Assembly (NCBI GenBank): GCA_009777575.1 | Contig: WRLO01000010.1 | Location: 1 to 61,496 of the forward strand | DNA from: Candidatus Cloacimonadota bacterium | GTDB lineage: Bacteria; Cloacimonadota; Cloacimonadia; Cloacimonadales; WRIO01 | Length of the DNA stretch: 61,496 bases | Direction: 5' to 3' | Part shown: positions 1-61,496 of the stretch, piece by piece | Layout: the number at the start of each line of letters is the position of its first letter | How positions within the stretch are numbered: position 1 is the first letter of the stretch | Position numbers and translations under genes: made by a program | Notes under the pieces: generated by a model | The model's database searches: none | What the model was told of the DNA's origin: nothing | What the model saw: only the letters and a program-made list of their open reading frames with translations

Positions 1-342
1 ATCTTTTTTATCTTTTTTAGTTGTTTTTTTATGTTGTTTTGGGCATTTTTGGTGATTATTCGTTTCAGAGTTTGTTTCATCTTCTGGTTCATCGTCATCG
101 ACAACAAATATGTTGATAGCTATAAATTCCTGAATATCATAATCATGTTCTGTGATTTCATCGGAGGAAATAGATAAGCTGGGTAAAGGAAAACTAAATA
201 AACTGGTAATAAGATAAAAAAGAGCAGTTAAAATAAATAATGTTTTTTTTAGGCTTCTTCTCAATCGCTCAAAAATCTGTCTATTTAAAACAGTTTGAGT
301 CAGAAATAACGAAATGTCGCTAAACTCTTTTGTTTTTAGCAT
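1..342 (-). CDS. Partial CDS (N-terminal ~114 aa; gene runs off the window start). Hypothetical protein with a hydrophobic segment (TLFILTALFYLITSLFSF), then an acidic and a Lys-rich region.
   Basis: Minus-strand ATG at 342-340 preceded by AAGAGG-type RBS (rc of 350-358). Open frame continues to position 1 with no stop. Absent from the ORF track because it has no stop in the window. Confidence 0.4.
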   Translation of the reverse strand, partial: MLKTKEFSDISLFLTQTVLNRQIFERLRRSLKKTLFILTALFYLITSLFSFPLPSLSISSDEITEHDYDIQEFIAINIFVVDDDEPEDETNSETNNHQKCPKQHKKTTKKDKKD

Positions 343-651
343 TTTAACCTCTTTATATCCTAAAAAAAGCTTATATAAAACTCCATTTAAACTAATATTT
401 TTGTCATAATGTGCCAGTATATTTATTTGGTTTTATTTGTCAAAAAAAAATATTTTTTGTATTTCAACTTTACATGTAGTTGTCCTTGCGAGGAACGCAG
501 TGAAAGGTCTTAAGATTCCTCGCTGCGCTCGGAATGACAAGGTTTGCGTTCGGATTGACAAAGCAGCTACATAAATCGATAAAGAGAAAATATCTTGACA
601 AATAAAGTGTTTTTAAAATATAGGCAATAAACACTAAAAAAAGAGGTGCTT

Positions 652-2094
652 ATGAAATATCAAGAAATTGCTATGGGCATAGCAAAGGATTTAGGTGCTG
701 ATTATGCTGACATCCGTATTCAAAGGACAACTCAGGAATGGATTTATCTTGAGGATACGAGTTTTAAGCAGAACGCACAAGGAACCATTTACGGATATGG
801 TATAAGAGTGCTAAAAGATGGTGCTTGGGGATTTTCTCATTCAAATATCTTCAGCGAAGAGGCTGTAAAAAAAACTACACAGAAAGCATTTGATATTGCG
901 AAATTTTCAGCTAAACTCAAAAAAGGCGATGGTATAAAGCTCGCCAATGAAAAGAGCTATATTGCGAAATACGATACCCCGCTTATTAAAGACCCTTTTA
1001 AAGTTCCAATTAGGGAAAAAACTGAATTAATGCTGGAAATTTCAAAAAAAATGCTAAATTATGAACCTATCAAAAAAACTATGGTTTATTTTTATAGTAA
1101 AAAAGAAGAAAAAATATTTGCTTCAACAATTGGGACTGAACTTGAAATCAATACTTGTTTTATCAATCCGATGATAGTTGCTTATGCTTTCAACGAAAAT
1201 GACAATCAATCAAGGCAATTTGACGATGGTGGAAGAGCTACAGGCTGGGAATGGATAGAAAGTCTTGACTTTATAAAAAAGGCTGACACCATTGCTCAAG
1301 AAGCTATCACAAAGGTCAATGCCGATGTTTTAGGCGAAGAAAAGAGAAGAACCCTGATACTCGATCCCAATCATCTTGGACTTACCATGCACGAATCAGT
1401 CGGTCACCCCACAGAACTGGATAGAGTATTGGGTTGGGAAGCTGATTATGCTGGTGTATCCTTCGCCACTCCTGAAAAATTGAAAAACTATCAATATGGC
1501 TCTCCTATAGTAAATTTTGTTGGTGACAACACCTTGAAAGAAGGTCTTGCAACCTCAGGATTTGACGATGATGGAGTTCCGGGGCAAAAATGGTTTATCA
1601 TAAAAGATGGCATATTAAATGAGTATGGGACAACTCGTGAAACTGCTCCTTATATAGGATTAGATTATTCAAGAGGCTGCAATAGAGCTACATTTTATTA
1701 TGATCAGCCAATGAATAGAATTCCCAACCTTTATCTATTGCCCGGAAAAAATAAATATTCCTTATCTGACATGATTCGTGATACAGAAGATGGTGTATAT
1801 ATTCAGGGTAGAGGCTCATTTTCTATCGACCAACATAGAGTAAACTTCCAGTTTGGTGGGGATTATTTTTGGGAAATAAAAAATGGCAAGCTACATAGAC
1901 CCTTGAAAAAAGTTTTATATAGGTCAAACAATCCGGAATTTTGGAATGCTTGCGATGCTATCTGCGATGAAAGGTATTGGAAACCTTTTGGAGTTGTTAA
2001 TTGTGGTAAAGGTCAACCTAATCAAACTGCCATAATGACACATGGAGCATCTCCCTCAAGATTTAGAAATATACGCGTTGGAGGTTCACAATGA
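652..2094 (+). CDS. tldD: TldD-type metalloprotease (TldD/PmbA family, HExxxH-containing member).
   Basis: HESVGHPTELD motif and overall TldD/PmbA family features. ATG at 652 with GAGG RBS is preferred over the GTG at 646 given in the ORF track. Stop overlaps the start of the next gene (ATGA). Confidence 0.85.
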   Translation: MKYQEIAMGIAKDLGADYADIRIQRTTQEWIYLEDTSFKQNAQGTIYGYGIRVLKDGAWGFSHSNIFSEEAVKKTTQKAFDIAKFSAKLKKGDGIKLANEKSYIAKYDTPLIKDPFKVPIREKTELMLEISKKMLNYEPIKKTMVYFYSKKEEKIFASTIGTELEINTCFINPMIVAYAFNENDNQSRQFDDGGRATGWEWIESLDFIKKADTIAQEAITKVNADVLGEEKRRTLILDPNHLGLTMHESVGHPTELDRVLGWEADYAGVSFATPEKLKNYQYGSPIVNFVGDNTLKEGLATSGFDDDGVPGQKWFIIKDGILNEYGTTRETAPYIGLDYSRGCNRATFYYDQPMNRIPNLYLLPGKNKYSLSDMIRDTEDGVYIQGRGSFSIDQHRVNFQFGGDYFWEIKNGKLHRPLKKVLYRSNNPEFWNACDAICDERYWKPFGVVNCGKGQPNQTAIMTHGASPSRFRNIRVGGSQ

Positions 2095-3371
2095 AAGAAA
2101 AAATCATGTCAATCGCAGAATTTATGAAGAAAAACATCAATGCGGATGATTTCAAACTTTATGTAAATTATAATGACGAACAATGCACCCGGTTCGCTCA
2201 AAATACTATAACTCAACATATCAGTGGTGACTACATAGAAGTCTCTTATGTTTGCATCAAAGACCAAAGAATAGGCACAGCATCTACAAGGCAAATAGAT
2301 GAAGAAAACTTATTGAAAATCATACAAAAAGCAGAAGAAATTGCTGTTAATAACTCACCAGACACTGATATGGAAACAACTCTTTCAAAAGAAGATTATC
2401 CCGAATTAAAGAATTATTTTCCAGCTATAGAAACCCTTGATACTGCAAAAATGATTGAAATCATAAAGAAATGTATAGATTTTGCTGAGACAAAACAGGG
2501 TATTCTTTCAGGTATTATCACAAAAAGCATAAATGAGTTTGTCTATATGACAAAAAATGGTTTTTTGGGGTATGATAAATCATCTGAAATTGAACTTTCC
2601 ATGACCTTACGCAAAGAACATATTGAGACAAAGACTACTTTTACCAATAAAGATTTTGAAAAGCTCTGTTTGGATGGTATATTATCGCGTCTAAATGAGC
2701 AATTTGATTCGCTTAAAGAAATGAGATCGATGGATTTTGAGGCTATACCTGTAATTTTGAGACCACAAGCAGTTGAACAGTTGTTTATGTTTTTCAACTG
2801 GTATATGTTGGACAGAAAAAGAGCTGATGAAGGTTTAACACCACTCACAAATCAAATAGGTCAAAAATTCTTTGGAGAAAAGTTTAATATCATCTCAGAT
2901 ATCAATGACAAAGACCTGACCACACAACCTTTTAGCTCAAACAATGTTCATAAAACAGTTCAATGGGTGAAAGATGGTGTCATATTAGACCTCCCTACTT
3001 CGAGACAATGGGCACAAAAACACAATCTAATACCGAGCTACATGTTCAATTTTATCATTGAAGGCGAAGGTGTCTCCGAGAAAGAGATGATGAAAATGGT
3101 GAAAAGAGGGCTTATCATAAACAATCTCTGGTATATCAGGCTGAATGACTTAAAAACTGCTGATTTTACAGGTATGACACGCGACGGAGTCATGTATTTT
3201 GAAGACGGAGAGATAAAATATGCTGTGAACAATTTCCGTTTTAATGAGCAGATACACGATGTGACAAAAAGAATACTTGCCACTGGAGAAAGTGTTCAAC
3301 AAGGCTCAAATTCAAAAGTTCCAGCAATGTTGATAAAGGATTTTGTTTTTGTAGACAAGACAACTTTTTAA
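2091..3371 (+). CDS. pmbA: PmbA/TldE-type partner protein of TldD (TldD/PmbA family member lacking the HExxxH motif).
   Basis: Translationally coupled to tldD (4-bp overlap). Length of 426 aa and family resemblance fit, and the metal-binding motif is absent, as is typical for PmbA/TldE. Confidence 0.75.
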   Translation: MKEKIMSIAEFMKKNINADDFKLYVNYNDEQCTRFAQNTITQHISGDYIEVSYVCIKDQRIGTASTRQIDEENLLKIIQKAEEIAVNNSPDTDMETTLSKEDYPELKNYFPAIETLDTAKMIEIIKKCIDFAETKQGILSGIITKSINEFVYMTKNGFLGYDKSSEIELSMTLRKEHIETKTTFTNKDFEKLCLDGILSRLNEQFDSLKEMRSMDFEAIPVILRPQAVEQLFMFFNWYMLDRKRADEGLTPLTNQIGQKFFGEKFNIISDINDKDLTTQPFSSNNVHKTVQWVKDGVILDLPTSRQWAQKHNLIPSYMFNFIIEGEGVSEKEMMKMVKRGLIINNLWYIRLNDLKTADFTGMTRDGVMYFEDGEIKYAVNNFRFNEQIHDVTKRILATGESVQQGSNSKVPAMLIKDFVFVDKTTF

Positions 3372-3409
3372 GAAAGTATTTTTGTTTCTCTTAGGCTTAA
3401 CACAACATA

Positions 3410-3443
3410 AAAAATCCCCCTGAAAAGGGGGATTTTTTATTTT
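3410..3443. terminator. Bidirectional rho-independent terminator between convergent pmbA and the downstream minus-strand gene.
   Basis: ATCCCCC-TGAAAA-GGGGGAT hairpin followed by TTTTTATTTT. On the other strand it is preceded by an A-run. Confidence 0.6.
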
Positions 3444-3453
3444 CCGATTCTAT

Positions 3454-4086
3454 TTAATCCCACCCGTCTTGCGAATAATCAAGCTCAAAAGTATCAACTA
3501 TTATGTTGATCTCACTATATTCCATCACATCTCTTTGAATAGGAAAAAGAATGGACCAATAAGCCATCATCCTATTACCAATTTCAGGAACATGTCGATT
3601 TATAGTGATATTTAGGGTTTCATTCGCAATTTCTGGTTCTTCTGCACTAATTCTATTTGAACCGCTTGCTTCACTACGAAAAACCATAATTATCTGATTA
3701 TTCAAAAAATAATCTTCATTATATTCTCTTAATTCTGAAGCGATTTGAGGAGCATGAGTATAATCCCACATTTGTCCCATTTCATTCATTTTTAAAGAGA
3801 TAAAATCTTCAATATCCTGAAGTGAATCTAGGACAATAAAGGAAGTATTATTATTTTCTTGATGGGAAGGTGCCATAGATTGACTAGAACCAAGTATTTT
3901 TATTTCTGTCCGTTGGACATTATGATTTTGAGGCATTGAGGCTCGCTCATTACGCCCCATTGCATTTAGTTCATAAGTCAAAAAAGTAAAAAACATTACA
4001 AAAAATACCAAAACAAAAACAGAAATACTAGTAGTATCTGCTTTTTTAGTAAATAAAATCATCATTGTCTCCTTAAATTTTTCCAT
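3454..4086 (-). CDS. Hypothetical membrane-anchored protein (single N-terminal TM helix).
   Basis: 210-aa ORF with a hydrophobic N-terminal segment VFVLVFFVMFFTFLTY. No recognisable catalytic motif. Confidence 0.45.
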   Translation of the reverse strand: MEKFKETMMILFTKKADTTSISVFVLVFFVMFFTFLTYELNAMGRNERASMPQNHNVQRTEIKILGSSQSMAPSHQENNNTSFIVLDSLQDIEDFISLKMNEMGQMWDYTHAPQIASELREYNEDYFLNNQIIMVFRSEASGSNRISAEEPEIANETLNITINRHVPEIGNRMMAYWSILFPIQRDVMEYSEINIIVDTFELDYSQDGWD

Positions 4087-4100
4087 AAACCGATTTCATA

Positions 4101-4715
4101 TTATATCGGTCTGATATTTCCAAGCCCTGTTACACGGACATTCATAACTGGTCTGCCACGAAACATTATATCACCAGTTCCTGAAAGAGTTCCATTCAAA
4201 GAATTATTTGCAGAAATCCTCGCATTGCCAGCTCCGGATAGTATAATATAGACATTGTCTACTTCATAATTCGCAGTATTGACATTGCCAACGCCGGATA
4301 AATTGATTGTCAGACTAGCGGCATTTCCACTATCAATATTGATGCTTCCAGCACCTCTTAAATTTAAACTTCTCAACTCTGGTAGGTAAACATCATATTC
4401 CAAACGAGTAAAGTTTATGTTCACATCACGTTCTTGCCCTATGTGCAATGTATTATCATTGACATTGAGTATCACTGCTTGATGGATGTTTCTGTCTGTG
4501 TGAACTTCCACTTTAACTTCATCTGAAAAATGAATATTGACATTTCCTACTCCGTCAAAAACAATATTGTCAAAAATTCGGTGAAATGTCTCCTGACTTG
4601 TTATTGCACCATTTCCAACTATGGTTCTGGAGTCATTGATAGCTGGACAACAAGCTGTTATAAAAACAGCTAAGATAATGATAAACAGACCCATTTTTTT
4701 CGAGTTTTTAATCAT
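4101..4715 (-). CDS. Lipoprotein with a repetitive beta-helix-like region (DUF2807 / putative adhesin head GIN-domain-like).
   Basis: Signal peptide with lipobox-like ...FITAC. Repeated G-x-G-N-V/I-N/R segments (GAGSINIDSGNA, GVGNVNTANYEV, GAGNARISANNS). Confidence 0.45.
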   Translation of the reverse strand: MIKNSKKMGLFIIILAVFITACCPAINDSRTIVGNGAITSQETFHRIFDNIVFDGVGNVNIHFSDEVKVEVHTDRNIHQAVILNVNDNTLHIGQERDVNINFTRLEYDVYLPELRSLNLRGAGSINIDSGNAASLTINLSGVGNVNTANYEVDNVYIILSGAGNARISANNSLNGTLSGTGDIMFRGRPVMNVRVTGLGNIRPI

Positions 4716-4776
4716 CTTTTTTACTCCTATGAATTATTTTTTAGGGAAATATAACCTCTTTTTTTTTCATATACAC

Positions 4777-7056
4777 CTATATAAAATCCTCATCAAAGCT
4801 ATCCATCGGCAACATTGTCTCTGGCATGATTTCAAGAGCGTTTGTTGGTTTTTTGTTGGGAAGTTGAGCATGAGTTTTTCTTCTCTCATTGGGTAAATTA
4901 TGAGTTTTTCTAAAAGCTGTATTATTGCTCATATTACTGAATTTTCTACTAAGGGTGAAAGACTCAACCATATCTTTTAATTCGTCAGCTTGACTATTTA
5001 ATTCTTCCGCTGCAGAGGCAGATTCTTCGGCATTCGCTGCATTTTGTTGAGTTCCGCGGTTCATCTCATTTACACCAGTAGAAATTTGCCCAACACCAGA
5101 TGCTTGTTCGTCAGAAGAGGCAGAAATCTCATTTACAATGCTTTTCACTTTATTGAAATGTTCTTTCATTTCAATAAAAGATTTAGTGACTTGCTCGACT
5201 ATTTTTGCTCCCATTTCAGAATTTCGGCTCGATTCATCTATAAGAGCATTTGTGTTTTTAGCAGCTTCAGCACTTCTGAGAGCGAGATTTTTAACTTCTT
5301 CGGCAACAACTGCAAAACCTTTTCCAGCGTCACCAGCATGAGCGGCTTCTACGGCAGCATTCAAAGCGAGAAGGTTAGTTTGAAAAGCAATATCTTCTAT
5401 AGTTTTGATGATTTTTCCTGTTTCCTGTGATGATTTCAAGATAGCTTCCATAGCTTTATTCATTTTCTCCATTGATTCATTACTAGAATCAACAGATCGA
5501 ACAGCTTGATCTGCAAGTTTTAAACCCGCTTTAGCGTTATCGGCGTTGTTTGCGGTCAGAGAATTTATCTCTTCAAGAGAACTTGAAATCTCTTCGAGAG
5601 AGGAAGCCTGTTGCGAAGTAGAATTAGCGAGGTTTTGCGAGCCGGCTGTAATTTCGTTTGATGCAGAAGTTATTTGCTCAACAGCGAGTTCTACTTGCGT
5701 AATGGCTTCTTCCAGAGTATTGCCAGCATTATTAATATTTTGCATGAGAAAATCAAAATCGCCGGGATATTTATTAATAATGCGAGCAGTTAAATCTTTT
5801 TTAGAAAGTCTATCCATAACATCGAGGCATTCTTTCATAGGATAAGCAACAGATTCGAGGATGTTGTTCATACCATCGACCAGTTTTGCATAATCATTTT
5901 GATGTTTTTTCACATCAATCCGAGTTTTAAGTTTACCAGCAAAAGCTTCTTTGGTTAAATAATCACAATCAGATAAAACTCTTTGAATAGCATTTACCAT
6001 ATTTTGCATAGCTTTAGCTAAATCACCTAATTCGTCTTTTGATTTCACATTTATATTCAGATTTGTGTTGCCGTTTTCGATGTTACGGGCAATATCAAGG
6101 CATTCATGGATAGGTTTGGAAATCATTCTGGCAAAAGCTATAGCAACAATTACACCTAAAACAAGAAAAATAAAACCAATAACGAGTATTGTATTACGCA
6201 CCTGAGCCAGTTCAGAATTCATAACATCCTCGTCTAAAGTAAAGAAAAGTTTCCAAGGATAACCTGTGATTTCAGTATAAGCTGCAATGTATTTTTTCCC
6301 ATCTTCAGTAAATCTCGCATTCCCAGACCTTGAGTTTAGTGCAACAGATACCATATCAGCTTTTGAGCGATAGTCTGGATTATTTGCTGCCTCAGAAATT
6401 ACATTAACTTGATTAAAGACCATATCTCTGTCTGGATGAGCGACAATAGTGCCTGAGTTATTAATCATAAAAGCATAAGAACCTTCCATAGTTCTGGCAT
6501 TGTTTACCAAGTCAATAAGCGCAAGATTTCCGTCTCTGCGTGCTACAATCATGCCTATCACCCTAGCCCCAGGTCCATTATGAGACATAATAGGTGCAGC
6601 ATACATCAAAACGAGGCTGTTTGTAACTCGACTGATTATCAAATCAGAGACTGCGTTTCTGCCAGTCAAAGCTACTTGAACATAATCTCTATCACCCAGA
6701 TTTAAGTTTGCATCAGGAACTTCTGATATGTGCCTATATCTACCATCCGGAAACACCATCCCCATTTCTTGAGCACCAATACGCTGCACATCAGGAATCA
6801 GATTTTCCCGGATGACGCCTTCCCAGTCTAAAGTTCTAGATTCAGTCCTGTTTGCAATTTCAAAAAGCCTATTCAATTCTGCGTCTAGATTCGTTTTGAT
6901 TAAATCAGCATTTGAGGTTGCGATAATATCCAATTTATCGAGATATGTCTTTTCAAAATTGCGATTCAATATCATTTCCACAGGGATTACTATTCCTACA
7001 ATACACACAAATAAAGCAATCCCAAACAAAAGAGAGATTTTCATATTAAGTTTCAT
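4777..7056 (-). CDS. Methyl-accepting chemotaxis protein (TM1 - dCache-like periplasmic domain - TM2 - HAMP - MCP signalling domain).
   Basis: Two TM helices flank a ~250-aa periplasmic domain. Conserved MCP signalling hairpin ([36 protein letters not shown]) and Ser/Ala/Glu-rich methylation helices. Confidence 0.9.
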
Positions 7057-7157
7057 CTCTAAACATTCTCCATTTCTTTTCAGTTCATATTTAAAAATTA
7101 CACAGTTCGCCTATCTCAAATTAGAAAAGTATTTTCCCTAACTTGATAAAGGCTCGA

Positions 7158-7649
7158 TTACATATCTTGTATTTGCATCAATTCTTTATTGGTCAATATT
7201 TTACCAATATCCAATAAAGAGACTACTTTGTTTTTTACCTTTGCCATAGCGAGGATAAATTGCGTATCAAGATCTACTCCAAAGGAAGGGGAGCTTTCTA
7301 TCTCATTTTTATTGATGTCTATAACTTCATTTACTTTATCGACAATGACACCGATAAAAATTTCTCTTCCATCCAATTTCATTTTTATGATGATAACGCT
7401 GGTTCTGTCATCATAAACTTGCTCCTCAAGAAGAAACTTTAACCTCAGGTCAACTACAGGTATAATTCGACCTCTTAAATTAATTACACCTTTTACGAAA
7501 GCAGGGGTTTGAGGAATTTTCGTTATATCAGGAATTGCAATTATTTGAAGTATGCTCCCGACACTGACACCGTAAAATTCTTCCAATAGATTGAAAGTAA
7601 GATATTTACCTTCAAATTCTGCTGTATCTACACTCATATTATCCTCCAT
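7158..7649 (-). CDS. cheW: Chemotaxis coupling protein CheW.
   Basis: 163 aa. CheW-like domain (YGVSVGSILQIIAIPDITKIPQTPAFVKGVINLRGRIIPVVDLRLKF). Confidence 0.9.
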   Translation of the reverse strand: MEDNMSVDTAEFEGKYLTFNLLEEFYGVSVGSILQIIAIPDITKIPQTPAFVKGVINLRGRIIPVVDLRLKFLLEEQVYDDRTSVIIIKMKLDGREIFIGVIVDKVNEVIDINKNEIESSPSFGVDLDTQFILAMAKVKNKVVSLLDIGKILTNKELMQIQDM

Positions 7650-7863
7650 TTTTTAAATGTATATTTTCATAAGTGCCAATTATTTAAAAATGCTTTTTTT
7701 GTCAACAGTTTTAATCTTGTTAGGATAAAGATATTTAAAGTAAGTTATTTGATGTGAGAAGGAGTGAAAGCTCCTTTTTTTCATTATATGGTTATCATTC
7801 ATTATCGAAATGCGATCATTTTTGCGGTGGCAAAGAGAGAAATTCAAAAAATAAAAAAAATTG

Positions 7864-8075
7864 TTGACAAAAAAACTATATCAAATTTTCTCGTCTATAA
7901 CTTCTTTTTTTAACAAAGAGTTTTTCCTGTGGTAATTCTGCGAGCTATTTCACAAGCTCAATATCTCTTGAACCGAGAGCACACAGAGGTAGAGAACACA
8001 GAGAAATACGGAGTTTTTTGAAGTTACCCCCTTGGATTGTTCGACCCACTGGTCCCGGAAGCTCGATGATAGCCT
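7864..8075 (+). repeat. Copy of a mosaic intergenic repeat family in the cheW-kamD divergent region (5' leader of kamD). It carries CACAGAG direct repeats and a GTTCGACCC-containing module.
   Basis: Long stretches align to the reverse complement of 21341-21540 (TCTCG.CTATAACTTCTTTTTTTAACA, GAGAACACAGAGAA, TTTTGAAGTTACC, GGTTCGACCC.CTGGTC.CGG) and to the IR arm at 26358-26404 (GGTAATTCTGCGAGC...ATATCTCTTGAACCGA). Confidence 0.55.
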
Positions 8076-8189
8076 CCATCCACAATTTTATTTAGGGGTA
8101 GAGGTAATGCTATTCCTCGATAAAATAGCACGATAGGTAACATCCTCCTTTATAAAGGGATTAGAGAATAGATATATCAGGAGATAAAA

Positions 8190-9782
8190 ATGATAAAACT
8201 AACAATCAATCAAAAAAAAATAACAGAAGCAAGAGCTTATGCAAAGAAAATCACCAATGAAATTACATGGCTTTTTGAGGGATATAGCTCTGTGACCATA
8301 GAGAGAGCTGTATTAAGACTTCTCGGTGTAGATGGAGCTACCGCAGACGGGACACCTTACCCTAATGTGATAGTGGACTATTTAAAAGACAAAAAAATCA
8401 TTGATAAGGGAGCTGCTTATCATATTTGTAATGCAATGATTTATTTGTGTGATAGTGGGAATGTCGGATTACAAGGTAATTTTACAACTCAAGAAATTGC
8501 TGAGAAAATAATAAAAAACGAAATAAACCTATCAGAAATACCAGCTCAAGACCCAAAAAAAGTTTATGAATTAATGCAGTCTGAAACCAGTAAATCTTTG
8601 GAAAATATCACACAGCAAAAAGAATATAGAAACTGTCAATTTACCAAGTATGGAGAAAGAAAAAAGCCTTCTCTTTATGTGATTGTAGCCACAGGAAATA
8701 TTTATGACGATGTAGTCCAAGCAAAAGCAGCTGCTAAACAAGGTGCAGACATCATTGCTGTCATCCGGTCAACAGGACAATCATTACTCGATTATGTGCC
8801 TTATGGGGCTACTACAGAGGGGTTTGGTGGAACTTTTGCTACCCAAGAAAATTTCCGAATCATGCGAAAGGCACTTGATGAAGTAGGTGAAGAAATAGGT
8901 CGTTATATCTGTCTGACCAATTATGCTTCCGGTCTTTGTATGCCTGAAATAGCAGCAATGGGAGCAATGGAAAGACTCGATGTCATGCTTAACGATGCAA
9001 TGTATGGCATTTTATTCAGAGATATAAATCCACGAAGAACATTGTTAGACCAGTATTTTTCGAGAATGATAAACGGTTTTGCGGGTATTGAGATTCAGAC
9101 CGGTGAAGACAATTATTTGACCACTTCAGATGCAGTAGAAAAGGCATATACAGTGACAGCATCTCAATTGATAAATGAACAATTTGCGATTTTGTCAGGA
9201 GTGAAAGCAGAAAAAATGGGGATAGGACATGCTTTTGAAATAGACCCAGATATTGAAAATGGCTTTCTTTACGAAATAGCTCATGCAATGCTGACAAAAG
9301 AATTGTTTCCTAATTCACCGACTAAATACATGCCTCCAACAAAGTTTATCACTGGCAATATATTTAAGGCATATTTGATGAACGCCATGTTTAATTTTGT
9401 TGCTCAACTCACAGGACAAGGAGTGCAGCTACTCGGGATGCTCACTGAGGCTGTTCACACACCGCACCTTCAAGATAGGGCATTGGCTATCGAAAATGCA
9501 GAATATATTTTTAAAACAATGAAAGATTTGCCTAAAGAAATTTTCATAACTGAAGATGGCTTTATCAACCGAAGAGCAAATTTTGTTTTAGAACAAGCAA
9601 CTGACTTTCTAGCAAAAGTGTCCGAAAAAGGTCTTTTGACCTCTATGGCACAGGGAGAATTTGCAGATATAAAAAGACCAGAAGAAGCTGGTAAAGGTCT
9701 CGAAGGGGTGTTTAAAAAAGCAGAAGATTATGTCAATCCTTTTATGGAGAGGATGAAGATAGAACTGGCTACTAAGAAATAA
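8190..9782 (+). CDS. kamD: D-lysine 5,6-aminomutase alpha subunit.
   Basis: 530 aa. Long identical stretches to KamD as I remember it (LYVIVATGNIYDD..AKAAAKQGADIIAVIRSTGQSLLDYVPYGATTEGFGGTFATQENFR, LCMPEIAAMGAMERLDVMLNDAMYGILFRDIN, KYMPPTKFITGNIFK). Confidence 0.9.
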   Translation: MIKLTINQKKITEARAYAKKITNEITWLFEGYSSVTIERAVLRLLGVDGATADGTPYPNVIVDYLKDKKIIDKGAAYHICNAMIYLCDSGNVGLQGNFTTQEIAEKIIKNEINLSEIPAQDPKKVYELMQSETSKSLENITQQKEYRNCQFTKYGERKKPSLYVIVATGNIYDDVVQAKAAAKQGADIIAVIRSTGQSLLDYVPYGATTEGFGGTFATQENFRIMRKALDEVGEEIGRYICLTNYASGLCMPEIAAMGAMERLDVMLNDAMYGILFRDINPRRTLLDQYFSRMINGFAGIEIQTGEDNYLTTSDAVEKAYTVTASQLINEQFAILSGVKAEKMGIGHAFEIDPDIENGFLYEIAHAMLTKELFPNSPTKYMPPTKFITGNIFKAYLMNAMFNFVAQLTGQGVQLLGMLTEAVHTPHLQDRALAIENAEYIFKTMKDLPKEIFITEDGFINRRANFVLEQATDFLAKVSEKGLLTSMAQGEFADIKRPEEAGKGLEGVFKKAEDYVNPFMERMKIELATKK

Positions 9783-9956
9783 AAAGATTGATTTATTATC
9801 TACTAAAAAATTTAAACCCTTTTTGATAAATTATATAATTGTTGACAAAATTTAATGCTTTTTTTTTATGTAGGTTGAAGAGTTATAAATATAGGAAGTG
9901 TTGGCTGGGAGATGCTAATAATTGACAGATGATAATAAAAATAAAGGAGTGAGATA

Positions 9957-10994
9957 ATGACACAAAAACATTTGAACACTGCAAAGATTAACAAGGCTGA
10001 TGAGTTTTATACTCAGATGACTGATATCGATAAAGAGATGAAGTATTATAAGGCTTTATTTAAGAATCAAATTATTTTTTGTAATTGTGATGACCCTTAT
10101 GAAAGTAACTTTTTTAAATTTTTTGCTATGAGTTTCAATCATTTGGGGTTAAAAAAACTCATTGCAACTTGTTATGATGGTTCACCAATTGCTAGTACCC
10201 AATTGACATTGTTTGATTATGAACCACCTGAAAATAAAACTACTAAAAACGCTCACAAAATAGTAATGGAAGAACTGACAGATGAAAATCATGATGGTGC
10301 CACTGGATTAGCAGATGTAGAACTAATCCTCAGAAACAAAAAAAATGTGTTAACAAGATTAAAAGGCAATGGCGATTTTCGCTCGCAGGAATGTATAGAA
10401 TTACTGAAAGAAACCGATATAGTAATAACCAATCCTCCTTTTTCATTGCTCAGAGAGTATATAGCACAGCTGATAGAATATGATAAAAGATTTATCATAA
10501 TCGGAAATATAAACGCAGTAAGTTACAAAGAAATTTTCAAACTGATAAAAGAAAATAAATTATGGCTCGGGGAGAGCATTACTAGCGGTGATAGAGAATT
10601 TAAGGTTCCAGATTATTATCCCCTTGATGCAGCAACTACACGGATTGATGAAAACGGTAATAAATATATCCGTGTAAAAGGTGTTCGTTGGTTCACAAAT
10701 ATTGATGTTCCTAGAAGACATGAAAAACTTTATTCATACAAAAAATATACACCTGAGGAGTTTCCACAATATGATAATTTTAACGCTATTGAGGTGTCAA
10801 AAGTTGTAGATATTCCAATAGATTGGGATGGAATTATGGGAGTACCAATATCGTTCTTAGATAAATATAACCCAGAGCAATTTAAAATCGTAGGAAATGA
10901 AGAAACTCTAAATATTCCTAAAGGTAGATGCTATATAAATGGTAAAAGATTATATGCAAGAATTTTTATCAAAAGACTAGGAGATATTAAATGA
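9957..10994 (+). CDS. N6-adenine DNA methyltransferase of the EcoRI-methylase-like family.
   Basis: N-terminal DEFYTQ, NCDDPY..NFFKFFA, catalytic ITNPPFSLLREY (NPPF motif IV). Good RBS. Stop overlaps the next gene's start (ATGA). Confidence 0.7.
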   Translation: MTQKHLNTAKINKADEFYTQMTDIDKEMKYYKALFKNQIIFCNCDDPYESNFFKFFAMSFNHLGLKKLIATCYDGSPIASTQLTLFDYEPPENKTTKNAHKIVMEELTDENHDGATGLADVELILRNKKNVLTRLKGNGDFRSQECIELLKETDIVITNPPFSLLREYIAQLIEYDKRFIIIGNINAVSYKEIFKLIKENKLWLGESITSGDREFKVPDYYPLDAATTRIDENGNKYIRVKGVRWFTNIDVPRRHEKLYSYKKYTPEEFPQYDNFNAIEVSKVVDIPIDWDGIMGVPISFLDKYNPEQFKIVGNEETLNIPKGRCYINGKRLYARIFIKRLGDIK

Positions 10995-12073
10995 AAATAG
11001 AGTTAAAAGAAATATCAATCAGAGAGGTTGCTTTAGGATACATTGATGACAAAGAAGAAGGTGTATTAGGGTATGAGCGAAGATTAAACATCCGTCCTAA
11101 ATATCAAAGAGAATTTGTATATGATGACAAGAAAAGGGATGCAGTGATAGATACCATCGTAAAAGGTTTTCCTTTAAATGTGATGTATTGGATAGTCAAT
11201 GAAGATGGCACTTATGAGGTTTTAGACGGGCAACAAAGAACTATCAGTTTTTGTCAATATATCAATGGTGATTTTCAAGTGGATAATTTACGATTTTATA
11301 ATATGACTGATATAGAACAATCGCAAATCCTCGATTATAAACTCATGATTTACTTCTGCGAGGGCAATGACAAAGAAAAACTCGATTGGTTTCGAATAAT
11401 TAATATTGCTGGCGAGAGACTTTATGAACAGGAACTCCGAAATGCAGTTTACACAGGTCCTTGGCTTTCAGAAGCAAAAATAATTTTTAGCAAAACTGGT
11501 TGTTCAGCATATAAATTAGCACAAAACTATGTCACCGGCTCCCCCATTCGTCAAGACTATCTCGAAACCGCAATAAAATGGATAAACAAAGGTCAGATTG
11601 AGGAATATATGTCTATTCATCAACATGATCCCAATGCGAATGAGCTTTGGACATATTTTCAGAATGTGATAAACTGGGTAAAACTGACTTTTCCAAAATA
11701 CCGCTCAGAAATGAAAGGTCTCGACTGGGATGGTCTATATGATGAACATCATAAAAAGTTATTCGACACAGCAAAGCTCGAAAAAGAGATAGAAAACCTG
11801 ATGGTAGATGACGATGTAACAAATAAAAAAGGGATTTACAGTTATGTCCTCAATCGAAAAGAAAAACATCTCAATATCAGAGCCTTTACTGAGAGCCAGA
11901 GAAGGCAAACCTTTGAGAGACAAAATGGAGTCTGTTCTAAATGTCAGAAAACCTTTGAAATAAAACAAATGGAAGCTGATCATATAACACCTTGGAGCAA
12001 AGGAGGGAAAACGGTTGTGGAAAACTGTCAGATGCTATGTAAGGAATGTAATAGAAGGAAGAGTGGGGTGTGA
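10991..12073 (+). CDS. DUF262 (ParB/GmrS-like, DGQQR motif) fused to a C-terminal HNH endonuclease.
   Basis: IRPKYQREFVYD and LDGQQRT motifs in the N-terminal half. C-terminal CSKCQ...ADHITPWSKGG...NCQMLCKECNRRK HNH zinc-finger nuclease motif. Translationally coupled to the upstream MTase. Confidence 0.8.
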   Translation: MKIELKEISIREVALGYIDDKEEGVLGYERRLNIRPKYQREFVYDDKKRDAVIDTIVKGFPLNVMYWIVNEDGTYEVLDGQQRTISFCQYINGDFQVDNLRFYNMTDIEQSQILDYKLMIYFCEGNDKEKLDWFRIINIAGERLYEQELRNAVYTGPWLSEAKIIFSKTGCSAYKLAQNYVTGSPIRQDYLETAIKWINKGQIEEYMSIHQHDPNANELWTYFQNVINWVKLTFPKYRSEMKGLDWDGLYDEHHKKLFDTAKLEKEIENLMVDDDVTNKKGIYSYVLNRKEKHLNIRAFTESQRRQTFERQNGVCSKCQKTFEIKQMEADHITPWSKGGKTVVENCQMLCKECNRRKSGV

Positions 12074-12189
12074 AATACAGTAAGGGAAACATTTACCCAT
12101 TTAACATTAATATTATTATCTTTGATGCAATGAAGGTATGAAAAAGATTATCATTTTAAAATGAATTTTAATTAATTATTTAAGATAGA

Positions 12190-12495
12190 GGAATATTTTG
12201 TACGACCACTAGAGCAAATTATATCGAGATTTTACGCCGTTTTAAACAAGAATATGGTGAAAAATAAGGTATTATAAGTATTGGATTATTTGGGTCTGTA
12301 GCACGAGATGAGCATACAGAAGAAAGTGATGTAGATGTTTTGGTAGAAGCGCCAACGATGAGTATATTCACTTGTATGGATATCGCAGAAAAGTTGGAAG
12401 AAATGATGGGTGTAAAAGTGGATATAGCTACAAAATCTAAATTTAAGCGTCCTCGATTTAAGGCAAGAATTGAAAAGGAGGTGGTTTATGTATGA
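12190..12495 (+). pseudogene. Nucleotidyltransferase (MNT/MntA-like antitoxin) gene with an in-frame TAA nonsense codon and no clear start.
   Basis: Frame reads ...EILRRFKQEYGEK*GIISIGLFGSVARDEHTEESDVDVLVE..., with the stop at 12265-12267 falling where a Tyr is expected (GEKYG). GS-x-ARDE..SDxD polymerase-beta-fold signature. Confidence 0.55.
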
Positions 12496-12600
12496 TAAAA
12501 CATTGGTTATTGACCATTTGATATTGATAAAAAACTTAGTTTCGTTATAAAAAGGCAGGTAGAATAGCTTTTGAATCAACTTTATAGGAGTTGTAGTTAT

Positions 12601-12894
12601 ATGGATAATAAGATTCCAGAAAATTATCAAAAAGACATCGAAGTTGCGGTAGATTTTCTTAAAAGCGAGGGTTGCGAAGCAGTTTATCTATTTGGATCAT
12701 TATTAACTGGAAATATTCACGAAAGATCAGACATTGACTTAGGAATTAAAGGGTTACCTCCTAAAAAATTCTTTCGAGTATACGCAAAACTTGATGATAG
12801 AGTAATAAATGAGATTGATCTAGTTGATTTTGATGAACAGTCAAAATTTTATGATTTATTGTGTTCACTTGGAGAGGTAATAAAACTTGGATAA
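12601..12894 (+). CDS. Nucleotidyltransferase-domain (MNT-like) protein, apparently an orphan antitoxin-like component.
   Basis: VYLFGSLLTGNIHERSDIDLGI signature. AGGAG RBS 9 nt upstream of the ATG at 12601. The downstream HEPN-like partner is reduced to a 36-codon fragment (12887-12997). Confidence 0.55.
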   Translation: MDNKIPENYQKDIEVAVDFLKSEGCEAVYLFGSLLTGNIHERSDIDLGIKGLPPKKFFRVYAKLDDRVINEIDLVDFDEQSKFYDLLCSLGEVIKLG

Positions 12895-13078
12895 AACTAT
12901 AGGGAAAAAAATATTATTCGAAATCGAACAGCTTGATGAACTAATGGAAAAATCAAGACCTTTTTTATCTATCTGTCTCGAAAGAGAACCAAACTAAAGA
13001 GGGCAAGGTAGCTGTAGATGTTTTGTTTAAGGATACAAGCGTTTGGTTAAATCAAGAATATAAAATTAGGAGAATATA

Positions 13079-13708
13079 ATGCCAATAAACAAAAATAGTT
13101 TAATAAAATGTTTAATTGAAATGAAAAAGATTTATTTAAAAGACCCTATAGGTTCAGTTCGTAGCCAAGGTTTTATAAATTTCTTACACGAATATTGTAT
13201 TGATGAGCTACAAAAGGTAGGCATAAATGAAAATCATTTTCAGATACTAAAAGAAGCTACTTTATACGGTTCTCACAAATCCAAAGATGTAGATGTAGCA
13301 GTCATTGAAAACATAAACGGTCCACAAATCATTGTAGGTATCCGTAGCCAAATGTCTTCAATAAGTAAGAATATTTTAACATACTATGAAGAAATAATAG
13401 GAGATTGCATTTCCTTGCACGACAGGTTTCCCATGGCAGTTTTGTGTTATATCTATTTGCTACCTAAAAAGCCTATCAAAACAGGAGTAACTGAAAAGGT
13501 TAATCTTGAAAGAGCTGAAAAGCTATATATGAGAATAACTGGTAGAGAAGATTGGAGGTCTCCAAAGGATAAATATGAACATTTTGCTTTTTTGAAAGTA
13601 GATTTCGAAACAGACCCTCCCACCATTTTGGAAACTGACCCTTTATTGTGTATTGAGCATTTTTTTGACAAAATAGTTCATACTTACAATGAAAGGAAAC
13701 CATTATAA
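13079..13708 (+). CDS. Hypothetical protein. Candidate restriction endonuclease partner of the overlapping downstream MTase.
   Basis: 209-aa ORF with strong RBS. 20-bp overlap with the following gamma-class MTase. Possible PD-(D/E)xK-like DVDVAVIEN...GIRSQ segment (weak). Confidence 0.35.
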   Translation: MPINKNSLIKCLIEMKKIYLKDPIGSVRSQGFINFLHEYCIDELQKVGINENHFQILKEATLYGSHKSKDVDVAVIENINGPQIIVGIRSQMSSISKNILTYYEEIIGDCISLHDRFPMAVLCYIYLLPKKPIKTGVTEKVNLERAEKLYMRITGREDWRSPKDKYEHFAFLKVDFETDPPTILETDPLLCIEHFFDKIVHTYNERKPL

Positions 13709-15437
13709 GGAAAGAATTAGTATGTCTCCACATAAGCAAAAGCAAACAGGGTCATTTTATACTGAAAGTGTAGTAGTAGAAAGTATGATAAAATGGGCAA
13801 TCAGAGAAGGTAAAGAAAGTGTTTTAGAACCATCATTTGGAGAAGGCATTTTTATCGAAAAGTCTTTGAATCGCTTTAATGAATTAGGCAATGATAATCC
13901 TAAGCTTGTGGCTATAGAGATACAACCTGAAGTCGCAGATAGTTTCAGAAATAAAGAGAAATTGGAAACATCTTATGTTATAAACAGTGATTTTTTGGCT
14001 TTTCATTCTGATGAAAAATTTGATGTTGTGATAGGCAATCCGCCTTATGTCTGCCTTAAAAACATTTCATCGGAACAAAGATATACAGCTCAAAAAGTCA
14101 TTGAACAGTATTTAACTAGATGCCCAAACAATGGCAGCTTATGGTTTCCATTTGTTTTAAAATCTATTTCGTTATTAAAGCCAGAAGGTCGCATGGCTTT
14201 TGTCTTGCCTTTTGAGATAACTTATACACGATATGCTTATGCTTTGTGGGAGACCTTATCACAAAACTTTTCAAGCCTGTCTATCAGTCGTATATATGAA
14301 GACTTTTTCCCAAATGTCGATGTTGAAACTATTATTTTTTACGCAGCAGGTAAAAATGGGACAACCGACTTTATAGATTACAATATTTATAATGGGGTAG
14401 AGGATTTACAAAATAACAATATAAATAAAAAAGAAATTATCTGTTTGTCAGAAATATTCAACAATGAAAAGCCCTTTATATCTAGGACACTTGACAAAAC
14501 ACAACAGAAACAATTGATCAATATAAAAAACAAAGGTTTTTTGAAACCCATAATAGATAGCTGTAAATTTAAAATAGGTTATGTGTCTGCTGATAAAAAC
14601 TATTTTCATCCACAATCAAACATTATTCGTCATTTTTCAATTCCAGATGAAAATTTGATACCTACGATTTTAAATGCTAAAGAAATAAATGGAGGATCAA
14701 ACATAGGCTTGGAAGTACTTAAAGGAGATTGTTCTTCAAAGCTATACTGTCCTAAAAATATTTCAGAAGGTGATAGGTTATACTTAGAAAATGGAAAAAT
14801 GATGCAAGTTCATAAAAAATATAAATGCAAGAATCGCAAACCATGGTATATTACTCCCAACATTGAGTATCCAGACATGATATTAACCGTTTTTGGTGAA
14901 GTGCCTAAACTTATTGCCAATAAAGGAGGATATGCTGTTTCAAACAGTCTCTTGTGTGGCAGTTTGAAAGGCATTTCAAAAGAGCAATTTATCTGTAGAT
15001 GGTATAACAGCCTTACTTTATTATCTTTGGAGCTGAATATCCATTCTTTGGGTGGAGGAACTTTGGTTATCATACCGGGTGAAGCTGATAGGTTAAATAT
15101 CGTTGAAAATATTCCTCGCAGTATTGTTAGCTCAATATATGAGAAATTGAATGAAGAAACTCAAAAAAACGGAATCGAATACACTTATGCTTTAGGTGAT
15201 AAAATAGTCTTACAAGACATTTTTGGAGTTACTGATGAAGAATTGAAGTATATTCATGAATCAATAAAACTTCTTCGTAGCTGGAGAAACCCTATAAATA
15301 GAAGAAAAGATTGTTTAAAAAAGAATGTTTTTAACACAATAGAAAATAAAGATTTCTTTGCTCAGAAAAAGAAAAATGATATATTAAATAAACATCGTAT
15401 AACACACCTCTCCCAAATAGAGGTAAACAAATATTAG
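13689..15437 (+). CDS. Gamma-class N6-adenine DNA methyltransferase (type II, TaqI/Eco57I-like arrangement).
   Basis: GSFYTE (motif X-like), LEPSFGEGIF (motif I, FxGxG), VIGNPPYV (motif IV NPPY). Long C-terminal target-recognition region. Confidence 0.8.
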   Translation: MKGNHYKERISMSPHKQKQTGSFYTESVVVESMIKWAIREGKESVLEPSFGEGIFIEKSLNRFNELGNDNPKLVAIEIQPEVADSFRNKEKLETSYVINSDFLAFHSDEKFDVVIGNPPYVCLKNISSEQRYTAQKVIEQYLTRCPNNGSLWFPFVLKSISLLKPEGRMAFVLPFEITYTRYAYALWETLSQNFSSLSISRIYEDFFPNVDVETIIFYAAGKNGTTDFIDYNIYNGVEDLQNNNINKKEIICLSEIFNNEKPFISRTLDKTQQKQLINIKNKGFLKPIIDSCKFKIGYVSADKNYFHPQSNIIRHFSIPDENLIPTILNAKEINGGSNIGLEVLKGDCSSKLYCPKNISEGDRLYLENGKMMQVHKKYKCKNRKPWYITPNIEYPDMILTVFGEVPKLIANKGGYAVSNSLLCGSLKGISKEQFICRWYNSLTLLSLELNIHSLGGGTLVIIPGEADRLNIVENIPRSIVSSIYEKLNEETQKNGIEYTYALGDKIVLQDIFGVTDEELKYIHESIKLLRSWRNPINRRKDCLKKNVFNTIENKDFFAQKKKNDILNKHRITHLSQIEVNKY

Positions 15438-15446
15438 GAGAATAAA

Positions 15447-16193
15447 ATGTCATTTATTATAGACCATACAAGAGTCAAACCCTACGGGGATACATTAAAC
15501 GATGGTAGGATACAGCTGTCATTTTCTATGCCAGTTACCTGTGATGAAAAAGGAAAAGAAGCGGCAAAAATTTTGCTAAAATCTATGGGTTTTGAAAACA
15601 TAGAGATTTGTTTTTTGAAAGAATTACATGAAGGTTTTACGCAGTTTATAGCCTACGGAAACACTTCTGTCACTGTAGATACCACCAAAATCATAGTCAA
15701 TGTAGTAGAAACAGAAGTTATGACTATGGATGAAACAGACGATTTTATCGAAAAAAACATAGGTCGGAAAATAACTGTCATAGGTGCTTGTATAGAGACT
15801 GATGCACATACTGTGGGCATCGATGCTATCATGAATATGAAAGGCTACAATCATCGATACGGATTGGAAAGATATAAATATTTCAATGCAATAAATCTTG
15901 GTGCTCAAATACCTTCGGAAGAACTGCTTAAAAGAGCAAGAGAGTTCAATGCTGATGTGATTTTAGTCTCTCAAATAGTTACTCAAAAAGATATTCATGT
16001 CAAAAACCTTACTAGACTAATAGAACTTGCAGAAGCAGAAAGATTGAGAGATAAAATGCTTTTCATCTGCGGTGGTCCAAGACTAAATCACGAACTCGCT
16101 ATCGAACTTGGCTATGATGCAGGTTTTGGAGCAGGAAGTTATGCTACTAATGTGGCGAGTTATATTGCTGTAGAGATGGAGAAAAGGAAGTGA
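15447..16193 (+). CDS. kamE: D-lysine 5,6-aminomutase beta subunit (B12-binding).
   Basis: 248 aa. RVKPYGDTLNDGRIQLSF..., GRKITVIGACIETDAHTVGIDAIMNMKGY..., GGPRLNHELAIELGYDAGFG match KamE as I remember it. Begins 10 bp after the MTase stop with its own RBS. Confidence 0.9.
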   Translation: MSFIIDHTRVKPYGDTLNDGRIQLSFSMPVTCDEKGKEAAKILLKSMGFENIEICFLKELHEGFTQFIAYGNTSVTVDTTKIIVNVVETEVMTMDETDDFIEKNIGRKITVIGACIETDAHTVGIDAIMNMKGYNHRYGLERYKYFNAINLGAQIPSEELLKRAREFNADVILVSQIVTQKDIHVKNLTRLIELAEAERLRDKMLFICGGPRLNHELAIELGYDAGFGAGSYATNVASYIAVEMEKRK

Positions 16194-16313
16194 TAATATA
16201 TAAAAATATGTCGAAAATAGTCTTAAACACAGAGATTTTAGAAAAGGCACAGAGAGTTGCTCTGAGGCTATTTTCGCTCAAGACTGTCGGATTTGGTTTT
16301 AAGGATTGTTAAT

Positions 16314-17099
16314 ATGTTACTTTTTGATGAGTTTGTAAATATAGTAAATAAACTAAGAGACCCCGAAAAAGGCTGTCCTTGGGACATCAAACAGACTTCA
16401 AAGTCTTTGATACCCAATTTTATAGAAGAAGTATATGAGGCAGTCGAAGCCATCGAAGAAAGCGATGACACACTTTTGCTAGAAGAGCTTGGTGACATTT
16501 TACTACATGTCATGTTACAGGCAAAAATAGCAGAAGAAAAAGGAGTATTTACTCTTGATGATGTTTTGAAAAGTATCAATAATAAATTGATCAGAAGACA
16601 TCCTCATGTCTTTGCAGATTTAGAAATAGAAACTTCAGACCAAGCAAAACTCAACTGGGAAAGGATAAAACTTCAAGAAAAGAAAAAAGAGAGAAAATCT
16701 GTTCTGGAGGGTGTGCCGAAAAATTTGCCAGCTTTGATTCAAGCTCAAAGAATACAAGAAAAAGCTGCCTCTGTTGGCTTTGATTGGGATTCTATTGAGC
16801 CTATATTTGAGAAGATAAAAGAAGAGATTGATGAGGTGAAAGCGGAGATAGATCCACCTCTCCCCCACCTTGCAAAGAGGGGTAATTTAGAAATGGAAAT
16901 AGGAGATCTATTTTTTGCAGTAGTTAACCTTTCGAGAAAACTAAAAATAGACTCAGAATCGGCACTTAGACTGAGTAATGAAAAGTTTAAAACAAGGTTC
17001 AATAAAGTAGAAAAACTCTGTGAAGAGAAACAACTCAATATGCTGGAAATGGATTTGAAAGCGCTTGACGAACTTTGGGATATCGTTAAAAAGGATTGA
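16314..17099 (+). CDS. mazG: MazG-family nucleoside triphosphate pyrophosphohydrolase.
   Basis: Tandem MazG domains (EEVYEAVEAIEE.., LEELGDILLHVML; second EEIDEVKAEI..IGDLFFAVVNL). ATG at 16314 is preferred over the upstream TTG at 16293. Confidence 0.85.
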   Translation: MLLFDEFVNIVNKLRDPEKGCPWDIKQTSKSLIPNFIEEVYEAVEAIEESDDTLLLEELGDILLHVMLQAKIAEEKGVFTLDDVLKSINNKLIRRHPHVFADLEIETSDQAKLNWERIKLQEKKKERKSVLEGVPKNLPALIQAQRIQEKAASVGFDWDSIEPIFEKIKEEIDEVKAEIDPPLPHLAKRGNLEMEIGDLFFAVVNLSRKLKIDSESALRLSNEKFKTRFNKVEKLCEEKQLNMLEMDLKALDELWDIVKKD

Positions 17100-17102
17100 G
17101 CA

Positions 17103-18116
17103 ATGGATGTTTTTTCTATAAAAAGATTTGATGATAAATTTAAAATCTTAGATCAGACGCTGCTCCCACTCGAAGAAAAATATCTTTTGATTGATGATTA
17201 TAAAGATATGATAGAGGCTATCAAACAGCTCAAAATAAGAGGTGCACCAGCAATAGGTATAGCTGGTATAGCTGCTACTTATTTAGCAGGAAAAAAATAT
17301 CTCAATGAAACTGATTTTAAAAAGAAAATGCTGGTTGCTATGTCTGAGATTGAGAATAGCAGGCCTACTGCAGTTAATCTATTTCATGCTATTGAAAAAG
17401 TGAGAGATATTTTGCTGATTCAAAATGACTCCAATAAATTTAATCAAAATACCATTCTTTGTGAAATCAACAAACTTGTAGACGAATTAATGCAATATGA
17501 ATATGAAGCCTGTCAGAAAATGGCTATTAATGGTTTTGATTATATCCCTAAACATATTAATAGATTTTTGACCCACTGTAATACAGGTTCTTTAGCTACT
17601 TATGGCAGCGGAACTGCCCTCGGAGTCATAAAAGAGATAGCAAAACATAGAGAAATAGAGGTTTATGTAGACGAGACAAGACCGCTTTTTCAAGGTTCTA
17701 GATTGACAATGTGGGAATTACAAAAATCAGATATTAATTGCACACTAATCACTGATAATATGGCTGCTTGGACAATCAAAACGAAAAATATTCAAGCTAT
17801 CATCACCGGAGCAGATAGAATAGCTCAAAACGGAGATACAGCAAACAAAATAGGAACTTTGAATCTTGCTCTACTGGCTAATCATTTTGCGATACCGTTT
17901 TATATAGTAGCTCCAGAATCGACTTTCGATAAAAAAATCAATAGTGGAAAAGATATTGTTATCGAGGAAAGAGATTGTGAGGAAGTTTCTTTTTTTAAAG
18001 GGGTTTCTCTTACTCCAAAATGTATAAAAGTTTTTAATCCAGCTTTTGATGTCACAAATAGAGATTTGATATCAGCAATAATTACTGATCAAAAAGTTTA
18101 TGATAATGGAGGATAA
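17103..18116 (+). CDS. mtnA: eIF-2B alpha/beta/delta-like isomerase, most likely S-methyl-5-thioribose-1-phosphate isomerase.
   Basis: GAPAIGIAG..., TGADRIAQNGDTANKIGT motif typical of the MtnA / ribose-1,5-bisphosphate isomerase family. Confidence 0.7.
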   Translation: MDVFSIKRFDDKFKILDQTLLPLEEKYLLIDDYKDMIEAIKQLKIRGAPAIGIAGIAATYLAGKKYLNETDFKKKMLVAMSEIENSRPTAVNLFHAIEKVRDILLIQNDSNKFNQNTILCEINKLVDELMQYEYEACQKMAINGFDYIPKHINRFLTHCNTGSLATYGSGTALGVIKEIAKHREIEVYVDETRPLFQGSRLTMWELQKSDINCTLITDNMAAWTIKTKNIQAIITGADRIAQNGDTANKIGTLNLALLANHFAIPFYIVAPESTFDKKINSGKDIVIEERDCEEVSFFKGVSLTPKCIKVFNPAFDVTNRDLISAIITDQKVYDNGG

Positions 18117-19286
18117 ATGAAAACAAGAGTTATAATAAAAGAACATAAAGAATATATTTTAGATGAGATAGTATTTTCTATCCGAGAGTTTTTTAACGAA
18201 TTTGATTTATTTGATAAATTAAAAGACAAAAAGCTCATTTTATTAAAACCAAATCTTTTAGGTGCACATCACCCAGATAAAGCTGTTACAACTCATCCTG
18301 TTGTTTTAGAGGCTTTAATCATGATTTTGAAAGATATGGAAAAAGAAATCATTGTCGGTGATAGTCCTGGTGGAACTGCAAAAGCTTCAGTAGTTTGGAA
18401 AACGACTGGTATACAAGAAATTTGTGAAAGGCACAATGTCAGACTTATTGACTTTGGCAAAGAAGGGATAATCAATATCCAGACAAATTTAACGAAATTC
18501 TTTTTTGATAAATACATTATAGAATGCGACGCTATCATAAATCTCGCTAAGATGAAAACCCATTCTCTAATGCTCTACACAGGAGCAGTGAAAAATCTTT
18601 ATGGAGCCATACCCGGCTTATATAAATCAGAGTTACATAAACAATTTCCTAGTCCAAAAGAGTTTTCTTCTGTTTTATCCGCAATTTACGGATTGCTCAA
18701 GCCTAGTTTAGCATTGAACATTATTGATGGCATTATCGGTATGGAAGGCGATGGCCCATCAGCAGGAAAACCATATCCTTTTGGAGTATTGATAGCTTCT
18801 GAAATAGCCTCTGCTACCGATTTTGTAGCGTCTGGATTGATGGGCTTTGATGTAGATAATATCGTATATTTAAAACAAAGTCTGCAAGACGATGAAGTGA
18901 AATATTTAGAAAATGATATAGATATTCTTTGTAGAGAAAAAAAATTAAATCTCCAAGAAATAAAGGAAATATTAAATTATAAAAAGATAAATATCAAATC
19001 TGTCATATTCTCAAATAATCTTCTTGATAAATTGCCAAAATTTATTAAAAATATTTTTAAAGCTTTATTAGATTATTATCCAGATTTTAATAAAGAATGC
19101 CAAATGTGTTTGGTTTGTGCCCAGAGCTGTCCTGTCCAAGCCTTAGATTCAAAAGGGAATGAACTTATTTTAAATAAAAAGAAATGTATAAAATGCCTTT
19201 GTTGCCACGAAATGTGCCAATATAATGCTATATTTCTAAAAAAGAGATTTTTGGCAAAAATTATTTATAGAAATATTGATAGTTGA
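18117..19286 (+). CDS. DUF362-domain protein with a C-terminal 4Fe-4S dicluster ferredoxin domain.
   Basis: LLKPNLLGAHHPDKAVTTHP (DUF362-like N-terminus). C-terminal CxxCxxCP and CxxCxxCxxxC motifs (CLVCAQSCP...CIKCLCCHEMC). Confidence 0.65.
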   Translation: MKTRVIIKEHKEYILDEIVFSIREFFNEFDLFDKLKDKKLILLKPNLLGAHHPDKAVTTHPVVLEALIMILKDMEKEIIVGDSPGGTAKASVVWKTTGIQEICERHNVRLIDFGKEGIINIQTNLTKFFFDKYIIECDAIINLAKMKTHSLMLYTGAVKNLYGAIPGLYKSELHKQFPSPKEFSSVLSAIYGLLKPSLALNIIDGIIGMEGDGPSAGKPYPFGVLIASEIASATDFVASGLMGFDVDNIVYLKQSLQDDEVKYLENDIDILCREKKLNLQEIKEILNYKKINIKSVIFSNNLLDKLPKFIKNIFKALLDYYPDFNKECQMCLVCAQSCPVQALDSKGNELILNKKKCIKCLCCHEMCQYNAIFLKKRFLAKIIYRNIDS

Positions 19287-19488
19287 GTAATGCCTCCTAA
19301 ACAATAAATAATTTGTTATAAATCAATGAAAATTTATAACAACAATAGACACAAAATAGCAAATAGTATCGTTAGTTTTAGGCAATCTTGGGTTCGTCAT
19401 ATCATTCGTAGTAAAGTCCGTGCCGATCAAATATTTCGAAATCAAACTAACTTGAAATATTGTCGTGACAAAAACTAAAATGACTCAT

Positions 19489-20169
19489 CTACTGCAACGA
19501 TTTTAGCATTCTATTTCTTTCGTTTATTTTTGTTATCAACGAATTTGAGCCAGCTATTATCTCCTCTTTATTATCTGATACAACATTGCGTTCCAATTCC
19601 CTTATTGATGCAAGTATACTTTCTTCTACCTCTGTCAAATCTGGATGTGTTTTTATTGGACTTGAATAAAGCAAATCATAAACTTTTTCTATGCTCTTTT
19701 GGGGTTCTTTATCTTTTGTTCTTTCTATTAATCCTTTGATTTTTTCAGAAGAAACTTTGATGTAATTGATCTGAGTTTTTCTCATCTCTTCAGCATCTGC
19801 AGTTCTTTCGTTTGCAATTAATAGCGATACCAGTATAATGCTGTAGAAAAAGGCGATAGTAAGTTGTGACAACAAGGCATAAGTATGCTTATCAGGGCTT
19901 ATCAAAATAAATACGATGCCTGTCACAAATGCTGTAAGGAAATATATTGATGAAATGTAATAAATCGAAAACCCAAATACAGCAGAACTTTTTCCCTTTC
20001 GTGTTAGAATAGGTGTGAGTAGGAGCATAAAATATGCAAAGTGAATAAATGAATAAGAAATCCAGACAGACGCTTTATTTTCAGCTCCTCTCAAAGTAAA
20101 AAAAAAGACATTAAAAGCTATCAAAAAGATAGAATTTAAAATTATCCAAAGTTTATTTTCTTTTTTCAT
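19489..20169 (-). CDS. Hypothetical membrane protein (4-5 TM helices) with a C-terminal coiled-coil.
   Basis: 226-aa ORF with a hydrophobic N-terminal half. Likely co-transcribed with the SPFH gene immediately upstream (10-bp gap). Confidence 0.5.
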   Translation of the reverse strand: MKKENKLWIILNSIFLIAFNVFFFTLRGAENKASVWISYSFIHFAYFMLLLTPILTRKGKSSAVFGFSIYYISSIYFLTAFVTGIVFILISPDKHTYALLSQLTIAFFYSIILVSLLIANERTADAEEMRKTQINYIKVSSEKIKGLIERTKDKEPQKSIEKVYDLLYSSPIKTHPDLTEVEESILASIRELERNVVSDNKEEIIAGSNSLITKINERNRMLKSLQ

Positions 20170-20179
20170 GATTTCCTCC

Positions 20180-21328
20180 TTACATCCTACTCATGATTTC
20201 AGCTTTTTTTGCATCAAACTCCGATTGCTCAATTAGACCTAAATCAAGCATTTCTTTGAGTTTTTTCAAAGTAGCTACAGGGTCTTCTGTATTTGTCTGA
20301 GAAGTTTCTGCGGATTTTTGTGTAAATCTGCCTGAAGGATGTGGCGATGTTGGTTGCTGAGGTGGTTGTTGAATAGGTGTCAACATTTGCTGTGCCATGC
20401 CTCCAAATATTCCACCAGCTGCCATGCCCATACCGAGTCCAGCTCCTGTAGCTGCAACTCCGCCTGAACCTGGATTATCAGCAAGTTTGCCCAGTATATT
20501 TGCTGCTTGTTGTCTTCCCCAGTCATCACCCAGTACATCCATCACACCTTTATCTGCTTGAGCGTTTCTGAGTTTAGCAATCGCATCCATGCCTATTTCA
20601 TCATATCGTCTGCGAAGCTCATCATCATCAATATCCAAAGCAGCTATAGAAAATTTAATTATTCTCAGACCATAATCTTCTAATACTTCTCCGAAAAATG
20701 GTTCGACTGCTTCTGAAAACTCCAATATTCTTGCCTCAATTCCCAGAAGCTCTGTTTGTGTCTCATTGAGAGCTCTGGTGATACTTGCTTTTATTTTGCT
20801 TTGAAATTCATTGGCAAAATAATCATCTAAAAGTGTTTGACTGGTAATCATATTAGCATTATTGCCAACCAATTTTGTCAGAAACTTTTGTGGATTGTTG
20901 ACTTGGATTCTATATGCACCTCTGGCACGAATTTTGGTCGCAATACCAAGCAGTTTATCACGCACTTGAATTGGTGATGTAGTTCCCCATTTCACCTCTA
21001 AACTATGAGTTGTTTTTACAAAATAAACAACGCAATTAAAGGTGCTAATACCACCAGTAAACATATTTCGTAGTCTACTGATAAATGGGTAATTCTCTGT
21101 AGAAAGTTTATATGAGCCATTGTCAAAAACTTGCTCAATCACTCCACCTTTGATAAAGATAGCCTCTTCACCGGGCATAACTATAAGCGTGGAATTAGTA
21201 TTGAAATCTTCTTCTGGTTGCCTCCAGATAAGTAAATCACCGGGACCAGAGTTTTTTATTACTTCTGCCCAGTTTTTTTTCCCGCCTGCAAAAGCAGTTT
21301 CGTTAGGGTTTTTAGTAAAAATTCCCAT
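20180..21328 (-). CDS. SPFH/Band-7-like domain protein with a Gly-rich linker and a C-terminal SHOCT domain.
   Basis: YdjI-like SPFH region. C-terminal VATLKKLKEMLDLGLIEQSEFDAKKAEIM matches the SHOCT motif. RBS GGAGAAATAT before the ATG at 21328. Confidence 0.6.
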   Translation of the reverse strand: MGIFTKNPNETAFAGGKKNWAEVIKNSGPGDLLIWRQPEEDFNTNSTLIVMPGEEAIFIKGGVIEQVFDNGSYKLSTENYPFISRLRNMFTGGISTFNCVVYFVKTTHSLEVKWGTTSPIQVRDKLLGIATKIRARGAYRIQVNNPQKFLTKLVGNNANMITSQTLLDDYFANEFQSKIKASITRALNETQTELLGIEARILEFSEAVEPFFGEVLEDYGLRIIKFSIAALDIDDDELRRRYDEIGMDAIAKLRNAQADKGVMDVLGDDWGRQQAANILGKLADNPGSGGVAATGAGLGMGMAAGGIFGGMAQQMLTPIQQPPQQPTSPHPSGRFTQKSAETSQTNTEDPVATLKKLKEMLDLGLIEQSEFDAKKAEIMSRM

Positions 21329-21340
21329 ATATTTCTCCTG

Positions 21341-21540
21341 TTTATTTTATATAAAATCATACCTTACACATGCCGAAGCCGCCGCGACCAGAGGGTCGAA
21401 CCATCAAAGCGGTAACTTCAAAATACTCCCTTATTCTCTGTGTTCTCAATCTCTGTGCGTTCTGTGCCTTCTCTCAAAAAACTCTGTGTTAAAAAAAGAA
21501 GTTATAGGCGAGATGTGTAAGGAATATCAATAATTTGACC
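21341..21540. repeat. Member of the mosaic structured repeat family, immediately 5' of the SPFH gene.
   Basis: Ends ATAAAATCATACCTTACACA...ATGTGTAAGGAATATCAATAA are shared with the element at 26004-26436. The internal region is homologous (as reverse complement) to 7864-8075, with CTCTGTG (CACAGAG on the minus strand) direct repeats. Confidence 0.55.
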
Positions 21541-21568
21541 CTTGAAAATTACGATATAGATAGAAAAT

Positions 21569-21865
21569 CTATTTTCGTTTAAATCCTTCGGCGATAATCC
21601 TTTTAGCATTTTCGGGTCTCTCCCTGAGAGTCACGAGAAAATTATACACTCCTACCCCATCCATAAAAGGAGCAAGTTTGTATATCATTTCTGCACTATA
21701 ACCCTCAATTGAAATCATATTTTCAGTTGGAAATATTTTATTTTCTATCCAACTTTCAAGTTCAAATCTAATATCATCATGTTTTGCAAAAGATGATGCT
21801 ATTTTTTCAGCCACTAAAGGTTTTTGTTTTTTTTCATTGATTATATAGTTTAATATCTTATCCAT
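21569..21865 (-). CDS. Hypothetical 98-aa protein directly downstream of the HExxH protein (possible cognate immunity/partner).
   Basis: ORF with a 16-bp gap to the upstream gene on the same strand. No recognisable motif. Confidence 0.4.
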   Translation of the reverse strand: MDKILNYIINEKKQKPLVAEKIASSFAKHDDIRFELESWIENKIFPTENMISIEGYSAEMIYKLAPFMDGVGVYNFLVTLRERPENAKRIIAEGFKRK

Positions 21866-21880
21866 TATTACCCTCCTATT

Positions 21881-22648
21881 TTATATATCAAATCTATCCC
21901 TATACCCTGCAGCAAAATCTCTTGCCTCTGCCTCTACCATCTGGTTTTCATAAGCCTCAAAATCCATATCCGGTGTGATATAGTTTTCAAAACCTTCTTG
22001 ATATTCAGCACCTCTCGGATTTGAGGGATCTTGTGAACATTCATACTGATAAGCATGCCACATTTCATGGGCTATGGTATCAGCAGCTTCTGGTCCGTCA
22101 TCAAGCATATTTTCATTTATTTCGATAATATTTGTTTCTTGATTATAACCACCATAATTATTTTCACCCATATCGCCGCTAAAAACTATCTCTGGTGGGT
22201 TCTTCATACCTGTGTCAGCGATAACATCGTTTGCAAGTTCATTCATTGCCAATTTTTGTTCATCAAGTGTCATATCACTCCAACGACCTATTTCTTGATT
22301 TTCTGGTGCTTTATCATTATACTGGGTCTTGTTAAAGTCAGTATATTCACTACCTGTATATTCCTTGGTCTCTGGTGGTGATTCTACTTCTAAAGGGTTT
22401 TGAACTTCTCCACTTTCTAGATAATCATCATAAGTATAGTCTTTAGAAAATTTGTTTAAATCAACCCCTAAGTTATTTTCTTCATGTATTTCAGGTTTGT
22501 TTTCTATTTCACTAGGTTTATTATTTAAATCGACCCCTGCATCAGTTGCCAAATCTCCCCCAAAGTCATTTGTTAGATTATTGACATCATCTTGAGATAT
22601 TTTATTATCTGGTATTATATCTCTATTTAGTTCATATTTTTCATTCAT
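21881..22648 (-). CDS. Acidic hypothetical protein with a C-terminal zincin-like HExxH motif (IAHEMWHAYQYE).
   Basis: 255 aa. D/E/N-rich N-terminal two thirds. HEMWH..QY resembles the HELVH..QY module at the C-terminus of the 1781-aa protein (46665..52010). Confidence 0.45.
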   Translation of the reverse strand: MNEKYELNRDIIPDNKISQDDVNNLTNDFGGDLATDAGVDLNNKPSEIENKPEIHEENNLGVDLNKFSKDYTYDDYLESGEVQNPLEVESPPETKEYTGSEYTDFNKTQYNDKAPENQEIGRWSDMTLDEQKLAMNELANDVIADTGMKNPPEIVFSGDMGENNYGGYNQETNIIEINENMLDDGPEAADTIAHEMWHAYQYECSQDPSNPRGAEYQEGFENYITPDMDFEAYENQMVEAEARDFAAGYRDRFDI

Positions 22649-22689
22649 AAGATTTTTCCTTTATAAAAATTAAAATAATATATTTTTCC

Positions 22690-22845
22690 TTTCGCATGCC
22701 CGAAGGGTATGTGACGCTTAGTAGAAAACGAACAACAACACAATCCCCCTCCCTACCCCACCAGCAAAGCTGGTGGGGTAGGGAAAAAATAACATCATGG
22801 ACATTCCGTTTTCTACTAAACGATGCACACCTCTGGTGTGCGAGG
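22690..22845. repeat. Highly structured ~155-bp element: terminal hairpins plus a central perfect 15-bp-stem hairpin.
   Basis: CGCATGCCC-GAA-GGGTATGTG at the 5' end. CCCTACCCCACCAGC-AAA-GCTGGTGGGGTAGGG at 22751-22783. CGCACACC-TCT-GGTGTGCG at the 3' end. Flanking imperfect IR CTTAGTAGAAAACG/CGTTTTCTACTAAACG. Homologous to the unit tandemly repeated at 26132-26236. Confidence 0.55.
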
Positions 22846-22858
22846 AAACTAAATATAT

Positions 22859-25534
22859 TCATACTATATTCTCCAAAGTTTTCTGGACAGTAGCATCAGA
22901 CACATTTATCTTCGTTCCATATCTAATTCTGCGAAGTAAATGCAATTCAACACAAGCAAGTAATTTCTGATCATAAACCTCATCGTTCAGCTCGTATTTA
23001 ATAAGCCTTTCTATTTGATTAAATACATTTTTAACGATGGAAGAATCTGCACTATCAGGTTTAAAATTCTTTACAAATATTCTTCTGGCTATTTCTCTAC
23101 CTAAAATTCTTTTATCGTATTCACATCCATCTACACAAAAGCGACAATAACCACATTCAGGATAAGGTCGCAGTTTATCTTTACGGTTATTCCAGTATGT
23201 AGAAAGTGACTTTATACTTTCATCAGAAAGGGTGATACTAATATTTTGAGCGAGTCTATAGTCTTCTGTTTTTATCTCTTCAGGTTCATCAAGCTTTCCA
23301 AAAAATAAAAAGGCTTCACCCGGTTTTAGTTTAGCAAGTCTTTTCTCTTGAATTTCCGTCATATTTGAACTATTGGCTATCATCTCTTTATCCGTGCCTT
23401 CTACAAGCCTAAAAGTGACTTTTATATCCGTCAATGACACAACATCAGTCGAGACTTTTCTCGGTGATTGGTCAGCAATGACTATACCTACTCCATAAGA
23501 GCGAATCTCAGCAAGCATGCGTTTTACTAGTCCTTGAGCTATTGCAGCTGGGTTTGCTTCACCTTCACCAGCATTGGAATCAGCATCAAGCAAAACATGG
23601 GCTTCTTCAAGTAAAATCACATTTTTAAGATTACCTTCACCAAGATAATTACTATTCACATAAGCCAAAATAGATAATAAAAGTAAAGATATTATCAATG
23701 CTTTTTGGTCGCTATTCTCAATAGCAGCAAGCTCAATAACAGTAGGTTTGGTTAATAAATCTTCTATCGGAATAGAATGATAATTATCAAACAAATTTAC
23801 AAGGCTTTGCAACCTTACTAACCCTGCTCTTCCAATATTTTTTGCATCTCCTGTATATCCTATTGCCTCAAAGGTTTCTTCAAAGCATTTAATGAAATCC
23901 GTGATATTAAAAACTTTTCCTTTATTATCGCTGGTATATGTGTCCAACCAACGAAAATCAGAATAACAATTATTGACAGTTTCTTCAAAGATCTTATCAA
24001 GAGGTGATGACATCGCCACACCAGCAGCAAAGGCTGTTTTTAATGTGTTTTTATAGGTCTCAAGTTTTACATTCTTGGGTGGCACAAAAGGATTAAACAC
24101 GAACGGGGATATAAAGTTTTTTCCCGGTGTAAACACCTGCAAGTCTGGAATACTCTGTACCAAAGCTCGATACTCATTTTTTGCTGGTTCAATCACGAGA
24201 AATGGTATTTTATGGTCTTTCCACAGCCTATCAAGCAAACTTACAGAAAATGTAGTTTTACCAGAGCCAGGCGTTCCCACCACAAGCATATGCTTAGTAA
24301 GGTCTTTCAAGGAAATGCCGATAGTATCACCTTGAGAAGATGATTTTAGCCTACCAAGCATGATGTCTCCACCACCAACCACATTATCAGCATAAGTCCG
24401 ACTTATTTTTCCTGATTCGTTCACTACCAGACCAGCATATACTGTGTCACTGCCAATAGGAAGCCTGAAAAATTCTGACGCTTCTTCAGCAGTGATGATA
24501 TAAGGCAATTTATAAAAATCATTTAAATTTTGCCCTACATTCCAAACAGATGGATTTCTATCGGTGGCAAGTAATAATTCGTGAACTGCCCAAGGAAGTG
24601 GGTAGAAGTTGTCGTCTTTCCTTACATCGTTTGGTTGCAATGATGTTATTCTTAGTTCATTACTATTGTTTAATTGAGCCAAAATTCTAGTGGCGATGGC
24701 ATTTGTTTCGCTTTGAGAACCATAAACAAGAATATTAAAGGCAAAAGCAGCTGTGTTCTTTTTCTGAGAATAATATTTATAAGTTTCTGCATGTTTTTCT
24801 GCGAGAGCAAAGCTGATATTACCAACACCATGTTCCATGACACCTTTGGATAGAGTTCCCAGCATTTGAGCATTTCTGTCTATAGCTGAGGCTTCTAGTG
24901 GTGAATAAATGACAGGCATCAACTGAAATGAAACAGCACAATTTGGAAAATCTATAAGCGAACTTACAATACGACTGAGGTCGTTTTCTGTCTCAGCAAT
25001 TTTACTAAAAGCAAAACAATATGGAATCATATTATTTTGTAAGTTCTCAAGATGTTCGCTTTTGACCACTGCTTTTATAGATTGATTATTTGTATTTTTT
25101 ATTTTCGCTATTAAATTATTGATGTCTGCATCTTTATATTCAAATTTACCAAAATCAAGGGTGGATTTGCATACCCTCAAAACAGAGGAAATAGTATTCT
25201 CTATTTCTGCATTATTATTCCCGATTGCTCTGATGATTATATGTAAAGTGATAGCGGCTTTATAGGGTTGGTTCTTCACTTCCTGAGTTGACCATAAGAT
25301 TTCTAGCGATATATCCTGGCTTCCCCCCACATAAATGTGGGGAGGACTTAATTTATAATTCTGATATACCTCCGACAGCAAGCGTGCCATATCCTGCTTG
25401 TACTCGGTATCAATGTTGTCAACTGTAGTAAATCTCTTTTGTAAGATAGACAAGTGCGGTATGCTGGTTATTTCGATTGCACAAAGACCTACATATTCAC
25501 CGTTTGATAATTCGACTATAGAAATATTATTCAT
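22859..25534 (-). CDS. HerA/FtsK-superfamily (DUF87-like) ATPase with a ~380-aa N-terminal extension and a C-terminal Cys cluster.
   Basis: Walker A MLVVGTPGSGKTT, HerA-like IEPAKNEYRAL (DPxGEY-like), Walker B LLEEAHVLL, VIADQSPRKVSTDV. C-terminal CGYCRFCVDGC. Confidence 0.75.
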   Translation of the reverse strand: MNNISIVELSNGEYVGLCAIEITSIPHLSILQKRFTTVDNIDTEYKQDMARLLSEVYQNYKLSPPHIYVGGSQDISLEILWSTQEVKNQPYKAAITLHIIIRAIGNNNAEIENTISSVLRVCKSTLDFGKFEYKDADINNLIAKIKNTNNQSIKAVVKSEHLENLQNNMIPYCFAFSKIAETENDLSRIVSSLIDFPNCAVSFQLMPVIYSPLEASAIDRNAQMLGTLSKGVMEHGVGNISFALAEKHAETYKYYSQKKNTAAFAFNILVYGSQSETNAIATRILAQLNNSNELRITSLQPNDVRKDDNFYPLPWAVHELLLATDRNPSVWNVGQNLNDFYKLPYIITAEEASEFFRLPIGSDTVYAGLVVNESGKISRTYADNVVGGGDIMLGRLKSSSQGDTIGISLKDLTKHMLVVGTPGSGKTTFSVSLLDRLWKDHKIPFLVIEPAKNEYRALVQSIPDLQVFTPGKNFISPFVFNPFVPPKNVKLETYKNTLKTAFAAGVAMSSPLDKIFEETVNNCYSDFRWLDTYTSDNKGKVFNITDFIKCFEETFEAIGYTGDAKNIGRAGLVRLQSLVNLFDNYHSIPIEDLLTKPTVIELAAIENSDQKALIISLLLLSILAYVNSNYLGEGNLKNVILLEEAHVLLDADSNAGEGEANPAAIAQGLVKRMLAEIRSYGVGIVIADQSPRKVSTDVVSLTDIKVTFRLVEGTDKEMIANSSNMTEIQEKRLAKLKPGEAFLFFGKLDEPEEIKTEDYRLAQNISITLSDESIKSLSTYWNNRKDKLRPYPECGYCRFCVDGCEYDKRILGREIARRIFVKNFKPDSADSSIVKNVFNQIERLIKYELNDEVYDQKLLACVELHLLRRIRYGTKINVSDATVQKTLENIV

Positions 25535-25943
25535 TTCCTACCTTCATAAGTAAATCCACAAATGATTCTGGTAAACTCACATTATTCATTTTTATTGCCT
25601 CTTTAAAAAGAGGAGCAATTTCCTCATCTTTAAAACCTGCAATGCCGCAACCTATGCGAGTTACATAAAAAAATAACTCTTGATGTTCTTTAGCAAAATC
25701 CAAAAAATCATTTACATAAGGAATTATACTATCTACTCCTCCTTGCATAGTGGGAATAGCATAACTCTGACCTTGTAATCCGACACCTTGACCATAAATC
25801 GCTCCGAATTTTTCATGAGCAGTTTGAGCCGCTCCACCAGCGTGTTGACCTGCAAGATTACTCCCAAAAACAAAAACTTCATTGGGAGCTAAGGAGCTTA
25901 TTTTTTCGGGTGTTATTAATTTTTTATTCGTTATTATTGTCAT
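25527..25943 (-). CDS. Small Gly-rich Rossmann-like protein translationally coupled to the HerA-like ATPase. Family uncertain (SLOG/LOG/DprA-like at best).
   Basis: 138 aa. VFVFGSNLAGQHAGGAAQTAHEKFGAIYGQGVGLQG. 8-bp overlap with the downstream ATPase gene. Confidence 0.45.
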   Translation of the reverse strand: MTIITNKKLITPEKISSLAPNEVFVFGSNLAGQHAGGAAQTAHEKFGAIYGQGVGLQGQSYAIPTMQGGVDSIIPYVNDFLDFAKEHQELFFYVTRIGCGIAGFKDEEIAPLFKEAIKMNNVSLPESFVDLLMKVGNE

Positions 25944-26003
25944 TTTATTATCCTCAATTTTTATTGTATCTCATTTGAGTCCACTCCGAAAAGTATATTT
26001 TCA

Positions 26004-26436
26004 TAAAATCATACCTTACACACACCGAAGTGTCGGTTCAAGAGATAAGAGGCTATGCCGAATAGCTCGCAGAATTACCTCATGAGAATATCATGCAACC
26101 AACAACATCCACCCCTAAGGGGTGGAACTCTAAAAAGTATATTTGTATAAAATCATACCTTACGCACGCCGAAGGTGTGTGACTCTTTATAGAAAAACGG
26201 CAACCAACAACATCCACCCCTAAGGGGTGGAACTCTAAAAAGTATATTTGTATAAAATCATACCTTACGCACGCCGAAGGTGTGTGACTCTTTATAGAAA
26301 AACGGCAACCAACAACATCCACCCCTAAGGGGTGGAACTCTATGTAGTACAACAATGAGGTAATTCTGCGAGCCATTCGGCATAGCCTCATATCTCTTGA
26401 ACCGATCTCTCCAAGATGTGTAAGGAATATCAATAA
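26004..26436. repeat. Composite foldback repeat element: nested inverted repeats (~47 bp, 2 mismatches) enclosing a tandemly duplicated core.
   Basis: Outer ends ATACCTTACACA / TGTGTAAGGAAT. Inner IR 26028-26081 versus 26358-26404 (CGGTTCAAGAGATAAGAGGCTATGCCGAATAGCTCGCAGAATTACCTC and its reverse complement). Confidence 0.6.
26096..26341 (+). repeat. Tandem duplication of a 105-bp unit (2.3 copies). It superficially resembles a CRISPR array but is not one.
   Basis: 36-mer CAACCAACAACATCCACCCCTAAGGGGTGGAACTCT at 26096, 26201 and 26306. The two intervening 69-bp segments are identical to each other (AAAAAGTATATTTGTATAAAATCATACCTTACGCACGCCGAAGGTGTGTGACTCTTTATAGAAAAACGG). Confidence 0.85.
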
Positions 26437-26558
26437 ATAACTAAAAATCGACTTTTCGGAGAGGACTCCAAATGGAGCATGGTTTGATTTTGAAGAGGGA
26501 TTCTCTTCAATCAGTTTATTTGCACTGTATTCCTTATTCTCTAAATCTGATACTTTCA

Positions 26559-28259
26559 TTAAACTTTTGTTTCCCAATAACCTGTTTTGTCAGAGCCTTT
26601 ACGCTCTATAATATCTAATTTCTTCAATTGGTTAATGTTCTTCTTTACACCGGGTATAGACATACCTACCTCAGAAGCAAGTTGTTCAAGTGTAATTTCA
26701 GGATTTTTTATCAAGATATTAATAATTTTGTTTTGAGTGTCATTTACAGGATACTTTATAGGATACTTTATAGGATACTTTACAGGATACTTTTGAGTAT
26801 CCAATAAATGCTCATTGTTGCTTAATATCCACTGTCCATTTTTATTACCACCTTTACGCTCTATAATGCCTAATTTCTTCAATTGATTAATATTCTTCTT
26901 TATACCAGGTATAGATATCCCTATCTCAGTTGCAAGTTGTTCAATTGTAATTTCAGGATTTTTTGATATAGCATTTATTATTCCGTTTTTAGTTTCATTT
27001 ATAGGATACTTTATAGGATACTTTACAGGATACTTTTCATTCAAATCATTTGCACCGATAATTTCACCATTGTTTGCACTATAAATTTCACCAATATTTG
27101 CACCGATAATTTCACCATTGTTTGAAAGTGGAATACTATTAAAAGTAATATCTGTTCCAGATCTGTTTGATGAAAAAACAGGTAAAGGGTTATCATATTC
27201 TTTACAGGCAATCATGATTTTTTCTATTCCTCTTCCCCAAGCCTCAATCATACCAGAACGGAAAAAAACTTCAGCAATAAATGGATTTCTTTGAACAGAG
27301 CTATGAGGAGATAAAAGAGTATCCACTGTCCAGCTTTCGGGAAGCCCACCAGTATTAAAAACTATCACTTTATCAGGAAATACTTTAATCTGTATCGGCA
27401 CGCCTGTATTATAATCTTTATGCACAACAGCATTCAACAAAGCCTCTCGAAGGGCAGAACGAGCCACAATATAAGAATCTATTCGTTGTATCCCCTCATA
27501 TCGAATAATACCCTTTAAATATTTTGTATAGATTGTATCTAACGCTCTGTCGGGCATTGAGATTAGTGGACCTCTTATTTCATCTTGATAGATTAAATCT
27601 GCACCTGTTTGAAAAAAACCTATTTTTATATAGGCTCCTGTAACCCAATATTCTGGATTTTGGTGAAATAATAAAATTGCTGCTCTTTTTAAATAATTGT
27701 TTTCAGTTAGAGTCAAGTTTTGTATCAAAGTAGCATCATCAATATCTAAATCTTCCTTTGATAGGCGCTGACTTTCTAATGCTTTCTTTCTGAAATAACG
27801 CAAAGCATCCCTTTCTAAATCATCCACCTTTACATAAGGCATAGGAACACCATCCCATGTTTTACCTTGTTTGCGTAAAATAAACTCATCGAGAGCATTA
27901 CCTGTCAATTCCTGTGTTGTGCTACCAGAACGGATATAATATATGCCTCTATAGCTTATGGGAAAAGGATAAGCATTAACATTGATTGAAATATATTCTT
28001 TGCTATTTTTATTCTGGAGAGATATTTCTGCAATGATTGCCATAGCATTCTTTATCTTATTTGGTATATCCTCCATGAGCTTTTTTGATTCAGCCAATCC
28101 AATTATCATGCCTTCGTCATTTCTGACTATCTCTAAACAGCCACCAGACGCATTTGCAAAACCACAGATGGTTTTCAAATATTCATCATGCCAAGATTCT
28201 TTAAATTCAATGTTTTGATTTTCTATTACTTTTTCATCCATTTTCTTTAATGTTTCCAT
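26559..28259 (-). CDS. Schlafen/AlbA_2 (divergent AAA) domain protein with an HATPase_c_4-like region and two tandem C-terminal winged-helix modules. Putative transcriptional regulator.
   Basis: N-terminal NIEFKESWHDEYLKTICGFANASGGCLEIV (AlbA_2). Duplicated ...NPEIT(I/L)EQLA(T/S)E(I/V)G(I/M)SIPG(I/V)KKNINQLKKL(G/D)IIERKG... wHTH, each preceded by KYPVKYPIKYPI peptide repeats. Confidence 0.7.
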   Translation of the reverse strand: METLKKMDEKVIENQNIEFKESWHDEYLKTICGFANASGGCLEIVRNDEGMIIGLAESKKLMEDIPNKIKNAMAIIAEISLQNKNSKEYISINVNAYPFPISYRGIYYIRSGSTTQELTGNALDEFILRKQGKTWDGVPMPYVKVDDLERDALRYFRKKALESQRLSKEDLDIDDATLIQNLTLTENNYLKRAAILLFHQNPEYWVTGAYIKIGFFQTGADLIYQDEIRGPLISMPDRALDTIYTKYLKGIIRYEGIQRIDSYIVARSALREALLNAVVHKDYNTGVPIQIKVFPDKVIVFNTGGLPESWTVDTLLSPHSSVQRNPFIAEVFFRSGMIEAWGRGIEKIMIACKEYDNPLPVFSSNRSGTDITFNSIPLSNNGEIIGANIGEIYSANNGEIIGANDLNEKYPVKYPIKYPINETKNGIINAISKNPEITIEQLATEIGISIPGIKKNINQLKKLGIIERKGGNKNGQWILSNNEHLLDTQKYPVKYPIKYPIKYPVNDTQNKIINILIKNPEITLEQLASEVGMSIPGVKKNINQLKKLDIIERKGSDKTGYWETKV

Positions 28260-28374
28260 AAGTATTCATCCTCTGAAAGTTTATAGTTCCACATATTTTT
28301 TTCGCTCTTTTTTGTCAATCAGAGATTGATGCTACAAGATACCATCACGATGCTTCGACTCTTGGGTGGCGGAG

Positions 28375-28636
28375 CATAAGTGTCAACTTTTCTGTTTGTG
28401 CTTTACCTTTAATGCCCCAGAGGGGCAATGGCTTGGTAGAAATCGGAGACAAAAAGGAATTATTTCTCGTAGCGGTTCAAGAGATTCGAGATTTATCGAG
28501 AAGCTCGTAAAATTACGACATAGCATTATCCCTACAGGATATATCCTCTGTTTTGAGAACACTCTACCAAGCCATAATTCCTCTGGAATATTTAAGGTAT
28601 AATTATAAAAATAGAAAGTTGACACTTATGGTAGCA
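28375..28636. repeat. ~260-bp element bounded by 16-bp perfect (about 35-bp imperfect) terminal inverted repeats. MITE-like or structured leader.
   Basis: CATAAGTGTCAACTTT at 28375-28390 and its reverse complement at 28616-28631. The interior has a GCCCCAGAGGGGC palindrome and a CGGTTCAAGAGAT module shared with the 26004-26436 element. Confidence 0.5.
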
Positions 28637-28655
28637 ATTTCTCTTCTGTAGATCC

Positions 28656-29021
28656 CTACTGCTTTAAAGCAAAAACGAGCATGTTGAAGATTTCATAAGT
28701 TGCAGTTTTAATTTGCAATCCTATCAGAACTCCAAGACCTAGACCTACAATGCCACCTAGAATGGTAAAATCATCACCTCTACCTCCAAGAGTTGAACCA
28801 ATTGCATATCCTATCGCAGCAAATAAAATAGCTACAAATAAAAATGCTACTACATTAAGCTTCTTTTTCGTCACTGGTACTTGCTGAATCAATAACAATT
28901 CCCAGCCCCCAACAGCTTCCTGATCGATTAGAGCTGCATATTTCCTGACAGCTCCTTCATATCCTTCATTTCCTTCTACGACCAGTCCAACTGGTCCCGC
29001 AATCGTTTTGTATTGTGTCAT
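28656..29021 (-). CDS. Small membrane protein (N-terminal soluble domain, possibly DUF4177-like, plus two TM helices).
   Basis: 121 aa. Hydrophobic segments VVAFLFVAILFAAIGYAIG and ILGGIVGLGLGVLIGL. Confidence 0.45.
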   Translation of the reverse strand: MTQYKTIAGPVGLVVEGNEGYEGAVRKYAALIDQEAVGGWELLLIQQVPVTKKKLNVVAFLFVAILFAAIGYAIGSTLGGRGDDFTILGGIVGLGLGVLIGLQIKTATYEIFNMLVFALKQ

Positions 29022-29118
29022 AACACATTACCTCCGTTTATTTTTCCACAGATATTTTTATACCTGCGTTTTTTTTTATCAAAATTTATTTATGACGGCA
29101 GTCCTAAAAGTCGAATTC

Positions 29119-29216
29119 GTAGGGGCGTATTGTATACGCCCGATTTTCGAAACGAATATAAACGATTTAAAAGGCGTATGCAATACGCCCCTACATAGAA
29201 TACCTCCAAAAAAACA
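29119..29216. other. Long hairpin/cruciform: 22-bp near-perfect inverted repeat separated by ~50 bp.
   Basis: CGTAGGGGCGTATTGTATACGCCC ... GGCGTATGCAATACGCCCCTAC. It lies between two co-directional minus-strand genes, so it may act as a terminator or operator. Confidence 0.5.
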
Positions 29217-29269
29217 CCGAAAATACGCAAATATGACTTTTCGGACTGCATTAATATATCCTTTCCCTT

Positions 29270-29818
29270 TTATAATATAAACCAATTTTTCGGTATCATA
29301 AAAAGCAAACAACCGCTTTTCTTAGCTATTTCTTTATCAAATTTGCCTTGTTTGACAGATTCTACAAAATTCATATTTTCCTTAATCTTGTTTTTATAAG
29401 CATCAGCAATATCTTGGGGAGCGTAGTCAATTGCTCTCATAGCATATTTTTGTAGAGTCTCATCAATTATTCTTGCTTTCGTTAATGGACCTTTATTCCC
29501 ATATTTATCTCTATATCCATAATAATCATCGAAATACGAATTGCACCGATAAAGTCCCCACCAAGCCTCATGGCAATTTGGTTTGATTTTCAAAATTTCA
29601 TTAAAAAGCCCAACTGCTTTTTCATAATTTCCATCTTGTATACTATGTTCTGCTGTCTCCAAAAGACTCCTCGCAGTTGGTAAACCATCGATAGTGATTA
29701 CATCTATCACTTTATGTGGTGTCTTACAAAATTCACATTTACTAATACCATTCAAATCGATATCATCGACTTTGATATTACCACCACAGCTACTACATAT
29801 TGCTGGTTGAAGTGCCAT
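29270..29818 (-). CDS. Zinc-ribbon plus TPR-like hypothetical protein.
   Basis: N-terminal CSSCGG...CEFCKTPH (C4 zinc ribbon) followed by a TPR-like helix pair (GNYEKAVGLFNEILKIKPNCHEAWWGLY). Confidence 0.5.
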   Translation of the reverse strand: MALQPAICSSCGGNIKVDDIDLNGISKCEFCKTPHKVIDVITIDGLPTARSLLETAEHSIQDGNYEKAVGLFNEILKIKPNCHEAWWGLYRCNSYFDDYYGYRDKYGNKGPLTKARIIDETLQKYAMRAIDYAPQDIADAYKNKIKENMNFVESVKQGKFDKEIAKKSGCLLFMIPKNWFIL

Positions 29819-29904
29819 ATTTATAAATCCTTTTGATTATTATTTTTTCTATATCTTTTACAACTCACATTTCATTAACTTCCTATTCATAAATGAGATA
29901 TGAA

Positions 29905-29970
29905 ATAGCCTCAACAATTCTCTCTGTGAACTCTGTGCCTTCTCTGTTTTTCTCTGTGTTAAAAAACATT
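29905..29970. promoter_or_regulatory. CACAGAG direct-repeat array (read on the minus strand) 5' of the zinc-ribbon/TPR gene. Same module as in the kamD and SPFH-gene leaders.
   Basis: Plus strand CTCTCTGTGAACTCTGTGCCTTCTCTGTTTTTCTCTGTGTTAAAAAAC, compared with 21441-21500 and the reverse complement of 7961-8005. Confidence 0.45.
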
Positions 29971-29982
29971 AATATTTTTTCC

Positions 29983-30270
29983 TTAAAAAGCCGAAGTATC
30001 ACCAGACACTCCTTCATAAATACCCGTGAGTGCCATTTTCCGTTCTTTAAATTGTTGTATCTTAGCTGGTAATTCACCTTCAAAACATCTCAAATCATTT
30101 TCTGCATTTGCTCTTTGATAATCATGTTGTTTTCCTTTTTTTACTACAGAAGGCAAAAACGCAATAAATAACATTGCACCTATAGCAAAAGCAATCACAT
30201 ATCCAATATCAACTTGACTGAAATAAGCTACAGCAGTCGCTATAAGAAAAACAATAAGTCCAAAAATCAT
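29983..30270 (-). CDS. Possible small membrane protein. The start is uncertain, and the longer ORF overlaps the C-terminus of the upstream gene.
   Basis: An internal Met (MIFGLIVFLIATAVAYF...) would give a non-overlapping ~95-aa two-TM protein. Weak RBS. Confidence 0.3.
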   Translation of the reverse strand: MIFGLIVFLIATAVAYFSQVDIGYVIAFAIGAMLFIAFLPSVVKKGKQHDYQRANAENDLRCFEGELPAKIQQFKERKMALTGIYEGVSGDTSAF

Positions 30271-30344
30271 CCAACCTGTTTTATTGGAAGGGATTGATTT
30301 TAAAATATTTTTTTTCAAATTATGGGTATTTTGACAATGTATAA

Positions 30345-32513
30345 TTATAAAATAGGTATTCCCCATTCAGGTTTATCATAAACTTTATAGTCAACTTTCT
30401 CAACTTTATCTGGATTTTCAGAACGCTCTTTTTCAGTTATATATTTCATAATAGAAGCAATATCTAGAAAATCGAGTTTTGAATTGTTTGCGTAGTTTGG
30501 GTCATCCCAATCCTTTTCAGAAATTAAAAAATCCTCAGAGCTTTCTACTATAAAAGGATGTAATTTTAAACCCAAATGTTTATGCCCATCTCTATGTTCT
30601 TCTTTATTATAAGCATAGTAATTCCATTGAGATTTCGTAGGTGCTATAAATCCTTTTGATCGCATGAATGCGTTCCAGCGACGATGTTCTAACCATGTCA
30701 AAGAGTTAGATACAGGAGTATTATTTTTTACTATTTCGAGATATTTCTCTATTTTTTCATCTGATAGTATTTTAAAATCATCATCTTCTCTATACAGCCC
30801 GATAGAATACATCTTATATTTAAAATGTAAATCACGAGCAATGCTAGACCACCATCCATATTCATCTTTGAGAAATTTGGTCATGTCTTTTTCGCTGTGA
30901 GTGTTACTTATATCATAAGCAAATTTATTTATGTCATTCATAAATATATTTCTGCAGCTATAGATATTTTTTAATGAGGCAAAAGCTCTACGAAATGATT
31001 TGTTACTTAGTAGTCCAATATTATTTAAAACTTCATTGGTTTTTGAATCAAAGACTGAATAAGCTATTATTGGTTTGTAAACACCAATGTCATTTAATAA
31101 TTTTTTTCTCACCATTCTATCAATATTTGATGCTGTTACTATATTTAGTTCGTCTGTGCCTAAAGCAACGATAAAATAATCTGATGATAATAAAGAGTTT
31201 TCATTTAAAACATTCATAAGTTTATCCGTTTTTACATCAACATCTTCAAAGTAGAATTTTGCATAAGGCTGTGAATATTTTTCCAGTCCGGGAAATATTC
31301 TTAAAAGCTCGTGATTATCGATTACGGTTTGCATTATTTCGGGATTTGTGAGATTTATCTTTGCTTCAAATATTTTTGAATTTTCGGTTATCACATTTAT
31401 TTTTAGCCTACAATTTAATAATTGTCCACACCAATAGGCATTTAAAAAAGCTTCTTGCCCTATTAACCCACCTCCGATGATAGTTATTTCTAACTCTTTT
31501 TCCTCGATGTAATTTGGAGGATATTTTGATAATAATGGCGTAAACAAAGGTATCTCATTGAACAGATTATAAACTATACTGGTAAATTCTTGAATTATCT
31601 TTATTACGATATTGGATTTATTTAACCATTCGTCTTCATAAAGTTTTTTCACAATAGAACTTGCCTCTGGATTTTGAGAAAAGACATAGATATTACAACC
31701 CTTTTTCCAGTTGTCTTTGTCCATAGTTACAAACGAAGTCAACGCATTGATGTTACATATATCTTCTTCATCGATGAGAATATAATGCAATTTTTTTGTT
31801 TTAGTAAAAGGGATTTTAAGCAGGTCATCTCTCACACAAACAGCACCTATTTCCTTTGCTCTTTGAAATAATTCTGACACAGTCTCGCTTTCATTGTCAA
31901 TATATGCATCAGTGAATACAATTAGAGGTAAATGTCTTGTATTTACTTTTCTTGCTTCTCTAATAATATCTTCAGCGAGCCAAATAGCCCGTTCATTCAG
32001 CTCTGAAAATACATATTTTTCCTGATATGGAGTGAAAAACAAGACAAGACCTGGAAATAACCTTGTTAGTATTCCCAATATAACAGCACCACCTGCAAAA
32101 GGAGCACATAAATTTAAAATTGCAGAGAATAAACCGTAAAATCCTGATAAAAACCGAGAATTAAATTCTTCTAAAAATAATTCTTTTCCTAAAAGAATCG
32201 TTTCTGCATATTCTTCATCCAAGCTGAATGTTTGCAATGTTCTGACTAGGCTATTGAACATTTTTTCAAACCAACTATAATTAACTGTTGTCATAGCATC
32301 AAGAGATGTTAAAAATATTGTGTATATACCGATTATGTAACGAAGGCAGAAGATACTAGCTAATAAACACAATATGGGAATAAATAGTTTTTCGTTTATA
32401 TTTTTACCCTTATGTTTTCTATTTTGTTTAAAAAAAGAAACAATAGCAAAAATAAAACCACATACAGACCCTACTAATAATAATAGGATAAATATTTTTT
32501 GGAAATAGGTCAT
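30345..32513 (-). CDS. Large membrane protein: N-terminal TM bundle, two Rossmann-like (TrkA_N-like?) regions and a possible C-terminal RyR-like domain.
   Basis: 4-5 TM helices in the first 150 aa. ITIIGGGLIGQEAF glycine-rich dinucleotide-binding-like motif. C-terminal ...TWLEHRRWNAFMRSKGF... is reminiscent of bacterial RyR domains (low confidence). Confidence 0.45.
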   Translation of the reverse strand: MTYFQKIFILLLLVGSVCGFIFAIVSFFKQNRKHKGKNINEKLFIPILCLLASIFCLRYIIGIYTIFLTSLDAMTTVNYSWFEKMFNSLVRTLQTFSLDEEYAETILLGKELFLEEFNSRFLSGFYGLFSAILNLCAPFAGGAVILGILTRLFPGLVLFFTPYQEKYVFSELNERAIWLAEDIIREARKVNTRHLPLIVFTDAYIDNESETVSELFQRAKEIGAVCVRDDLLKIPFTKTKKLHYILIDEEDICNINALTSFVTMDKDNWKKGCNIYVFSQNPEASSIVKKLYEDEWLNKSNIVIKIIQEFTSIVYNLFNEIPLFTPLLSKYPPNYIEEKELEITIIGGGLIGQEAFLNAYWCGQLLNCRLKINVITENSKIFEAKINLTNPEIMQTVIDNHELLRIFPGLEKYSQPYAKFYFEDVDVKTDKLMNVLNENSLLSSDYFIVALGTDELNIVTASNIDRMVRKKLLNDIGVYKPIIAYSVFDSKTNEVLNNIGLLSNKSFRRAFASLKNIYSCRNIFMNDINKFAYDISNTHSEKDMTKFLKDEYGWWSSIARDLHFKYKMYSIGLYREDDDFKILSDEKIEKYLEIVKNNTPVSNSLTWLEHRRWNAFMRSKGFIAPTKSQWNYYAYNKEEHRDGHKHLGLKLHPFIVESSEDFLISEKDWDDPNYANNSKLDFLDIASIMKYITEKERSENPDKVEKVDYKVYDKPEWGIPIL

Positions 32514-32667
32514 TTATTAACCCTCCTCTTTTTCATTAATCATTTTACTTATTTTGTAGACAAATTCTACACTTTTTACTGTATCTGAAGTATTTCTTTC
32601 TCATCAGAATTTTAAAGGATATTAAAATATCATAATTTCATTTTTTTTTATTAAACCTGTATATTTC

Positions 32668-33792
32668 TTATGTCATCACCAAAGCGCAGATAATAAATAA
32701 AATTATTAGAAATCCAAAATTATAAAAAGAGAACATCTTTAGATAATACCATGTTTTGCCAGGGTTATTTTTTGTATATTCTCTAAAGGTAATCAGGCTT
32801 GCTAATGAAGCTATCAAGGTTCCTACACCTCCAATATTTACAGCAACTAATAATTGCGGATAATTCTCGGTAAATCTTGATAACAAAATAGCACTGGGAA
32901 CATTGCTAATCAGCTGGCTTGAGAGTGTTCCCACTAAAAGAGTGTGGCTATTGACAAGAGAGCCTAAAAAATTACTGACAGCATCAATTCTCGACATATT
33001 TCCAGAAAAAACAAAGAAAGCAGCAAATGTAAATAACAAGGGGTAGTCTACTTGTTTCAATGCTTTTTTGTCGAGAAAGAGCAATGATATAGGAACTATG
33101 AACAACCCCCAAATATAAGGGATAAATCGAAAAACTATAAGGATTGAGAAGATGAACAACAATGTATAAATAATGGATTTCTTTATAGGCAATGTTTTAT
33201 TTTCATTGTTATTTAGTGTTAGCGGTTCAGGTTTGATAAATAAACAACAAACAGCAATTAGAACAATGGATATGATAAATGGTAAAAACATTATCTTCAT
33301 AAACTCAATATTCCCTATGTGAAAATATGTATAAAGATACAAATTCTGCGGATTACCAAAAGGAGTTAGCATCCCACCTAAATCAGCTGCTATACATTGC
33401 ATAATAAAAGTAAAAGCCATATAATGCTGTTTATTTGTAAATGTCAGCACAAAATATCCAAGAGGTAAAAAAGTTAATAATGCCATGTCATTGGCGATAA
33501 ACATGGAGGCAATTAGAGTTATAAACACTAGGGCAAGGATAGTGGAACGCAAATTTATGAATTTACAGACAATTTTTTTGGCTATAATGTCAAAAAAATG
33601 TATATTTCTAAAAGCATTCACAACTGATAAAACACAAAACAAACAAGTGAGGGTCTTAAAATCAAAGTAATCGAAATACTTCTTATCAAGAGGAACGATA
33701 AAACTTGTTATAAGTGCTGCAATAAATGCTATAACAAACACCATGTTTTTTTTTATCCATATCCAAAAGCTATTTTCTATCTTTTCACTCAT
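32668..33792 (-). CDS. Polytopic permease (ArsB/NhaD/CitMHS-like anion transporter superfamily, tentative).
   Basis: 374 aa with ~10 predicted TM helices. 3-bp gap to the downstream TIR-LRR gene. Confidence 0.45.
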   Translation of the reverse strand: MSEKIENSFWIWIKKNMVFVIAFIAALITSFIVPLDKKYFDYFDFKTLTCLFCVLSVVNAFRNIHFFDIIAKKIVCKFINLRSTILALVFITLIASMFIANDMALLTFLPLGYFVLTFTNKQHYMAFTFIMQCIAADLGGMLTPFGNPQNLYLYTYFHIGNIEFMKIMFLPFIISIVLIAVCCLFIKPEPLTLNNNENKTLPIKKSIIYTLLFIFSILIVFRFIPYIWGLFIVPISLLFLDKKALKQVDYPLLFTFAAFFVFSGNMSRIDAVSNFLGSLVNSHTLLVGTLSSQLISNVPSAILLSRFTENYPQLLVAVNIGGVGTLIASLASLITFREYTKNNPGKTWYYLKMFSFYNFGFLIILFIICALVMT

Positions 33793-33794
33793 AC

Positions 33795-35387
33795 TTAAGA
33801 TTTTTTATTCCTCACATATTTTATTTGATTCTTTTCACAATATGATGCAGCTATCTCATTGTCATTACAAATAACAGTAATCTTTTTACAACCTCTGAAA
33901 ATTTCCCATCCAAAGTCAACAACACTTGGAGGGATTGAAATTTCCTTTAAGTTTATACAGCCTCTAAACACACTATCATCAATTTTGGTAACTCCATCGG
34001 GTATTTCAATTTTTTCGATTGATGTACAATTTGAAAAAGCACCTATATTAATTGTGTTTAAACTATCATGCAGTATGATTTTTTTGAGGCGTATAGCACC
34101 ATAAAAAGCATATCCATTGATATTTGTTACGCTGTCTGGAACTTCATATTCAACGAAGTCTTTATTTGATGGATAGATCAATAATGTTGATTTATTTTTA
34201 TTAAAAAGAATCCCGTCAGTTGACCTAAAGTACCTATTTTTAGGGTCAACGATGATATTATGTAGTTTACTACATCCTTTAAAAGGACCTATCCCAATTT
34301 CATTAACTTTTGAAGGAATATAAATTGTTTCTAATGAAGAACAATTTAAGAAAACATAATGAGTAATTTTTGTCAACTCCTCTGATAAAACAATGTCTTC
34401 AAGATTTATACATCCTGCAAAAGCTCTATTATTGAGCATTATTACATTCGGTGACAAGGTGATTCTTTTTAGGCTAATACAGTCTGATAATGCGTTTTCA
34501 CCCAATACAGCTAAATCTTCTGGAAGTTTTATATTGTCCAAACTACAGCAACTGTTAAAGACTCCGTTATTTATTTCGATTAAGTCGTCAGGCAGTGATA
34601 TGTTTTTTAATTGAGGGCAGTTTTCAAAAGCTCTTTCAGCTATATCAATTTCTTTTTCAATAACCAAATCAGTCAAATCGATACAATCTCTAAATGCGCT
34701 ATCTCCGATATAAAGGACGGTCTGAGGGATAAAAAGTTTTTTTAACCTACTGCAACCTCGAAAAGCTTCGTTTCCTATATATGTAACTGTTTTAGAAAAT
34801 ACGATAGATTCGAGCTTACGACAATGTTTAAATGCTGAATCAGCAATAGTTTTGATACTTTCATCTAATATGATTTCCTTACTTCCGTCTTTGCATTTTG
34901 TCAAAACACCATCTTTAACAATTAATTGTCTCATTGTTTCAATAGGCAGACTGGCTACAAGATTATCAATATATTTATCGTTTCCATCGGTTGAATAACC
35001 CTTTAAATGTTGCAAGTTTTCGAGTAACAATTTGAAACTATTGGGTATTTCTGCATCACTTTCAAGATATATTGGATAAATTCTTTTGTCGTATTTAAAT
35101 GCTGTGATAATCTCCATTCCCACATACTTTGACTGCATAGATGCAGTTGAGATAAATAGGATGAATGCTCCGCATTTTTCTATTCTTGTTCTGAGTTCTT
35201 CTCTAAAGTCAGAGCCTATCTCCATCGTATCATCATACCATATTCTGAATCTTTCACTATCGAGTTTATTCAAAATCTTATACACAATATCTGTATTCGT
35301 ATGAGAATAACTAACAAATAGAAACGGATTTGAGCCGTTGTAAACTTCAAAGTTTATATTCGGTTTTGTAAAATTGTTTTCCGACAT
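33795..35387 (-). CDS. TIR-domain protein fused to BspA-type leucine-rich repeats (LRR_5).
   Basis: N-terminal FLFVSYSHTNTD...RIWYDD...ILFIS...SKYVGMEI (TIR_2-like, including a candidate catalytic Glu). C-terminal repeats of ...IGDSAF..C..L..I.IP..V..IG..AF. Confidence 0.75.
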   Translation of the reverse strand: MSENNFTKPNINFEVYNGSNPFLFVSYSHTNTDIVYKILNKLDSERFRIWYDDTMEIGSDFREELRTRIEKCGAFILFISTASMQSKYVGMEIITAFKYDKRIYPIYLESDAEIPNSFKLLLENLQHLKGYSTDGNDKYIDNLVASLPIETMRQLIVKDGVLTKCKDGSKEIILDESIKTIADSAFKHCRKLESIVFSKTVTYIGNEAFRGCSRLKKLFIPQTVLYIGDSAFRDCIDLTDLVIEKEIDIAERAFENCPQLKNISLPDDLIEINNGVFNSCCSLDNIKLPEDLAVLGENALSDCISLKRITLSPNVIMLNNRAFAGCINLEDIVLSEELTKITHYVFLNCSSLETIYIPSKVNEIGIGPFKGCSKLHNIIVDPKNRYFRSTDGILFNKNKSTLLIYPSNKDFVEYEVPDSVTNINGYAFYGAIRLKKIILHDSLNTINIGAFSNCTSIEKIEIPDGVTKIDDSVFRGCINLKEISIPPSVVDFGWEIFRGCKKITVICNDNEIAASYCEKNQIKYVRNKKS

Positions 35388-35399
35388 ATTTCTAACTCC

Positions 35400-37862
35400 T
35401 TACACTTTTTTTTCTTTGCAGATTGTAAAAAATTCCTTATTCTCACCGATAGATTCTGAATCCATTGTTTCCCAAAGATCAAACGCTTGTTTAAAATATT
35501 CTATGGCTTGTTCTTGCTCTTGCATCAGTTTAGATAGAAGCCCCATATCATAGAATAATTTTGCGAGATCGTTTTTATATTTAATGACATCTGGAGTTTG
35601 GTTAAGTAATGTTTCTCGAAGTGATAAGGCTTTATGGCAGTATTCTAAGGCTTCAGGGAAGAGGCTGGTCTCTTTTAACAATATTGCGTAATTTGCATAG
35701 ATGTTGGATAAAAATTCCCGATATGCATCAGGATTTGTTGAAAACAATCGCTCAGTGATATTTATAGCTTTGTGGTAATATTTTTCTGTTTCTGGATAGT
35801 TTTTTAGAGCATAAAGAGATAAACTTATATAATAATATTGAAACCCCAGATTATGCTCAATAGTAAAATATACCTCTTTATCCAAGCTCTCAAGAATCTC
35901 AATTGCCATTATAAGATTATCAATAGATTCTGTATATTGATGTGTTTTTGACAGCATCTTTCCTAAATCACCGTATGCAGTTGCTAATCCTACTATATAT
36001 GTATCAAAGCTAAGATTGATTAATCGCTTACCTATTTTGATTGCACATCTAACCTGTTCTATACCTTCTGTATATTGTTTTAAAAGATAATATAGATGAC
36101 TTGATTCTCTATGAAGATCCATCAAATAAGGTTCAACAAAATTTGGATTAATATTTGCGCCTTTTTTTAGAAGTATTAAAGCTAGTTTGAAATATTCTTC
36201 AGATTCTACGAGTTGATATTTATTTAGATATAAACTTCCAAGTAAGCTATAACATTGTCCTAAGTCAATCTGGTAGAGGTATGTATCTTCATAATCTAAT
36301 GTTGAATAAATATTTTTTGCCAACATCATGAAGTGTTCTGCATCACTATATTGAGCAGTCTTGTAATTAGTAGGGTGACTGTATATCATGCCAATATTAC
36401 AATATGTGTCTGCTAACAATCTTAATCGATTAAATGATTTTTCGACTATTTCATCTTGCATTAAGGAAACATTTTTTAAAAATATATCCTTTGCGGCATC
36501 CATCTTTCCTTGAAAGAAATTAATCTCACCATAATTGTTAAGCATCTTACATTGTTTATAGTTATATATTTTTTGATTACTTTGATTTATTTTATCGCTA
36601 ATATCAATACTCTTTTTAAAAAAATATTCTGCATCATCAAATTTAAATTTATACCCTGAAATTAGACCTATATTTTGAAGGATTTCTGCAATTCTATATA
36701 GACATTCTTCTGTTTTGTCATAGTAAATCTCTGCCCATTTTAGGTAATCTTGTGCATGTTTTAAGGCTATATCAAAATATCTTTGCTCTATTAAATACTC
36801 CACAAACTTCGTCTGTGACTCTCTCTCCAGTCCAGCTTCTTTTTCGAGCTTAATAGCTTTTTCAAAGGAGTGTTCTATCTCTGTAAACCGATTCTCGTTT
36901 TGTGTATCAATTATAAGGACATCTACCCTTTGCATCCAGTCACCAACGAGGGCTTGGATTTTCTTTTTATGTTCTTCGAGGATTTCGAGTTCTCTTTTCT
37001 CTTCAAGTTCGAGTTCGTCAACTGAGAGTATTTGTTTTGCTCCCTCTATATCACCTTCTTCGAGGCATTGTCTGGCGGATATTTGTCTTGGTGAGATATA
37101 TCCTGTGCCGGATTTTTCCAAAAAAGAGGTTTCCATTTTGATGATGTCGAGTTGGAGGTTGTGAATGGCTTCGCTAGCTTTATTTTTTCTCCCGCTGATT
37201 CCTAAATATTCTGCTAGGAGGTCATCATCGTCAGGGTTTTTCTTGATGAGTGCTCTATGTGCCATGAATTCTTTTTCGATTTCTAAAAATTCGTTTTTTA
37301 ATAAGCTTAAATTTTTATTATTAAAGATGATAGGTATGTTCTCGAGGGTCATTAGTTCTTGTCCATCTAGTAGTAGTGATGTTTCGTTTACATCGACTTT
37401 TATATGTTCTAAACCGAGTGTTTTTAATTGCAAAATTAAATTAAGTTTCAGCGTGTCGAGATGGGTGTAACTGCTGTCGTAGTGACCGAGTTCATTTCTT
37501 AGTTTTTCCATGAAGTTGATAACTGTTTTATTTTGTTTTTTGTTATCAAGTTTTTTATAATAAGTGCAGATTTTAGGTGTTTTTTTATTGATGAAAGCAT
37601 TATAAGCTGCTTCAAATTCAGCTTTTGCTTTTTCTTGAGGTTCGTCATGGAAGATGATATAAAATAGTTCGCTATTTGCAGCTGCTTTGAGGTCTTCGGC
37701 GGGGTCATTTTCACCGCTTATATTCAGATAAAAGTATATTCCGAGCCTTTGATAATTATCGTTTAGGCTGTCAATAAAGGCACCGAATTCCTGAATGTCT
37801 TTTTCTAATTTGTCTAAAGATGAAGTGAGAAAAAGTTTAATTTTTTTCATTTGTTCTTTCAT
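35400..37862 (-). CDS. DUF4062-like N-terminal domain followed by a coiled-coil and an extensive TPR-repeat region.
   Basis: N-terminal KIKLFLTSSLDKLEKD... resembles DUF4062 and is paralogous to the next gene. The C-terminal 450 aa is packed with TPR-like A/Y/F-rich helical repeats. No P-loop. Confidence 0.55.
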   Translation of the reverse strand: MKEQMKKIKLFLTSSLDKLEKDIQEFGAFIDSLNDNYQRLGIYFYLNISGENDPAEDLKAAANSELFYIIFHDEPQEKAKAEFEAAYNAFINKKTPKICTYYKKLDNKKQNKTVINFMEKLRNELGHYDSSYTHLDTLKLNLILQLKTLGLEHIKVDVNETSLLLDGQELMTLENIPIIFNNKNLSLLKNEFLEIEKEFMAHRALIKKNPDDDDLLAEYLGISGRKNKASEAIHNLQLDIIKMETSFLEKSGTGYISPRQISARQCLEEGDIEGAKQILSVDELELEEKRELEILEEHKKKIQALVGDWMQRVDVLIIDTQNENRFTEIEHSFEKAIKLEKEAGLERESQTKFVEYLIEQRYFDIALKHAQDYLKWAEIYYDKTEECLYRIAEILQNIGLISGYKFKFDDAEYFFKKSIDISDKINQSNQKIYNYKQCKMLNNYGEINFFQGKMDAAKDIFLKNVSLMQDEIVEKSFNRLRLLADTYCNIGMIYSHPTNYKTAQYSDAEHFMMLAKNIYSTLDYEDTYLYQIDLGQCYSLLGSLYLNKYQLVESEEYFKLALILLKKGANINPNFVEPYLMDLHRESSHLYYLLKQYTEGIEQVRCAIKIGKRLINLSFDTYIVGLATAYGDLGKMLSKTHQYTESIDNLIMAIEILESLDKEVYFTIEHNLGFQYYYISLSLYALKNYPETEKYYHKAINITERLFSTNPDAYREFLSNIYANYAILLKETSLFPEALEYCHKALSLRETLLNQTPDVIKYKNDLAKLFYDMGLLSKLMQEQEQAIEYFKQAFDLWETMDSESIGENKEFFTICKEKKV

Positions 37863-38403
37863 TTCCTAATGTTATAATTTTATTAAGCCTTTGTTGTATT
37901 TCATTTGTAAGTTCATTTTTCAAGATTTCGAGTATCACGCTTAGTAATATTTCTTTGAAATCAGTTATTTCTGTGAACTTTAACTTTAGGGTATCTGAGG
38001 GGATGTTTTCAAAAAAAACATTGATAGTACTCTCGCTATCATCACAAATCTTGAAACCAGCTATAATTATAGGGAAACCTTCAACTTGCTGTTTTTTTAG
38101 ATTTTTAGCATATTCATATTCTTCAAAGGTATATTTTCCCATTTTTTTACCTATTAAGAGTAAAAAAATATTACAATCATCTATTTCTGTTAAAAATTGT
38201 TCTTGTTTTCTTCCATTTGTAATAGCTTTATCAGAAAATTCACAGATAAACATATTGATCATGATGTTATGGTCTATAACAACATTTTTTATTTGTCGGA
38301 TAAAATTTTTTAGTGATTGACGCTCATCTGCAAACTCCTCTATTGAGGAAGCGAGGAAGATTTTTATGTTTATCTTCGGTTTCGTGAAAATGTTTGCTGA
38401 CAT
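37837..38403 (-). CDS. Stand-alone DUF4062-like domain protein.
   Basis: KIFLASSIEEFADERQSLKNFI...CNIFLLLIGKKMGKYTFEEYEYA fits the DUF4062 pattern (FISSxFxDLxxER...CDIxxxIIGxRYG). 26-bp overlap with the downstream gene. Confidence 0.55.
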   Translation of the reverse strand: MSANIFTKPKINIKIFLASSIEEFADERQSLKNFIRQIKNVVIDHNIMINMFICEFSDKAITNGRKQEQFLTEIDDCNIFLLLIGKKMGKYTFEEYEYAKNLKKQQVEGFPIIIAGFKICDDSESTINVFFENIPSDTLKLKFTEITDFKEILLSVILEILKNELTNEIQQRLNKIITLGNERTNEKN

Positions 38404-38576
38404 ATTTATTAATCCTTTAGGAGAATAAACAACTTTTCGTTTATATTTTTCCCTTTATGCTTTTTATGTTGTTTGTAAAATGATAAATGTCATATGTAAA
38501 GGAAATAATTGGCATTAAAAGAAAAAATATTATGAAACCTTCGTGTAGATAGTTCATAAATTAATATTCTTCTTTA

Positions 38577-39374
38577 TTAAATATTATTCCGCCAGTTAGA
38601 GAATCTTTCCACTATGTCATCACGAGTAGGTAATAAATGGGCATGTTTGCTTCCACGAGTTATTAATTCATTTTCGCAGGCAACTCCTAATTCATTTTCA
38701 ATATATAGTTTAAAATCACTACAATTGATAAACTGACATGAAAAAATATCTGCAAAACAAGTTTTCTCTTCAATGTTATAGTGTAGAGCAATATGACTTT
38801 CTGCTATCATGGTCATTCCTGATATAAAAATAGGTTTCTTTACATTGTCTGTTATAACCATTGGACGCATTATTGGTGTCATACTTAGTTTTGGAGGCAA
38901 TTTATCTAATATAGCATAGATTCTAGAAAAATCTAAAGAGATTGTCTCAAGATTTTTTATTAAATAATGTGGACCAAAATCCTTATTTTCATCAATTATT
39001 GTTTTTGCTTTTTGTTCATTGATATTGACATTTCTATTGATGTTGTAAATTTTTTCTGTTCCATAAGGTAGTTCTTTTTTTAAAACCAGAACAAATTTAT
39101 CTGAATCAAAAAAGCTACTGTAAAGTAAATCTACGAAATAACACTCTCTTTCAGGAAAGGTATGAATTGTAAAATGACCGCCTTTAAGTAGTACGAAAGC
39201 ACTGATTCCGTCATCAGATTGCTCCTTACCATAAAAATATGGTATGATAATCGGTGGCATTATAGTTTTTAAAGATAAATAATCAGTTATCTTTGATATT
39301 GTGTTGTATAGTGCTCGCATATCATTTAGTTTTGAGTCTGAGCATTTATACGCGTCCAGCATTATATGTTCCAT
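38577..39374 (-). CDS. S-adenosylmethionine decarboxylase (SpeH class 1b)-like N-terminal domain with a ~160-aa C-terminal extension. The self-processing Ser is replaced (GGH instead of ESH).
   Basis: HIMLDAYKCSDSKLNDM...GISAFVLLKGGHFTIHTFPERECYFVDLLYSS aligns with SpeH HVISELWGCDFDKLNDM...[32 protein letters not shown]. Last gene of the TIR-led operon. Confidence 0.55.
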   Translation of the reverse strand: MEHIMLDAYKCSDSKLNDMRALYNTISKITDYLSLKTIMPPIIIPYFYGKEQSDDGISAFVLLKGGHFTIHTFPERECYFVDLLYSSFFDSDKFVLVLKKELPYGTEKIYNINRNVNINEQKAKTIIDENKDFGPHYLIKNLETISLDFSRIYAILDKLPPKLSMTPIMRPMVITDNVKKPIFISGMTMIAESHIALHYNIEEKTCFADIFSCQFINCSDFKLYIENELGVACENELITRGSKHAHLLPTRDDIVERFSNWRNNI

Positions 39375-39392
39375 CTATTTCTCCTATTTTAT

Positions 39393-40163
39393 TTATTCAA
39401 ATATATCTAATTTCAATTTTTGGTAGACATTAAGTTCAAAGATTTCGTTGTGATAATTCAAACCATCCAAAGAACAATATACTACTTTATACTTATTACT
39501 TTCATTTTCAATGGAATATAAGAACCAATAACGACCATCTACTTTACTCCTAATCAAAAAATATGATGTGTCGAATAATTCGTTTGTAGATTTTAACCGT
39601 AAATTAACTGAATTAAAATCCGAGTTATCCTCTTTTTTTTCCAAAATTTCAAGATCATAGAGAAATATTAAGGTGTTACATAACCCCAATAATCTTTGAA
39701 GTAAAAACTCCTCGTTATCCTCTGCACACCTTGCACTAGTAAGCCAAGTCTTTATTAAATCTTTAAATATAGGTATTTTCATTGTATTTTCACTACTTGA
39801 AATAATATTACTAAAATAAGATTCATTCCCTTGGATTGACACATCTTCCTGCATTTCTGTAAGTACATGATTAATTAAAGGTAATCCAAAGTTGTTTCCC
39901 TTGAAGATTGATTTCAGCAAATCAAAAACATTACTAGCTTTTGTTGAATTAAATAACCTTTCCTCTTCGCTTTTCTCTTTTTTATTGTGATAATACTTAA
40001 TGAAAGTTAAGATAAATGCTGTATTTAATAATCGATTTAAAACATCAATACCCTTTAAATCTCTACCTCTTAGGTTTGGCATGCCAAAAATCATCTCTTT
40101 TAAGGTTGGACATGTTATTTCATTATTAAGTTTTTGAGCAAACGATTTATAGCTTATTTCCAC
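39393..40163 (-). CDS. Hypothetical protein (256 aa).
   Basis: ORF in an operon. Start overlaps the stop of the upstream ParA-like gene. No recognisable motif. Confidence 0.45.
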   Translation of the reverse strand: MEISYKSFAQKLNNEITCPTLKEMIFGMPNLRGRDLKGIDVLNRLLNTAFILTFIKYYHNKKEKSEEERLFNSTKASNVFDLLKSIFKGNNFGLPLINHVLTEMQEDVSIQGNESYFSNIISSSENTMKIPIFKDLIKTWLTSARCAEDNEEFLLQRLLGLCNTLIFLYDLEILEKKEDNSDFNSVNLRLKSTNELFDTSYFLIRSKVDGRYWFLYSIENESNKYKVVYCSLDGLNYHNEIFELNVYQKLKLDIFE

Positions 40164-41056
40164 TATTCATCTCCCATCTCAGCAATTACTTCAGACAATT
40201 TCTGGTATCGATTTGCTGCTTCTTTTTCATCCTCTAAAAGAGTTATTTTGTCTATATGTTCTAATTTATATAGAACATCTTCACGCCATTTAAAACGTTC
40301 TACTTCATTTATACCAAGTTTATCGTAATCAATAAAACTTGAATTTATATTCTTTAACTCGAATATTTTTATTTTTTCCATGATATCTTCTAACGCTGCA
40401 TTGAGTTGTTTTTTTCCATCTATTTCTCTGTCAAGCCGAGGTACAACAGTTGGTAAAAGGATTATGTCTTTATCTTTGTTTATTCTTTTGTATCTGTCGA
40501 GGTATCGAAATGTGCCAGTTCTAAATTGAGTTGTAGCCCGTAGGCAACACACAACTATAGAAGCTGCATTAACGGAGAGCTTAGCGGAAAATTGATCACC
40601 AGCCGAACTATCAATTACTATGCCGGCAAAATGATTGTTTGTGCAAAAGCGTTCCAAATTTTTAAAATGTTGTTCCTGCATTCCGTCTTTGTCGTCAAAT
40701 CCGATTTTTTTGGGATTATCATCAACACCTAGAAATACAACTGACTCATGCTCAACACCCAAACAATTCCCGACGGGTACAAATTGTTTAAATAATCTAT
40801 GATCATGCAAACTCTGTTCTGTTGTTGACCACTGGATTGATCCTTTTAGAAAATCTTTTATGTCAAATTTATCTTTAAAACTCCATTCTTGCTTCATCAA
40901 GTATGTCATACCAGCACTATCAAGATCCATATCGAGTAACAAAATAGGAGTTTCTTTCGTTGCTCCAAGTGACGAAACCAAATATGGTAAAGTATTCTGG
41001 GTGGTAGAACTTCTTCCTGATCCCCCCTTAAATGAGTAAAAAGTGATTATTTTCAT
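40163..41056 (-). CDS. ParA/MinD-superfamily P-loop ATPase with a deviant Walker A (KGGSGRSST. The canonical Lys is replaced by Arg).
   Basis: KIITFYSFKGGSGRSSTTQNT compared with the canonical KGGVGKTT. Later VIDSSAG matches the ParA-type DxxP/G motif. Confidence 0.55.
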   Translation of the reverse strand: MKIITFYSFKGGSGRSSTTQNTLPYLVSSLGATKETPILLLDMDLDSAGMTYLMKQEWSFKDKFDIKDFLKGSIQWSTTEQSLHDHRLFKQFVPVGNCLGVEHESVVFLGVDDNPKKIGFDDKDGMQEQHFKNLERFCTNNHFAGIVIDSSAGDQFSAKLSVNAASIVVCCLRATTQFRTGTFRYLDRYKRINKDKDIILLPTVVPRLDREIDGKKQLNAALEDIMEKIKIFELKNINSSFIDYDKLGINEVERFKWREDVLYKLEHIDKITLLEDEKEAANRYQKLSEVIAEMGDE

Positions 41057-43134
41057 TCTTTTATCTCCTTATTCTTCTTCTCAATCAAAATAAAAATGTC
41101 TTTTAGAGATGTTCTTTTTTCTTCTGGTTTATCTATGTTAGCCACTATAAACTCAAAGAACTTTAGTACCGCTCCATCTATTTCTTTTTTGGACAATTCC
41201 TTAATAGCATCATCATCATCGAGTTTTTCTGATAAGTGTTTTACAAGCTGTAAAGGATAATGGTATCGACTTTCAAAATAATTATTTAATGAATTACACA
41301 ATAATTTTGAATTTTTATTTAGATTGTCAATATTTCTGTCAATAGGTGTATTTTTTACATAGAATCTGCTTACTTCATCTAAAGTGTCGCATATTGATTT
41401 TATTGCTTCGTTATGGATTTTTCGAATAATAGAATTTTCTATTATATATTCTTCTCTTACTTGAGCAATTTCATTTTTTTTCTCCTCTTCCAATCGTTTT
41501 AGAACTGGTTGTTGTGATTTTTTCACTTGCTCAGTAATGCTTTTTGTTAATTTTTTTTCTAGGGTTGGAGTTACACTCTCTTCAGCTTCCTTTTTGTCTT
41601 TGAAAGTGGTGGTATAGTCTCTTTCAAAATCATCGTAGTAGTTATAAAAATCTGCAATGGCTTCAATATATCTCGCTGTAGTTAGAAGATCATATTGACG
41701 ATTTTCCCATAACCATTCTTTAGAAAGCTTTGATTCCAATATCAGATCAAAAAGCGAACCTAAATCCTTTTGAGGAAATCGGTGTATATGTGATGCTACT
41801 AAGTTGTTTACTCGTGCCAACAAAGGCAATAAACTAGATGCTTGAATTGACGCTGCATTCAATTCCTTTCCAAATCTTTTTATTGAATCGTGTGGCTGGT
41901 CAAAATTGATAATATGTTTTTCTACAATACTATCTAAATCAAGTTCCTTTAGTTTATTATAGTATTGTTGTATTTTCAATAAACCATCAACGATTGTTTT
42001 TTTAACATCGTTTTCAAGATCAATCATCCATTTTTCTTTTTTATCTTCATCAATTATGTTCTCACGAACAGTGTAATTATTCTTATAGGTATAAAAAAGA
42101 ATGAAAATGACATACAAACTGTTAAACAATACCGAAGATCTGGATGATTTTTCAATTTCTGCTTCTTCAATATTATTAACATCATTGTTTATTTTATCTT
42201 CAAAAAAGTTTTTTTTGAGTTTATGTTCAAAATAATCCCAAGCTTTATCACCTATTTTAAAACAGATTTTCATAAATTGATTTTGCAATGGTTCATCGTA
42301 GTTACCCTCATTAATGAATTTTAACAATTCGACATCTTCTGTACTTCCTTCAGATTTGCTTAGGTTTAAACAATTGTCATCAAAATCTGCAAAAGCTTCT
42401 ACAACAGAATAGGTGAAAAATAGAGAAGGCTCTTCACAACCATTTGCATATCCATAACCAATATACTCTCTGGATATTTTATCTTTTTCATCGATTATCT
42501 CGTTACAATCAATGAAATTATTGATAAAAAATCTAATATTCTCTCTGATATTTTGAAATATCTTTTGTTCTTGTTCATGTGAAATATCAATTTTTTTATC
42601 CAATTGAGCCTTTCTTGCAGCAAGAAACATGGAGAATGCCCATGTCCGTGCTCCAATATAATCAACTTTTGTGTTATTTGCAGTTCTTCCTTTATGAAAA
42701 AACTTTTCATTTATTTCTTCATCTAAATATGGAGATAAATCATAACCATATTCCTCTATATAACTAATGGTTTTAGTAAGATAATTTTGAATTATTTCTT
42801 TGTCTTCTTTTGAATCAACAGCAATTTCAAAACTATTTATCAAACTCAACAAACCAACTATTCCATATAAATCGGTCATCAGACCAGGTGTCCTATCACG
42901 CTCATTGAGATAAAATCGACTACCATTATTTAATGTTTCATTTGAAGATTCTTTCAATCTTTTCATTAGAGCATCATAAATCAATTTCCCTGCTGATTGT
43001 TTTTTCTTAAATAGTCGCAGAGTTCCTATTTGTCCACTGTCTGCTGTAGTGTCTAATAATTCTTTTAACGCGTTTTCACGCTTAATTGTGTTTTCACTCA
43101 CAATATTTTCATTTTTTGTTTTGTTTTCAATCAT
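41053..43134 (-). CDS. Large hypothetical protein (693 aa), predominantly alpha-helical. No recognisable motif.
   Basis: ORF with a 4-bp overlap to the downstream ParA-like gene and a 22-bp gap to the upstream agmatine-deiminase-family gene. Confidence 0.45.
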   Translation of the reverse strand: MIENKTKNENIVSENTIKRENALKELLDTTADSGQIGTLRLFKKKQSAGKLIYDALMKRLKESSNETLNNGSRFYLNERDRTPGLMTDLYGIVGLLSLINSFEIAVDSKEDKEIIQNYLTKTISYIEEYGYDLSPYLDEEINEKFFHKGRTANNTKVDYIGARTWAFSMFLAARKAQLDKKIDISHEQEQKIFQNIRENIRFFINNFIDCNEIIDEKDKISREYIGYGYANGCEEPSLFFTYSVVEAFADFDDNCLNLSKSEGSTEDVELLKFINEGNYDEPLQNQFMKICFKIGDKAWDYFEHKLKKNFFEDKINNDVNNIEEAEIEKSSRSSVLFNSLYVIFILFYTYKNNYTVRENIIDEDKKEKWMIDLENDVKKTIVDGLLKIQQYYNKLKELDLDSIVEKHIINFDQPHDSIKRFGKELNAASIQASSLLPLLARVNNLVASHIHRFPQKDLGSLFDLILESKLSKEWLWENRQYDLLTTARYIEAIADFYNYYDDFERDYTTTFKDKKEAEESVTPTLEKKLTKSITEQVKKSQQPVLKRLEEEKKNEIAQVREEYIIENSIIRKIHNEAIKSICDTLDEVSRFYVKNTPIDRNIDNLNKNSKLLCNSLNNYFESRYHYPLQLVKHLSEKLDDDDAIKELSKKEIDGAVLKFFEFIVANIDKPEEKRTSLKDIFILIEKKNKEIKE

Positions 43135-43155
43135 TTTACTCCTCCTTATTAGGAT

Positions 43156-44163
43156 TTAAATATTTCGACTGATACAATGAATTCCCCCGCCACCAAGAAC
43201 AACTTCTCTTGCATTGAATGGGACTATTTTTCTATTAGGAAATGTTTGCTGGAAAACTTCCAATGCTTTTTTATCTTGCTCAACTCCAAATTGTGGAGCT
43301 ATTATGCCGCCGTTCACGAACATAAAATTGATATAGCTTGCCTGAATAGAATCACCAACCAACCTTTTTTTGCTATCTTCTCTAATCTCAATTCCTTCTC
43401 TATCATCTTGTGATGCAAAAAAAATGTCTGGAGTCGGGATTTTCACTATTTTATATGGAATGCCATTTATATTTTCAGATTTTTCTAATGTTTTGAAAGC
43501 TTCTCGTACTACATGATATTGTGGATTGTTTTTGTCATCTGTCCAAGAAAGAATTACTGTGTTTGAATCAGCAAAAGTACATATATTGTCTATATGTCCG
43601 CCTGTTTCATCAAAAACAAGACCCCTATTTATCCAGATTATCTGTTTTATTTTTAAGACTTGTTTTAGTTCTTTCTCAATATCTTCTATAGAAATAGAAT
43701 TTCGTTTAATTACACTTTCTTTTACAAGTAATAATGTTCCATTTCCATCAGAAACAATATTTCCACCCTCTAACACTAAACTGCTTTCTTCAATTTTTAC
43801 CTTAAGGATTTGAGTTATTTGCTGAGCAACCGTGCTGTCTTTAGTTACATCACCTATTAACCCTCCATAAGCATCATATTGGAAAGCAGTAAATATGTCA
43901 TCGAAAATTGGTATAGCTCCTGTATCTCTAACCCAAATATCGTCATAATCAATTTTTTTAAAATGTATCTCATAATTGAGTTTATTCATTTTACTTGGAA
44001 CATTGTTTTCATTATATCCCAATATTACAGGTTCAAACTCTGATACAAACTCGGCCAAGTTTTCGACTATTCTTTTAATTGGGTCAGCATTCATCCGCCA
44101 AACATCACTTCTTTCAGGATATAGCAAAATAGTATATTGGTGTTTTTCAAATTCAGACTTCAT
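43156..44163 (-). CDS. Agmatine deiminase / porphyromonas-type peptidyl-arginine deiminase family enzyme (guanidino-group modifying).
   Basis: WVRDTGAIPIF. C-terminal SYINFMFVNGGIIAPQFG...VLGGGGIHCISRN is almost superimposable on the AguA C-terminus, including the catalytic Cys. Confidence 0.75.
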   Translation of the reverse strand: MKSEFEKHQYTILLYPERSDVWRMNADPIKRIVENLAEFVSEFEPVILGYNENNVPSKMNKLNYEIHFKKIDYDDIWVRDTGAIPIFDDIFTAFQYDAYGGLIGDVTKDSTVAQQITQILKVKIEESSLVLEGGNIVSDGNGTLLLVKESVIKRNSISIEDIEKELKQVLKIKQIIWINRGLVFDETGGHIDNICTFADSNTVILSWTDDKNNPQYHVVREAFKTLEKSENINGIPYKIVKIPTPDIFFASQDDREGIEIREDSKKRLVGDSIQASYINFMFVNGGIIAPQFGVEQDKKALEVFQQTFPNRKIVPFNAREVVLGGGGIHCISRNI

Positions 44164-45280
44164 TTTCTGCCTCTTTATACAAATTTATTAATTTGGGAAA
44201 CTTTTTAATAATCTGATTTTGGGGTATGGGAATGAATGCTTTATGATAAATTTTCCCGAAAGACTTATGATTTATTAAAAAACTAAATCCCAATCTTTTC
44301 ATTTGATTTTCAACTTCAGGTGAAAAAACATTTATACACCATTCTTTAAAAAAAACTCCTTTTTCTGCGTATTCTTCAATTTGCCCATAAAAAGACTCCG
44401 TCAGTTTCATGTAATTATCCAAATTACGATAATCGGGTAAAATAGAGATAGCGAGTATATATCCATAATAAAAATCTGGAAAAGCAATTAGTTCTATTTT
44501 TTCATAATCAATATCTTTTTCCATCAATAATCCTTCTTTTGCTTTTTCAAAAACATCTTTTTTCAGAGCAACGATCTGCCAGTCACCAACTATCTCATTT
44601 TCAAAATTTAACATAAAACGAGATGTTTCACTAGAATCTTGAATAAATTGTTGCCACTGACTAGCTGTTCCTTCAACTTCATCTGGTATTTCATTAAAGT
44701 TTATATAATCATTTTTAACAAGTTGCGAGGCTATTTTCTCAGCAGTATATCCTAATTTAAGTAATTCATTGTACTTCGCCATACGTGTGATAGATATGTT
44801 TGAATCATAGTCTTCTGGTTCTTCTCTTTTTTTGTGCACTATTTTTTTTTCTTTTGATTCATTAGATTCAGTAGATATAGGTATCTCCTGACTAGCAACT
44901 TTTTTATTTACTAATGACACTAACTCACTTAGTTTACATATTGTAGTGGCATCTATAAACTGCTTTCGAGCTAACCAATAACGCATCTCATCATCTAAAG
45001 CAATTTCTTCAAGCTTATATGGTATGATGATTTTCTTGTTTGTATAAGCCTCGTCGACCTCAGTTCTAATATGATCTGATTTTAGAGAGTTTTTTGTCAG
45101 TAACAAAATGAAAACCTTACAGTTTCTAATTGCTTTAGGTATTTCTTCAGCGTATGATTTTCCACCTTCAACATCACGATAACTTATCCAACATTTGATG
45201 TCATTTAACTCTAATTCTTTCATGGTTTTTTCAGCTGTTTCTTTTTCATCACTCGCATATGATATGAACACATCATGCAT
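44153..45280 (-). CDS. TIR-domain protein with a ~240-aa C-terminal domain of unknown function (possibly GNAT-like).
   Basis: N-terminal DVFISYASDEKETAE...IKCWISYRDVEGGKSYAEEI...VFILLLTKNSLKSDHIRTEVDEA (TIR with a candidate catalytic Glu). First gene of a six-gene operon. Confidence 0.7.
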   Translation of the reverse strand: MHDVFISYASDEKETAEKTMKELELNDIKCWISYRDVEGGKSYAEEIPKAIRNCKVFILLLTKNSLKSDHIRTEVDEAYTNKKIIIPYKLEEIALDDEMRYWLARKQFIDATTICKLSELVSLVNKKVASQEIPISTESNESKEKKIVHKKREEPEDYDSNISITRMAKYNELLKLGYTAEKIASQLVKNDYINFNEIPDEVEGTASQWQQFIQDSSETSRFMLNFENEIVGDWQIVALKKDVFEKAKEGLLMEKDIDYEKIELIAFPDFYYGYILAISILPDYRNLDNYMKLTESFYGQIEEYAEKGVFFKEWCINVFSPEVENQMKRLGFSFLINHKSFGKIYHKAFIPIPQNQIIKKFPKLINLYKEAENEV

Positions 45281-45461
45281 AATTTTCCTCCTAATTTATT
45301 AATTTATGGACTGTTTCTTGTGTCTCCATGGCAATGCGTTTTCTTTGTTTATAGTTTTCACATCTTTACAGATATCAACTGTTATTTTAATAATAGTATT
45401 ATTTCCCACTAAAGTTAAAAATATTCCTGATGTAAATCTTAATTTTTTTTTTCTCATAAAC

Positions 45462-46643
45462 TTATTTTCCTTTAATAAATTCTAAGTAATTCAATTCAGC
45501 AATTAGTCTATGCCCCTCAACATTTGGATGAACCATATCCAAAGAAATTGAATCTCTGAGAGGATTAAGGTTGAAACTCATCAGATTTAATCGATTTGAC
45601 ATGTGTGCATGAACATCAGTTACTAAAAAACCTTTTTGTTCACTTGCTTCTATAATCATAGAGTTCATAGCTTCGAGATATATACTTGCCCATTCTGACA
45701 ATGGTATAGAAAGCAACAATATTTCCTCAGGAATAGGATTAAAGATTGTGTTAACTATGATAGTCGCATTAGGTGCATTATTTTCAATCCAAATGATGAT
45801 TTCTTGAAATTCTGATGTGAATGTTTGTAGACCTGAATCAAAAGCTACCATCAATTCATCAGAAATATTACCATCAAGGACAGAATACACTGTTGGAGCA
45901 CCCACGATAACATCTTTGGCACCAGTAAATAAGCTACCAAAACCAGAACCGATGCGTTTTATTCCTTCCCATGCTCCTTTTGCATCAAAACTTGATTGAT
46001 CGTTTTCAGAAACAACACTTCGGACACCAGAAGATATTTCGTTGAATAAGTCGAGAGACCCTGCAACTACTTCCTCCCCACCCACTTTTATACTAGATAA
46101 TCCAGCAGCTAATTGAGTATTTGACACATAATCAATAAAGGGTAATAATACATTATTACCACCTATATTCACCGAAACAACTCGTGCTTTTTTAAACTTT
46201 TTTAACTCTTTTTTAGTTTGATTGTTCAACATTTCTAATAAATCAGAAGTTGTAAAACCATTCTGTGCCAAGTTGTAGTGTTCTTTTACATAACCATCGG
46301 TTTGTAACTTATGAAATAGTTGAAATGTATAGTATTGGGATTCTTCATCTATTCCAAAACCTGAAGAAACAGAATCTCCAAGAGCTATGTAAATATATGG
46401 TTTTGAATCTTTTGTAAAATATAAGATTAGAAAACCAATAAGAATAACTACAATTACACAGATAATAATTATTGGATTAAAATTTTTGTTACCAGATTTA
46501 GAGGGAGTCAATTTTCTTGAGGTTCCCTTTCTTGAATCTTCATTATTTTTATATCCTGTGTAACTTTTTGGCTTTGTCCCACCAGACACAGTTGATGCCT
46601 TATAACCAGTGGTTCCCTTGGATGCACCATATTTACTTGTCAT
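45462..46643 (-). CDS. SGNH/GDSL-family hydrolase with an N-terminal Ser/Gly/Thr/Lys-rich segment and a TM anchor.
   Basis: IYIALGDSVSSGFG (GDSxxxG block I). TM helix IIIICVIVVILIGFLILYF. Last gene of the tubulin-like/vWA operon. Confidence 0.65.
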   Translation of the reverse strand: MTSKYGASKGTTGYKASTVSGGTKPKSYTGYKNNEDSRKGTSRKLTPSKSGNKNFNPIIIICVIVVILIGFLILYFTKDSKPYIYIALGDSVSSGFGIDEESQYYTFQLFHKLQTDGYVKEHYNLAQNGFTTSDLLEMLNNQTKKELKKFKKARVVSVNIGGNNVLLPFIDYVSNTQLAAGLSSIKVGGEEVVAGSLDLFNEISSGVRSVVSENDQSSFDAKGAWEGIKRIGSGFGSLFTGAKDVIVGAPTVYSVLDGNISDELMVAFDSGLQTFTSEFQEIIIWIENNAPNATIIVNTIFNPIPEEILLLSIPLSEWASIYLEAMNSMIIEASEQKGFLVTDVHAHMSNRLNLMSFNLNPLRDSISLDMVHPNVEGHRLIAELNYLEFIKGK

Positions 46644-46664
46644 TTTTTACATCCTTTTAAATTT

Positions 46665-49600
46665 TTATTTATCATACTTATTTATTCTTTCATTCCATTT
46701 TTCTTCTGTCCAAAATATTGGAATATCAAGAGGGATATTATTTTTAAAAGGGTTTTTATTTTTATTGAGTGTGGTAAGACCTAAATTTTTGATAAAACCA
46801 TTGATACCAAGATTATATTTATCATCAAGACCATATTGATAGTAGTAATTTGCAAAACCTCTTCCATACTCTGATCTATCAAAACATATCCATGATGTTA
46901 ACGCTCTCTCTATCCTTGATTTAATCATCTCTTTATCCGCCGTAATCGAATGCTTTTTAGTTTTATTAAATTTCTTTAATAACCCTTTAATCTTACTATC
47001 TGTATCTCCAACATAGTATAATAAGTATTGTATTTCAGACCAGCGAGCAAGGCCTTCAAGAACCATACTTCTTTCACTCTCATTTCCATACATAACAATA
47101 AGAGTTTCATAGTTCCAATTTTTGTTTGGATTTGTATACTGCCATATATGAACTAATTCATGAGCGGTTGTTTTTAGCATACTGATCAATGGAGAACCAT
47201 TTTCTATCCATATTTCGCGTATATCCCCATATTGCCTTGCAAAACCCAGAAAACGAGCATCAAAACCTGGTGTTGGTCTAAATTCAGTTCCCCATGCTTT
47301 TGCTATTTCATTTGCATTTTTCACAAAAAGCTCAATCTTAACATCAAAGTTTACACCGAGATGTTTTTTAAGTCTATCTCTTATTTCTTGGTATAAAGTA
47401 ACAAAATCATTTTTTTCTTTTATAACTGATTTAGAGCATTCAGAACATCTATCGCGACCATCTGGTAACTCTTCATATTCTTCCTCAGGGTTTATTATAC
47501 AGCCGTCAAAATCACATATTCTAGTGCCTGTTTTATCGGTTTTTTTCTTGGTTCGTTTTCGCCACTTATCTCTTGTCCAAAAGCGTTTTTTCTTACGATC
47601 ATCATATTGGTCGTCAAAGGGTGTTCCACCGCCTCCTATTACTTCAGTTAATTCGTCATCATCAAACTGATTGAAAAAATCACTTATCCCTACATTGTGG
47701 ACATCTTCAAGTCCATATTGCTTGTAACATTCAGCAAAAGACATTCCTGCTTCTTGGGTGTTGTTTAGTAGGACTAAAATCATTCTCTTTGCATAAGCTA
47801 CTTCATTTAAGTGTAAAAGATACTGGATCTTTGTCCACTCACCCATGTTTATTTCATCATCGTTTTTTTCTTCAGAGTTAGAATTCATCTTTCTTTTTTC
47901 TTTTTGCCAGATATTCGTCAACTCATAAACAATATTTATCAAAGTAGTTAATTTGGGTGCACCATTTTCTACCCAGATACGATATTCCCCTTCTTTGATT
48001 TCTTCAAGATATGTAGTTGGTCTTTCGTCATATTTTTTTGTAGGTTTGAATATCAGATTGTGCATTTTAGCGATTTTCTTTGCATTAGTCATAAAGACAT
48101 CGATTTTTATTCTCTCTGAGTTTTCACTCAATTTATCAAGATTTACATTAAAAAAGAAAATCATATCCCGAAAAGCTTTGAGATATATTCTCTTTAGTTG
48201 CTCAGAATTGGTAACAGCTGAATTGTGGCATATAGTACAACTGATTCTTCCATCATCTAAAACCCTTTTGGCAACTTCAGATAATTTTATCGCACAGAAA
48301 TCACAATACACTGAATCTATATCGTCAAAATAATTAATGTTTATATCTAAAGAAGAGTCTTTTTTCGATTTTCTAGCATTATGTAATGCTGTTTTCAGGT
48401 AATCATTTTTTTTCAAAAAGCCAAGAGTCGATTCTGCATCAAAAACTTTCAATGTTTCATCATCAGAAGCTAATCCAAAATTTAAATAATTTACATATTC
48501 TCTTTTAGAATTTATCTCTTTTTCAGAAATAGATTCTTTGGTTGCATGATCTTCTTCATCAGATTCTCTTATGCGACTAGTCTTTGTAAATTCGTCTTCT
48601 TCATTCTCTTTGCTTAGCATTTCTTCTTCAATATCTACTTCATCATCAGATTCTTCAGATTCAAAATCTATCGTATCTTTATTTTCTGAATTATTCATCA
48701 TGTTTCCTATAGTAATATTGCCGGTCTGTTCAGCAGGTTTTACTTTGTCTTTATCGACAGACATTTCTATATTCCAGGATAGGTAGTCAGCAATTATTTC
48801 AAGGAGTCCTTTTAGATTATTTGAAATAGCATCAAGCAAACCTAAATCAATTTCTGAGTCCTCTATAATATATATAGCATTCTCATCGAAACCATCTAGA
48901 TTCATGGAATGTAAAAGCATAGAAATATTAGTTTCATGTTTATTACTACCAATCATAATTGATATATAGTGGTAATTTTCTGGGAATACAGAAACAATCA
49001 ATTCATTGAGTAATACAGCTAAGGTAAACAATGACCTCGAGTCTTTGTTTTCTTTTAGTTTTAGACACATTACATTCTTTTTCAAATAGGTTCGATATCT
49101 AACATTATCTGGTAATACTGGCATATTAGGAAAAATATCTAAGTTATTCCTCGATTTTTGTTCAAAAAATCCTTTTGTTTCTACTTTCACTTCATCACAG
49201 ACTCCTCTGGTAATATCTATACCTTTGGATCTTGCCATATAAGATTGATCTATTTCAAAATTTGAGAGACAATATTCTCGTATTTGTCGATAATAATAAA
49301 TATCATTACTAAAGCTACTTGTAGCATCTGTAATTATATTTTTCTCTGTTACAGTATGTATTCTGTAATACTGTCCATCGTAAGAGAAATACTGCTTAGG
49401 TAAATATTTTTGAGAAACTTGATTTCTTAGCAAAGTTATTGGATGTTCTTTTTTATTCGGTAGAATAATCTCCGTGAAAAGGAATTTGTTAGCATATTTC
49501 CCGAGTTCAGTATCACCGTTTAGTTTTATGTATGTAGTATTTACAACTTTTGTTTCAGCATCTGGAAGATCAATGACATCGTATTTAGACTCAATCGCAA

Positions 49601-52010
49601 ATTCTATATCTTCATTTAATAGGAAATATTTTTTAATCAAAGAAACAAGTTTTAGATAAACATCTTTATTAGAGATACACGCAGGTACAATCTGTCTCTC
49701 TTCTTCTGAGAACCCTGTAATCTCAATGCTTTCTTCGGTAAATTTTTCTTGTAAATCACACTCTTTTATTCCTTCATCAAGCATCCTTAATAATAATTCA
49801 ACTATGATGTTTCTTTCTGTTCTACGATAATTTGAAGTTATAAAAGGAATTGTATCAGGAAGTTTGGCAAAAATATGAGGATTATCCGCAATATAATCTC
49901 TTAAGAGATAGTTATCACTAACAGTATTAATAAAGCAAATGTTTTGAGCTCTAGTACCGAACAACCTTGATGTTTCAAAGATATTATTTATTTCATCTTC
50001 AACTGTGATAAAGGCAGCATCTGAGATACCTAAATCCCAGAGATTCTTTTTGACATCTATTTTTTTATCGAGTTCTGTATCATTTACTCCAAGATAACCA
50101 CTAAGTATTTTCTTATTCTTATTCTTTATGTCAATAGCAGGGAAATTTGTGCTACTTAACCAAATAGAAATAGGAACATCATTTTTTAAAGCTATTAGCG
50201 ACAATAAAACATCCATACTTAATTCCTTGGGGACATGCTTTAGATCATCAATTGAATGTTGAATTGGTTTATCTCTAGCCGCATCCCAGTTCATGATATA
50301 GCATATTGCTTGGGAGGAGGTATCATAGTTAACTTCATTTATATAGTCTTTTTTTTCTTTCAATATCATTCTCAAAACATCATTGAGATCCTTACTTTCT
50401 CTATCACAAGCACAATATATCACATTTTCTCTATCTAAATGATCAACGATAATGGTAAGACCTATTTGTCCTGTTGATATCATATGCGAAGGCTCGATAA
50501 GCAAAACAATACTGACTTGTTTAAGAAATTCTTTTTTATTAGCTAGTATTTGTCTGTTGTATATATCAGTAAAGCTAAGAATACCAATGTCATACTCAGG
50601 ATCTCTTTTGGTAATTTTACTACTTTTCCAAAGAGTTTTTGTGCCAGAAAATTTTTCAATTGCATTATCTATCCATACTTTCACATCGTCGGCTGTATTG
50701 TCACGTCCAGCTATTATTAAAACCTTATTATATGCCATTAATTCAAGCATAATAGGTATGACTATATAGTTATCTAGATCTTTGTAAAAAGGAGAATTTA
50801 TAAGAACTGATTCTCTTTTCTTAATCATATCAATTGTTATTTGAACAAGCTCAGTATTTATTTGTTCACCTTTTTCTTTAAGTTTGGTAAAAAATTTGCC
50901 TATAGCTTGTTCTGTTTTACACTCACTATTTTCGAGTTTTTCTAAATGCTCAAAAATAGAGGTGCTAAAAGAGCTTGATATAACTGTCTCCGCAAGAACT
51001 CGATTGGGGTCGTTAATCCCTTTTTTCAATATAGGATAAATTTTCCGAAAATTATAGATAATCTGAGATTTAGAATCTTCACTTAAATCTATATAAGTAT
51101 CTTCTTCTTCAACTCCTATGGGATCATGGTGAGGTTCTCCTTTATTTCCTGATAGAAAATTCAACAACTCTCCTATAATCAGTAAACCAAACACAGGGAA
51201 TATGCTTACATTGAGTATATAAGACAATGGTCGTATCTTAGTATAAACCATAATAGCAATAGATATACCGATAGCCCACCAAAAGACTTTTTTTAGCAAA
51301 TCACTCGCATGCTCATATTTTTTTGCTAATACAAATGAATCTTCTGTTCCGTCATATTCATAGAAACCGAAAAGGTTTATAGGATGGTAAGCACTATTAA
51401 TCCACATAGAATCAAGCTTTGGTAAATTTTTCATGAAAATCCGCTTGAACCCTATAAAGAAAAGTATGATAAAAATATTAATAGTATAATATCCCCACTT
51501 CTCTAAATCCATTACCTGTAAAAATTTCAAGTGACCAAGTAACCATGTATAAAAAGTAGATATTGTCTCTTGAGTCATCATTGGTATGTATTCTGAATAA
51601 AGTCTTGAAATCAAACTATACCACCCTGATAGCTTTATAATCAACCAATTGTATAATTTAATGTATGCAAAGACTATTAACAAAAAGTAAAGTAATGCTG
51701 TAAATGGCATTATCGATTGTTGATACCGTTGAGACTTTGAAAGATTGAGTTTTTCACTCGTTATATCTAACAAACACCATAGAAAAATTCCACAGGCAAC
51801 AAGGTTCATTGCATATTGAGGAATATATCGATTTATGATATAAAAACCTATTAAAATCAAAATAAAATATAAAAATTTTATTTTTCTCAAAATGTATGCA
51901 AAGAGCTTAATAATCTTAACTATGAGCCATAAAAAAACTAATGATATGGCTAAAAATAAGAGATTGTTTGCAGTTACAAACTGTAATATATCATTCATTA
52001 TTACCCCCAA
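46665..52010 (-). CDS. Giant (1781 aa) multi-domain protein: ~9-TM N-terminus, ~800-aa cytoplasmic region, acidic linker, then two tandem Zn-ribbon + zincin-like modules (the second with an intact HELVHIWQY).
   Basis: Hydrophobic helices in aa 1-300. DE-rich stretch (ESEESDDEVDIEEEML...). Duplicated CDFC...CTIC / CDFDGC...CSEC ribbons each followed by a W(V/I)ENG(A/S)P module and YELTNIWQ (degenerate) / AHELVHIWQY (HExxH). Confidence 0.6.
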   Translation of the reverse strand: MGVIMNDILQFVTANNLLFLAISLVFLWLIVKIIKLFAYILRKIKFLYFILILIGFYIINRYIPQYAMNLVACGIFLWCLLDITSEKLNLSKSQRYQQSIMPFTALLYFLLIVFAYIKLYNWLIIKLSGWYSLISRLYSEYIPMMTQETISTFYTWLLGHLKFLQVMDLEKWGYYTINIFIILFFIGFKRIFMKNLPKLDSMWINSAYHPINLFGFYEYDGTEDSFVLAKKYEHASDLLKKVFWWAIGISIAIMVYTKIRPLSYILNVSIFPVFGLLIIGELLNFLSGNKGEPHHDPIGVEEEDTYIDLSEDSKSQIIYNFRKIYPILKKGINDPNRVLAETVISSSFSTSIFEHLEKLENSECKTEQAIGKFFTKLKEKGEQINTELVQITIDMIKKRESVLINSPFYKDLDNYIVIPIMLELMAYNKVLIIAGRDNTADDVKVWIDNAIEKFSGTKTLWKSSKITKRDPEYDIGILSFTDIYNRQILANKKEFLKQVSIVLLIEPSHMISTGQIGLTIIVDHLDRENVIYCACDRESKDLNDVLRMILKEKKDYINEVNYDTSSQAICYIMNWDAARDKPIQHSIDDLKHVPKELSMDVLLSLIALKNDVPISIWLSSTNFPAIDIKNKNKKILSGYLGVNDTELDKKIDVKKNLWDLGISDAAFITVEDEINNIFETSRLFGTRAQNICFINTVSDNYLLRDYIADNPHIFAKLPDTIPFITSNYRRTERNIIVELLLRMLDEGIKECDLQEKFTEESIEITGFSEEERQIVPACISNKDVYLKLVSLIKKYFLLNEDIEFAIESKYDVIDLPDAETKVVNTTYIKLNGDTELGKYANKFLFTEIILPNKKEHPITLLRNQVSQKYLPKQYFSYDGQYYRIHTVTEKNIITDATSSFSNDIYYYRQIREYCLSNFEIDQSYMARSKGIDITRGVCDEVKVETKGFFEQKSRNNLDIFPNMPVLPDNVRYRTYLKKNVMCLKLKENKDSRSLFTLAVLLNELIVSVFPENYHYISIMIGSNKHETNISMLLHSMNLDGFDENAIYIIEDSEIDLGLLDAISNNLKGLLEIIADYLSWNIEMSVDKDKVKPAEQTGNITIGNMMNNSENKDTIDFESEESDDEVDIEEEMLSKENEEDEFTKTSRIRESDEEDHATKESISEKEINSKREYVNYLNFGLASDDETLKVFDAESTLGFLKKNDYLKTALHNARKSKKDSSLDININYFDDIDSVYCDFCAIKLSEVAKRVLDDGRISCTICHNSAVTNSEQLKRIYLKAFRDMIFFFNVNLDKLSENSERIKIDVFMTNAKKIAKMHNLIFKPTKKYDERPTTYLEEIKEGEYRIWVENGAPKLTTLINIVYELTNIWQKEKRKMNSNSEEKNDDEINMGEWTKIQYLLHLNEVAYAKRMILVLLNNTQEAGMSFAECYKQYGLEDVHNVGISDFFNQFDDDELTEVIGGGGTPFDDQYDDRKKKRFWTRDKWRKRTKKKTDKTGTRICDFDGCIINPEEEYEELPDGRDRCSECSKSVIKEKNDFVTLYQEIRDRLKKHLGVNFDVKIELFVKNANEIAKAWGTEFRPTPGFDARFLGFARQYGDIREIWIENGSPLISMLKTTAHELVHIWQYTNPNKNWNYETLIVMYGNESERSMVLEGLARWSEIQYLLYYVGDTDSKIKGLLKKFNKTKKHSITADKEMIKSRIERALTSWICFDRSEYGRGFANYYYQYGLDDKYNLGINGFIKNLGLTTLNKNKNPFKNNIPLDIPIFWTEEKWNERINKYDK

Positions 52011-52012
52011 AT

Positions 52013-53668
52013 TTAATACTTTAGATGAATGCTTTCTATAAAACTATAAGGTGCGTTACACTCTTGACCCGTTTGATCAAGAGGAATTTTTTCACCAATA
52101 TCATCTTTTGAAAATGTATAAAAATCATCTTTTAATGATTTTTTAATAAAATCATCTATTTTCTCGAGATTATCAAGTGGATTAATTTCTTCTCTGAGTC
52201 TTATATTTAAAGCCGCATGAAGTTTTCTTGTTCTATCAATCTCTTCTTTAAGAAAATGTTGATTTATTATAAAGGATTTTTTTTTGTCTCTATTTTTTTC
52301 ATGTCTTTGTTCAAGATTCTTTATAATAGCCTTATGATACATATAATTTCTTACTTTAGAAAAATATTTGTTAAAAGAAAGTGTCCCTTCCTCATACTTT
52401 ACTCGTTTAGGTTTTTTAAAAACTATTGTTTTTATCGATGATTCCAATGAGTTTAAAATATTTTTCTTATGAAAATTACTTATATATATCAAGAATCCAA
52501 CTGAAAAAACTCCTATACTAGTAGCGAAAATAAGCTGAAAAAGGCTGCCACGCATGAATAAAAAAGTAAAAAGATAGGTAAAAAAACAAAGACTAAAAGC
52601 AATTGTAGATCCTTTGATCAATAAACCTAAACTATAATCAACTTCATTACGATCATATTCACTCTCTTTACCCTCTAATACAATCTCTTGCTCTGCTTCA
52701 AGCAATGTCTGATCTGCTTCTAAACCTATTCGAGAATAGATAAGTTCATTAGCCAATGTCTGGATTGTTTCATTTACCTTTTTGGTTTGAGTTGTTGACC
52801 ATTCAGAATGCTCATGCTCATTTAAAAAAGTGTTTGTTTCATCTCTAGTTAGCTTGGCTGTTTTTTCTATTTTTTCTTCTAAATCCATATCCAACTCTTC
52901 TGTCATTTCAGAATATTCTATCAAATTTCTCTCTTTTCCTTTTTGAGTTTGCTGGCTTTCTTCATTTGCTAAAAATATTTTTATTTGATTATCAATAGTG
53001 ATTAACTTACTTATATACTTCTGATAAACACTTTGTAGTTTTTCTTTATTCCTATTTGTTGTTATATAAGCATCGTATACTCTAGTACGATGTAAATTGG
53101 CTGGTTGTATATCGCTTAAGGCAATTGTAAGTGTTGACAAAAAATACAACCATATATCAGCTTTCTCCAAATAGGTGTCTGCGCTAAATGATTTATAAGA
53201 ATCTGAGTTTAGAGTATAGTATAAAAATTTGCATCCATATGAATATAAATTTCCTACTGGATCTTGAACTTTAGCTTTTTTATCGGACTTATTTATCATT
53301 AAATATAGTAATACTTCTGAAGCGTGGTGAGTTTCATAAAGCTTCTCTGACAAATACATTAATGATGTTTTTTTTTCAGTATCTTGGCTTTCACTAAAAC
53401 GAAACGGGTTATTAGGAAATGCGGTGTTTTTTTCATTGCAAAGAATTATTGCTCGCCATTCTTCATGACCCCTTATTTCCTCATATAAACCTGGCACAGA
53501 ATTTTCAATGCCATCTCCTGTCTCATCCCAGTTGAAAATTGAGATAGCATTTTTATTTTTATAAAATGAAAATAGATGAATATAATCATCTATTAATATA
53601 GACATTTTTTTGTCTGTTATAATTATAGTATGCATTATATCTCCCTTTATTTCCCAAAACGCTGACAT
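52013..53668 (-). CDS. Hypothetical protein with two central TM helices (551 aa).
   Basis: TM segments TIAFSLCFFTYLFTFLFM and LIFATSIGVFSVGFLIYI. 3-bp gap to the downstream giant gene. Confidence 0.5.
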   Translation of the reverse strand: MSAFWEIKGDIMHTIIITDKKMSILIDDYIHLFSFYKNKNAISIFNWDETGDGIENSVPGLYEEIRGHEEWRAIILCNEKNTAFPNNPFRFSESQDTEKKTSLMYLSEKLYETHHASEVLLYLMINKSDKKAKVQDPVGNLYSYGCKFLYYTLNSDSYKSFSADTYLEKADIWLYFLSTLTIALSDIQPANLHRTRVYDAYITTNRNKEKLQSVYQKYISKLITIDNQIKIFLANEESQQTQKGKERNLIEYSEMTEELDMDLEEKIEKTAKLTRDETNTFLNEHEHSEWSTTQTKKVNETIQTLANELIYSRIGLEADQTLLEAEQEIVLEGKESEYDRNEVDYSLGLLIKGSTIAFSLCFFTYLFTFLFMRGSLFQLIFATSIGVFSVGFLIYISNFHKKNILNSLESSIKTIVFKKPKRVKYEEGTLSFNKYFSKVRNYMYHKAIIKNLEQRHEKNRDKKKSFIINQHFLKEEIDRTRKLHAALNIRLREEINPLDNLEKIDDFIKKSLKDDFYTFSKDDIGEKIPLDQTGQECNAPYSFIESIHLKY

Positions 53669-53720
53669 ACACTACTATATATGCCAACGCTTTGGGTTCA
53701 TTAAGCCACTAGGGCATATT

Positions 53721-56700
53721 TCATTCTTCATCCTCGGTCATCACTGTCGCTTCTGTTCTTTTATTTCTTTGCCTTATTTTCTCTTCTATTTCAGATGCTA
53801 TTTCCCATGTGGTTTTATCTCTCATGTATTCTATCACTTTGTCACAGATGTTAGACACATATTCACTCATCTTAAACTCTCTTTCCTTATCTCTTGAGTA
53901 TTGTCCAGCTCCAGTAAATAAAGTATCAAGTTGTTCATTAACTATTTCTTTGAGTTTTGAAAAACGTTTTATCTCTTCCATGTAGTAAGAACCAAGACCT
54001 GAGTTGATAATATCAAGTATATGTTCTATCAAAGATGGAATAGTATCTCTATCAAATTTAGCTTCAGGAGTACTAAATCGGTAAAGAGTAGCTATTTCGA
54101 AAATACTCGTTTTACGTTTTGGAAAAACCTCAAGTAACTTAAAGTTTTCTAAACCTAACGAAAGTTTTCCCTTGCTGTATACTATGCCTTCTTCAAAATC
54201 TTTTTCTAAACTATTCTTAGTTTGAGAGATTAATCTGTCAAGTAGCTGTTGGTTAGTGTTTAAAGTCTCAATGACTTCATACAATTTTTTGCCTGATCTT
54301 TCAGGTTGTAATTTTTCTATATAGATTTCATAACAGTTTAAATCCTTATTAAAACGGATATGGTTAAATATCAAACCTTTAATAAGTGCTTCATAAGCCT
54401 GAATTGGTCCTCCACCTGTTCCAGCAAGATCAGTCATTACAGAGATACTATGCCAATTGCTTCTCATATGAGGTGTTACAAATAATTTGTCATTTGATGT
54501 CTGGATATAATCTTGATAAAGATTATAGTATAGACCTGAATTTATATCTGCCTTACCACCAGAAGGAGCTGCAAACTTGACCAATTTTGAAGGAGATAAA
54601 TTGTAAATATATCTAAAGAAAAGGATTTTTTCTTTTCCTGTCAAAGAATCTGCTGTAGCATTTTTATCATAATTCTCAAGATGCTCATCAATAAATGCTT
54701 GCTTCCACCCAGTGTATAGTGTGGGATCGAAAGAACAGGTATATTCTAATCTACCCCTAGCTGATGCTTCACGAGTAGATATATAAGGACTAGCTAGGCT
54801 TTTTGCTTTATTTACTAGCTCCATCATATATACATTATCATCTGTGATCCCTTTTAATTCTGCTTCTTTTTTCATTGCTTCAAAAACATCCATATCAAGT
54901 GTATTTGAGTGTTTCCTAACAATATTTACAAAGAAGCCAACAATATCATTTTCAAGGACACTATCAAAAAATTCTCTTGCATTTATCCTGTCTTCATCAG
55001 GCACATGACTACCAGATTTACCTGAAAAAAGTTTAACTTGATTGTATATTTTTTTAAACAAAGCACTCGTTTCCTCATCAATGGTAGCTGGTATAGGTGT
55101 CTTTTTTGCTAATTCTTGCAGACACTGTTTTGAGGCACAAATATTAAGAACAGCTACTCCTGTCTCATCTGTGTATTTTTTCTCTAACGCCACTATATTG
55201 CTTTCTATATTGGCTACTTGAGTTTTAAATGTAAGATAGAAAGTCTCGTAAGATTTACTTAATTCATTGAGACGGTTTAAACCTCTTTCTAGTACTTCAA
55301 CAGTCACAGCGTTTATTAGATATTCATCTATTTCTTCCTTTGCTTTTTGCATTTCATCTACAAATCCTGGCATATAGAGTTTACCAAGAGGACGTCCTAA
55401 AATATATTTCACTTTTGAATCATGTTCTGCCACATGTATAGCATTTTCTATATCATCTGTTGCTTTTCCTAGAAAGTCGTCCATCATATGATCAACCATC
55501 TTGAAGAGATGTTCTGGTATTTCTTTTATCCTGTTTTCAAATCTGATTTTTTCTGATTTGAAAACTTCCAATGCATGATATAAAAAATATCTCTTTGAAT
55601 TTGGATGCATTATGATCCCTTCATTGTCTTTTAAGAAGTTTTCCAACATGATGCTATCAAACCAAAGGTCATCATCCATATCTTCTACATCTGGGAAAAG
55701 TTCATTTGCTAACTTAATTCCCGTCTTCTCTATATTTTTAATCACAAAGTTTTTGTATGAAATGAGTGCCTTGTGAGTATCGACAAACAAATTTGGGTCA
55801 AGTTTTAGTGTTACGCTATCTCTTTGTTCTATAAGGGTAGGTAAATTGTTTTCTACGACATTTTTATCTTCAGTTTTTTCAAAACTACCAGCATTAGTAG
55901 CTATATAGTTTTTTACACTTTCAAAATATTTTTCATATCTTGAACCAGGTAGTAAAGTTCCTTCAGAATCGTATAATTGAGATGCTCTTTGGATTTCTTC
56001 AGCGAAAGTATTTCTTTTTACTATTTCATCTACACTCTCAATATATAGTTCACCTTGGTCTGGTGGTGTTTTCTTTTTATCTTTTGATTTTGCAAGCTCA
56101 TCTACTGCTTGATAATACTTTTTATCAAACATAGTCCATTCATTTTCTAAGATTTCTTGTGCCCATTTTAAAGAGACATATCTATACACATCATTCTTAG
56201 GATAATTTATTTCAGATGAGCCGAGCCCAACATAACAATTTACTCCTTGATTGTTACTCGCGTGAGCTGTTGCACTGTTGTCGGCTCCAGATGCCGCTTT
56301 TCGCCCCATAGGCGATAGAATCTTGTTATAAAGACATGTAGCTATGTGATTCTTGTATTGTTCTGCATTGCTTAAAAAAGTGCCATCAATATTTTCTTTG
56401 TCAAACAGATAACACCATTTAAACGGGGTATACTTCATCTCTTTTAACACCCCTTTATCATCTGGTAAGTATAATTGTAACCTATCGCTTTGTTGCTGTG
56501 ATAAATGTCCTTTGCCTTTCAAAGTAAAAGCATTAATTTCTCTAAGTGTAGCGTAAGCATTAATTTTTGTTCTGTCCTTATCTTCTTTTTTCTTTAAGAG
56601 ACCTTCTATTATCTCAGGTAAAACAAAAACACCATAAATGTTACTACTTTTTGCACTAAGACCCATGTTCAACCTAAAATAATCCTGTAGATACATTGCT

Positions 56701-57200
56701 AGTGGCAAAACTAATCCAGCACCAGTTCCACCAGCTATAGAACATATCAAATAAACTTCTACTGTTTGGGTTGTAGTATCAGCATCTTTTTTAAGCAAAT
56801 CATCGATTGCCTTATGTATAAGTCCAAGCTCTGTACTATTTACCAATGTATCTAAGAAAGCTAAGTATGATATAGCACGAACTTGTCCCGCTCCTTCAAG
56901 TATAAGTTTTTCATATAAATGTTTAACATTGGGAAATAAAATTTTTTCATCTTCATTTTTTTCCAACAAACCGTCTAAACATTCAGCAACAGTTTTTCCT
57001 GATGCCATCAAAATTGAACCTATGCTCTGACCTTTTCCAGTTTTTGAGTTAATACTCAAAATTTGATGCAACAATTTATCTGTATCAAAAGCAATAAACC
57101 TCGTAGTTTTTTTATACGAGTCGTCTGTAGCCATTTGAGCAAGTTTTATAAGGATTTCTGATCCTATCCCGCCCAATCCTATTATCAATGTACGAGTCAT
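53721..57200 (-). CDS. Tubulin/FtsZ-superfamily GTPase domain (N-terminal ~330 aa) with an ~800-aa helical C-terminal extension. FtsZ-like-1 (FtsZl1)-type protein.
   Basis: T1 loop IIGLGGIGSEIL, T3 LEGAGQVRAIS, T4/tubulin signature SIAGGTGAGL. No FtsZ C-terminal domain. Confidence 0.6.
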   Translation of the reverse strand: MTRTLIIGLGGIGSEILIKLAQMATDDSYKKTTRFIAFDTDKLLHQILSINSKTGKGQSIGSILMASGKTVAECLDGLLEKNEDEKILFPNVKHLYEKLILEGAGQVRAISYLAFLDTLVNSTELGLIHKAIDDLLKKDADTTTQTVEVYLICSIAGGTGAGLVLPLAMYLQDYFRLNMGLSAKSSNIYGVFVLPEIIEGLLKKKEDKDRTKINAYATLREINAFTLKGKGHLSQQQSDRLQLYLPDDKGVLKEMKYTPFKWCYLFDKENIDGTFLSNAEQYKNHIATCLYNKILSPMGRKAASGADNSATAHASNNQGVNCYVGLGSSEINYPKNDVYRYVSLKWAQEILENEWTMFDKKYYQAVDELAKSKDKKKTPPDQGELYIESVDEIVKRNTFAEEIQRASQLYDSEGTLLPGSRYEKYFESVKNYIATNAGSFEKTEDKNVVENNLPTLIEQRDSVTLKLDPNLFVDTHKALISYKNFVIKNIEKTGIKLANELFPDVEDMDDDLWFDSIMLENFLKDNEGIIMHPNSKRYFLYHALEVFKSEKIRFENRIKEIPEHLFKMVDHMMDDFLGKATDDIENAIHVAEHDSKVKYILGRPLGKLYMPGFVDEMQKAKEEIDEYLINAVTVEVLERGLNRLNELSKSYETFYLTFKTQVANIESNIVALEKKYTDETGVAVLNICASKQCLQELAKKTPIPATIDEETSALFKKIYNQVKLFSGKSGSHVPDEDRINAREFFDSVLENDIVGFFVNIVRKHSNTLDMDVFEAMKKEAELKGITDDNVYMMELVNKAKSLASPYISTREASARGRLEYTCSFDPTLYTGWKQAFIDEHLENYDKNATADSLTGKEKILFFRYIYNLSPSKLVKFAAPSGGKADINSGLYYNLYQDYIQTSNDKLFVTPHMRSNWHSISVMTDLAGTGGGPIQAYEALIKGLIFNHIRFNKDLNCYEIYIEKLQPERSGKKLYEVIETLNTNQQLLDRLISQTKNSLEKDFEEGIVYSKGKLSLGLENFKLLEVFPKRKTSIFEIATLYRFSTPEAKFDRDTIPSLIEHILDIINSGLGSYYMEEIKRFSKLKEIVNEQLDTLFTGAGQYSRDKEREFKMSEYVSNICDKVIEYMRDKTTWEIASEIEEKIRQRNKRTEATVMTEDEE

Positions 57201-57213
57201 GATAAACCCTCCT

Positions 57214-59157
57214 TTATCTTATTTGTAAAGTATTTGTAGTGACTTTATCATCATTGTTTTTAAATACTGTTGTGAAAACAACACTACAGTTTATTTCATA
57301 ATTTGTTCTTTCCAAGTTTTCTATTGTTGATGCTCCAAATTTAATGCTCTCTATACCATATTCCCTCAGTCTAGCATTAGTAAATCTGTCAGGGTTTAAT
57401 ATTCGCATCCTACCTCCACCTAAAGCTTCTAATTCCACTCGTGGTAACCTGGCATTGGTACTGATTTTGAGAGTTCCTTTTTCACAAGCTCCTTTTCTGT
57501 CTGTAAACCTGAATTCAAATGGTCTTTTAGATGGTTTTTCTTTTGAGCCATCAATTTTTTCTATAATGTAGTTATTACCACTATATTTACTTGGAAATTT
57601 TTTTCGACTGACATTTCGTATTTTATTGATAAAAATAATCAGAATTACCAATAAAACGATAAACACTATTCCCCAGTTTTTTGCATAATCTCCTATACCC
57701 CATTCCCTTGAGACCCCAGTAATTCTTTTTTCGACATGATTTATCCCGAGAAATGATGCTGTAACTCTGATATCAAAGTCACCTGCCATAATATCAATAG
57801 AATCTCCTGAACGATGATTTGAAAAATCACCTTCTGGGTTTTTATAAGTTATAATGATATCAGCATCGCCTATCAGTGCGTATAAAGCATTTTCGGATAT
57901 TTCTATTTCAGTGTCTATTGGCACAAGTTTGACATCAAAGGAATATGTTCCATGAGGAAAATCATTTACTAAATCATCAAAATTTATTTCCCTATTGAAG
58001 AAAAGGTTATGATCTTGAGAAACCTTAATATCAAGCATTAATGCAGGTCTATAAAATATTTCAACATTTTCTGGTGAGCCCTCAATGTTTATCGTATATT
58101 CGCCAGCAGGTATATTTCGATAAGTAAGTAAAGAACCCAAAAGTGTTGGTCTTATGACATTGGTGGGACGTTCTAACCTTGGGGGACGTTGTCTATTTGC
58201 AGGGAAAAATTCTGGATTGTATCTCACCGTCACTGGAGCATCTATCCAATTTATTGTTTCTGAACCTCTAATCATGCTCTGTATTACAACATTTCTACCT
58301 TGGGCAAATACAACAAGTTCCTGCATTGGTATTTCTATGTCAAATTTGTATTGATTACCTTCCCTTGCAAAGCTAAGTGCATTTCTATTGAAAACCCTTT
58401 TGCCAAATTCGTTTACCTCACGCAATATTTCATCATCATTTTCTGCTTTATGAAAATATCTGTTCATGGCTTCACGAACTTCGGCAGCATAAGTTCCCAT
58501 AGCAAAATGTATTATTTTAATATCGGGATTATCGCTGACAAATCTTCTATATATTCTCTCGACATCAACTCTCCTATGTTCTTCTGTTTCATTAAAATTT
58601 AAACCAGCTATTTGGTTGAAATGTCCATCAGTAAAAACAATCAACCATCTTTGATCCGCTGATTGATTCAAAAGATCAGCATAAGCCATCAATACAGGAT
58701 CAAATGGAGTGCCTGCTGAATATGTAACTCTATTCCTAAATTGACCTATGCGAACAGCTGAATCTTCAGACCCTTGTATGAGCATGGGATCGCGACCTCT
58801 TCTATTTCCAGCTAACATGGATTCCAAAGTTGCTGAAACAGTTTCATTTATTTGGTCTTCTCGTATCAATCCATCGCGTGGTTGACCTGATACAAAAAAA
58901 TCTTCCATAAAATATATACGCAACAAGTCATCTTTTTCCATTTTAGAAATAAACACTTCCATTGCATATCTCGCATGTGCCCATCGTCCGTAATAACGAC
59001 CCGGTATTCTATCATTGAATATCATGCTCCCAGAGTCATCATATACAAGATGAATAACTCTACTCGGTTGGTTTGATACTTGTGTCTGTGCATTCAAACA
59101 CAAAGAAAATATGTTAAATACTAAAAACAAAAATAAAAATGAGACATTCTTTTTCAT
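57214..59157 (-). CDS. Secreted von Willebrand factor A (vWA) domain protein with a C-terminal TM anchor and a ~130-aa cytoplasmic tail.
   Basis: Signal peptide MKKNVSFLFLFLVFNIFSLCLNA. MIDAS VIHLVYDDSGSM. TM GIVFIVLLVILIIFI near the C-terminus. Confidence 0.75.
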   Translation of the reverse strand: MKKNVSFLFLFLVFNIFSLCLNAQTQVSNQPSRVIHLVYDDSGSMIFNDRIPGRYYGRWAHARYAMEVFISKMEKDDLLRIYFMEDFFVSGQPRDGLIREDQINETVSATLESMLAGNRRGRDPMLIQGSEDSAVRIGQFRNRVTYSAGTPFDPVLMAYADLLNQSADQRWLIVFTDGHFNQIAGLNFNETEEHRRVDVERIYRRFVSDNPDIKIIHFAMGTYAAEVREAMNRYFHKAENDDEILREVNEFGKRVFNRNALSFAREGNQYKFDIEIPMQELVVFAQGRNVVIQSMIRGSETINWIDAPVTVRYNPEFFPANRQRPPRLERPTNVIRPTLLGSLLTYRNIPAGEYTINIEGSPENVEIFYRPALMLDIKVSQDHNLFFNREINFDDLVNDFPHGTYSFDVKLVPIDTEIEISENALYALIGDADIIITYKNPEGDFSNHRSGDSIDIMAGDFDIRVTASFLGINHVEKRITGVSREWGIGDYAKNWGIVFIVLLVILIIFINKIRNVSRKKFPSKYSGNNYIIEKIDGSKEKPSKRPFEFRFTDRKGACEKGTLKISTNARLPRVELEALGGGRMRILNPDRFTNARLREYGIESIKFGASTIENLERTNYEINCSVVFTTVFKNNDDKVTTNTLQIR

Positions 59158-59197
59158 TCCTTTTTATCCTCCAGATAAAAGACATAATTTATTTTCA

Positions 59198-59596
59198 TCA
59201 ACAGATATCACTCCCAATGAATTGTTTTTCAAGGTCATCAGCAAAAGAAATTATTGTTAATATCAAACCCATCACTCTTTCAATTGAAATTTCTGATATG
59301 TTTAAGGTTTGCCTGAGATAGTGGTATTCATGAATTTTACTTTTAACCAAACCACCACAAACTACAGTACTGTTAATTTTTGCAAGCACTTGATTTATTT
59401 TGTTTTCTGGTAACATTCCTATATATGAATAGAATTGCACCCAGTGATTTCCGAAAGCATCTTGTACATTTTCAATGATAATTTGTTGTTTTCTATCTCC
59501 TGACGTGTTAAAACTTATTCTCACAATGTTTTCAGCAGGTTCAATAATATTCCATTGCTGTGATAATCTTTCTTTGACTTGAAGCCATGTTGCCAT
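59198..59596 (-). CDS. Small cytoplasmic protein, paralogue of the next gene (possible YbjN/T3SS-chaperone-like fold, low confidence).
   Basis: 132 aa beginning MATW..VKE.L.Q. Shares W(V/I)QFYS.IG..PE... and ADD/ADNxEK(E/Q)F motifs with the adjacent 150-aa ORF. Confidence 0.4.
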   Translation of the reverse strand: MATWLQVKERLSQQWNIIEPAENIVRISFNTSGDRKQQIIIENVQDAFGNHWVQFYSYIGMLPENKINQVLAKINSTVVCGGLVKSKIHEYHYLRQTLNISEISIERVMGLILTIISFADDLEKQFIGSDIC

Positions 59597-59625
59597 AATT
59601 CTCTCCTTTTTGTTTTATTATTATA

Positions 59626-60078
59626 TTATCTCTTATCTACACCAAGAAATTCTTTTTCAATATTATCTGCTAACATTCCAATTAATTGCATTTCAAATAA
59701 ATAATGTTCTGTTGAAATATCAGCAAGTGATACACTGTGTCTGATACAGTGTATTCCATTATCTAAAACTAATTCGCCAAAAATATTCTTCTCAGAAAGC
59801 AATTCAAGAACAGGATTAAGTAATTTTTCTGGAATCACTCCTATTGGCGAATAGAATTGTATCCAATTGTCATCATATTTCGTAGTAGAAAGGGTTTTCT
59901 GAAGATGAATAAAAACATCTTGTAATCTATTATTTGGTAATAGCAATCTGATTTGTAAAAGACTATCATTTTTAGCTACTGCGTTAAATTTTTGATGTAA
60001 AACATTTTTTACTTCATTCCATGTTGCCATGTTTTTTCCTCCGTATATTTTCTCATTCATCCCTAAAGAAATTACCAT
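59626..60078 (-). CDS. Small cytoplasmic protein, paralogue of the previous gene.
   Basis: 150 aa, MATWNEVKNVLHQKF.... 26-bp overlap with the upstream M48-like gene. Confidence 0.4.
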   Translation of the reverse strand: MVISLGMNEKIYGGKNMATWNEVKNVLHQKFNAVAKNDSLLQIRLLLPNNRLQDVFIHLQKTLSTTKYDDNWIQFYSPIGVIPEKLLNPVLELLSEKNIFGELVLDNGIHCIRHSVSLADISTEHYLFEMQLIGMLADNIEKEFLGVDKR

Positions 60079-61306
60079 CCAACTGGAATTTCGGTTTATT
60101 TCCTACGGGTTGAATATATCTACTCACATCGAGGATGATGTGTTTTATTCTATCTTCTTCTATGTGCAATCTTTCGGCTATTTCAAACAAGACTGCTTTT
60201 TCGTGTTCATCCAGTCTGCCATCTATGATTGCGAGAAAAGCCATCTGTTCGCATAGGTAATATTTAAAGTCATTTTTGGTTTGTGAATAGTGTTCACAGA
60301 TTGTATTTTTTCTTTCTATGACTTCTTGAAAATCTTTAAATCTCAGATACATTTCTGGTTGTGAAGTATATCTGGCTATATATTCGTATAAAATTTCCAT
60401 CTCGCCAGAATGAATAGACTTATCTGAGCCTGCTATATAGAGACCTACAGCTGCCAAAAATTCAACAGCGTTTTTTTGATCATCATTTCTTGGGTGGTAT
60501 TCAAGTAGGTTCAAAACTTCGTACATTTCTTTTTGTAAATCAGTCAAAAGCATTGGAGTATCTTGGCATTCACTATATAGCTCAGATTTTGAGAAGAGTT
60601 CAAGGCATTTCAATCTTACTAAATTATTTGGATGTGATGAATAAAATTCGTTGCGTGGCATGTCCTTAATCTTCTCAAGTTGTTTCATGTATTCCTTGAT
60701 ATTGAAGTTTAAATGTTCTTCTGATAAACCGCTGGCAAATTTGAAAAAAACTTTGCCTATAATTTCCAGATTTGGTTGAGCAAGGAAGCCCATCCTGTCA
60801 GAGCTTATCTCTGCATATTTGCTCCATCTAGCAAAGGTATTGATTATTTGTGCTGGAATTTTCTTTGATTCTGAATTTGACAAAAGAAATCTGACAACAT
60901 TTAACTGACTATGCATAAAGATCAAATGCCCTATCTCATGCCCTATAACAAAGGTTAGTTCTTCATTGGTAAATTTTTCGACCAATGCTGAAGTAAAACA
61001 AATCATATGCGGAACATATCCGAAACCATTGATCGAATAAGCATTGAAATTGACAGAAGAAGTGATATAGAAATCAATGTCTTCTTTAAAATGCAAAACT
61101 TCTTTTACTTTGTTACAAATCTCATAAAGTCTGGGTGCTATTACATGGTTTAGCTTCACTCCATTTGCTAGTAAAGAATTTACCACATTTTTCAAACCTT
61201 CCTCATTGTCAAAAATGTCATAATATGTCCTGAAAGCAAAATCTTCTTCTAAAACTTTCACTAAAACAGTCTCTTCCTCAAAACGGTATTTTGTGTAATC
61301 AATCAT
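60053..61306 (-). CDS. Soluble M48-like zinc metallopeptidase (HExxH) with a C-terminal helical (TerB-like?) extension.
   Basis: FVIGHEIGHLIFMHS. 417 aa with no TM helices. RBS CAGAGG upstream of the ATG at 61306. Confidence 0.55.
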   Translation of the reverse strand: MIDYTKYRFEEETVLVKVLEEDFAFRTYYDIFDNEEGLKNVVNSLLANGVKLNHVIAPRLYEICNKVKEVLHFKEDIDFYITSSVNFNAYSINGFGYVPHMICFTSALVEKFTNEELTFVIGHEIGHLIFMHSQLNVVRFLLSNSESKKIPAQIINTFARWSKYAEISSDRMGFLAQPNLEIIGKVFFKFASGLSEEHLNFNIKEYMKQLEKIKDMPRNEFYSSHPNNLVRLKCLELFSKSELYSECQDTPMLLTDLQKEMYEVLNLLEYHPRNDDQKNAVEFLAAVGLYIAGSDKSIHSGEMEILYEYIARYTSQPEMYLRFKDFQEVIERKNTICEHYSQTKNDFKYYLCEQMAFLAIIDGRLDEHEKAVLFEIAERLHIEEDRIKHIILDVSRYIQPVGNKPKFQLDGNFFRDE

Positions 61307-61338
61307 TTTTTACCTCTGGATATTTTTTGCATAAAAAA

Positions 61339-61386
61339 AAGACATCTCTTTTGCGAGAGTCTAATTTTCTCACAAAAGAGATGTCT
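61339..61386 (-). terminator. Strong hairpin (15-bp perfect, ~25-bp extended stem) followed on the minus strand by T8. Intrinsic terminator or attenuator ~25 bp upstream of the M48 gene start.
   Basis: AAGACATCTCTTTTG ... CAAAAGAGATGTCTT. The minus-strand reading gives the hairpin and then TTTTTTTTATGC. Confidence 0.5.
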
Positions 61387-61433
61387 TGGTTTAAGTAGTA
61401 TGGGTTTTTGCTTAATTTTAGCGGAAAAAAATC

Positions 61434-61455
61434 GGGGGGGGGGGGGGGGGGGGGG
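61434..61455. repeat. 22-nt poly-G homopolymer followed by an AGACGTCT palindrome and T8/A10 runs at the window edge.
   Basis: Direct reading of the sequence. It could be an assembly or sequencing artefact, or a genuine slippage-prone tract. Confidence 0.85.
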
Positions 61456-61496
61456 AGACGTCTTTTTTTTAAAGAAAAAAAAAATATTCTTTGTCT

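Follow-up and report, generated by a model that had tools for sequence, protein, structure and literature searches.

Why are kamD and kamE, the genes for the alpha and beta subunits of lysine 5,6-aminomutase, separated by 5,664 nt (9783-15446) in an uncultured termite-gut Cloacimonadota in which both genes are intact? We analysed the 61,496-nt contig WRLO01000010.1 (hereafter the window), in which the locus is chromosomal. Between kamD and kamE, and in the same (+) orientation as both, were two putative restriction-modification (R-M) cassettes with two eroded MNT/HepT modules between them (Table 1), verifying each gene assignment of a first-pass annotation made from the sequence alone. With a probability of roughly 0.78, we read the stretch from the kamD stop to the kamE Shine-Dalgarno as a composite, horizontally acquired defence island whose modules were gained, swapped and eroded.

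Table 1. Features of the kamD-kamE locus in the window.
Feature	Position	Strand	Evidence or remark
kamD, lysine 5,6-aminomutase alpha subunit	8190-9782	+	Pfam Lys-AminoMut_A PF09043, E 2e-245
Left junction spacer, 174 nt, kamD stop to first island gene	9783-9956	+	Without counterpart in relatives' 10-109 nt spacers
M1, EcoRI-family N6-adenine DNA methyltransferase	9957-10994	+	EcoRI_methylase PF13651, E 3e-137, profile positions 2-339 of 345
R1, DUF262 (GmrSD_N)-HNH nuclease	10991-12073	+	PF03235 + PF01844
MNT1 pseudogene, nucleotidyltransferase antitoxin	12193-12495 (approx.)	+	In-frame TAA 12265-12267
Putative HepT/HEPN toxin remnant, 20-codon ORF overlapping MNT1 stop	12488-12550	+	Sequence and position only
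MNT2, Polbeta-type nucleotidyltransferase	12571-12894	+	PF18765, 1e-11
HepT2 remnant, 37 codons	12884-12997	+	Pairwise BLASTP E 6e-5, residues 1-36 vs 1-36
R2, 209-aa Type II restriction-endonuclease candidate	13079-13708	+	PADLOC REase_II 7e-17; PD-(D/E)XK fold in structure model
M2, gamma-class TaqI/Eco57I-like N6-adenine methyltransferase	13722 (or 13689)-15437	+	PF07669, PF22837, PF02384
kamE Shine-Dalgarno AGGAG, right edge of insertion	15436-15440	+	Overlaps M2 stop TAG (15435-15437) by 2 nt
kamE, lysine 5,6-aminomutase beta subunit	15447-16193	+	OAM_dimer PF16554 + B12-binding PF02310

An intact gene pair split by a probable insertion

The first-pass annotation held that kamD and kamE are normally adjacent, and kamE indeed lay at most 300 nt after kamD at 151 of the 155 informative loci from relatives (median spacer 40 nt), among them the sister lineage and four further representatives of the window's termite-gut Cloacimonadota clade. 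In a tree of KamD and KamE, the window grouped with its sister L088 at 100% bootstrap (85% identity for kamD, 88% for kamE). Spacers measured 109 nt in L088, 38 nt in L084 and 10 nt in L086 and L090, and in L183 the two genes overlapped by 16 nt; as had been proposed, the R-M and toxin-antitoxin genes were accessory and missing from the junction in these five close relatives. Ancestral separation of the two genes in related genomes had been named as the observation that would overturn this picture. The same five were unsplit, but L178, which is not a sister of the window, was split by a related island.

Mis-assembly or mis-binning could in principle have joined the island to a kamD-kamE pair that is truly adjacent, as the sequence is a metagenome-assembled contig and the ENA assembly breaks inside M1/R1. 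We find this hardly credible. Both junctions were recovered in contigs from different assemblers: a JGI contig (L082) was 100% identical across both and ENA contigs L081 and L083 each spanned one, giving three assemblies with the same junctions, all derived from the reads of one sample, and an independent sample (L178/L179) contained the same kind of split locus. The ENA break occurred because a second allele starts at ~10,540.

Neither gene appears to have been damaged. The KamDE domain set was complete, comprising the alpha TIM-barrel and the beta dimerisation and B12-binding domains (PF09043, PF16554, PF02310), and the DxHxxG motif of B12 binding was read from the KamE translation as DAHTVG. 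In a C-terminal alignment, the last residues of KamD (…MERMKIELATKK) still resembled the native tail of its relatives (…IELGLV). Against L088 and L086, dN/dS of kamD and kamE was ~0.05 with dS saturated (synonymous sites were saturated even between the window and sister lineage L088), a value that points to both genes being under constraint. Since kamD and kamE are intact, the aminomutase is probably still made.

Two putative R-M cassettes and two toxin-antitoxin relics

M1 was full length, carried an NPPF motif and matched PADLOC MTase_II (PDLC03297, 4e-123). R1 overlapped it by 4 nt and matched PADLOC REase_II over its full length (PDLC03418, 1e-135). Overlapping pairs of this type, methyltransferase first, were found on plasmids of Proteobacteria, Firmicutes, Actinobacteria and Bacteroidota, with hosts including Aeromonas and Mammaliicoccus, at 49-61% identity. 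The earlier assignment of R1 as a DUF262-HNH nuclease stood at the level of domains, and the REase_II match and conserved plasmid pair refine it: R1 most likely serves M1 as its restriction partner and is not a stray nuclease. Alternatively, R1 may be a modification-dependent Type IV nuclease like GmrSD or BrxU, with M1 an independent or orphan methylase. The N-terminal domain of R1 matched GmrSD_N, weaker PADLOC matches included NsnA and PD-T4-2_A, and the characterised DUF262 nucleases GmrSD, BrxU and SspE target modified DNA (PMC12707154). We consider this improbable, as the Type II REase model was by far the best match of R1 and covered its full length (1e-135 vs 1e-24), the nuclease at its C-terminus is of the classical HNH kind (PF01844) and not the DUF1524 of GmrSD, and the pairing, with its 4-nt overlap, is kept in different phyla. 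Moreover, the replacement in L081 took in both the C-terminal half of the methyltransferase and the nuclease, as would be expected if the two are matched in specificity. With a methyltransferase of a known R-M family beside a nuclease of REase profile, in conserved linkage, M1 and R1 form an apparently intact, putative Type II R-M cassette.

R2 had no Pfam match, and neither Pfam nor NCBIfam contains a model for its family. Its structure model predicts a PD-(D/E)XK restriction-enzyme fold with NgoMIV, PspGI, BstEII and BbvCI as fold neighbours, at 7-11% sequence identity to any solved enzyme. M2 further matched PADLOC MTase_II (PDLC03267, 5e-85) and M.TaqI (7e-9); its motif I (FGEG) precedes NPPY, with the target-recognition domain C-terminal. 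In a C-terminal alignment its conserved core ended near 15300, beyond which the final ~44 codons form a lineage-specific tail reaching into the ribosome-binding site of kamE. The R2/M2 pair also occurred, in unrelated contexts, in Termitinemataceae and Oscillospiraceae genomes (spirochaete and clostridial, from termite guts), with identities to the window of 74-75% for R2 and 54-61% for M2. With AdoMet-binding and catalytic motifs in M2, an adjacent restriction-fold nuclease and linkage conserved across genomes, R2 and M2 form a second apparently intact, putative Type II R-M cassette. Both cassettes would methylate host DNA and cut unmethylated incoming DNA.

Between the cassettes, the first-pass annotation had described two decayed HEPN/MNT modules, which was correct for both toxin halves and for one MNT; the second MNT is still an open frame. 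Once its stop was masked, the MNT1 translation matched PF01909 across positions 1-93 of 93 (E 4e-18). The ORF after it was too short for any Pfam match and had none, and is read as a toxin remnant from its sequence and its position in the place of a partner toxin. The open frame of MNT2 has a likely start at 12601, giving 97 aa, and was 53% identical to the MNT of L178; it scored 40.7 bits against NCBIfam MntA, for which the curated cut-off is 60. The HepT2 remnant aligned colinearly with the N-terminal end of the HepT-like_2 toxin of L178, which is intact at 152 aa (PF20797, 2e-23); the remainder of the gene has been lost by deletion. An intact HEPN/HepT toxin gene was not found in the island, where neither remnant matched Pfam. 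With toxin genes of just 20 and 37 codons and a premature stop in one antitoxin, the modules are relics.

Junctions and expression

On the left, the spacer after kamD resembled that of L088 no more than shuffled sequence did. On the right, AGGAG stands directly after the kamD stop in L086 and L090, where the layout is TAA-AGGAG-N5-ATG, and AGGAG at this spacing in the window corresponds to the native kamE site of relatives, in agreement with the first-pass annotation that kamE keeps its own ribosome-binding site. The distance from the M2 stop to kamE had been given as 10 bp; the immediate closeness was right and the TAG-to-ATG distance is 9 nt. Translation of kamE would begin immediately behind the M2 stop, using the gene's own ribosome-binding site. 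No terminator-like site on the + strand and no Rfam element was found in 9783-15446. A promoter-like match lay at 9811-9839, such matches being overall no more frequent than in shuffled sequence (the consensus may not fit this phylum). Given the shared orientation with kamD and kamE and the absence of a terminator-like site, the island would probably be transcribed as part of, or with, the kamDE unit. Transcripts of kamE itself may start at island promoters, as the first-pass annotation thought probable, or may come from read-through out of kamD.

The first-pass annotation also noticed nearly identical ribosome-binding contexts before R2 and kamE and suggested that they might mark a recombination junction. 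The similarity is real, at 13066-13081 and 15434-15449 and not at 13063 and 15431 as first placed. Were these 16- to 23-mers a junction, insertion of R2/M2 would have duplicated the ribosome-binding region of kamE as its target site; R2-M2 is bracketed exactly by segments 13062-13084 and 15430-15452, which match at 20/23, the exact 16-mer pattern is confined within the window to this pair of sites, and with up to two mismatches there were 4 matches against 0.41 expected from shuffles. Shuffles are, however, the wrong null for ribosome-binding sites, and among 990 real gene-start pairs in the window an unrelated pair was equally similar (20/23). The start codon of R2 and its conserved second codon, both the cassette's own, fall within the left copy, the homologous R gene in Oscillospiraceae has nearly the same context (AGGAGAATA..ATGCC), and in L178 the corresponding R2 and kamE contexts are not alike. 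The unrelated pair, the native contexts and the L178 dissimilarity largely refute a duplication junction, which we regard as very improbable.

A search for integrases and att-like repeats had also been suggested. Integrase and transposase domains were absent from the island and from the 38 window ORFs searched with Pfam, and there was no significant flanking repeat, the sole bracketing repeat being the chance-level ribosome-binding similarity above. Nor did the window contain a direct repeat >30 bp flanking the insert or, as a tRNA or tmRNA target, any tRNA. The MNT-HepT module of L178 does have flanking copies of the kamD 3' end, a 28-nt repeat (27/28) that falls slightly short of the >30 bp required in PMC2853133.

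Origin and turnover of the island

Composition gave no signal of foreign origin (31.9% GC in the island vs 32.7% in the window). Each module also occurred on its own in unrelated genomes, M1/R1 and R2/M2 as well as the MNT/HepT modules. We postulate that the modules most likely came in by recombination without a dedicated mobility gene, as described for R-M units, and in more than one step. At the same junction, L178 carried an MNT, an intact HepT, R2, M2 and one further methyltransferase (N6_N4). In L093, whose KamE is the closest to that of the window (92% identity), kamE was preceded by a tRNA-Lys and repeat elements, and the 463 nt upstream contained no kamD. The split in L178 and the tRNA-Lys of L093 therefore make a single recent insertion too simple an account; with a related island in L178 and no kamD upstream in L093, the junction either has received insertions repeatedly or harbours an old island with continuing turnover. 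Such turnover extends to the window's own population: L081 was 100% identical to the window up to ~10,540 and then ~65% through the remaining M1 and R1, a second allele of part of cassette 1. The differently composed island of L178 and this second allele thus indicate that the site behaves as a place of defence-module gain, swap and erosion.

As L178 shares the order MNT-HepT-R2-M2 and its R2 is slightly closer to that of the window (80% identity vs 74-77% for copies from other phyla), some of the island may be of old origin, with loss from the other lineages. Under such a history, the ancestor of the termite-gut clade had the MNT-HepT-R2-M2 core, the L088, L183, L084/L086 and L090 lineages lost it, and the window later added M1/R1 and a second MNT/HepT. 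The identical module order at the same junction agrees with this, as do the similar dN values between window and L178 (0.137 for R2, 0.161 for kamD, 0.146 for kamE) and the last 24 KamD residues, which differ at one position between window and L178 and at four between window and sister L088. Against it, this history would require at least 2-3 independent clean deletions, each restoring a 10-109 nt spacer and a working kamE ribosome-binding site, and the L088 spacer has no deletion scar. Both the left and the right junctions differ between window and L178, M2 matches a spirochaete copy (60.8%) about as well as that of L178 (61.7%), and all four genomes are related to one another in R2 in an almost star-like way (74-80% identity). 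We give an old core a minor share of the probability and favour horizontal acquisition of the composite island.

Comparison with known systems

A classical integrative genomic island differs from the window in its integrase or transposase domain (none among the ORFs scanned), tRNA and att-like repeats. Closer are defence islands and hotspots, which likewise gather several unrelated modules at one site with content that varies between lineages, here even within one population. Most hotspots described occupy tRNA genes or gaps between conserved core genes, many with mobile-element genes, whereas the site in the window is a 10-40 nt spacer inside the operon of a two-subunit enzyme.

Individual modules also have known counterparts. 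The relics share with type VII MNT/HepT systems, of which L178 has an intact version, a nucleotidyltransferase antitoxin gene followed by an overlapping HEPN-type toxin, and differ in their truncated toxins (20 and 37 codons) and the premature stop in one antitoxin. Cassette 2 recalls M.TaqI/Eco57I-type gamma methyltransferases paired with a small PD-(D/E)XK Type IIP enzyme, from which its nuclease is distant (7-11% identical to solved enzymes). Cassette 1 matches plasmid-borne pairs of an EcoRI-family methyltransferase and a DUF262-HNH nuclease (Aeromonas caviae p1, NZ_CP068231; Mammaliicoccus sciuri pH8C110P-cfr, NZ_CP065796) in gene order, few-nt overlap, domains and 57-60% nuclease identity; no published specificity was found for members of this group. 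The plasmid cassettes sit beside integrase, recombinase or IS genes, whereas the window copy stands in a metabolic operon with no such neighbour.

Insertion of R-M units into operon-like structures, at translation start and stop sites, has already been described (Furuta, Abe & Kobayashi 2010, PMC2853133), and this locus is a clear example. It differs from those mobile units in lacking a long target duplication, in stacking two R-M units with toxin-antitoxin remnants, and in its host, an uncultured Cloacimonadota. In common with them are a recombinase-free insertion at a stop/start boundary inside an operon-like pair, flanking genes that remain intact, and allelic substitution of R-M genes at one locus, which is matched by the L081 variant.

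Gene content of the kamD-kamE interval

Between kamD and kamE, which encode the alpha and beta subunits of lysine 5,6-aminomutase, the window carries the eight features listed below, and Pfam and translations bear out the gene list of the first-pass annotation for this interval. The window is a metagenome-assembled contig of Candidatus Cloacimonadota; its sequence is also present in JGI sample 3300002469 and ENA assembly ERZ27257348. Cassettes 1 (M1 and R1) and 2 (R2 and M2) both look intact in sequence; the toxin genes of both MNT/HepT modules in the island (type VII toxin-antitoxin: a nucleotidyltransferase antitoxin with a HEPN-type toxin) are gone. The stop codon of M2 (TAG) shares bases with the AGGAG of kamE, whose ATG lies 9 nt downstream. 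A short frame between the HepT stub and R2 (window 13000-13065, …EGKVAVDVLFKDTSVWLNQEYK…) may be another gene fragment; we take it to resemble the N-terminus of RhuM-type proteins, and no Pfam support was found for it.

Features of the kamD-island-kamE locus
Feature	Position	Strand	Remarks
kamD	8190-9782	+	Full-length by Pfam
M1, EcoRI-family methyltransferase	9957-10994	+	Pfam
R1, DUF262-HNH nuclease	10991-12073	+	Pfam; 4-nt overlap with M1
MNT1, nucleotidyltransferase pseudogene		+	In-frame TAA at 12265-12267
20-codon stub		+	Between the MNT pseudogene and the open MNT gene
MNT2, MNT gene	12571/12601-12894	+	Frame open
37-codon stub		+	Colinear with N-terminus of a relative's intact HepT-like toxin
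R2, 209-aa ORF	13079-13708	+	
M2, TaqI/Eco57I-type gamma methyltransferase	13722-15437	+	
kamE	15447-16193	+	Full-length by Pfam

The kamD-kamE junction in other genomes

A split kamD/kamE pair is unusual. We listed 160 kamD loci, drawn from metagenomes as well as reference genomes; downstream sequence sufficed for a judgement in 155 of them; kamE lay at most 300 nt from kamD in 151 of these 155 (median spacer 40 nt, among the matches listed), so that the two genes are normally adjacent, as had been assumed. The four exceptions, all outside Cloacimonadota, comprised a Bacteroidales locus with an intervening ORF (L054:3999-4823, 188 aa, function unassigned) and three Bacteroidales-type loci (L025, L080 and L140) in which kamD was present and kamE undetected in the 2.5-10 kb downstream. 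These KamD scans of GTDB genomes and JGI metagenomes, with none closer than 70% identity among the matches listed, served for the base rate of adjacency only. Close relatives came from exact-protein look-ups and form one clade with the window (100% bootstrap). The sister of the window (L088; 100% bootstrap), from the same sample, has a kamD-kamE spacer of 109 nt, in which a search for a deletion scar gave nothing above shuffle level. L086 and L090-L092 have a 10-nt spacer (TAA-AGGAG-N5-ATG), L084 has one of 38 nt, and the two genes overlap by 16 nt in L183. Since the window retains the kamD tail (…IEL…) and the kamE AGGAG in their native form, the island fills a former spacer that measured no more than a few tens of nucleotides.

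In the window clade, kamDE is flanked by CheW/MCP upstream (window 7650-8189) and MazG downstream (16194-17099) and does not adjoin other lysine-fermentation genes. In L084, L086 and L090 a HEAT-repeat protein of ~1300-1345 aa is encoded between kamE and MazG; this gene is missing from the window.

In the closest KamE relative (L093, 92%), kamE is preceded at a distance of 39 nt by a tRNA-Lys(CTT), and no kamD is present in 463 nt of upstream sequence; inverted copies of a short repeat precede the tRNA (L093:1-463, and likewise L094). The proximity of a lysine tRNA to a lysine-fermentation gene may be coincidental. The nearest kamD, a partial gene with 77% DNA identity to the window (L175:126-1598), is on a contig that ends within the gene, before the junction, and carries an in-frame TGA in place of a Gly conserved in all relatives (GVQLL*MLTEAV), which may reflect pseudogenisation, recoding or an error of sequencing. 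Contig L081, which shares its sample with the window, is 100% identical to it up to ~10,540, where identity falls abruptly to ~65% (L081:11440-12524 against window 10540-11600) over a segment spanning the C-terminal half of M1 and the DUF262-HNH gene. It represents either a second population allele of cassette 1, possibly an exchange, within the population, of the cassette part that determines specificity, or an assembly join of two genomes common in their 5' half.

A second island and the age of the insertion

Another termite-gut sample yielded L178/L179, whose KamD and KamE are 76% and 80% identical to those of the window and which are not its sister. Their gene order is kamD, MNT, intact HepT, a 70-aa histidine-kinase fragment, an R2-type enzyme, a gamma methyltransferase, an N6_N4 methyltransferase and kamE. 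The N6_N4 methyltransferase is extra relative to the window island, the 209-aa enzyme and the gamma methyltransferase of L178 are 80% and 62% identical to those of the window, and the island junctions differ. The first-pass annotation was largely right to describe an island of restriction-modification (R-M) and toxin-antitoxin genes between kamD and kamE, close relatives having short spacers or an overlap, but a model of one recent insertion oversimplifies the history of the locus, as L178 is also split at this junction and the state of L093 differs.

Two direct copies (27/28) of a 28-nt stretch from the 3' end of kamD flank the intact MNT-HepT of L178 (L178:1984-2011 and 2806-2833). If the second copy is taken for the original end of kamD, the reading frame would terminate in …MERMKKI* and its TGA would overlap the following ATG; MNT-HepT looks like a toxin-antitoxin module inserted with target duplication. 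A pair of 97-nt inverted repeats, 86% complementary (L178:39-135 and 7616-7712), brackets the block of kamD, island, kamE and glyoxalase; they have a GATTGCTTCGT…-type core in common with the L093 repeats, and probably represent a dispersed MITE- or REP-like element.

Because the identities of R2 among four genomes are nearly star-like (74-80%) and M2 is no closer to the L178 copy than to a spirochaete copy, we prefer independent acquisition, or heavy turnover at a single site, to simple inheritance. An old island core shared by the window and L178 lineages, both of which carry an R2-type enzyme followed by a gamma methyltransferase, is a less favoured possibility; synonymous sites are saturated, so dating by dN/dS fails. 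We put at roughly one in five the probability that defence modules preferentially land in, and are exchanged at, the kamD-kamE spacer of termite-gut Cloacimonadota, with the window and L178 as independent colonisations and the L093 state and L081 swap as products of the same process. A position between the genes for the two subunits of an enzyme central to fermentation would then give the modules free transcription, and they would be protected from loss because any imprecise deletion would take out kamD or kamE; an essential operon would serve the defence genes as a safe harbour. Such possible recurrent targeting is the sole point of wider interest here.

Distribution of the cassettes

Along its full length R1 matched a profile of Type II restriction enzymes derived from REBASE (PADLOC PDLC03418, 1e-135), and M1 matched PDLC03297 (4e-123). 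The methyltransferase-then-nuclease pair of cassette 1, with the same short overlap, occurs on plasmids of Aeromonas, Mammaliicoccus, Macrococcoides, Sulfitobacter, Chryseobacterium, Dietzia, Variovorax and others (nuclease identity 49-61%); a literature search found no characterised DUF262-HNH Type II enzyme. R2 matched PADLOC REase_II (7e-17) and no Pfam or NCBIfam family, and PDB sequence searches with R2 and M1 gave nothing useful. Homologues of R2 are numerous in termite-gut data; in one Termitinemataceae and one Oscillospiraceae genome they are followed by an M2-family methyltransferase in unrelated neighbourhoods, with no mobility genes found beside these copies. The conserved core of M2 stops at WRNPxxRR, near 15300, and the tail beyond differs in every genome compared. 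The cassettes are common to Cloacimonadota, Spirochaetota and Clostridia of termite-gut metagenomes, where the sample of the window also yielded the Oscillospiraceae copy, and their 54-80% protein identity points to a habitat-wide pool of defence genes that would pass between phyla in termite guts.

Defence-like genes abound in the remainder of the contig (window 22859-28259, 33795-38403, 44153-45280 and 53721-57200): a DUF87/HerA-type ATPase, a Schlafen/AlbA_2-HATPase_c_4 protein, a TIR-LRR protein, a second TIR protein, a DUF4062 and TPR pair, and a 1159-aa Tubulin_2-domain protein adjoining a 1781-aa ORF without assignment. GATC is strongly depleted in the window (1-61496; 83 observed against 226 expected under a Markov model), as are GTAC, ACGT, GGCC and CTAG, which suggests past or present restriction pressure; GAATTC is mildly low (8 against 17.7). 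As a guide to specificity palindrome avoidance failed, no depleted site being attributable to cassette 1 or 2.

Expression and function of kamDE

Since no plus-strand terminator-like site was found between kamD and kamE, and an Rfam scan of 7000-17000 returned no riboswitch or other RNA family, co-transcription of the island with kamD and kamE is plausible. Promoter-like matches were at background level (43 sites against 38.9 expected, with a consensus that may not suit the phylum). Both kamD and kamE have dN/dS of ~0.05 against relatives, at saturated synonymous sites, and kamE retains its B12 motif. For annotation, a split kamD/kamE pair does not imply loss of the lysine-fermentation pathway.

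Route of arrival and comparison with known systems

The near-identical 16-mers at the ribosome-binding sites of R2 and kamE, previously flagged as a possible recombination junction, are present, 3 nt from where they had been placed, in a repeat matching at 20/23 positions (13062-13084 against 15430-15452). They do not mark a junction: among 990 gene-start pairs in the window an unrelated pair is equally similar, the Oscillospiraceae copy of R2 is preceded by a nearly identical context, and AGGAG is kamE's own site in relatives. The 990-pair control and the Oscillospiraceae context likewise speak against a target-site duplication, a reading that we reject.

The locus is a well-documented case of an already known process and leaves current understanding of how R-M and toxin-antitoxin systems work unchanged. 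With its defined empty site, it illustrates R-M cassettes without a recombinase stacking in a metabolic operon without breaking it, where the toxin halves of linked toxin-antitoxin modules erode and the restriction systems stay intact. R-M units behave as mobile elements without their own recombinase, and they are documented to insert where one reading frame stops and the next starts and within operon-like structures (PMC2853133). We found no integrase or transposase domain in the island or other scanned ORFs, no tRNA in the window and no meaningful repeat bracketing the island, and base composition gave no sign of foreign origin (31.9% GC in the island, 32.7% in the window). This fits such recombinase-free mobility, and the island resembles the R-M units of PMC2853133 in having no linked recombinase, in its stop/start boundary and in its operon-like site.

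Follow-up and report, generated by a model that had tools for sequence, protein, structure and literature searches.

The window, meaning the whole stretch of DNA that was analyzed, comprises 61,496 nucleotides of contig WRLO01000010.1 (positions 1 to 61,496, forward strand; assembly GCA_009777575.1) from a Candidatus Cloacimonadota bacterium. It contains a DNA methyltransferase gene followed by a nuclease gene, and the pair lies within a 5.7-kb island (positions 9783 to 15446) that splits the genes for the alpha and beta subunits of lysine 5,6-aminomutase, which are normally adjacent. The features of the island and its borders are as follows.

8190-9782: lysine 5,6-aminomutase alpha subunit (kamD)
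9783-9956, + strand: leader, from the kamD stop to the methylase start (sequence, consensus scan)
9957-10994, + strand: EcoRI-family N6-adenine DNA methyltransferase, 345 aa (PF13651, PADLOC MTase_II, identity to M.EcoRI)
10431-10442, + strand: catalytic motif IV NPPF of the methylase, residues 159 to 162 (T158-N-P-P-F-S163 invariant in alignment A4)
10991-10994, + strand: ATGA stop/start overlap of methylase and nuclease (nuclease ATG 10991-10993, methylase TGA 10992-10994)
10991-12073, + strand: DUF262-HNH nuclease, 360 aa, predicted restriction subunit (Pfam, PADLOC REase_II, AF2 model)
11087-11452, + strand: DUF262/ParB-Srx-like domain of the nuclease, residues 33 to 154 (PF03235 GmrSD_N/DUF262, E = 4.9e-17)
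11933-12064, + strand: zinc-finger HNH domain of the nuclease, residues 315 to 358 (PF01844 HNH, E = 5.6e-14)
13079-13708: second type II restriction-modification (R-M) system, nuclease
13689-15437: second type II R-M system, Eco57I-type methylase
15447-16193: lysine 5,6-aminomutase beta subunit

The preliminary description had reported two open reading frames joined by an ATGA overlap, and the open reading frame list and the sequence agree with it on the positions of both genes and of the overlap. A Shine-Dalgarno sequence, AAGGAG, lies at positions 9944 to 9949, 8 nt before the methylase ATG, and the leader also contains putative sigma-70-like hexamers (TTTAAA-17-TATAAT, positions 9811 to 9839), found by consensus scan only. 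Besides the second R-M system, the island holds fragments of an MntA-like nucleotidyltransferase, the remnant of an MNT gene, and a 23-nt direct repeat (20 of 23 positions identical) that occurs before the second nuclease gene and again before the beta-subunit gene.

The methylase belongs to the M.EcoRI lineage

A Pfam search matched the first protein to PF13651 (EcoRI_methylase, a family of gamma-class m6A methylases) with an E value of 2.6e-137 and 458 bits, against a gathering cutoff of 26.4, and the alignment was near full length (methylase residues 6 to 335 on model positions 2 to 339 of 345). The PADLOC model MTase_II PDLC03297 covers the methylase full-length (E = 4.4e-123). With the Pfam match and an intact NPPF motif, the earlier assignment of this protein to the EcoRI methylase family is borne out. 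Alignment A4 consisted of methylases that included the authentic M.EcoRI, taken from an E. coli plasmid on which the adjoining gene is labeled "type-2 restriction enzyme EcoRI." In this alignment the N-terminal blocks DEFYT (residues 15 to 19) and CDDP (residues 44 to 47) are invariant, M.EcoRI included. Among the nuclease-paired methylases, variation is concentrated in blocks at residues 81 to 140, residues 200 to 245, and the C terminus.

By BLASTP, the window methylase and M.EcoRI share 45% identity over their full length, or 49% over shared alignment columns. M.EcoRI shows 44 to 61% identity to the methylases that have a DUF262-HNH partner, whose mean identity to one another is 55%, and a neighbor-joining tree without bootstrap placed it within their radiation. 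Methylases whose partner is an R.EcoRI-like enzyme reach 61 to 68% identity to those with a DUF262-HNH partner. The placement of M.EcoRI and these cross-identities therefore indicate that one methylase lineage serves two unrelated nucleases.

The nuclease joins a ParB-like domain to a zinc-finger HNH center

The second open reading frame gave Pfam matches to both PF03235 and PF01844, as would follow from its earlier description as a DUF262 (DGQQR) and HNH nuclease. The DUF262 motifs are YQR at residues 38 to 40 and DGQQR at residues 79 to 83 (nucleotides 11225 to 11239). The HNH domain has the layout CxxC...DH...N...CxxCN, made up of C315, C318, D330, H331, N345, C350, C353, and N354, with the predicted catalytic D330-H331 at nucleotides 11978 to 11983. 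This region aligned to the Gme HNH nuclease 4H9D (E = 2.2e-6), and PF14279 HNH also matched the C terminus beside PF01844. The Pfam E values, together with the recurrence of the same gene pair in hundreds of unrelated genomes, rule out chance for the domain calls of both proteins. DUF262 and HNH were the only domains found in the nuclease; SF2 helicase motifs and a PD-(D/E)XK center were not found in it, and no separate DNA-reading domain was recognizable in its 360 amino acids by Pfam or fold search. Membership in the GmrSD family was considered and rejected, as the protein is without DUF1524 (PF07510 absent at E ≤ 0.01 in the Pfam search). The PADLOC model REase_II PDLC03418 matched nearly the whole protein (E = 1.2e-135, nuclease residues 1 to 358 on model positions 1 to 370 of 372); REBASE is cited in the PADLOC papers, and the seeds of this model may be characterized or putative entries.

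Residues D330-H331, N345, and N354 are kept in alignments A1, A2, and A3. In both proteins conservation of the catalytic residues extends down to about 35% identity, for NPPF in the methylase and for YQR, DGQQR, the D-H-N-N residues, and the zinc cysteines in the nuclease. Across the 66 sequences of A3, which span 35 to 81% identity, Q39, R40, D79, G80, R83, N138, Q147, E148, N151, W229, C315, G339, and N345 are invariant, and both the ParB-like pocket and the HNH center are therefore under strong constraint. Loss of the HNH catalytic residues, named in the preliminary description as a finding that would speak against a working nuclease, was looked for by alignment and was not seen; the residues are intact.

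An AlphaFold model of the nuclease built from the diverse 66-sequence alignment had a pLDDT of 92.6 and a pTM of 0.74. It replaced an earlier AF2 model with a pLDDT of 60.7, which had been built from a shallow alignment of homologs 70 to 80% identical. Foldseek matched the newer model to CTP-bound ParB, Noc, sulfiredoxin, BrxU, and SspE, identifying the DUF262 domain as ParB/Srx-like, and found no full-length structural match to the nuclease in the PDB.

The nuclease is found beside an EcoRI-family methylase

The first nuclease-side sample consisted of 80 species-representative genomes with nucleases at least 60% identical to that of the window, of which 77 loci had enough upstream DNA to be evaluated. 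The taxa include Christensenella, Anaerolineaceae, Saccharibacteria, Paceibacterota, Gracilibacteria, Bacteroidales, Rickettsiales, Neisseria perflava, Sulfurimonas, and one bin labeled as an archaeon. An EcoRI-family methylase lies upstream on the same strand in all 77. A set of 80 IMG/VR contigs gave 78 evaluable loci, every one with the methylase; it is directly upstream in 67, upstream beyond an insertion in 7, and downstream, in the order R then M, in 4. In total, a methylase accompanies the nuclease at 155 of 155 evaluable loci of the nuclease-side samples. Both genes are present on every plasmid that was opened, namely those of Ligilactobacillus (7.5 kb), an uncultured organism (8.4 kb), Macrococcoides, Gordonia, E. 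dispar, and Chryseobacterium and the E. faecium megaplasmids, and also in the cultured Flavobacterium phage laban6-1, at 38% identity. For a nuclease homolog 36% identical to that of the window, on a phage-like contig, no EcoRI-family methylase was found within 3 kb; its neighbors are a family-B DNA polymerase and a nucleoside deoxyribosyltransferase.

Starting from the methylase gave a different picture. Among the 80 best viral-contig loci, 47 methylases were accompanied by the nuclease, 4 by an R.EcoRI-like enzyme, and 27 by neither within 4 kb. The nearest relative of 18 of 32 lone methylases is a nuclease-paired methylase, as expected if the nuclease had been lost. This asymmetry, in which the nuclease occurs without a methylase in none of 155 loci while the methylase is often alone, fits a nuclease that is dangerous to unmethylated self DNA and a methylase that is its antidote.

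The spacing of the two genes is tight but tolerates interruption. The distance from stop to start in 67 complete pairs was -4 in 24 and -11 in 8, with most others within about 30 nt on either side of zero, yet elsewhere genes for RhuM, Bro-N, ORF6N, DUF6978, and DUF1828/1829 proteins are inserted between M and R. Genes of the RhuM, Bro-N, ORF6N, and DUF1828/1829 types are typical hitchhikers in R-M operons. The cargo reaches 3.5 kb, and in one enterococcal plasmid it is the resistance gene optrA. The pair is found on small plasmids, in integrase-flanked defense islands, and in phage, and the neighborhoods of a close homolog hold genes for tyrosine integrases, HipA, AAA_13, RloB/AAA_21, and OLD-TOPRIM plus UvrD. 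A few loci have a damaged or altered appearance. An intact nuclease on the Chryseobacterium plasmid adjoins a methylase with two frameshifts, both in homopolymer runs of A or T, which are possibly sequencing errors; for the seemingly broken genes at loci of Gracilibacteria and Peribacteria, an alternative genetic code is a more probable cause than decay. In one metagenomic contig (P0148) methylase and nuclease are fused in frame, and the NPPF motif is degenerate.

Methylase distances and nuclease distances are correlated (Mantel r = 0.61, P = 0.001). In 90% of pairs the nuclease is the better conserved of the two proteins, with a mean identity of 0.63 versus 0.55 for the methylase, whereas in type II enzymes it is usually the methylase that is the more conserved.

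The pair is abundant and already cataloged

A word-indexed search returned at least 8000 homologs of the nuclease, the best 120 of which are all 360 to 364 aa long and 70 to 81% identical. An exhaustive search of 50%-identity representatives gave 512 clusters at E ≤ 1e-30, nearly all of 360 to 410 aa. Close homologs, at 50 to 80% identity, are spread over many bacterial phyla and are carried by plasmids, integrative islands, and phages, and the range of the family takes in CPR bacteria, Bacillota, Bacteroidota, Pseudomonadota, and Campylobacterota as well as plasmids and phages. As a correction to the preliminary description, the pair is common and mobile rather than rare, and PADLOC already catalogs its parts as type II R and M; the window copy is an ordinary member, one of thousands, of a widespread and cataloged family.

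Names are scarcer than sequences. NCBIfam has no named family for the methylase or the nuclease, the RefSeq name of the nuclease is "DUF262 domain-containing protein," a full-length family for it was not found in PHROGs, and a full-text literature search found no paper on the pair of an EcoRI-family methylase and a DUF262-HNH nuclease. The nearest statement is a general one, that fusions of the COG1479/DUF262 ParB-like domain with nucleases, HNH among them, are frequent and that the domain has links to R-M and DNA-modification systems (PMC3632139).

A recognition site related to GAATTC is plausible

Because M.EcoRI is as close to the paired methylases as these are to each other, a GAATTC-like or AATT-core site for m6A methylation by the window enzyme is plausible and, from the protein sequences, a reasonable guess. 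Site counts did not single out GAATTC by k-mer avoidance, either in the window or in 87 pooled loci. In counts made without a matched control, the window contains 8 GAATTC sites against 17.9 expected (ratio, 0.45) and 83 GATC sites against 228 expected, and GTAC, ACGT, and GGCC, like GATC, are far more depleted than GAATTC. Pooled over the 87 loci, again without a matched control, the observed/expected ratio of GAATTC was 0.70, behind CTGCAG, ATGCAT, CTCGAG, and GATATC. This pattern of depletion is probably generic palindrome avoidance.

A two-gene restriction-modification cassette is the favored reading

The pair is probably a two-gene R-M cassette, whose methylase would shield DNA from cutting by a DUF262-HNH restriction subunit. 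The asymmetry of linkage, the intact catalytic residues, and the hitchhiker genes between M and R together follow classical R-M logic. Of the two readings offered in the preliminary description, an R-M system whose restriction enzyme is unconventional is favored by that asymmetry and those residues, and also by the conserved M-R overlap and the PADLOC type II matches. The EcoRI-family methylase would introduce m6A into a short sequence, which is probably GAATTC or a similar one with an AATT core. Being first in the operon and translationally coupled to the nuclease, it would be made with or before it. The HNH center would then cut DNA without the methyl mark, which could be that of an incoming phage or plasmid or, after loss of the cassette, the host chromosome, while methylation of the site would block the nuclease. 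The strictly conserved ParB/Srx-like DUF262 domain is likely to bind a nucleotide and to gate or position the nuclease, and an NTP may be required. The preliminary description had also mentioned a widespread, non-restricting phage-derived module; the pair is indeed very widespread and occurs in phages too, but nothing suggests that it does not restrict.

Some features fit poorly with a textbook type II system, namely the greater conservation of the nuclease than of the methylase, the strictly conserved ParB-like and presumably nucleotide-binding domain, and the M-R fusion. Type II enzymes are not known to have a conserved NTPase-like domain. As read from the sequence, the conserved DGQQR domain raises doubt about the NTP independence of the nuclease. 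The 36%-identical homolog with no EcoRI-family methylase within 3 kb, the frameshifted methylase on the Chryseobacterium plasmid, and the site counts that do not point to GAATTC also weigh against the R-M reading.

The same features enter into a reading of the two proteins as a type III-like complex, in which the nuclease would have no specificity of its own, the methylase would be the recognition subunit, and the ParB-like domain would act ahead of the HNH cut as a sliding clamp or switch gated by NTP, with methylation again protective. The order of the genes resembles mod-then-res, the nuclease would correspond to an R subunit made of an NTPase-like and a nuclease domain, its fold resembles CTP-bound ParB clamps, and its 360 amino acids show no separate DNA-reading domain. 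In addition, a nuclease more conserved than its methylase, with the variation of the latter in blocks, recalls Res versus Mod, and the in-frame fusion P0148 points the same way. However, that fusion is the sole one, on one metagenomic contig and with a degenerate NPPF, and M.EcoRI-type methylases are type II enzymes that act independently and whose partner nuclease is unrelated. Tight cotranslation is also not required, because cargo of up to 3.5 kb can separate M from R and some loci carry the two genes in the opposite order. On this evidence we consider a type III-like complex unlikely.

The other reading offered earlier, of a methylase that guards against a modification-sensing nuclease or works together with it, is disfavored and in our view quite improbable. 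In the manner of the type IV enzymes GmrSD and BrxU, or of SspE with SspABCD, the nuclease would either read foreign modification or be activated by host m6A, and the methylase would supply the self mark or shield the host. The earlier premise that DUF262-HNH proteins are usually type IV enzymes transfers weakly to the window: DUF262 and its DGQQR motif are present, but DUF1524 is not, and BrxU is only marginally similar in sequence, at E = 0.004 over about 35 residues. Type IV enzymes need no methylase, yet one is present in all 155 nuclease loci while the methylase is often alone, and a classical type II enzyme is among the partners of the methylase lineage. A selfish addiction or homing module with little antiphage function, which would kill cells that lose the pair or spread by means of its HNH nuclease, is very improbable: the spread across phyla at 60 to 75% identity, the 7- to 10-kb plasmids, the adjoining integrases, and an M-R junction that accepts cargo such as optrA agree with it, but all are compatible with restriction and make it no true alternative, both addiction and restriction being known for type II R-M systems, and the frequent residence of the pair in defense islands, that of the window included, argues for a role in defense.

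The nuclease raises broader possibilities. A joint reading, which we hold possible but doubtful as a whole, is that DUF262-HNH proteins constitute a large class of restriction enzymes in which the GmrSD-type ParB/Srx NTP-binding module works the other way round, modification blocking the cut instead of being needed for it. They might be NTP gated, like ParB clamps or type III Res, and might depend on the methylase for their target. They might have preceded R.EcoRI as partner of the M.EcoRI lineage, R.EcoRI being a later replacement, and with a GAATTC-like site they would be neoschizomers of EcoRI with an unrelated fold.

The window copy is of low importance in itself, as its assignment to type II R-M is one that a standard defense finder already makes. 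The interest lies more with the family, whose methylases are siblings of M.EcoRI and for which, even so, no biochemical description and no curated protein name were found. The family bears on whether a ParB-like nucleotide switch can drive a restriction enzyme that is blocked by modification, on the site that such an enzyme reads, and on the swap of two unrelated nucleases within one methylase lineage. Its presence on plasmids that carry optrA, erm, and mef/msr resistance genes makes it relevant to plasmid maintenance.

Comparison with known systems

The EcoRI R-M system shares the methylase family (PF13651) with the window pair, and both are two-gene mobile cassettes. They differ in gene order, R then M for EcoRI and M then R here, and in the nuclease, since R.EcoRI is a PD-(D/E)XK enzyme unrelated to the ParB-like plus HNH nuclease of the window. 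GmrSD and BrxU have in common with the latter an N-terminal DUF262 domain with DGQQR, but they are proteins of about 580 aa with DUF1524, whereas the window nuclease has 360 aa and a zinc-finger HNH of the PF01844 type. They also stand alone and attack modified DNA, in contrast to a nuclease that is linked to a methylase in 155 of 155 loci. In the SspABCD-SspE and Dnd systems the mark is a phosphorothioate laid down by a multiprotein machine, as opposed to the predicted m6A of a single methylase here; SspE contains DUF1524 and is activated by the self mark, and such activation is not indicated for the window nuclease. Type III Mod-Res systems likewise place the modification gene first and have an R subunit that combines an NTPase-like with a nuclease domain and is more conserved than M. 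Their SF2 helicase motor and PD-(D/E)XK center are both missing here, however, and the methylase of the window comes from a type II family whose members also act alone. The HNH type II enzymes KpnI, Hpy99I, PacI, SphI, and MnlI likewise have a beta-beta-alpha-metal center, CxxC...CxxC zinc ligands, and a cognate methylase (PMC4081073).

Composition of the defense island

The defense island (positions 9783 to 15446) interrupts a lysine 5,6-aminomutase operon between the genes for the alpha and beta subunits, which are usually neighbors. In addition to the pair formed by the EcoRI-family methylase and the DUF262-HNH nuclease, it houses a second type II restriction-modification (R-M) system, and two nucleotidyltransferase fragments are located between the two R-M systems. 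The flanking genes and the features accompanying the pair are as follows.

8190-9782, lysine 5,6-aminomutase alpha subunit (PF09043, E=2e-245)
12340-12495 and 12571-12894, one nucleotidyltransferase fragment each (NTP_transf_2; Polbeta/MntA-antitoxin-like, scoring under the NCBIfam cutoff)
13079-13708, nuclease of the second R-M system, 209 aa (PADLOC REase_II PDLC03558, E=7e-17)
13689-15437, Eco57I-type N6-adenine methylase of the second R-M system, 582 aa (PADLOC MTase_II PDLC03267, E=3e-85)
15447-16193, lysine 5,6-aminomutase beta subunit (OAM_dimer and B12-binding)

The two genes of the second R-M system overlap by 20 nt, and a Pfam search with the nuclease gave no match. The beta-subunit gene starts 10 nt past the stop codon of the Eco57I-type methylase. 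A 23-nt direct repeat, A..ATTAGGAGAATA.AATG.CA, is present at 13062-13084 and 15430-15452, its copies being identical at 20 of 23 positions and lying immediately 5' of the starts of the second nuclease and of the beta subunit, respectively. The 2.4-kb cassette of the second R-M system may represent an insertion at the ribosome-binding site of the beta-subunit gene that duplicated that site. The nucleotidyltransferase fragments are probably the remnant of an MNT-HEPN toxin-antitoxin pair; no open reading frame for a HEPN partner was seen.

Across the whole window, GATC is markedly scarce, with 83 sites observed versus 228 expected under a Markov model (z=-9.6), and GTAC (33 versus 96), ACGT (11 versus 55), and GGCC (4 versus 40) are likewise rarer than expected. 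Depletion of these 4-bp sites suggests past exposure to restriction at them, not connected with the pair studied here.

Variant arrangements of the methylase and nuclease

Among 100 loci, only one, on metagenome contig k141_353549 (L096, 2811-6083), carries tandem EcoRI-family methylases, of 365 and 353 amino acids, upstream of the nuclease; this locus is the closest relative, with 81% identity in the nuclease. The tandem methylases are 64% identical to each other, differing mainly around residues 200 to 245, and might provide two specificities, or cover two strands, needed for protection from one nuclease. Fusions also occur. P0148, a nuclease-family protein of 688 amino acids (L090, 3001-5067), joins methylase, DUF262, and HNH parts in a single reading frame. 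Its host translates TGA as Trp, and each of the seven internal TGAs coincides with a conserved Trp position. In the methylase part of P0148, FPSF replaces NPPF and CNAGDG replaces CNCDDP, so this part may lack catalytic activity; a second methylase gene was not found within 3 kb. A further partner arrangement for the EcoRI-family methylase lineage is found on Lactiplantibacillus plantarum plasmid p9 (L088, 2180-4282), where a 700-amino-acid fusion of m6A and C5-cytosine methylases (PF13651 and PF00145) is followed by two hypothetical genes, the first without a Pfam match.

On a Chryseobacterium taklimakanense plasmid (L095), two breaks interrupt the methylase frame (1562-2489), each within a homopolymer run of A or T, and the adjoining nuclease (2501-3586) is intact. 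Either the breaks are a sequencing artifact or the locus is a natural example of the nuclease without its methylase. P0253, a distant member of the nuclease family (36% identity), is encoded on a phage-like contig (L092, 3001-4122), where its neighbors include a family-B DNA polymerase and a nucleoside 2-deoxyribosyltransferase but no EcoRI-family methylase within 3 kb; the DNA of this phage may be protected by other means.

The junction between methylase and nuclease tolerates inserted cargo. In an 8.6-kb Enterococcus dispar plasmid, pK205-4b-C (L094, 61-4699), the oxazolidinone/phenicol resistance gene optrA lies between the two, and in six other loci (L042, L065, L035, L059, L030, and L060) the junction genes encode Bro-N, ORF6N, RhuM, DUF6978, DUF1828/1829, or DUF6261. 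The pair itself appears fragmented under genetic code 11 at five loci from Gracilibacteria or Peribacteria metagenome-assembled genomes (L024, L026, L027, L031, and L067). These lineages reassign UGA, and the fragmentation is therefore probably a translation artifact, in which case the cassette has reached hosts with a different genetic code.

Follow-up and report, generated by a model that had tools for sequence, protein, structure and literature searches.

The intergenic spacers of the window, i.e., the whole stretch of 61,496 nucleotides analysed here, hold non-coding, non-autonomous repeats of the REP/BIME/MITE class which belong to several co-resident families and may be mobilised as hairpin DNA, a reading to which we give a probability of roughly 0.6. 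These repeats are scattered across genomes of uncultured Cloacimonadota bacteria and look like selfish REP- or MITE-type DNA. They are new in sequence, not a new kind of thing, and from their dispersal alone we infer that they are mobile.

Repeat modules shared between spacers

Comparison of the spacers with the window by blastn-short, together with a repeat search, bore out the original prediction that the same modules recur from one spacer to another. Segment 21350-21378 matched 26003-26030, 26146-26174 and 26251-26279, and 21511-21533 was identical to 26414-26436 (23/23). Inverted matches were obtained between 26033-26083 and 26355-26405 (96%), 7889-7925 and 21477-21513 (95%), 7982-8054 and 21386-21457 (85%), and 7931-7949 and 26061-26079. 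Such sharing is well above chance level, the 20-mer terminus ATAAAATCATACCTTACRCA being found four times and GGTAATTCTGCGAGC three times in the window (0.00 expected in both cases), and CACAGAG 12 times vs 3.6 ± 1.8 expected. The hairpins quoted at 26163, 26268 and 22693 were all present. Spacers 22690-22845 and 28375-28636 have little plain sequence in common with the others; both are admitted by R1, a covariance model built from repeat arms (57 and 34 bits for the former, 36 bits for the latter).

The spacers had been attributed to one mosaic family. Their mosaic, inverted-repeat-flanked, hairpin-forming and dispersed character was retained, but several families reside together instead of one. 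The set found in the window is composed of a terminus-plus-hairpin arm, a CGGTTCAAGAGAT...GCTCGCAGAATTAC module, a non-palindromic CACAGAG module, outer palindromes surrounding the other elements, and GTAG-tagged REPs, arranged as follows.

7889-8054, plus strand: cargo as at 21386-21513 (inverted repeat pairs; blastn), in the sense of kamD, with a module C copy inserted at 7925-7976 and both T1 and T2 termini missing
16220-16275, plus strand: further CACAGAG module between kamE and mazG (CACAGAG count)
21351-21378, plus strand: T1 terminus (ATAAAATCATACCTTACACA) and 5' half of hairpin 1, with its end ~21 nt ahead of the SPFH start codon; exact 20-mer with four window copies vs 0 expected, blastn matches to 26003, 26146 and 26251
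21379-21512, minus strand: non-palindromic cargo enclosed by T1 and T2, oriented like the downstream gene and containing the CACAGAG module, GTTCGACCC.CTGGTC and TAACTTC/GAAGTTA ends; 85-95% identical, inverted, to 7889-7925 and 7982-8054; structure no greater than that of shuffles on either strand (z -0.16 to +1.27)
21511-21533, minus strand: T2 terminus (TTATTGATATTCCTTACACATCTCG), 23/23 identical to 26414-26436 and also found in loci L043, L086, L131 and L085
22676-22859, unstranded: palindromic element of two inverted arms (hairpin 1 and TAGTAGAAAACG), with a central hairpin of 16-20 bp at 22746-22789; from folding and R1 (57.2 bits for 22676-22800, plus; 33.9 bits for 22734-22859, minus); fold z as RNA -7.9 (plus) and -8.9 (minus), as DNA -7.3 and -7.65
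25974-26001, plus strand: left arm of outer palindrome O1 (GAGTCCACTCCGAAAAGT), 86% complementary to 26444-26471
26003-26094, plus strand: T1 terminus and module C arm (CGGTTCAAGAGAT...GCTCGCAGAATTACCTCAT), inverted partner 26355-26405 (96%); R1 45.5 bits, E 8e-9, the arm being outside the training set of the model; 92% identical to L092 1400-1506
26095-26349, plus strand: 105-nt unit in 2.4 tandem copies, a count that depends on the assembly, as two JGI contigs end inside this segment and the window joins them there; order hairpin 2 (CCACCCC-TAA-GGGGTGG), T1 terminus, hairpin 1 (CGCACGCC-GAA-GGTGTGTG), CTCTTTATAGAAAAACG; copies 100% identical, R1 94.7 and 90.7 bits; 90% identical to L073 and L086
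26355-26436, minus strand: right module C arm and T2 terminus, inverted partner of the left arm (blastn)
26444-26471, minus strand: right arm of O1, pairing with 25974-26001
28375-28636, unstranded: divergent member of the arm family, with outer inverted repeats at 28375-28390 and 28615-28630 and a module-C-like core (CGGTTCAAGAGAT...GCTCGTAAAATTAC) between arms that are 78% complementary; their unlike hairpins (GCCCC-AGA-GGGGC vs ATTCC-TCT-GGAAT) are each locally complementary and each lie beside GGTAGAAATCG; matches to L073 and L086; R1, on arms outside the model, 36.1 bits (E 1.7e-6) for 28508-28609 (minus) and 16.6 bits (E 0.12) for 28394-28465 (plus)
29097-29250, unstranded: O1-like outer arms (29097-29112 and 29236-29250) around an inverted GTAG-REP pair (GTAG-GGGCGTATTGTATACGCCC at 29119-29141, partner at 29173-29194); inverted repeat of 95% over 22 nt; 82-86% identical to L086 and L101
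29905-29975, minus strand: CACAGAG module (TTTTTTAACACAGAG..GAAGGCACAGAG..CACAGAGAGAATTG), in the sense of the flanking genes, 89% identical to L086 4316-4361

The O1 arms surround the composite at 26003-26436. Besides, the O1 outer arm gave 31 matches across 21 loci, and such arms also enclose elements in L043, L086, L102 and L119.

Architecture and dispersal of the main family

The basic unit of the main family is an arm of ~95 nt in which an AT-rich terminus (ATAAAATCATACCTTACRCA or TTATTGATATTCCTTACACA) is followed by an 8-bp hairpin, a linker, a C/A-rich spacer and a second 8-bp hairpin, both hairpins being closed by a G-N-A triloop. The linker GCTnnGTAGAAAACG is nearly invariant, with ATAG in the window's own subfamily and TAGAA unchanged in 51 of 51 arms. 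Two inverted arms make a near-perfect palindrome of ~200 nt (core ~180 nt). Deleted and minimal forms were also found among the loci, and length variants arise from material lost or gained at the centre. The mosaic look results from elements often lying within the loop of another palindrome.

The family extends well beyond this locus. Its 17-mer terminus was found in at least 116 metagenome contigs, at least 44 of them with the full family context, and in other metagenome contigs totalling 378 kb R1 retrieved 122 arms (E ≤ 1e-3), two of which lie in a locus fetched via kamD rather than via the repeat (L144). Because of these 122 arms, the similarity between spacers is not the outcome of local duplication. 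An artefact or purely local event, whether a single duplication or an assembly chimera across repeats, is accordingly very hard to credit: two JGI contigs do meet in the window within the tandem repeat (26.1-26.3 kb), and all of its R1 arms fall between 21.3 and 28.6 kb, but over 100 arms are carried by unrelated contigs whose flanking genes differ, and L116 is the only locus with a long match to the window. As a general explanation it is refuted; what is left of it is a caveat concerning the tandem copy number.

Essentially all elements are intergenic, 15 being placed between co-directional genes, 7 between convergent and 4 between divergent ones, and 26 copies lie at contig ends, as expected since repeats break assemblies. 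The main family is thereby shown to be confined to intergenic DNA, without coding capacity. The proposal that every copy occupies the 5' region of a gene is trivial in the window, where all genes are co-directional, and false in general, as illustrated by the copies between convergent genes.

This placement bears on a role as host-domesticated punctuation, in which intercistronic hairpins would attenuate transcription or protect mRNA 3' ends. Such a role, compatible with a mobile origin, is rather unlikely. In its favour, 15 terminator-like sites were counted in 21.2-30.1 kb vs 5.7 ± 2.5 expected, mostly repeat hairpins with a G/T-rich tail behind them on the gene-sense strand, and most copies are flanked by co-directional or convergent gene pairs; REPs in other phyla lie mostly downstream of coding regions, according to a survey (PMC3733652). 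However, these tails contain few T residues (TGTTGTTGGT), the T run of the 22.7 kb spacer comes before its hairpin, and the presence and type of element vary between related genomes.

The neighbourhood could also evoke an integron-type array of gene cassettes, in which the elements would be attC-like recombination sites and mark mobile defence cassettes, given that the window genes are co-directional, accessory and defence-like (HerA-like ATPase, Schlafen/AlbA_2 regulator, TIR-domain proteins) and separated by structured inverted repeats. We regard this as exceedingly improbable: RYYYAAC/GTTRRRY core sites were not seen in the termini on reading them, each spacer holds a self-contained element with both termini, and attC sites are at odds with sizes of 66-433 nt and with palindromes of four hairpins. 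Elsewhere, elements adjoin housekeeping genes or sit between convergent genes. Moreover, no transposase, integrase or other recombinase domain was detected among the 46 window ORFs scanned.

Conservation of hairpins and proposed strand of action

Compensatory changes keep the local hairpins intact, even in elements whose two arms differ. The compensatory change first noticed between window copies was confirmed on 51 arms, in which 95.7% of cells are paired and 10 of 16 pairs show double-sided changes, although such change can appear without selection, as subfamilies share descent and a hairpin could regain its pairing through internal mismatch correction. None of 500 shuffles reached the observed values, and pairing collapsed to 23-52% in shifted registers. 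Loops were GAA, GTA or GGA in 93 of 102 cases. In L086, L102 and window 28375-28636, the stems differ between the two arms while each remains locally complementary.

It had been proposed that this pattern reflects selection on secondary structure of plus-strand RNA, the elements acting as 5' leaders or small RNAs. Covariation of the hairpins would suit such RNAs, as would the 105-nt unit, and only this unit, which folds better as plus-strand RNA (z -3.5 vs -1.7) because of two G-U pairs. Asymmetric T2-to-T1 copies were, by reading, co-oriented with flanking genes in 6 of 7 cases (not significant), and G-T pairs in REP stems have elsewhere been taken to suggest a function as RNA (PMC3733652). 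Yet relative to all genes from 19.5 to 61 kb the plus strand is the antisense one, and the commonest G-T wobble is always on the strand reading from terminus to centre, so that the two arms of an element carry it on opposite strands. On the minus strand, the 22.7 kb spacer is as stable or stabler (z -8.9 vs -7.9), the CACAGAG segment is at a z of about 0 on either strand, canonical elements, by reading, favour neither orientation with respect to genes (3 same, 4 opposite), copies are found between convergent genes, and no Rfam family matches. Taken as a function on the plus strand, the proposal is not supported, and structured RNAs appear improbable.

Nor did the region 7864-8075 behave as a leader of kamD. 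The repeats are not conserved upstream of orthologous kamD genes: the 7889-8054 cargo is absent from this position in L141, L142 and L144, relatives whose proteins are 77-83% identical, and their upstream regions carry different repeats or none.

Possible mode of mobilisation

The elements would spread, or would once have spread, by transposition in trans. Our preferred mechanism is one in which an HUH tyrosine transposase (RAYT/TIRYT type) would move the elements as single-stranded hairpin DNA, since hairpin shape and a short single-stranded motif are what is conserved, C(GNA)G loops are unusually stable DNA triloops, and the same genomes carry GTAG-tagged REPs abutting the elements. On the other hand, DNA folding did not predict hairpin 1 of the 105-nt unit. 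Any influence on adjacent genes, be it weak termination, shielding of mRNA ends or accidental promoters, would be secondary. No Y1/HUH gene was found in the window and ~1 Mb of fetched loci, which are genome fragments; as the mobilising enzyme was not found, the mechanism is one that we infer.

Alternatively, the repeats could be classical MITEs, internally deleted derivatives of an insertion sequence whose DDE transposase binds double-stranded terminal inverted repeats (..CATACCTTACACA), inserts at TA/AT-rich sites and duplicates the target. We consider this possible, if doubtful. The conserved termini suit a DDE-type MITE just as well, as does the AT-rich (TA/ATAT) junction, where a target-site duplication could be concealed. 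Conserved termini of 20 nt stand at both ends in inverted orientation, sizes range from ~50 to 430 nt without an ORF, minimal copies in L112 and L097 hold little beyond two termini, and contigs break at elements. In every intact copy ATAT ends the left flank and starts the right flank, so that a TA or ATAT duplication is compatible; ATAT being self-complementary, this junction is indistinguishable from an extension of the inverted repeat, and no target-site duplication beyond it was visible at the copies inspected. However, no autonomous partner was found in the window or fetched loci, and T1 and T2 termini differ outside CCTTACACA. A DDE mechanism also leaves unexplained why internal hairpins and the GTAGAAA linker are kept while the stems covary, as well as the tandem arrays of hairpin units such as L033 6447-6811.

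Relationship to known repeats

Correia/NEMIS elements of Neisseria, RUP, ERIC/IRU and Nezha are abundant, non-autonomous intergenic repeats of 50-400 nt with terminal inverted repeats, AT/TA-rich junctions and the possibility of forming long hairpins. These traits are common to the present repeats, in a comparison for which Rfam was the only sequence test. With respect to bacterial MITEs, neither a cognate insertion sequence nor a demonstrable target-site duplication was found here, an invariant linker and internal hairpins whose stems covary are kept across subfamilies, and the modular, tandem and nested architecture is more BIME-like. IS200/IS605 ends and palindrome-associated derivatives likewise have subterminal imperfect hairpins that are recognised in single-stranded form, strand-specific mismatches or wobbles, and no target duplication. 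However, their two end hairpins lie on the same strand without forming a palindrome, whereas the present arms are inverted, and no TnpA or TnpB gene was found near the present elements.

The survey PMC3733652 describes the defining features of GTAG REPs, their dimers and TIR-flanked tyrosine transposases, and reports REPs, REPINs and BIME clusters linked to RAYTs in E. coli, Pseudomonas and Stenotrophomonas (SMAG); as far as can be told, Cloacimonadota lie outside the phyla surveyed. The present repeats share with this class a high copy number, an extragenic and non-coding nature, short stems with very short loops, complementary stem changes setting subfamilies apart, common G-T pairs, inverted dimers able to form larger hairpins, and mosaic clusters with conserved linkers. 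In contrast, the main family has no GTAG directly at the stem foot, GTAG (ATAG in the window subfamily) being placed 8 nt 3' of hairpin 1 or inside loops; its unit of ~95 nt has two hairpins and a conserved 20-nt AT-rich terminus; its full elements reach ~200 nt vs roughly 70-110 nt for REPINs; and no RAYT was found in the window and ~1 Mb of loci. TIRtrons/TIRYT repeats are also families of long inverted repeats, of moderate abundance and without relation to GTAG REPs, some with self-complementary tracts, occurring as singles, dimers and clusters, and mobilisation by HUH Y1 enzymes was proposed for the TIR families flanking tyrosine transposases (PMC3733652). However, that class is defined by association with a TIRYT gene, its sequences bear no relation to those described here, and the present repeats lack the GGGGWSAS motif.

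The family had not been recognised among known REP/BIME elements, but a distance from REPs is not supported: canonical GTAG-tagged REPs co-occur with main-family elements in the spacers and abut them. REP_a (GTAG/GTAC and GGAACGCATTTATTCGTTCC) gave 186 matches with both strands counted, i.e., ~93 copies as the unit is nearly palindromic, and REP_b (GTAG and GGGCGTATTGCATACGCCC) gave 38, three of them in the window. The GTAG-REP pair at 29119-29194 was absent from the earlier list, as was the CACAGAG module at 16227-16262.

Architecture of the repeat elements

The spacers between 21.3 and 28.6 kb contain non-coding elements that are dispersed, intergenic and non-autonomous in the window, and whose hairpin shape is conserved. 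They belong to a family that works like REP/BIME clusters or MITEs. Its unit is an arm of ~95 nt in which a terminus, a first hairpin, a linker, a C/A-rich spacer and a second hairpin follow each other from the outside inwards:

AT-rich terminus of the arm: T1 = TATAAAATCATACCTTACRCA or T2 = TTATTGATATTCCTTACACA
Hairpin 1: 8 bp, e.g. CACATGCC-GAA-GGTATGTG
Linker: GCTnnGTAGAAAACG, with TAGAA invariant in 51/51 aligned arms
Hairpin 2: 8 bp, e.g. GCATCCC-GTA-GGGATGC
Subfamily of the window: hairpin 1 CGCACGCC-GAA-GGTGTGTG, linker CTCTTTATAGAAAAACG, hairpin 2 CCACCCC-TAA-GGGGTGG

The full element, a near-perfect palindrome of ~200 nt, has two arms in inverted orientation with ~24 nt of asymmetric sequence between them. 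The inverted termini, T1/T1 or T1/T2, lie 35-418 nt apart. Minimal copies, on the comparison metagenome contigs L112 and L097, consist of one long hairpin made from the two termini, while in other copies central material has been lost or added. In the 21.3 kb spacer, a non-palindromic cargo sits exactly between two half-hairpins. Many elements are nested in the loop of an outer palindrome, either GAGTCCACTCCGAAAAGT...ACTTTTCGGAGTGGACTC or one related to it, and this nesting, together with the central deletions, explains the mosaic impression given by these spacers. The window subfamily is ~90% identical to copies in contigs L073 and L086. In most of the retrieved contigs the subfamily is another one and belongs to a related organism (KamD 77% identical, same JGI sample). 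Separately, the element at 1-100 of contig L045 is broken just past hairpin 1 by a sequence beginning GTGTGCCGAG..., where the contig ends; by resemblance this is a candidate group II intron 5' end, to which Rfam gave no match.

Several repeat families in the same spacers

The original prediction placed a single mosaic hairpin-repeat family in the 21.3-30 kb spacers and in the kamD leader (7864-8075). Its modules are real and were found repeated where it had located them: the 20-mer terminus ATAAAATCATACCTTACRCA occurs four times in the window and GGTAATTCTGCGAGC three times (0.00 expected from shuffles in both cases), and CACAGAG occurs 12 times against 3.6 +/- 1.8 expected from shuffles. The sharing of modules thus stands. 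The unity of the family does not, as the arm family is accompanied by four other kinds of repeat:

Outer palindromes enclosing elements; in the window, 25974-26001 paired with 26444-26471
Module C, CGGTTCAAGAGAT - variable hairpin - GCTCGYARAATTAC; copies at 26033-26083, 26355-26405 and 7925-7976, and a divergent one at ~28466-28510
CACAGAG module (TTTTTTAACACAGAG..GAAGGCACAGAG..), a separate non-palindromic repeat of ~70 nt; 7982-8003, 16227-16262, 21436-21489 and 29922-29975, and 1310-1340 and 4323-4361 of L086
Canonical GTAG-tagged REPs; window 29119-29194, L144 6122-6432, L116 370-470
REP_b among these, GTAG-GGGCGTATTGCATACGCCC; inverted pair at 29119-29194
REP_a among these, GTAG/GTAC-GGAACGCATTTATTCGTTCC

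The CACAGAG module folds no better than its shuffled versions (z about 0). Its orientation follows the sense of the flanking genes in all six spacer copies, four in the window and two in L086 (two-sided p about 0.03), and copies often begin ~10-35 nt from the upstream stop codon. REP_a gave 186 two-strand matches in 380 kb, which corresponds to about 93 copies by halving, the unit being near-palindromic. The features of both REP_a and REP_b are those by which GTAG REPs and their dimers have been defined (PMC3733652).

Dispersal of the arm family

The 22.7 and 28.4 kb spacers have little plain sequence in common with the others, yet they are members of the family according to the covariance model built from the arms. 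This is illustrated by the arm at 28508-28609, which was not used in building the model and scored 36 bits (E 1.7e-6). Over the window, the model detected no arm outside 21.3-28.6 kb. Elsewhere, the 17-mer terminus was found in at least 116 public metagenome contigs, in 44 of which it was followed by the family hairpin. As long similarity between the window and these contigs was confined to one distant orthologue, they represent different loci, and an explanation by one local duplication failed. In 378 kb of such contigs the model retrieved 122 arms at E <= 1e-3, nearly all of them intergenic; two lie in L144, a contig retrieved through kamD and not through the repeat. The resulting density, ~1 arm per 3 kb, is that of contigs chosen for carrying the repeat.

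Among one genome per species from 185,579 species, in which this lineage is not represented, the 18-mer terminus had 23 chance matches, in unrelated taxa and with no family context. Viral contigs yielded five chance matches to the terminus and none to REP_a. Hence, the family appears to be restricted to a few uncultured lineages. It matches no known family in Rfam: with Rfam 15, neither the window nor 20 loci gave a match at the gathering score, and the E-value mode returned three chance-level matches only (E >= 0.17). A literature search found no account of these repeats in Cloacimonadota.

A repeat some 0.3-2 kb long (..ggtacgtaacAAATCATACCTTACACAaggatctg..), unrelated to the family, was also matched by the 17-mer in contigs L035, L036, L039, L042 and about 25 others. 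It is present in about 30 contigs at 80-96% identity and probably represents a transposable element that belongs to a different organism of the same samples, unconnected with the arm family.

Conservation of the local hairpins

The compensatory change first noticed in one hairpin proved to be real and general when the two local hairpins were submitted to a covariation test on 51 aligned arms. Standard pairs occupied 95.7% of the cells, compared with 89.7% in column shuffles, and shifting the 3' partners by 1-3 columns lowered pairing to 23-52%. Changes on both sides affected 10 of the 16 pairs (45 cells, many of them derived from a few subfamily splits and not from independent events), and none of 500 shuffles reached the observed covariation values. 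In hairpin 1, U-A is replaced by C-G at pair 5 and C-G by U-A at pair 7, while G-U, A-U and C-G alternate at pair 6. Mismatch correction inside the hairpin could also mimic selection.

The two arms of one element are unlike in L086, in L102 and at 28375-28636 of the window, where GCCCC-AGA-GGGGC faces ATTCC-TCT-GGAAT. In these elements local complementarity is kept whereas arm-to-arm complementarity is gone. What is conserved is the local hairpin within each arm, rather than just a long inverted repeat. Loops of GAA, GTA or GGA closed by C-G account for 93 of the 102 hairpins, with GTA in 55/102 and GAA in 36/102. Such C(GNA)G triloops are exceptionally stable in single-stranded DNA. The DNA folding tool was neutral on this stability, neither for nor against it.

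Strand preference and relation to genes

Selection on a plus-strand RNA had been suggested, which several observations leave unsupported as a general statement. The common G-T wobble, present in 37/51 arms, always lies on the terminus-to-centre strand, so that one arm of an element has it on the plus strand and the other on the minus strand. The C-A mismatch at the base of hairpin 2 (17 arms) has the polarity opposite to that of the wobble. The fold of the 22.7 kb element (22700-22840) has a z of -8.9 on the minus strand versus -7.9 on the plus strand, and only a 105-nt unit repeated in tandem at 26095-26349 prefers the plus strand (z -3.5 versus -1.7). The plus strand is antisense to all genes of the repeat region, and canonical elements, from a reading of their orientations, have no bias relative to genes (three same, four opposite).

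Nor, over all loci, does every copy precede a gene, as had been claimed of those in the window, since 15 co-directional, seven convergent and four divergent contexts were counted. The stretch upstream of kamD is not a conserved leader either, and upstream regions differ among relatives: a short spacer without repeats is found where the protein is 83% identical, an unrelated spacer at 79%, and a REP_a array at 77%, directly upstream of kamD in L144 and L145. Such spacers should not be read as riboswitches or gene-specific leaders.

Other functional readings of individual motifs were discarded. A promoter, TTGATA-18 nt-TATAAC, could be drawn across the T2/cargo junction at 21.5 kb; the copy upstream of kamD does not have it, and a promoter consensus scan gave 42 sites against 35.4 +/- 6.4 expected, i.e., no enrichment. 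On inspection, the spacing of GGCACAGAGAGTTGC as a sigma-54 site is off by one base. A tRNA-like reading of GGTTCGACCC offers no T-arm pairing, and the window has no tRNA or tmRNA. The number of terminator-like hairpins, 15, exceeds the 5.7 expected, but their tails are poor in T. Secondary effects of the elements on expression are plausible.

Comparison with known repeat classes and candidate mobiliser

Repeats of the REP class influence how operons are expressed, how genomes rearrange and how well they assemble. The way in which they spread is poorly understood, even for the REPs of E. coli. Like GTAG-REPs and REPINs, which have a stem of ~6-13 bp, a short loop and many extragenic copies, the arms have 8-bp stems and 3-nt loops, and their two-arm palindromes correspond to the inverted dimers that fold into a larger hairpin. 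The main arm family differs by the lack of an unpaired GTAG tag at the stem end: its GTAG lies 8 nt 3' of hairpin 1 or within loops, reads ATAG in the window subfamily, and occurs as a stem-end tag only in the separate REP_a/REP_b units, including 29119-29194 of the window. In the GTAG-REP/REPIN class, a RAYT (HUH Y1) gene is flanked by cognate repeats. Neither a RAYT nor a cognate insertion sequence for the family was found in the sampled contigs. Over ~1 Mb of contig fragments and the window, phmmer queries with IS200 TnpA and the RAYT of E. coli gave one weak match only, and a search for the HUH...Y motif gave none. The weak match, a 260-aa protein of contig L033 beginning MIDIHTHILPNLDDGS, was a false lead and looks like a PHP-type phosphatase. 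As GTAG REPs are present, a RAYT-type enzyme is expected in these genomes.

Spread of the elements would involve transposition in trans, and the favoured mobiliser is a RAYT/TIRYT-like enzyme that acts on single-stranded DNA and reads hairpins. This preference is based on the conserved features being hairpins and a short invariant linker, on a modular, tandem and nested arrangement resembling BIME clusters, and on the classical GTAG REPs that abut the elements in the same genomes. The chief alternative is a DDE-type MITE. The elements are short, non-coding and bounded by terminal inverted repeats, and the termini are strongly conserved, as a DDE-type MITE would have them. A fixed-length target-site duplication is also characteristic of MITEs. 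Intact copies have ATAT on both sides, with no direct repeat visible further out; because ATAT is self-complementary it is possibly part of the inverted repeat, and no target-site duplication is demonstrable at these junctions, which could hide a TA or ATAT duplication. A DDE-type MITE would further predict an autonomous insertion sequence with the same termini in the same genome, bounded by ...CATACCTTACACA. No terminus pair surrounds a transposase-sized ORF in the 44 loci; the Pfam scan of 150 ORFs from the loci covers the 25 commonest families, so that single transposase matches outside these could be missed. No pair of filled and empty sites was obtained, as the family loci included no orthologous pairs and exact-protein matches were limited to contigs of the same sample. 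Resemblances to attC, dif and Tn5 ends were rejected on inspection. For integron attC, the termini show no RYYYAAC...GTTRRRY cores on inspection, the 46 scanned window ORFs include no integrase, and some copies lie outside arrays.

Beyond the RAYT/TIRYT-kind enzyme, a more speculative reading, which we consider unlikely, is that the arm is the substrate of a new single-strand DNA transposition system in Cloacimonadota. The recognised arm would comprise the AT-rich terminus, a C(GNA)G hairpin, the GTAGAAA linker, the C/A-rich spacer and a second C(GNA)G hairpin. With this arm as substrate, the system would produce palindromes of 200 nt and favour the loops of existing palindromes as insertion sites, which would give rise to the onion-like nesting. 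It would be REPIN-like, with a recognition grammar unlike that of GTAG-REP/RAYT, might use a divergent HUH enzyme and might coexist with classical REPs.

Whatever the mobiliser, no new biological principle is involved. For the study of REP-like spread, the family is of interest because a single genome seems to have two recognition grammars side by side. Here, in a phylum with metagenomes as the only source of data, a modular and dense repeat system occurs beside classical GTAG REPs, offering a natural comparison of what a hairpin-recognising transposase actually reads.

Assembly and genomic setting

The window DNA is also present in JGI metagenome 3300002469, as two contigs (26,169 and 35,197 nt) that the window joins across the 105-nt tandem repeat. 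Because both JGI contigs end inside this repeat, the copy number of the 105-nt units may be an assembly decision. Element copies were found at contig ends in 26 cases, and the repeats explain contig breaks at intergenic spacers in these genomes. A Cloacimonetes group is known from termite guts (PMC7024585), and we therefore suspect a termite hindgut as the source habitat of the JGI sample.

The window is AT-rich (G+C ~33%), with genes on the plus strand at 8.2-19.3 kb and on the minus strand at 19.5-61.3 kb. The 19-38 kb segment is accessory and defence-related in appearance, and none of 46 scanned window ORFs has a transposase, integrase or recombinase domain. The main genes and gene products noted are:

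8190-9782, plus strand: kamD, lysine aminomutase gene
9957-15437, plus strand: genes of restriction-modification/defence type (EcoRI-type methylase, GmrSD-HNH nuclease, Pol-beta-type nucleotidyltransferase, Eco57I-type methylase)
15447-16193, plus strand: kamE, lysine aminomutase gene
19-38 kb: SPFH protein, SprT-like peptidase, HerA-like ATPase, Schlafen/AlbA_2 regulator, TIR-LRR protein
33795-35387, 44153-45280 and 46665-59157, minus strand: further conflict-system-like genes

The genes at 9957-15437 separate kamD from kamE by 5.6 kb; kamE directly follows kamD in four related contigs. The 3' part of the Schlafen/AlbA_2 regulator gene (26574-27124) has a 211-nt internal duplication over winged-helix domains (26574-26784 versus 26829-27039, 82%), and three periodic 24-nt repeats at 27048-27124. 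The conflict-like genes downstream encode two TIR-domain proteins, one with BspA-type LRRs, and a 1159-aa protein with a Tubulin_2 domain; their 1781-, 551- and 647-aa neighbours had no Pfam match. Finally, a run of 23-25 C, as read on the minus strand, lies at 61414-61440 in the spacer upstream of an M48 peptidase gene and adjoins a short inverted repeat (61323-61348/61455-61480). Phase variation of the tract and an artefact of assembly are both possible explanations; repeat elements in contigs L029 and L111 are likewise flanked by long runs of G or C.

Follow-up and report, generated by a model that had tools for sequence, protein, structure and literature searches.

The window, meaning the whole stretch of 61,496 nt analyzed here, contains a run of minus-strand genes that starts with three tightly packed, co-directional open reading frames encoding proteins of 188, 820, and 530 amino acids (P1, P2, and P3), as the original prediction had described. 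A permease gene, a gene for a 722-residue membrane protein (X722), and a short gene follow. The features are listed below in the direction of transcription.

38368..38417, minus strand: P1 5′ region from the RBS (AAGGA) to codon 12, repeat partner of the P3 5′ region
37837..38403, minus strand: P1, ORF of 188 aa, stand-alone DUF4062 protein
35400..37862, minus strand: P2, ORF of 820 aa, DUF4062-like N-terminus, helices, and TPR
37413..37850, minus strand: P2 residues 5-150, degenerate DUF4062 domain (hhalign, alignments, AF2)
36858..37412, minus strand: P2 residues 151-335, beta-hairpin and long-helix module (invariant columns, AF2)
35400..36857, minus strand: P2 residues 336-820 plus stop, TPR array (Pfam)
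35352..35401, minus strand: P3 5′ region from the RBS to codon 12, repeat partner of the P1 5′ region
33795..35387, minus strand: P3, ORF of 530 aa, TIR_2 and LRR_5
32668..33792, minus strand: CitMHS/ArsB-type permease (ion-transporter superfamily), 374 aa
30345..32513, minus strand: X722, 722-aa membrane protein
29983..30366, minus strand: gene for a 127-aa product with two membrane segments; overlaps X722 at the 3′ end of the latter

Counted from the first ATG of P2, the P1 and P2 genes overlap by 26 nt, as first reported. A start at M5 (37850), shared by the NCBI call of 816 aa and by all homologs and likely the true one, shrinks this overlap to 14 nt. The two gaps are each 1 nt shorter than the 13 and 3 bp originally given, with 12 nt separating P2 from P3 and 2 nt separating the P3 stop from the permease start. 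In a local alignment, the 5′ regions of P1 and P3 are identical at 40 of 50 positions (80%; score 55, compared with 18.7 ± 2.8 for shuffles), and the 40-nt pattern of this repeat is found at these two sites only, where none would be expected. The 127-aa gene, whose product has two hydrophobic segments and for which no homolog was found in the other loci compared, is accompanied by a terminator-like hairpin at 30012-29993; the transcription unit may end with this gene, whose membership of the system is uncertain. The region 29983..38403 is probably co-transcribed as a whole.

Pfam detects no NTPase domain in P1, P2, or P3, in agreement with the earlier description, and hydropathy analysis shows no hydrophobic or membrane segment in any of the three. 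The same window also carries restriction-modification-type DNA methylase genes, a HerA-like ATPase, and a Schlafen/AlbA_2 protein. These neighbors, together with recent preprints on DUF4062 NADases (see below), make the defense role originally suggested plausible. PADLOC models match neither P1 nor P2, nor the permease or X722, and P3 has weak matches to ThsB models only (E 1e-5).

A small DUF4062 protein and its degenerate paralog

P1 matches the Pfam family DUF4062 (PF13271) over residues 14-93 with an E-value of 2.1e-9 (37.9 bits; cutoff 24.7), which settles its original assignment. All motifs of the family are present (FLASS..R, CE, RKQ, and G..YT.EEY), and the residues invariant in eight P1-like proteins include C54, E55, Q67, G89, T92, E94, and E95. 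DUF4062 has been reported to be a TIR-like NADase domain with a catalytic glutamate that acts against phage through abortive infection, and the catalytic E-Y motif corresponds to E87-Y88 in Eva01 and involves E97 in KpSwz (bioRxiv 10.64898/2026.05.01.722283; 10.64898/2026.06.25.731849). The putative catalytic glutamate of P1 is E95, followed by Y96; the segment YTFEEYEYA represents the acidic-(S)YT/E-Y motif, and IFLASS, with F16, the N-terminal aromatic motif.

The DUF4062-like N-terminus predicted for P2 is less readily recognized than its TPR part. Pfam matches only TPR families in this protein (TPR_12, E 1.1e-19; TPR_10, E 2.1e-18; TPR_1, E 5.5e-12) and not DUF4062 at E ≤ 0.1, and a BLASTP comparison of P1 with P2 is not significant. 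Profile comparison, however, aligns the P1-like family (A7) with the P2 N-terminal family (A2) at an hhalign probability of 98.8% (E 1.4e-16), pairing P1 residues 8-173 with P2 residues 3-170, and a local HMM of the P2-family domain matches P1 at about 1e-17. AF2 models the P2 N-terminus as a beta/alpha fold with five strands, and the PDB structures matching it include TIR domains, among them plant TIRs, and flavodoxin-like proteins. All P1-type motifs also occur in distant members of the P2 family, where Pfam DUF4062 is matched in 8 of 28 motif-keeping relatives versus 1 of 28 of the degenerate type. As judged from these profiles and the predicted fold, the N-terminus of P2 is a DUF4062 homolog despite the Pfam miss, and P1 is a paralog of its first ~170 residues.

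The DUF4062 domain of P2 lacks the ~8-residue CE..RKQ loop as well as the ER, CE, and YT motifs. It retains E82-F83, which align with E95-Y96 of P1, and because this glutamate is kept, P2 may yet have activity on its own. Across 147 representatives of the family, 67 of 68 loop-bearing but 39 of 79 loop-less proteins have the catalytic-Glu motif; the glutamate is invariant in one alignment (A8) but not in the other (A9). Residues 151-335 of P2 contain the motifs GHY..D..KLN, NIP...NN, and L..G, and are modeled with helices at 177-248 and 258-334. Together with the DUF4062 domain, this hairpin/helix module forms the N-terminal 330-residue unit that defines the P2 family, an exhaustive search for which gave 904 cluster representatives at E ≤ 1e-3, almost always with the module at the N-terminus. 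TPR families are matched in 27 of 28 and 25 of 28 sampled family members, and the TPR array of P2 is presumed to be the sensor or ligand-binding part.

Conserved adjacency of P1- and P2-type genes

A P1-like gene directly adjoins a P2-like gene in seven of nine distinct loci (the window, L002, L003/L019, L004/5, L006/15, L018, and L022). These pairs occur in Cloacimonetes, Spirochaetes, Clostridia, and Tenericutes, with either gene first and frequently with an overlap; in L004/5, the pair has only housekeeping genes around it. The two exceptions, L016 and L021, are short contigs of one Bacilli MAG with no P1-like gene adjoining the P2-type gene. Within the loci compared, which represent the degenerate branch of the P2 family, 11 of 11 large proteins are of the degenerate type and 8 of 8 small ones carry the full motifs.

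We propose that P1 and P2 form a split DUF4062 system (module A), conserved, as far as gene neighborhoods indicate, separately from the TIR module described below (module B). P2 would serve as sensor and scaffold, its TPR array binding a ligand that stems from the phage or the infection; the helical stalk and the pseudo-enzyme DUF4062 domain of P2 would then oligomerize and nucleate the assembly of P1, the presumptive active TIR-like NADase, whose hydrolysis of NAD+ would stop the infected cell, as in Swarozyc and Evangelion. Alternatively, P1 and P2 could be two independent single-gene systems of the Evangelion/Swarozyc type, merely clustered, with P2 an active NADase equipped with a TPR sensor. 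This would accord with the published DUF4062 systems, all single genes, with the retention of E82, with the motif-complete relatives that carry the entire architecture in one protein, and with the two P2-type loci in which the small neighbor is absent. It fits poorly, however, with adjacency in seven of nine loci across the groups named above, in both orders and with common overlaps, with the strict complementarity between motif-complete small and degenerate large partners, and with the absence of the Glu motif from half of the degenerate branch, and we regard it as quite unlikely.

A TIR-LRR protein without export features

The HMM matches of P3 substantiate the TIR and LRR domains first assigned to it: TIR_2 is matched at residues 24-130 (E 2.3e-17, 64 bits; domain ~21-135), and LRR_5 with an E-value of 4.2e-77, with BspA-type repeats spanning ~169-505. 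The TIR domain also exceeds the cutoff of the Pfam ThsB_TIR family (23.3 bits; cutoff 21.2). Its putative catalytic glutamate, E92, lies in the motif SKY.GME and is invariant in this domain. A search yielded 4181 family matches, and the 120 listed show 48-59% identity at 95-100% query coverage; these more than 4000 proteins are of near-constant length. None was found on phage or plasmid records.

The original prediction had named a BspA-like surface protein as an alternative that would speak against a defense role. LRR_5 repeats of this kind are shared with such proteins, the closest solved relatives (4fs7 and 4gt6) are cell-surface LRR proteins, NCBI names P3 a "leucine-rich repeat protein", and there is a partial NCBIfam match to the adhesin HupY/LrrG. 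That match, however, scores 80.8 against a cutoff of 1250, and the gene neighbors of P3 are fixed and encode intracellular or membrane-bound proteins. Because P3 lacks a signal peptide, shows neither a membrane segment nor an anchor, and carries an invariant glutamate in its N-terminal TIR_2 domain, it is cytoplasmic and not a BspA-type surface protein; a role as an ordinary surface protein or adhesin unconnected with defense is hardly credible.

The mean column identity of the P3 family is 69%, and the mean pairwise identity of the LRR part (62%) is close to that of the TIR domain (70%). Such conservation is unlike that of a fast-evolving sensor of phage proteins, which argues against the sensor role originally given to the LRRs.

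A permease and a tandem-RCK membrane protein as partners of P3

The two genes downstream of P3, previously listed as mere neighbors, match their initial description, the permease belonging to CitMHS (E 1.1e-28, 100.8 bits; cutoff 31.9) and X722 lacking any Pfam match, but they turn out to be conserved partners of the TIR-LRR gene. A permease gene adjoins it in nine of nine distinct loci, downstream in five and upstream in four. The window permease has nine hydropathy peaks, some of them overlapping; the permease partners fall into two distant subfamilies, with those of other loci matching CitMHS and/or ArsB. An X722 homolog lies near the TIR-LRR gene in six of the nine loci; none was detected in L025 or L039, and the contig of L026 is too short to tell.

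X722 combines a membrane domain with tandem RCK domains. Its N-terminal membrane helices include a conserved LQTFSLDE.Y helix and no recognizable K+ selectivity filter; two tandem RCK/TrkA-like Rossmann domains follow, with GGGLIG at 345-350 matching GxGxxG, and the C-terminus is a helical domain with the RyR-like motifs EHRRW (609-613) and KLHP (649-652). A profile of the X722 family has no match in the PDB. The protein is a candidate membrane effector or receptor.

The surroundings of the TIR-LRR/permease pair vary. No DUF4062 gene was detected beside it in L007, L024, L039, and L043, and its flanks are housekeeping genes in L039 (the rpmH-rnpA-yidC region) and L043. L039 nevertheless has TIR_2 and TIR-MORN genes nearby; L009 has genes for a TIR-TPR protein, a kinase, a TIR-Sel1 protein, a second TIR-LRR protein, and a DUF4062 protein, and L011-14 a DUF4062-STAND-propeller gene.

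From these associations, we suggest that P3, the permease, and X722 make up a Thoeris-like TIR module (module B) that appears to be conserved separately from module A. The P3 TIR domain, through E92, would cleave NAD+ to ADP-ribose or an ADP-ribose-derived signal; the conserved LRR would dock the TIR domain on the permease and not act as a reader of variable phage proteins; and the Rossmann/RCK and RyR-like domains of X722 would read the nucleotide and convert it into a change in membrane permeability. Any role of the permease itself is a guess.

Module B might instead have no immune function, with the TIR-LRR protein acting as a conserved subunit that regulates a permease for ions or metabolites, and X722 as an RCK-regulated transporter or channel, so that NAD+/ADP-ribose levels would be coupled to transport in anaerobes and the DUF4062 neighbors would be incidental. 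The conservation of the LRR, the housekeeping flanks, and the lack of phage or plasmid copies in the records searched would also fit such a role, as would the uniformity of P3 over its whole length and its near-constant size in a family of this extent, the lack of a PADLOC model, and the classical function of RCK domains as NAD/ADP-regulated transport modules. Against it stand the many loci in which TIR, STAND, and DUF4062 genes crowd together (the window, L009, L011-14, and L039) and the X722 homologs that also accompany Abi_2, NACHT, and NUDIX genes. In addition, the bacterial TIR domains with a catalytic glutamate characterized so far act, to our knowledge, in immunity. We judge this alternative rather unlikely.

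RyR-type domains in related operons

The C-terminal domain of X722 is weakly similar to five genuine RyR domains (hhalign probability 12.5%, E 0.002, in one comparison), with its motif residues H610, W613, G621, and H652 conserved. The window X722 itself does not match Pfam RyR (PF02026), and the two matches among 37 X722 relatives are due to an additional domain. Genuine RyR domains do occur in related operons: L022 runs from an Abi_2-RyR gene (E 8e-34) through X722-like, TIR-NB-ARC-TPR, and P1-like genes to a P2-like gene; L006 encodes an X722-like protein with an extra RyR domain; and L045 contains two X722 paralogs, a 93-aa RyR protein, four TIR proteins, a NUDIX protein, and an HD protein. 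The same operons thus repeatedly combine genuine RyR domains, X722 homologs, and TIR and DUF4062 genes.

Phage RyR-domain proteins bind or cleave the TIR products 2′cADPR and 3′cADPR (PMC13232231). A speculative extension, which we think fairly unlikely to hold as a whole, is that host RyR-type and RCK domains serve as receptors for the ADP-ribose-type nucleotides that TIR and DUF4062 NADases produce, that X722-type proteins are nucleotide-gated channels, forming a prokaryotic counterpart and possible forerunner of cADPR-ryanodine-receptor signaling, and that the TIR-LRR/permease pair, found in thousands of anaerobic bacteria, is a hitherto unrecognized type of TIR module in which the conserved LRR docks the enzyme on a transporter.

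One locus, two proposed modules

P1, P2, and P3 were originally taken as one cluster, that is, a single three-gene system without an NTPase, with TPR and LRR sensors and DUF4062 and TIR effectors. The tight packing of the operon, from the P1/P2 overlap through the 12-nt and 2-nt gaps, and the 50-nt 5′ region common to P1 and P3 would suit such a unit. So would the other TIR proteins that adjoin P1/P2-type pairs in L002 (TIR-NB-ARC and TIR_2) and L022 (TIR-NB-ARC-TPR), and the other DUF4062 proteins near TIR-LRR genes in L009 and L011-14. A TIR-LRR_5 gene is present, however, in none of the eight other P2-type loci, and a P1/P2-type pair in none of the eight other TIR-LRR loci. On this evidence, P1, P2, and P3 are not one unit, which is further indicated by the solitary pair of L004/5 and by the four TIR-LRR/permease loci without a detected DUF4062 gene. 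We consider a single system distinctly improbable.

Reading function from sequence throughout, we instead interpret 29983..38403 as a composite NAD-based anti-phage locus of two separately conserved modules, and give this reading about an even chance of being correct. The two modules may converge here, with their NADases supplying one and the same membrane effector.

Discussion

Neither module was found described in the literature searched. Module A is closest to Swarozyc (KpSwz) and Evangelion (Eva01). P1 and the ancestral N-terminus of P2 belong to the same DUF4062/TIR-like family and share with these systems, as compared by motif description, the E-[YF] catalytic and N-terminal aromatic motifs, as well as a helical stalk or auxiliary region behind the core; activation through oligomerization, with loss of NAD+, would be expected here too. 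Those systems, however, are single genes, whereas here two adjoining genes in seven of nine loci have complementary features, and P2 joins a degenerate core to a conserved ~200-residue helical module and a TPR array. The term "TPR" does not appear in the main text of the preprints (bioRxiv 10.64898/2026.05.01.722283; 10.64898/2026.06.25.731849).

The proposed division between an inactive sensor and an active partner, in contact through TIR-type domains, would resemble that of the plant receptor pair RPS4/RRS1 (PDB 4c6t). Compared with the PDB, the N-terminal model of P2 has the TIR domains of RRS1 and RPS4 among its best, albeit weak, matches (E about 3e-3). There is no NB-ARC NTPase here, and the domain is DUF4062 instead of a canonical TIR. 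The analogy is one of mechanism only, not of descent. STAND/NLR-like proteins (Avs and bNACHT) likewise differ in having a central STAND NTPase, where the 330-residue N-terminal module of P2 consists of DUF4062 and helices.

Module B resembles Thoeris in that a TIR protein with a catalytic glutamate, scoring above the ThsB_TIR cutoff, adjoins candidate effectors. The text of a recent survey lists Thoeris types I-XI and 29 putative types, with membrane-spanning effectors common and an ion-channel effector in type X (bioRxiv 10.64898/2025.12.03.692087). In module B, by contrast, the TIR domain continues into LRR_5 repeats that are strongly conserved, the fixed partner is a secondary-transporter-type permease with a tandem-RCK membrane protein as a further partner, and known effector domains (SIR2-SLOG, Macro, caspase-like, DUF2270, and others) are absent. 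RyR, LRR, CitMHS, and TrkA are not mentioned in the survey text or the supplements consulted (bioRxiv 10.64898/2025.12.03.692087).

With RyDEP and phage RyR proteins (R12, PF02026; PMC13232231), the related operons of L022 (Abi_2-RyR), L006, and L045 have genuine RyR domains in common, and the X722 C-terminus has the pattern H-x-x-W ... G[WF] ... K.HP, corresponding by motif to RyDEP H75, W78, and H100, although the window X722 falls below significance against RyR. The proteins described here are encoded by the host and form fusions with a putative effector, either Abi_2 or a membrane domain plus RCK domains, unlike the phage proteins, which serve counter-defense. X722 also differs from RCK-gated channels and regulators (TrkA, KtrA, GsuK, MthK, BK/Slo1, and CASTOR), to which it has no detectable sequence similarity: it has the LQTFSLDE.Y helix in place of a K+ filter signature, an extra C-terminal RyR-like domain, and a TIR/DUF4062 context instead of one of ion homeostasis.

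The first reports of DUF4062 as an immune NADase date from 2026 and concern single-gene systems only. A split form, composed of a degenerate TPR-bearing copy and a small intact copy, would, if confirmed, mean that TIR-like enzymes can be controlled via pseudo-enzyme partners, comparable to paired plant receptors. Recent preprints have raised the question of whether RyR-type domains read cADPR-like signals outside phage counter-defense; the RyR domains and the RCK channel-like protein that recur in TIR/DUF4062 operons offer a concrete set of proteins for addressing it. The pairing of TIR-LRR protein and permease involves a protein family of gut and digester anaerobes that is very large and has gone unannotated, and a TIR enzyme linked to a transporter is found in none of the Thoeris types named in the survey (bioRxiv 10.64898/2025.12.03.692087).

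Gene layout and a probable division into two modules

The window is a contig of 61,496 nt from a metagenome-assembled genome of Candidatus Cloacimonetes. The original prediction read P1, P2 and P3 as a single three-gene defence cluster. ORF calling recovers all three genes, on one strand, in the form described.

Open reading frames of the cluster
37837..38403, minus strand: P1, ORF of 188 aa
35400..37862, minus strand: P2, ORF of 820 aa
33795..35387, minus strand: P3, ORF of 530 aa

The 26-nt overlap between P1 and P2 holds when the first ATG is taken as the P2 start, but the gap between P2 and P3 measures 12 nt rather than 13 bp. With the start of P2 placed at M5, as in the 816-aa NCBI call and in all homologues, the P1/P2 overlap is 14 nt; P3 lies 2 nt from the next gene, encoding a CitMHS/ArsB-type permease. 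Pfam identifies P1 as a DUF4062 protein (E 2.1e-9) and P3 as a fusion of a TIR domain with leucine-rich repeats (TIR_2, E 2.3e-17; LRR_5, E 4.2e-77), matches TPR families alone in P2, with DUF4062 unmatched, and finds no NTPase in any of the three, all of these P1 and P3 assignments and the missing NTPase having been anticipated. STAND/NLR membership was rejected for want of an NTPase domain, and the reading of P3 as a surface adhesin for want of an export signal; no hydrophobic segment occurs in P1, P2 or P3. PADLOC models cover neither P1 nor P2 and give only weak ThsB-like matches for P3, and a promoter scan around the genes scored no better than shuffled sequence.

The single unit did not survive comparison with other genomes. 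A P1/P2-type pair is missing from all other TIR-LRR loci and a TIR-LRR gene from all other P2-type loci, and this mutual absence outside the window leads us to conclude, with high confidence, that the cluster falls into two modules, each conserved on its own: Module A, formed by P1 and P2, and Module B, formed by P3, the permease and X722, a 722-aa membrane protein encoded downstream of the permease.

The 5' regions of P1 (38368-38417) and P3 (35352-35401), read on the minus strand, are identical at 40 of 50 positions, with an alignment score of 55 against 18.7 +/- 2.8 for shuffles. The shared stretch starts with AAGGA, the ribosome-binding site, and runs as far as codon 12, encoding MSANIFTKPKIN in P1 and MSENNFTKPNIN in P3, and its pattern has no further site within the window. 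The N-terminal extension of P1 is missing in other P1-like proteins. It may be a copy taken from P3, or it may serve a translational control common to the two genes.

P2 begins with a predicted degenerate DUF4062 domain

By BLASTP, P1 and P2 have no significant match to each other, and profile methods were required to relate them. Comparison of a profile of eight P1-like proteins (alignment A7) with one of P2-type N-termini (A2) gave a probability of 98.8% (E 1.4e-16), upholding the DUF4062-like reading of the P2 N-terminus; it aligned P1 residues 8-173 to P2 residues 3-170, and P1 E95-Y96 to P2 E82-F83. The AF2 model of P2 1-335 (pLDDT 75.7) predicts a five-stranded beta/alpha domain with beta-hairpins and long helices, and its PDB matches, weak at E 2e-3 to 2e-2, have flavodoxin-like folds, among them an NDT-family N-glycosidase and the TIR domains of RPS4 and RRS1. 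The profile-profile match, the modelled fold and these PDB matches confirm homology of the P2 N-terminal domain to DUF4062, and by its motifs the domain is a degenerate copy. A PDB sequence search with the P1 profile returned nothing useful.

Exhaustive HMMER searching with P2 residues 1-330 recovered 904 cluster representatives at E <= 1e-3 (524 at E <= 1e-10), in which this module nearly always starts at protein residue 1 and is followed by 300-1000 more residues. The more distant members of the family alignment A1 carry the full set of DUF4062 motifs present in P1 (FLASS..ER, CE, RKQEEYN and G.YT.EEF), and P2 and its closer relatives are without a loop of ~8-10 residues and without most of these motifs. 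In a set of 147 family representatives, the CE..RKQ loop and the [YF]T..E[FY] motif occur together in 66 and are both missing from 70. Of the 68 proteins with the loop, 67 keep the catalytic-Glu motif E[FY]xxA, as against 39 of the 79 without it. The catalytic Glu is invariant in family alignment A8 and variable in A9. In the sampled P2 family, TPR families are found in 27 of 28 motif-keeping and 25 of 28 degenerate members, and Pfam DUF4062 in 8 of 28 versus 1 of 28. PF25022, the N-terminal domain of eukaryotic Nephrocystin-3, is matched by three motif-keeping members and TPR_NPHP3 by many members of the family; two carry an additional TIR_2 domain.

Small and large DUF4062 genes as a candidate split enzyme

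Neighbourhoods of P2 homologues were re-analysed with local HMMs, and a scan of genome contigs with the A2 alignment yielded nine loci; the survey covers the degenerate branch of P2 types. In seven of the nine distinct loci compared, the window among them, a P1-like gene (148-188 aa) directly adjoins the P2-like gene, in both gene orders.

Loci with adjoining P1-like and P2-like genes
Window, Cloacimonetes: P1-like gene adjoins P2-like gene
L002, Treponema: P1-like gene adjoins P2-like gene
L003/L019, Spirochaetia: P1-like gene adjoins P2-like gene
L004/L005, sporulation genes nearby: pair by itself amid housekeeping genes
L006/L015, Clostridia: tandem of two large genes, small gene after
L018, Tenericutes: P1-like gene adjoins P2-like gene
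L022, Clostridia: P1-like gene adjoins P2-like gene

The large gene stands without a small partner in L016 and L021, short contigs from one Bacilli MAG. When large and small proteins are aligned together, each of the 8 small ones keeps every motif, and the 11 large ones are without exception of the degenerate type. Loss of the loop, and in about half of the loop-less family members of the Glu motif, with the small proteins intact, is the pattern expected if catalysis has passed to the small partner, and we favour with moderate confidence a split enzyme encoded by Module A. With the N-terminus of a motif-keeping P2-family protein as query, plasmids returned one unrelated DUF4062 gene and viral contigs none.

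Two 2026 preprints describe DUF4062 as a TIR-like NADase (10.64898/2026.05.01.722283; 10.64898/2026.06.25.731849). Swarozyc (KpSwz), activated by a phage portal protein, requires E97 and an auxiliary domain and acts by abortive infection, with NAD+ falling on infection (10.64898/2026.05.01.722283); Evangelion (Eva01) is a single gene in which an auxiliary region has co-evolved with the DUF4062 core (F11, E87-Y88) (10.64898/2026.06.25.731849). Both systems are single genes, whereas Module A consists of two; the main texts of both preprints lack the term 'TPR', and that on Evangelion lacks 'two-gene'. The DUF4062 domain has reportedly been renamed NIR in a third 2026 preprint.

From the gene content, homologies, predicted folds and co-occurrence, we infer that an infection cue would be recognised by the TPR array of P2, whose stalk and pseudo-enzyme domain would then oligomerise and recruit P1, so that an active NADase would be assembled from P1 DUF4062 domains. 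Module A would resemble Swarozyc, but with one chain for sensing and another for catalysis, a division analogous to that of the plant RRS1/RPS4 pair.

The TIR-LRR gene is accompanied by a permease

P3 has 4181 database matches, and the 120 listed are of 520-541 aa, with 48-59% identity over 95-100% of the query; named relatives among those listed are mostly from Clostridia MAGs, with 'leucine-rich repeat protein' as sole annotation. Columns of the family alignment A3 are on average 69% identical, and its TIR motif SKY.GME (E92) does not vary; identity between pairs of sequences averages 70% for the TIR domain and 62% for the LRR region. Scanning metagenomes with P3 alone gave three loci, one sequence being a weaker query than an alignment. 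A CitMHS/ArsB-type permease directly adjoins the TIR-LRR gene in all nine distinct loci examined.

Position of the permease gene relative to the TIR-LRR gene
Downstream: window, L007/8, L009/10, L011-14, L024
Upstream, distant permease subfamily: L025, L026, L039-42, L043

X722 homologues cluster with TIR-LRR in the window, L007, L009, L011, L024 and L043; L025 and L039 gave no detectable homologue, and the shortness of L026 precludes a judgement. TIR-LRR genes also have other DUF4062 proteins in their vicinity (in L011-14 a DUF4062-STAND-beta-propeller protein, in L009 one of >1098 aa), and P1/P2 pairs have other TIR proteins beside them (L002, L022), which suggests a looser functional kinship of the two modules.

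In L011-L014 (e.g. L011 1946-17590), the TIR-LRR/permease genes are preceded by an FtsK/SpoIIIE-type ATPase, 95-97-aa proteins, an Ion_trans channel (308 aa) and a 183-aa protein, and followed by a 1464-aa DUF4062-AAA_16-HTH_NWD1-beta-propeller protein of TEP1/NWD1-like architecture and the X722 homologue. The L039 cluster (4943-11593), bordering the rpmH-rnpA-yidC region, also holds a TIR_2 protein, HAD_SAK_2, a metallophosphatase and a TIR-MORN-repeat protein.

In the main rival to an immune role, Module B would couple NAD-derived nucleotides to transport. The strong conservation of the TIR-LRR family speaks for it, as do the position among housekeeping genes in L039 and in L043 and the absence of the family from phage and plasmid records; searches of viral and plasmid databases for P3 relatives returned LRR-only proteins.

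X722 and its RyR-like motif

The X722 family has 99 matches, two of which match Pfam RyR; X722 of the window has no Pfam match. The AF2 model (37 sequences; pLDDT 86.9, pTM 0.80) predicts the following architecture.

Predicted features of X722
3-33, 44-68 and 102-159: membrane helices; the amphipathic helix between them, LQTFSLDE.Y, is conserved (AF2)
~166-330: first Rossmann-like domain (AF2)
~339-530: second Rossmann-like domain, with GGGLIG (AF2)
C-terminus: helical domain with conserved EHRRW and KLHP (AF2 and alignment)

Against five genuine RyR domains, hhalign gave a probability of just 12.5% (E 0.002) over the motif region; a firm RyR assignment was rejected, the resemblance being at motif level. 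A PDB sequence search with the X722 profile returned nothing useful. Some relatives (L006, P0320, P0361) carry an extra genuine RyR domain. The order in L006 is X722-like(+RyR), Abi_2, two P2-like genes and a P1-like gene, and L022 (2205-11543) encodes on one strand Abi_2-RyR (RyR E 8e-34), X722-like, TIR-NB-ARC-TPR (790 aa), P1-like and P2-like proteins; the RyR domain there is encoded by the host, in fusion with an abortive-infection domain. A TIR-rich island in L045 (3311-22272) holds ThsB_TIR, two X722 paralogues, an AAA/FtsH-like protein, a 93-aa RyR protein, TIR-NACHT, NUDIX, HD, Tubulin_2-TIR and TIR-kinase-FHA.

Genomic surroundings

Genes around the two modules
9957-15437, plus strand: EcoRI-type adenine methylase (E 2.6e-137) and Eco57I-type methylase
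22859-25943, minus strand: 891-aa HerA/DUF87-type ATPase (PADLOC HerA and mad8 matches) after an overlapping 138-aa gene
26559-28259, minus strand: 566-aa Schlafen/AlbA_2-HATPase_c_4 protein, two C-terminal HTH modules, KYPVKYPIKYPI-type peptide repeats before each
29270-29818, minus strand: 182-aa protein just downstream of X722, N-terminal Cys-rich (zinc-ribbon-like) stretch, weak TPR matches
29983-30366, minus strand: 127-aa protein, two membrane segments, overlaps the X722 stop codon
38577-61306, minus strand: long co-directional operon upstream of P1

The operon includes genes for an M48 peptidase-TerB protein, a 1159-aa Tubulin_2 protein, unannotated proteins of 647, 551 and 1781 aa, a GDSL lipase, a 375-aa TIR protein (the second of the window), a PAD_porph deiminase, a 693-aa protein, a ParA-like ATPase (weak PDC-M28B match), a 256-aa protein and a protein with two AdoMet_dc-like halves. 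The 182-aa and 127-aa proteins were not found in other loci. The methylases suggest restriction-modification genes, and together with the HerA-like ATPase, the Schlafen/AlbA_2 protein and the operon with its second TIR protein they make the surroundings consistent with a defence island. Tubulin_2-TIR near the X722 homologues of L045 hints at a link to the Tubulin_2 operon.

A tentative effector model for Module B

For Module B we propose, with lower confidence, a TIR-to-membrane-effector model. NAD+ would be cleaved by the TIR domain of P3, whose conserved LRR would most likely contact the invariant permease, not variable phage proteins; the Rossmann/RCK and RyR-like domains of X722 would sense the nucleotide product, and membrane permeability would be altered. 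Phage RyR-domain proteins bind the TIR products 2'cADPR as well as 3'cADPR at nanomolar affinity or cleave them (PMC13232231); the RyR proteins of that study are phage-encoded only. A systematic survey of TIR signalling systems lists 29 putative Thoeris types, one with an ion-channel effector, and nowhere in its text or the supplements searched are RyR, LRR, CitMHS or TrkA mentioned (10.64898/2025.12.03.692087). A literature search on TIR with LRR_5, CitMHS with TIR, and RyR with TIR in conflict systems found nothing relevant.

Because X722 homologues accompany TIR and DUF4062 genes alike, the NADases of both modules, P1 and P3, might feed X722 as one shared effector. Both architectures are undescribed in the literature searched, Module A having its relatives among the DUF4062 NADase systems and Module B among the Thoeris-type TIR systems.
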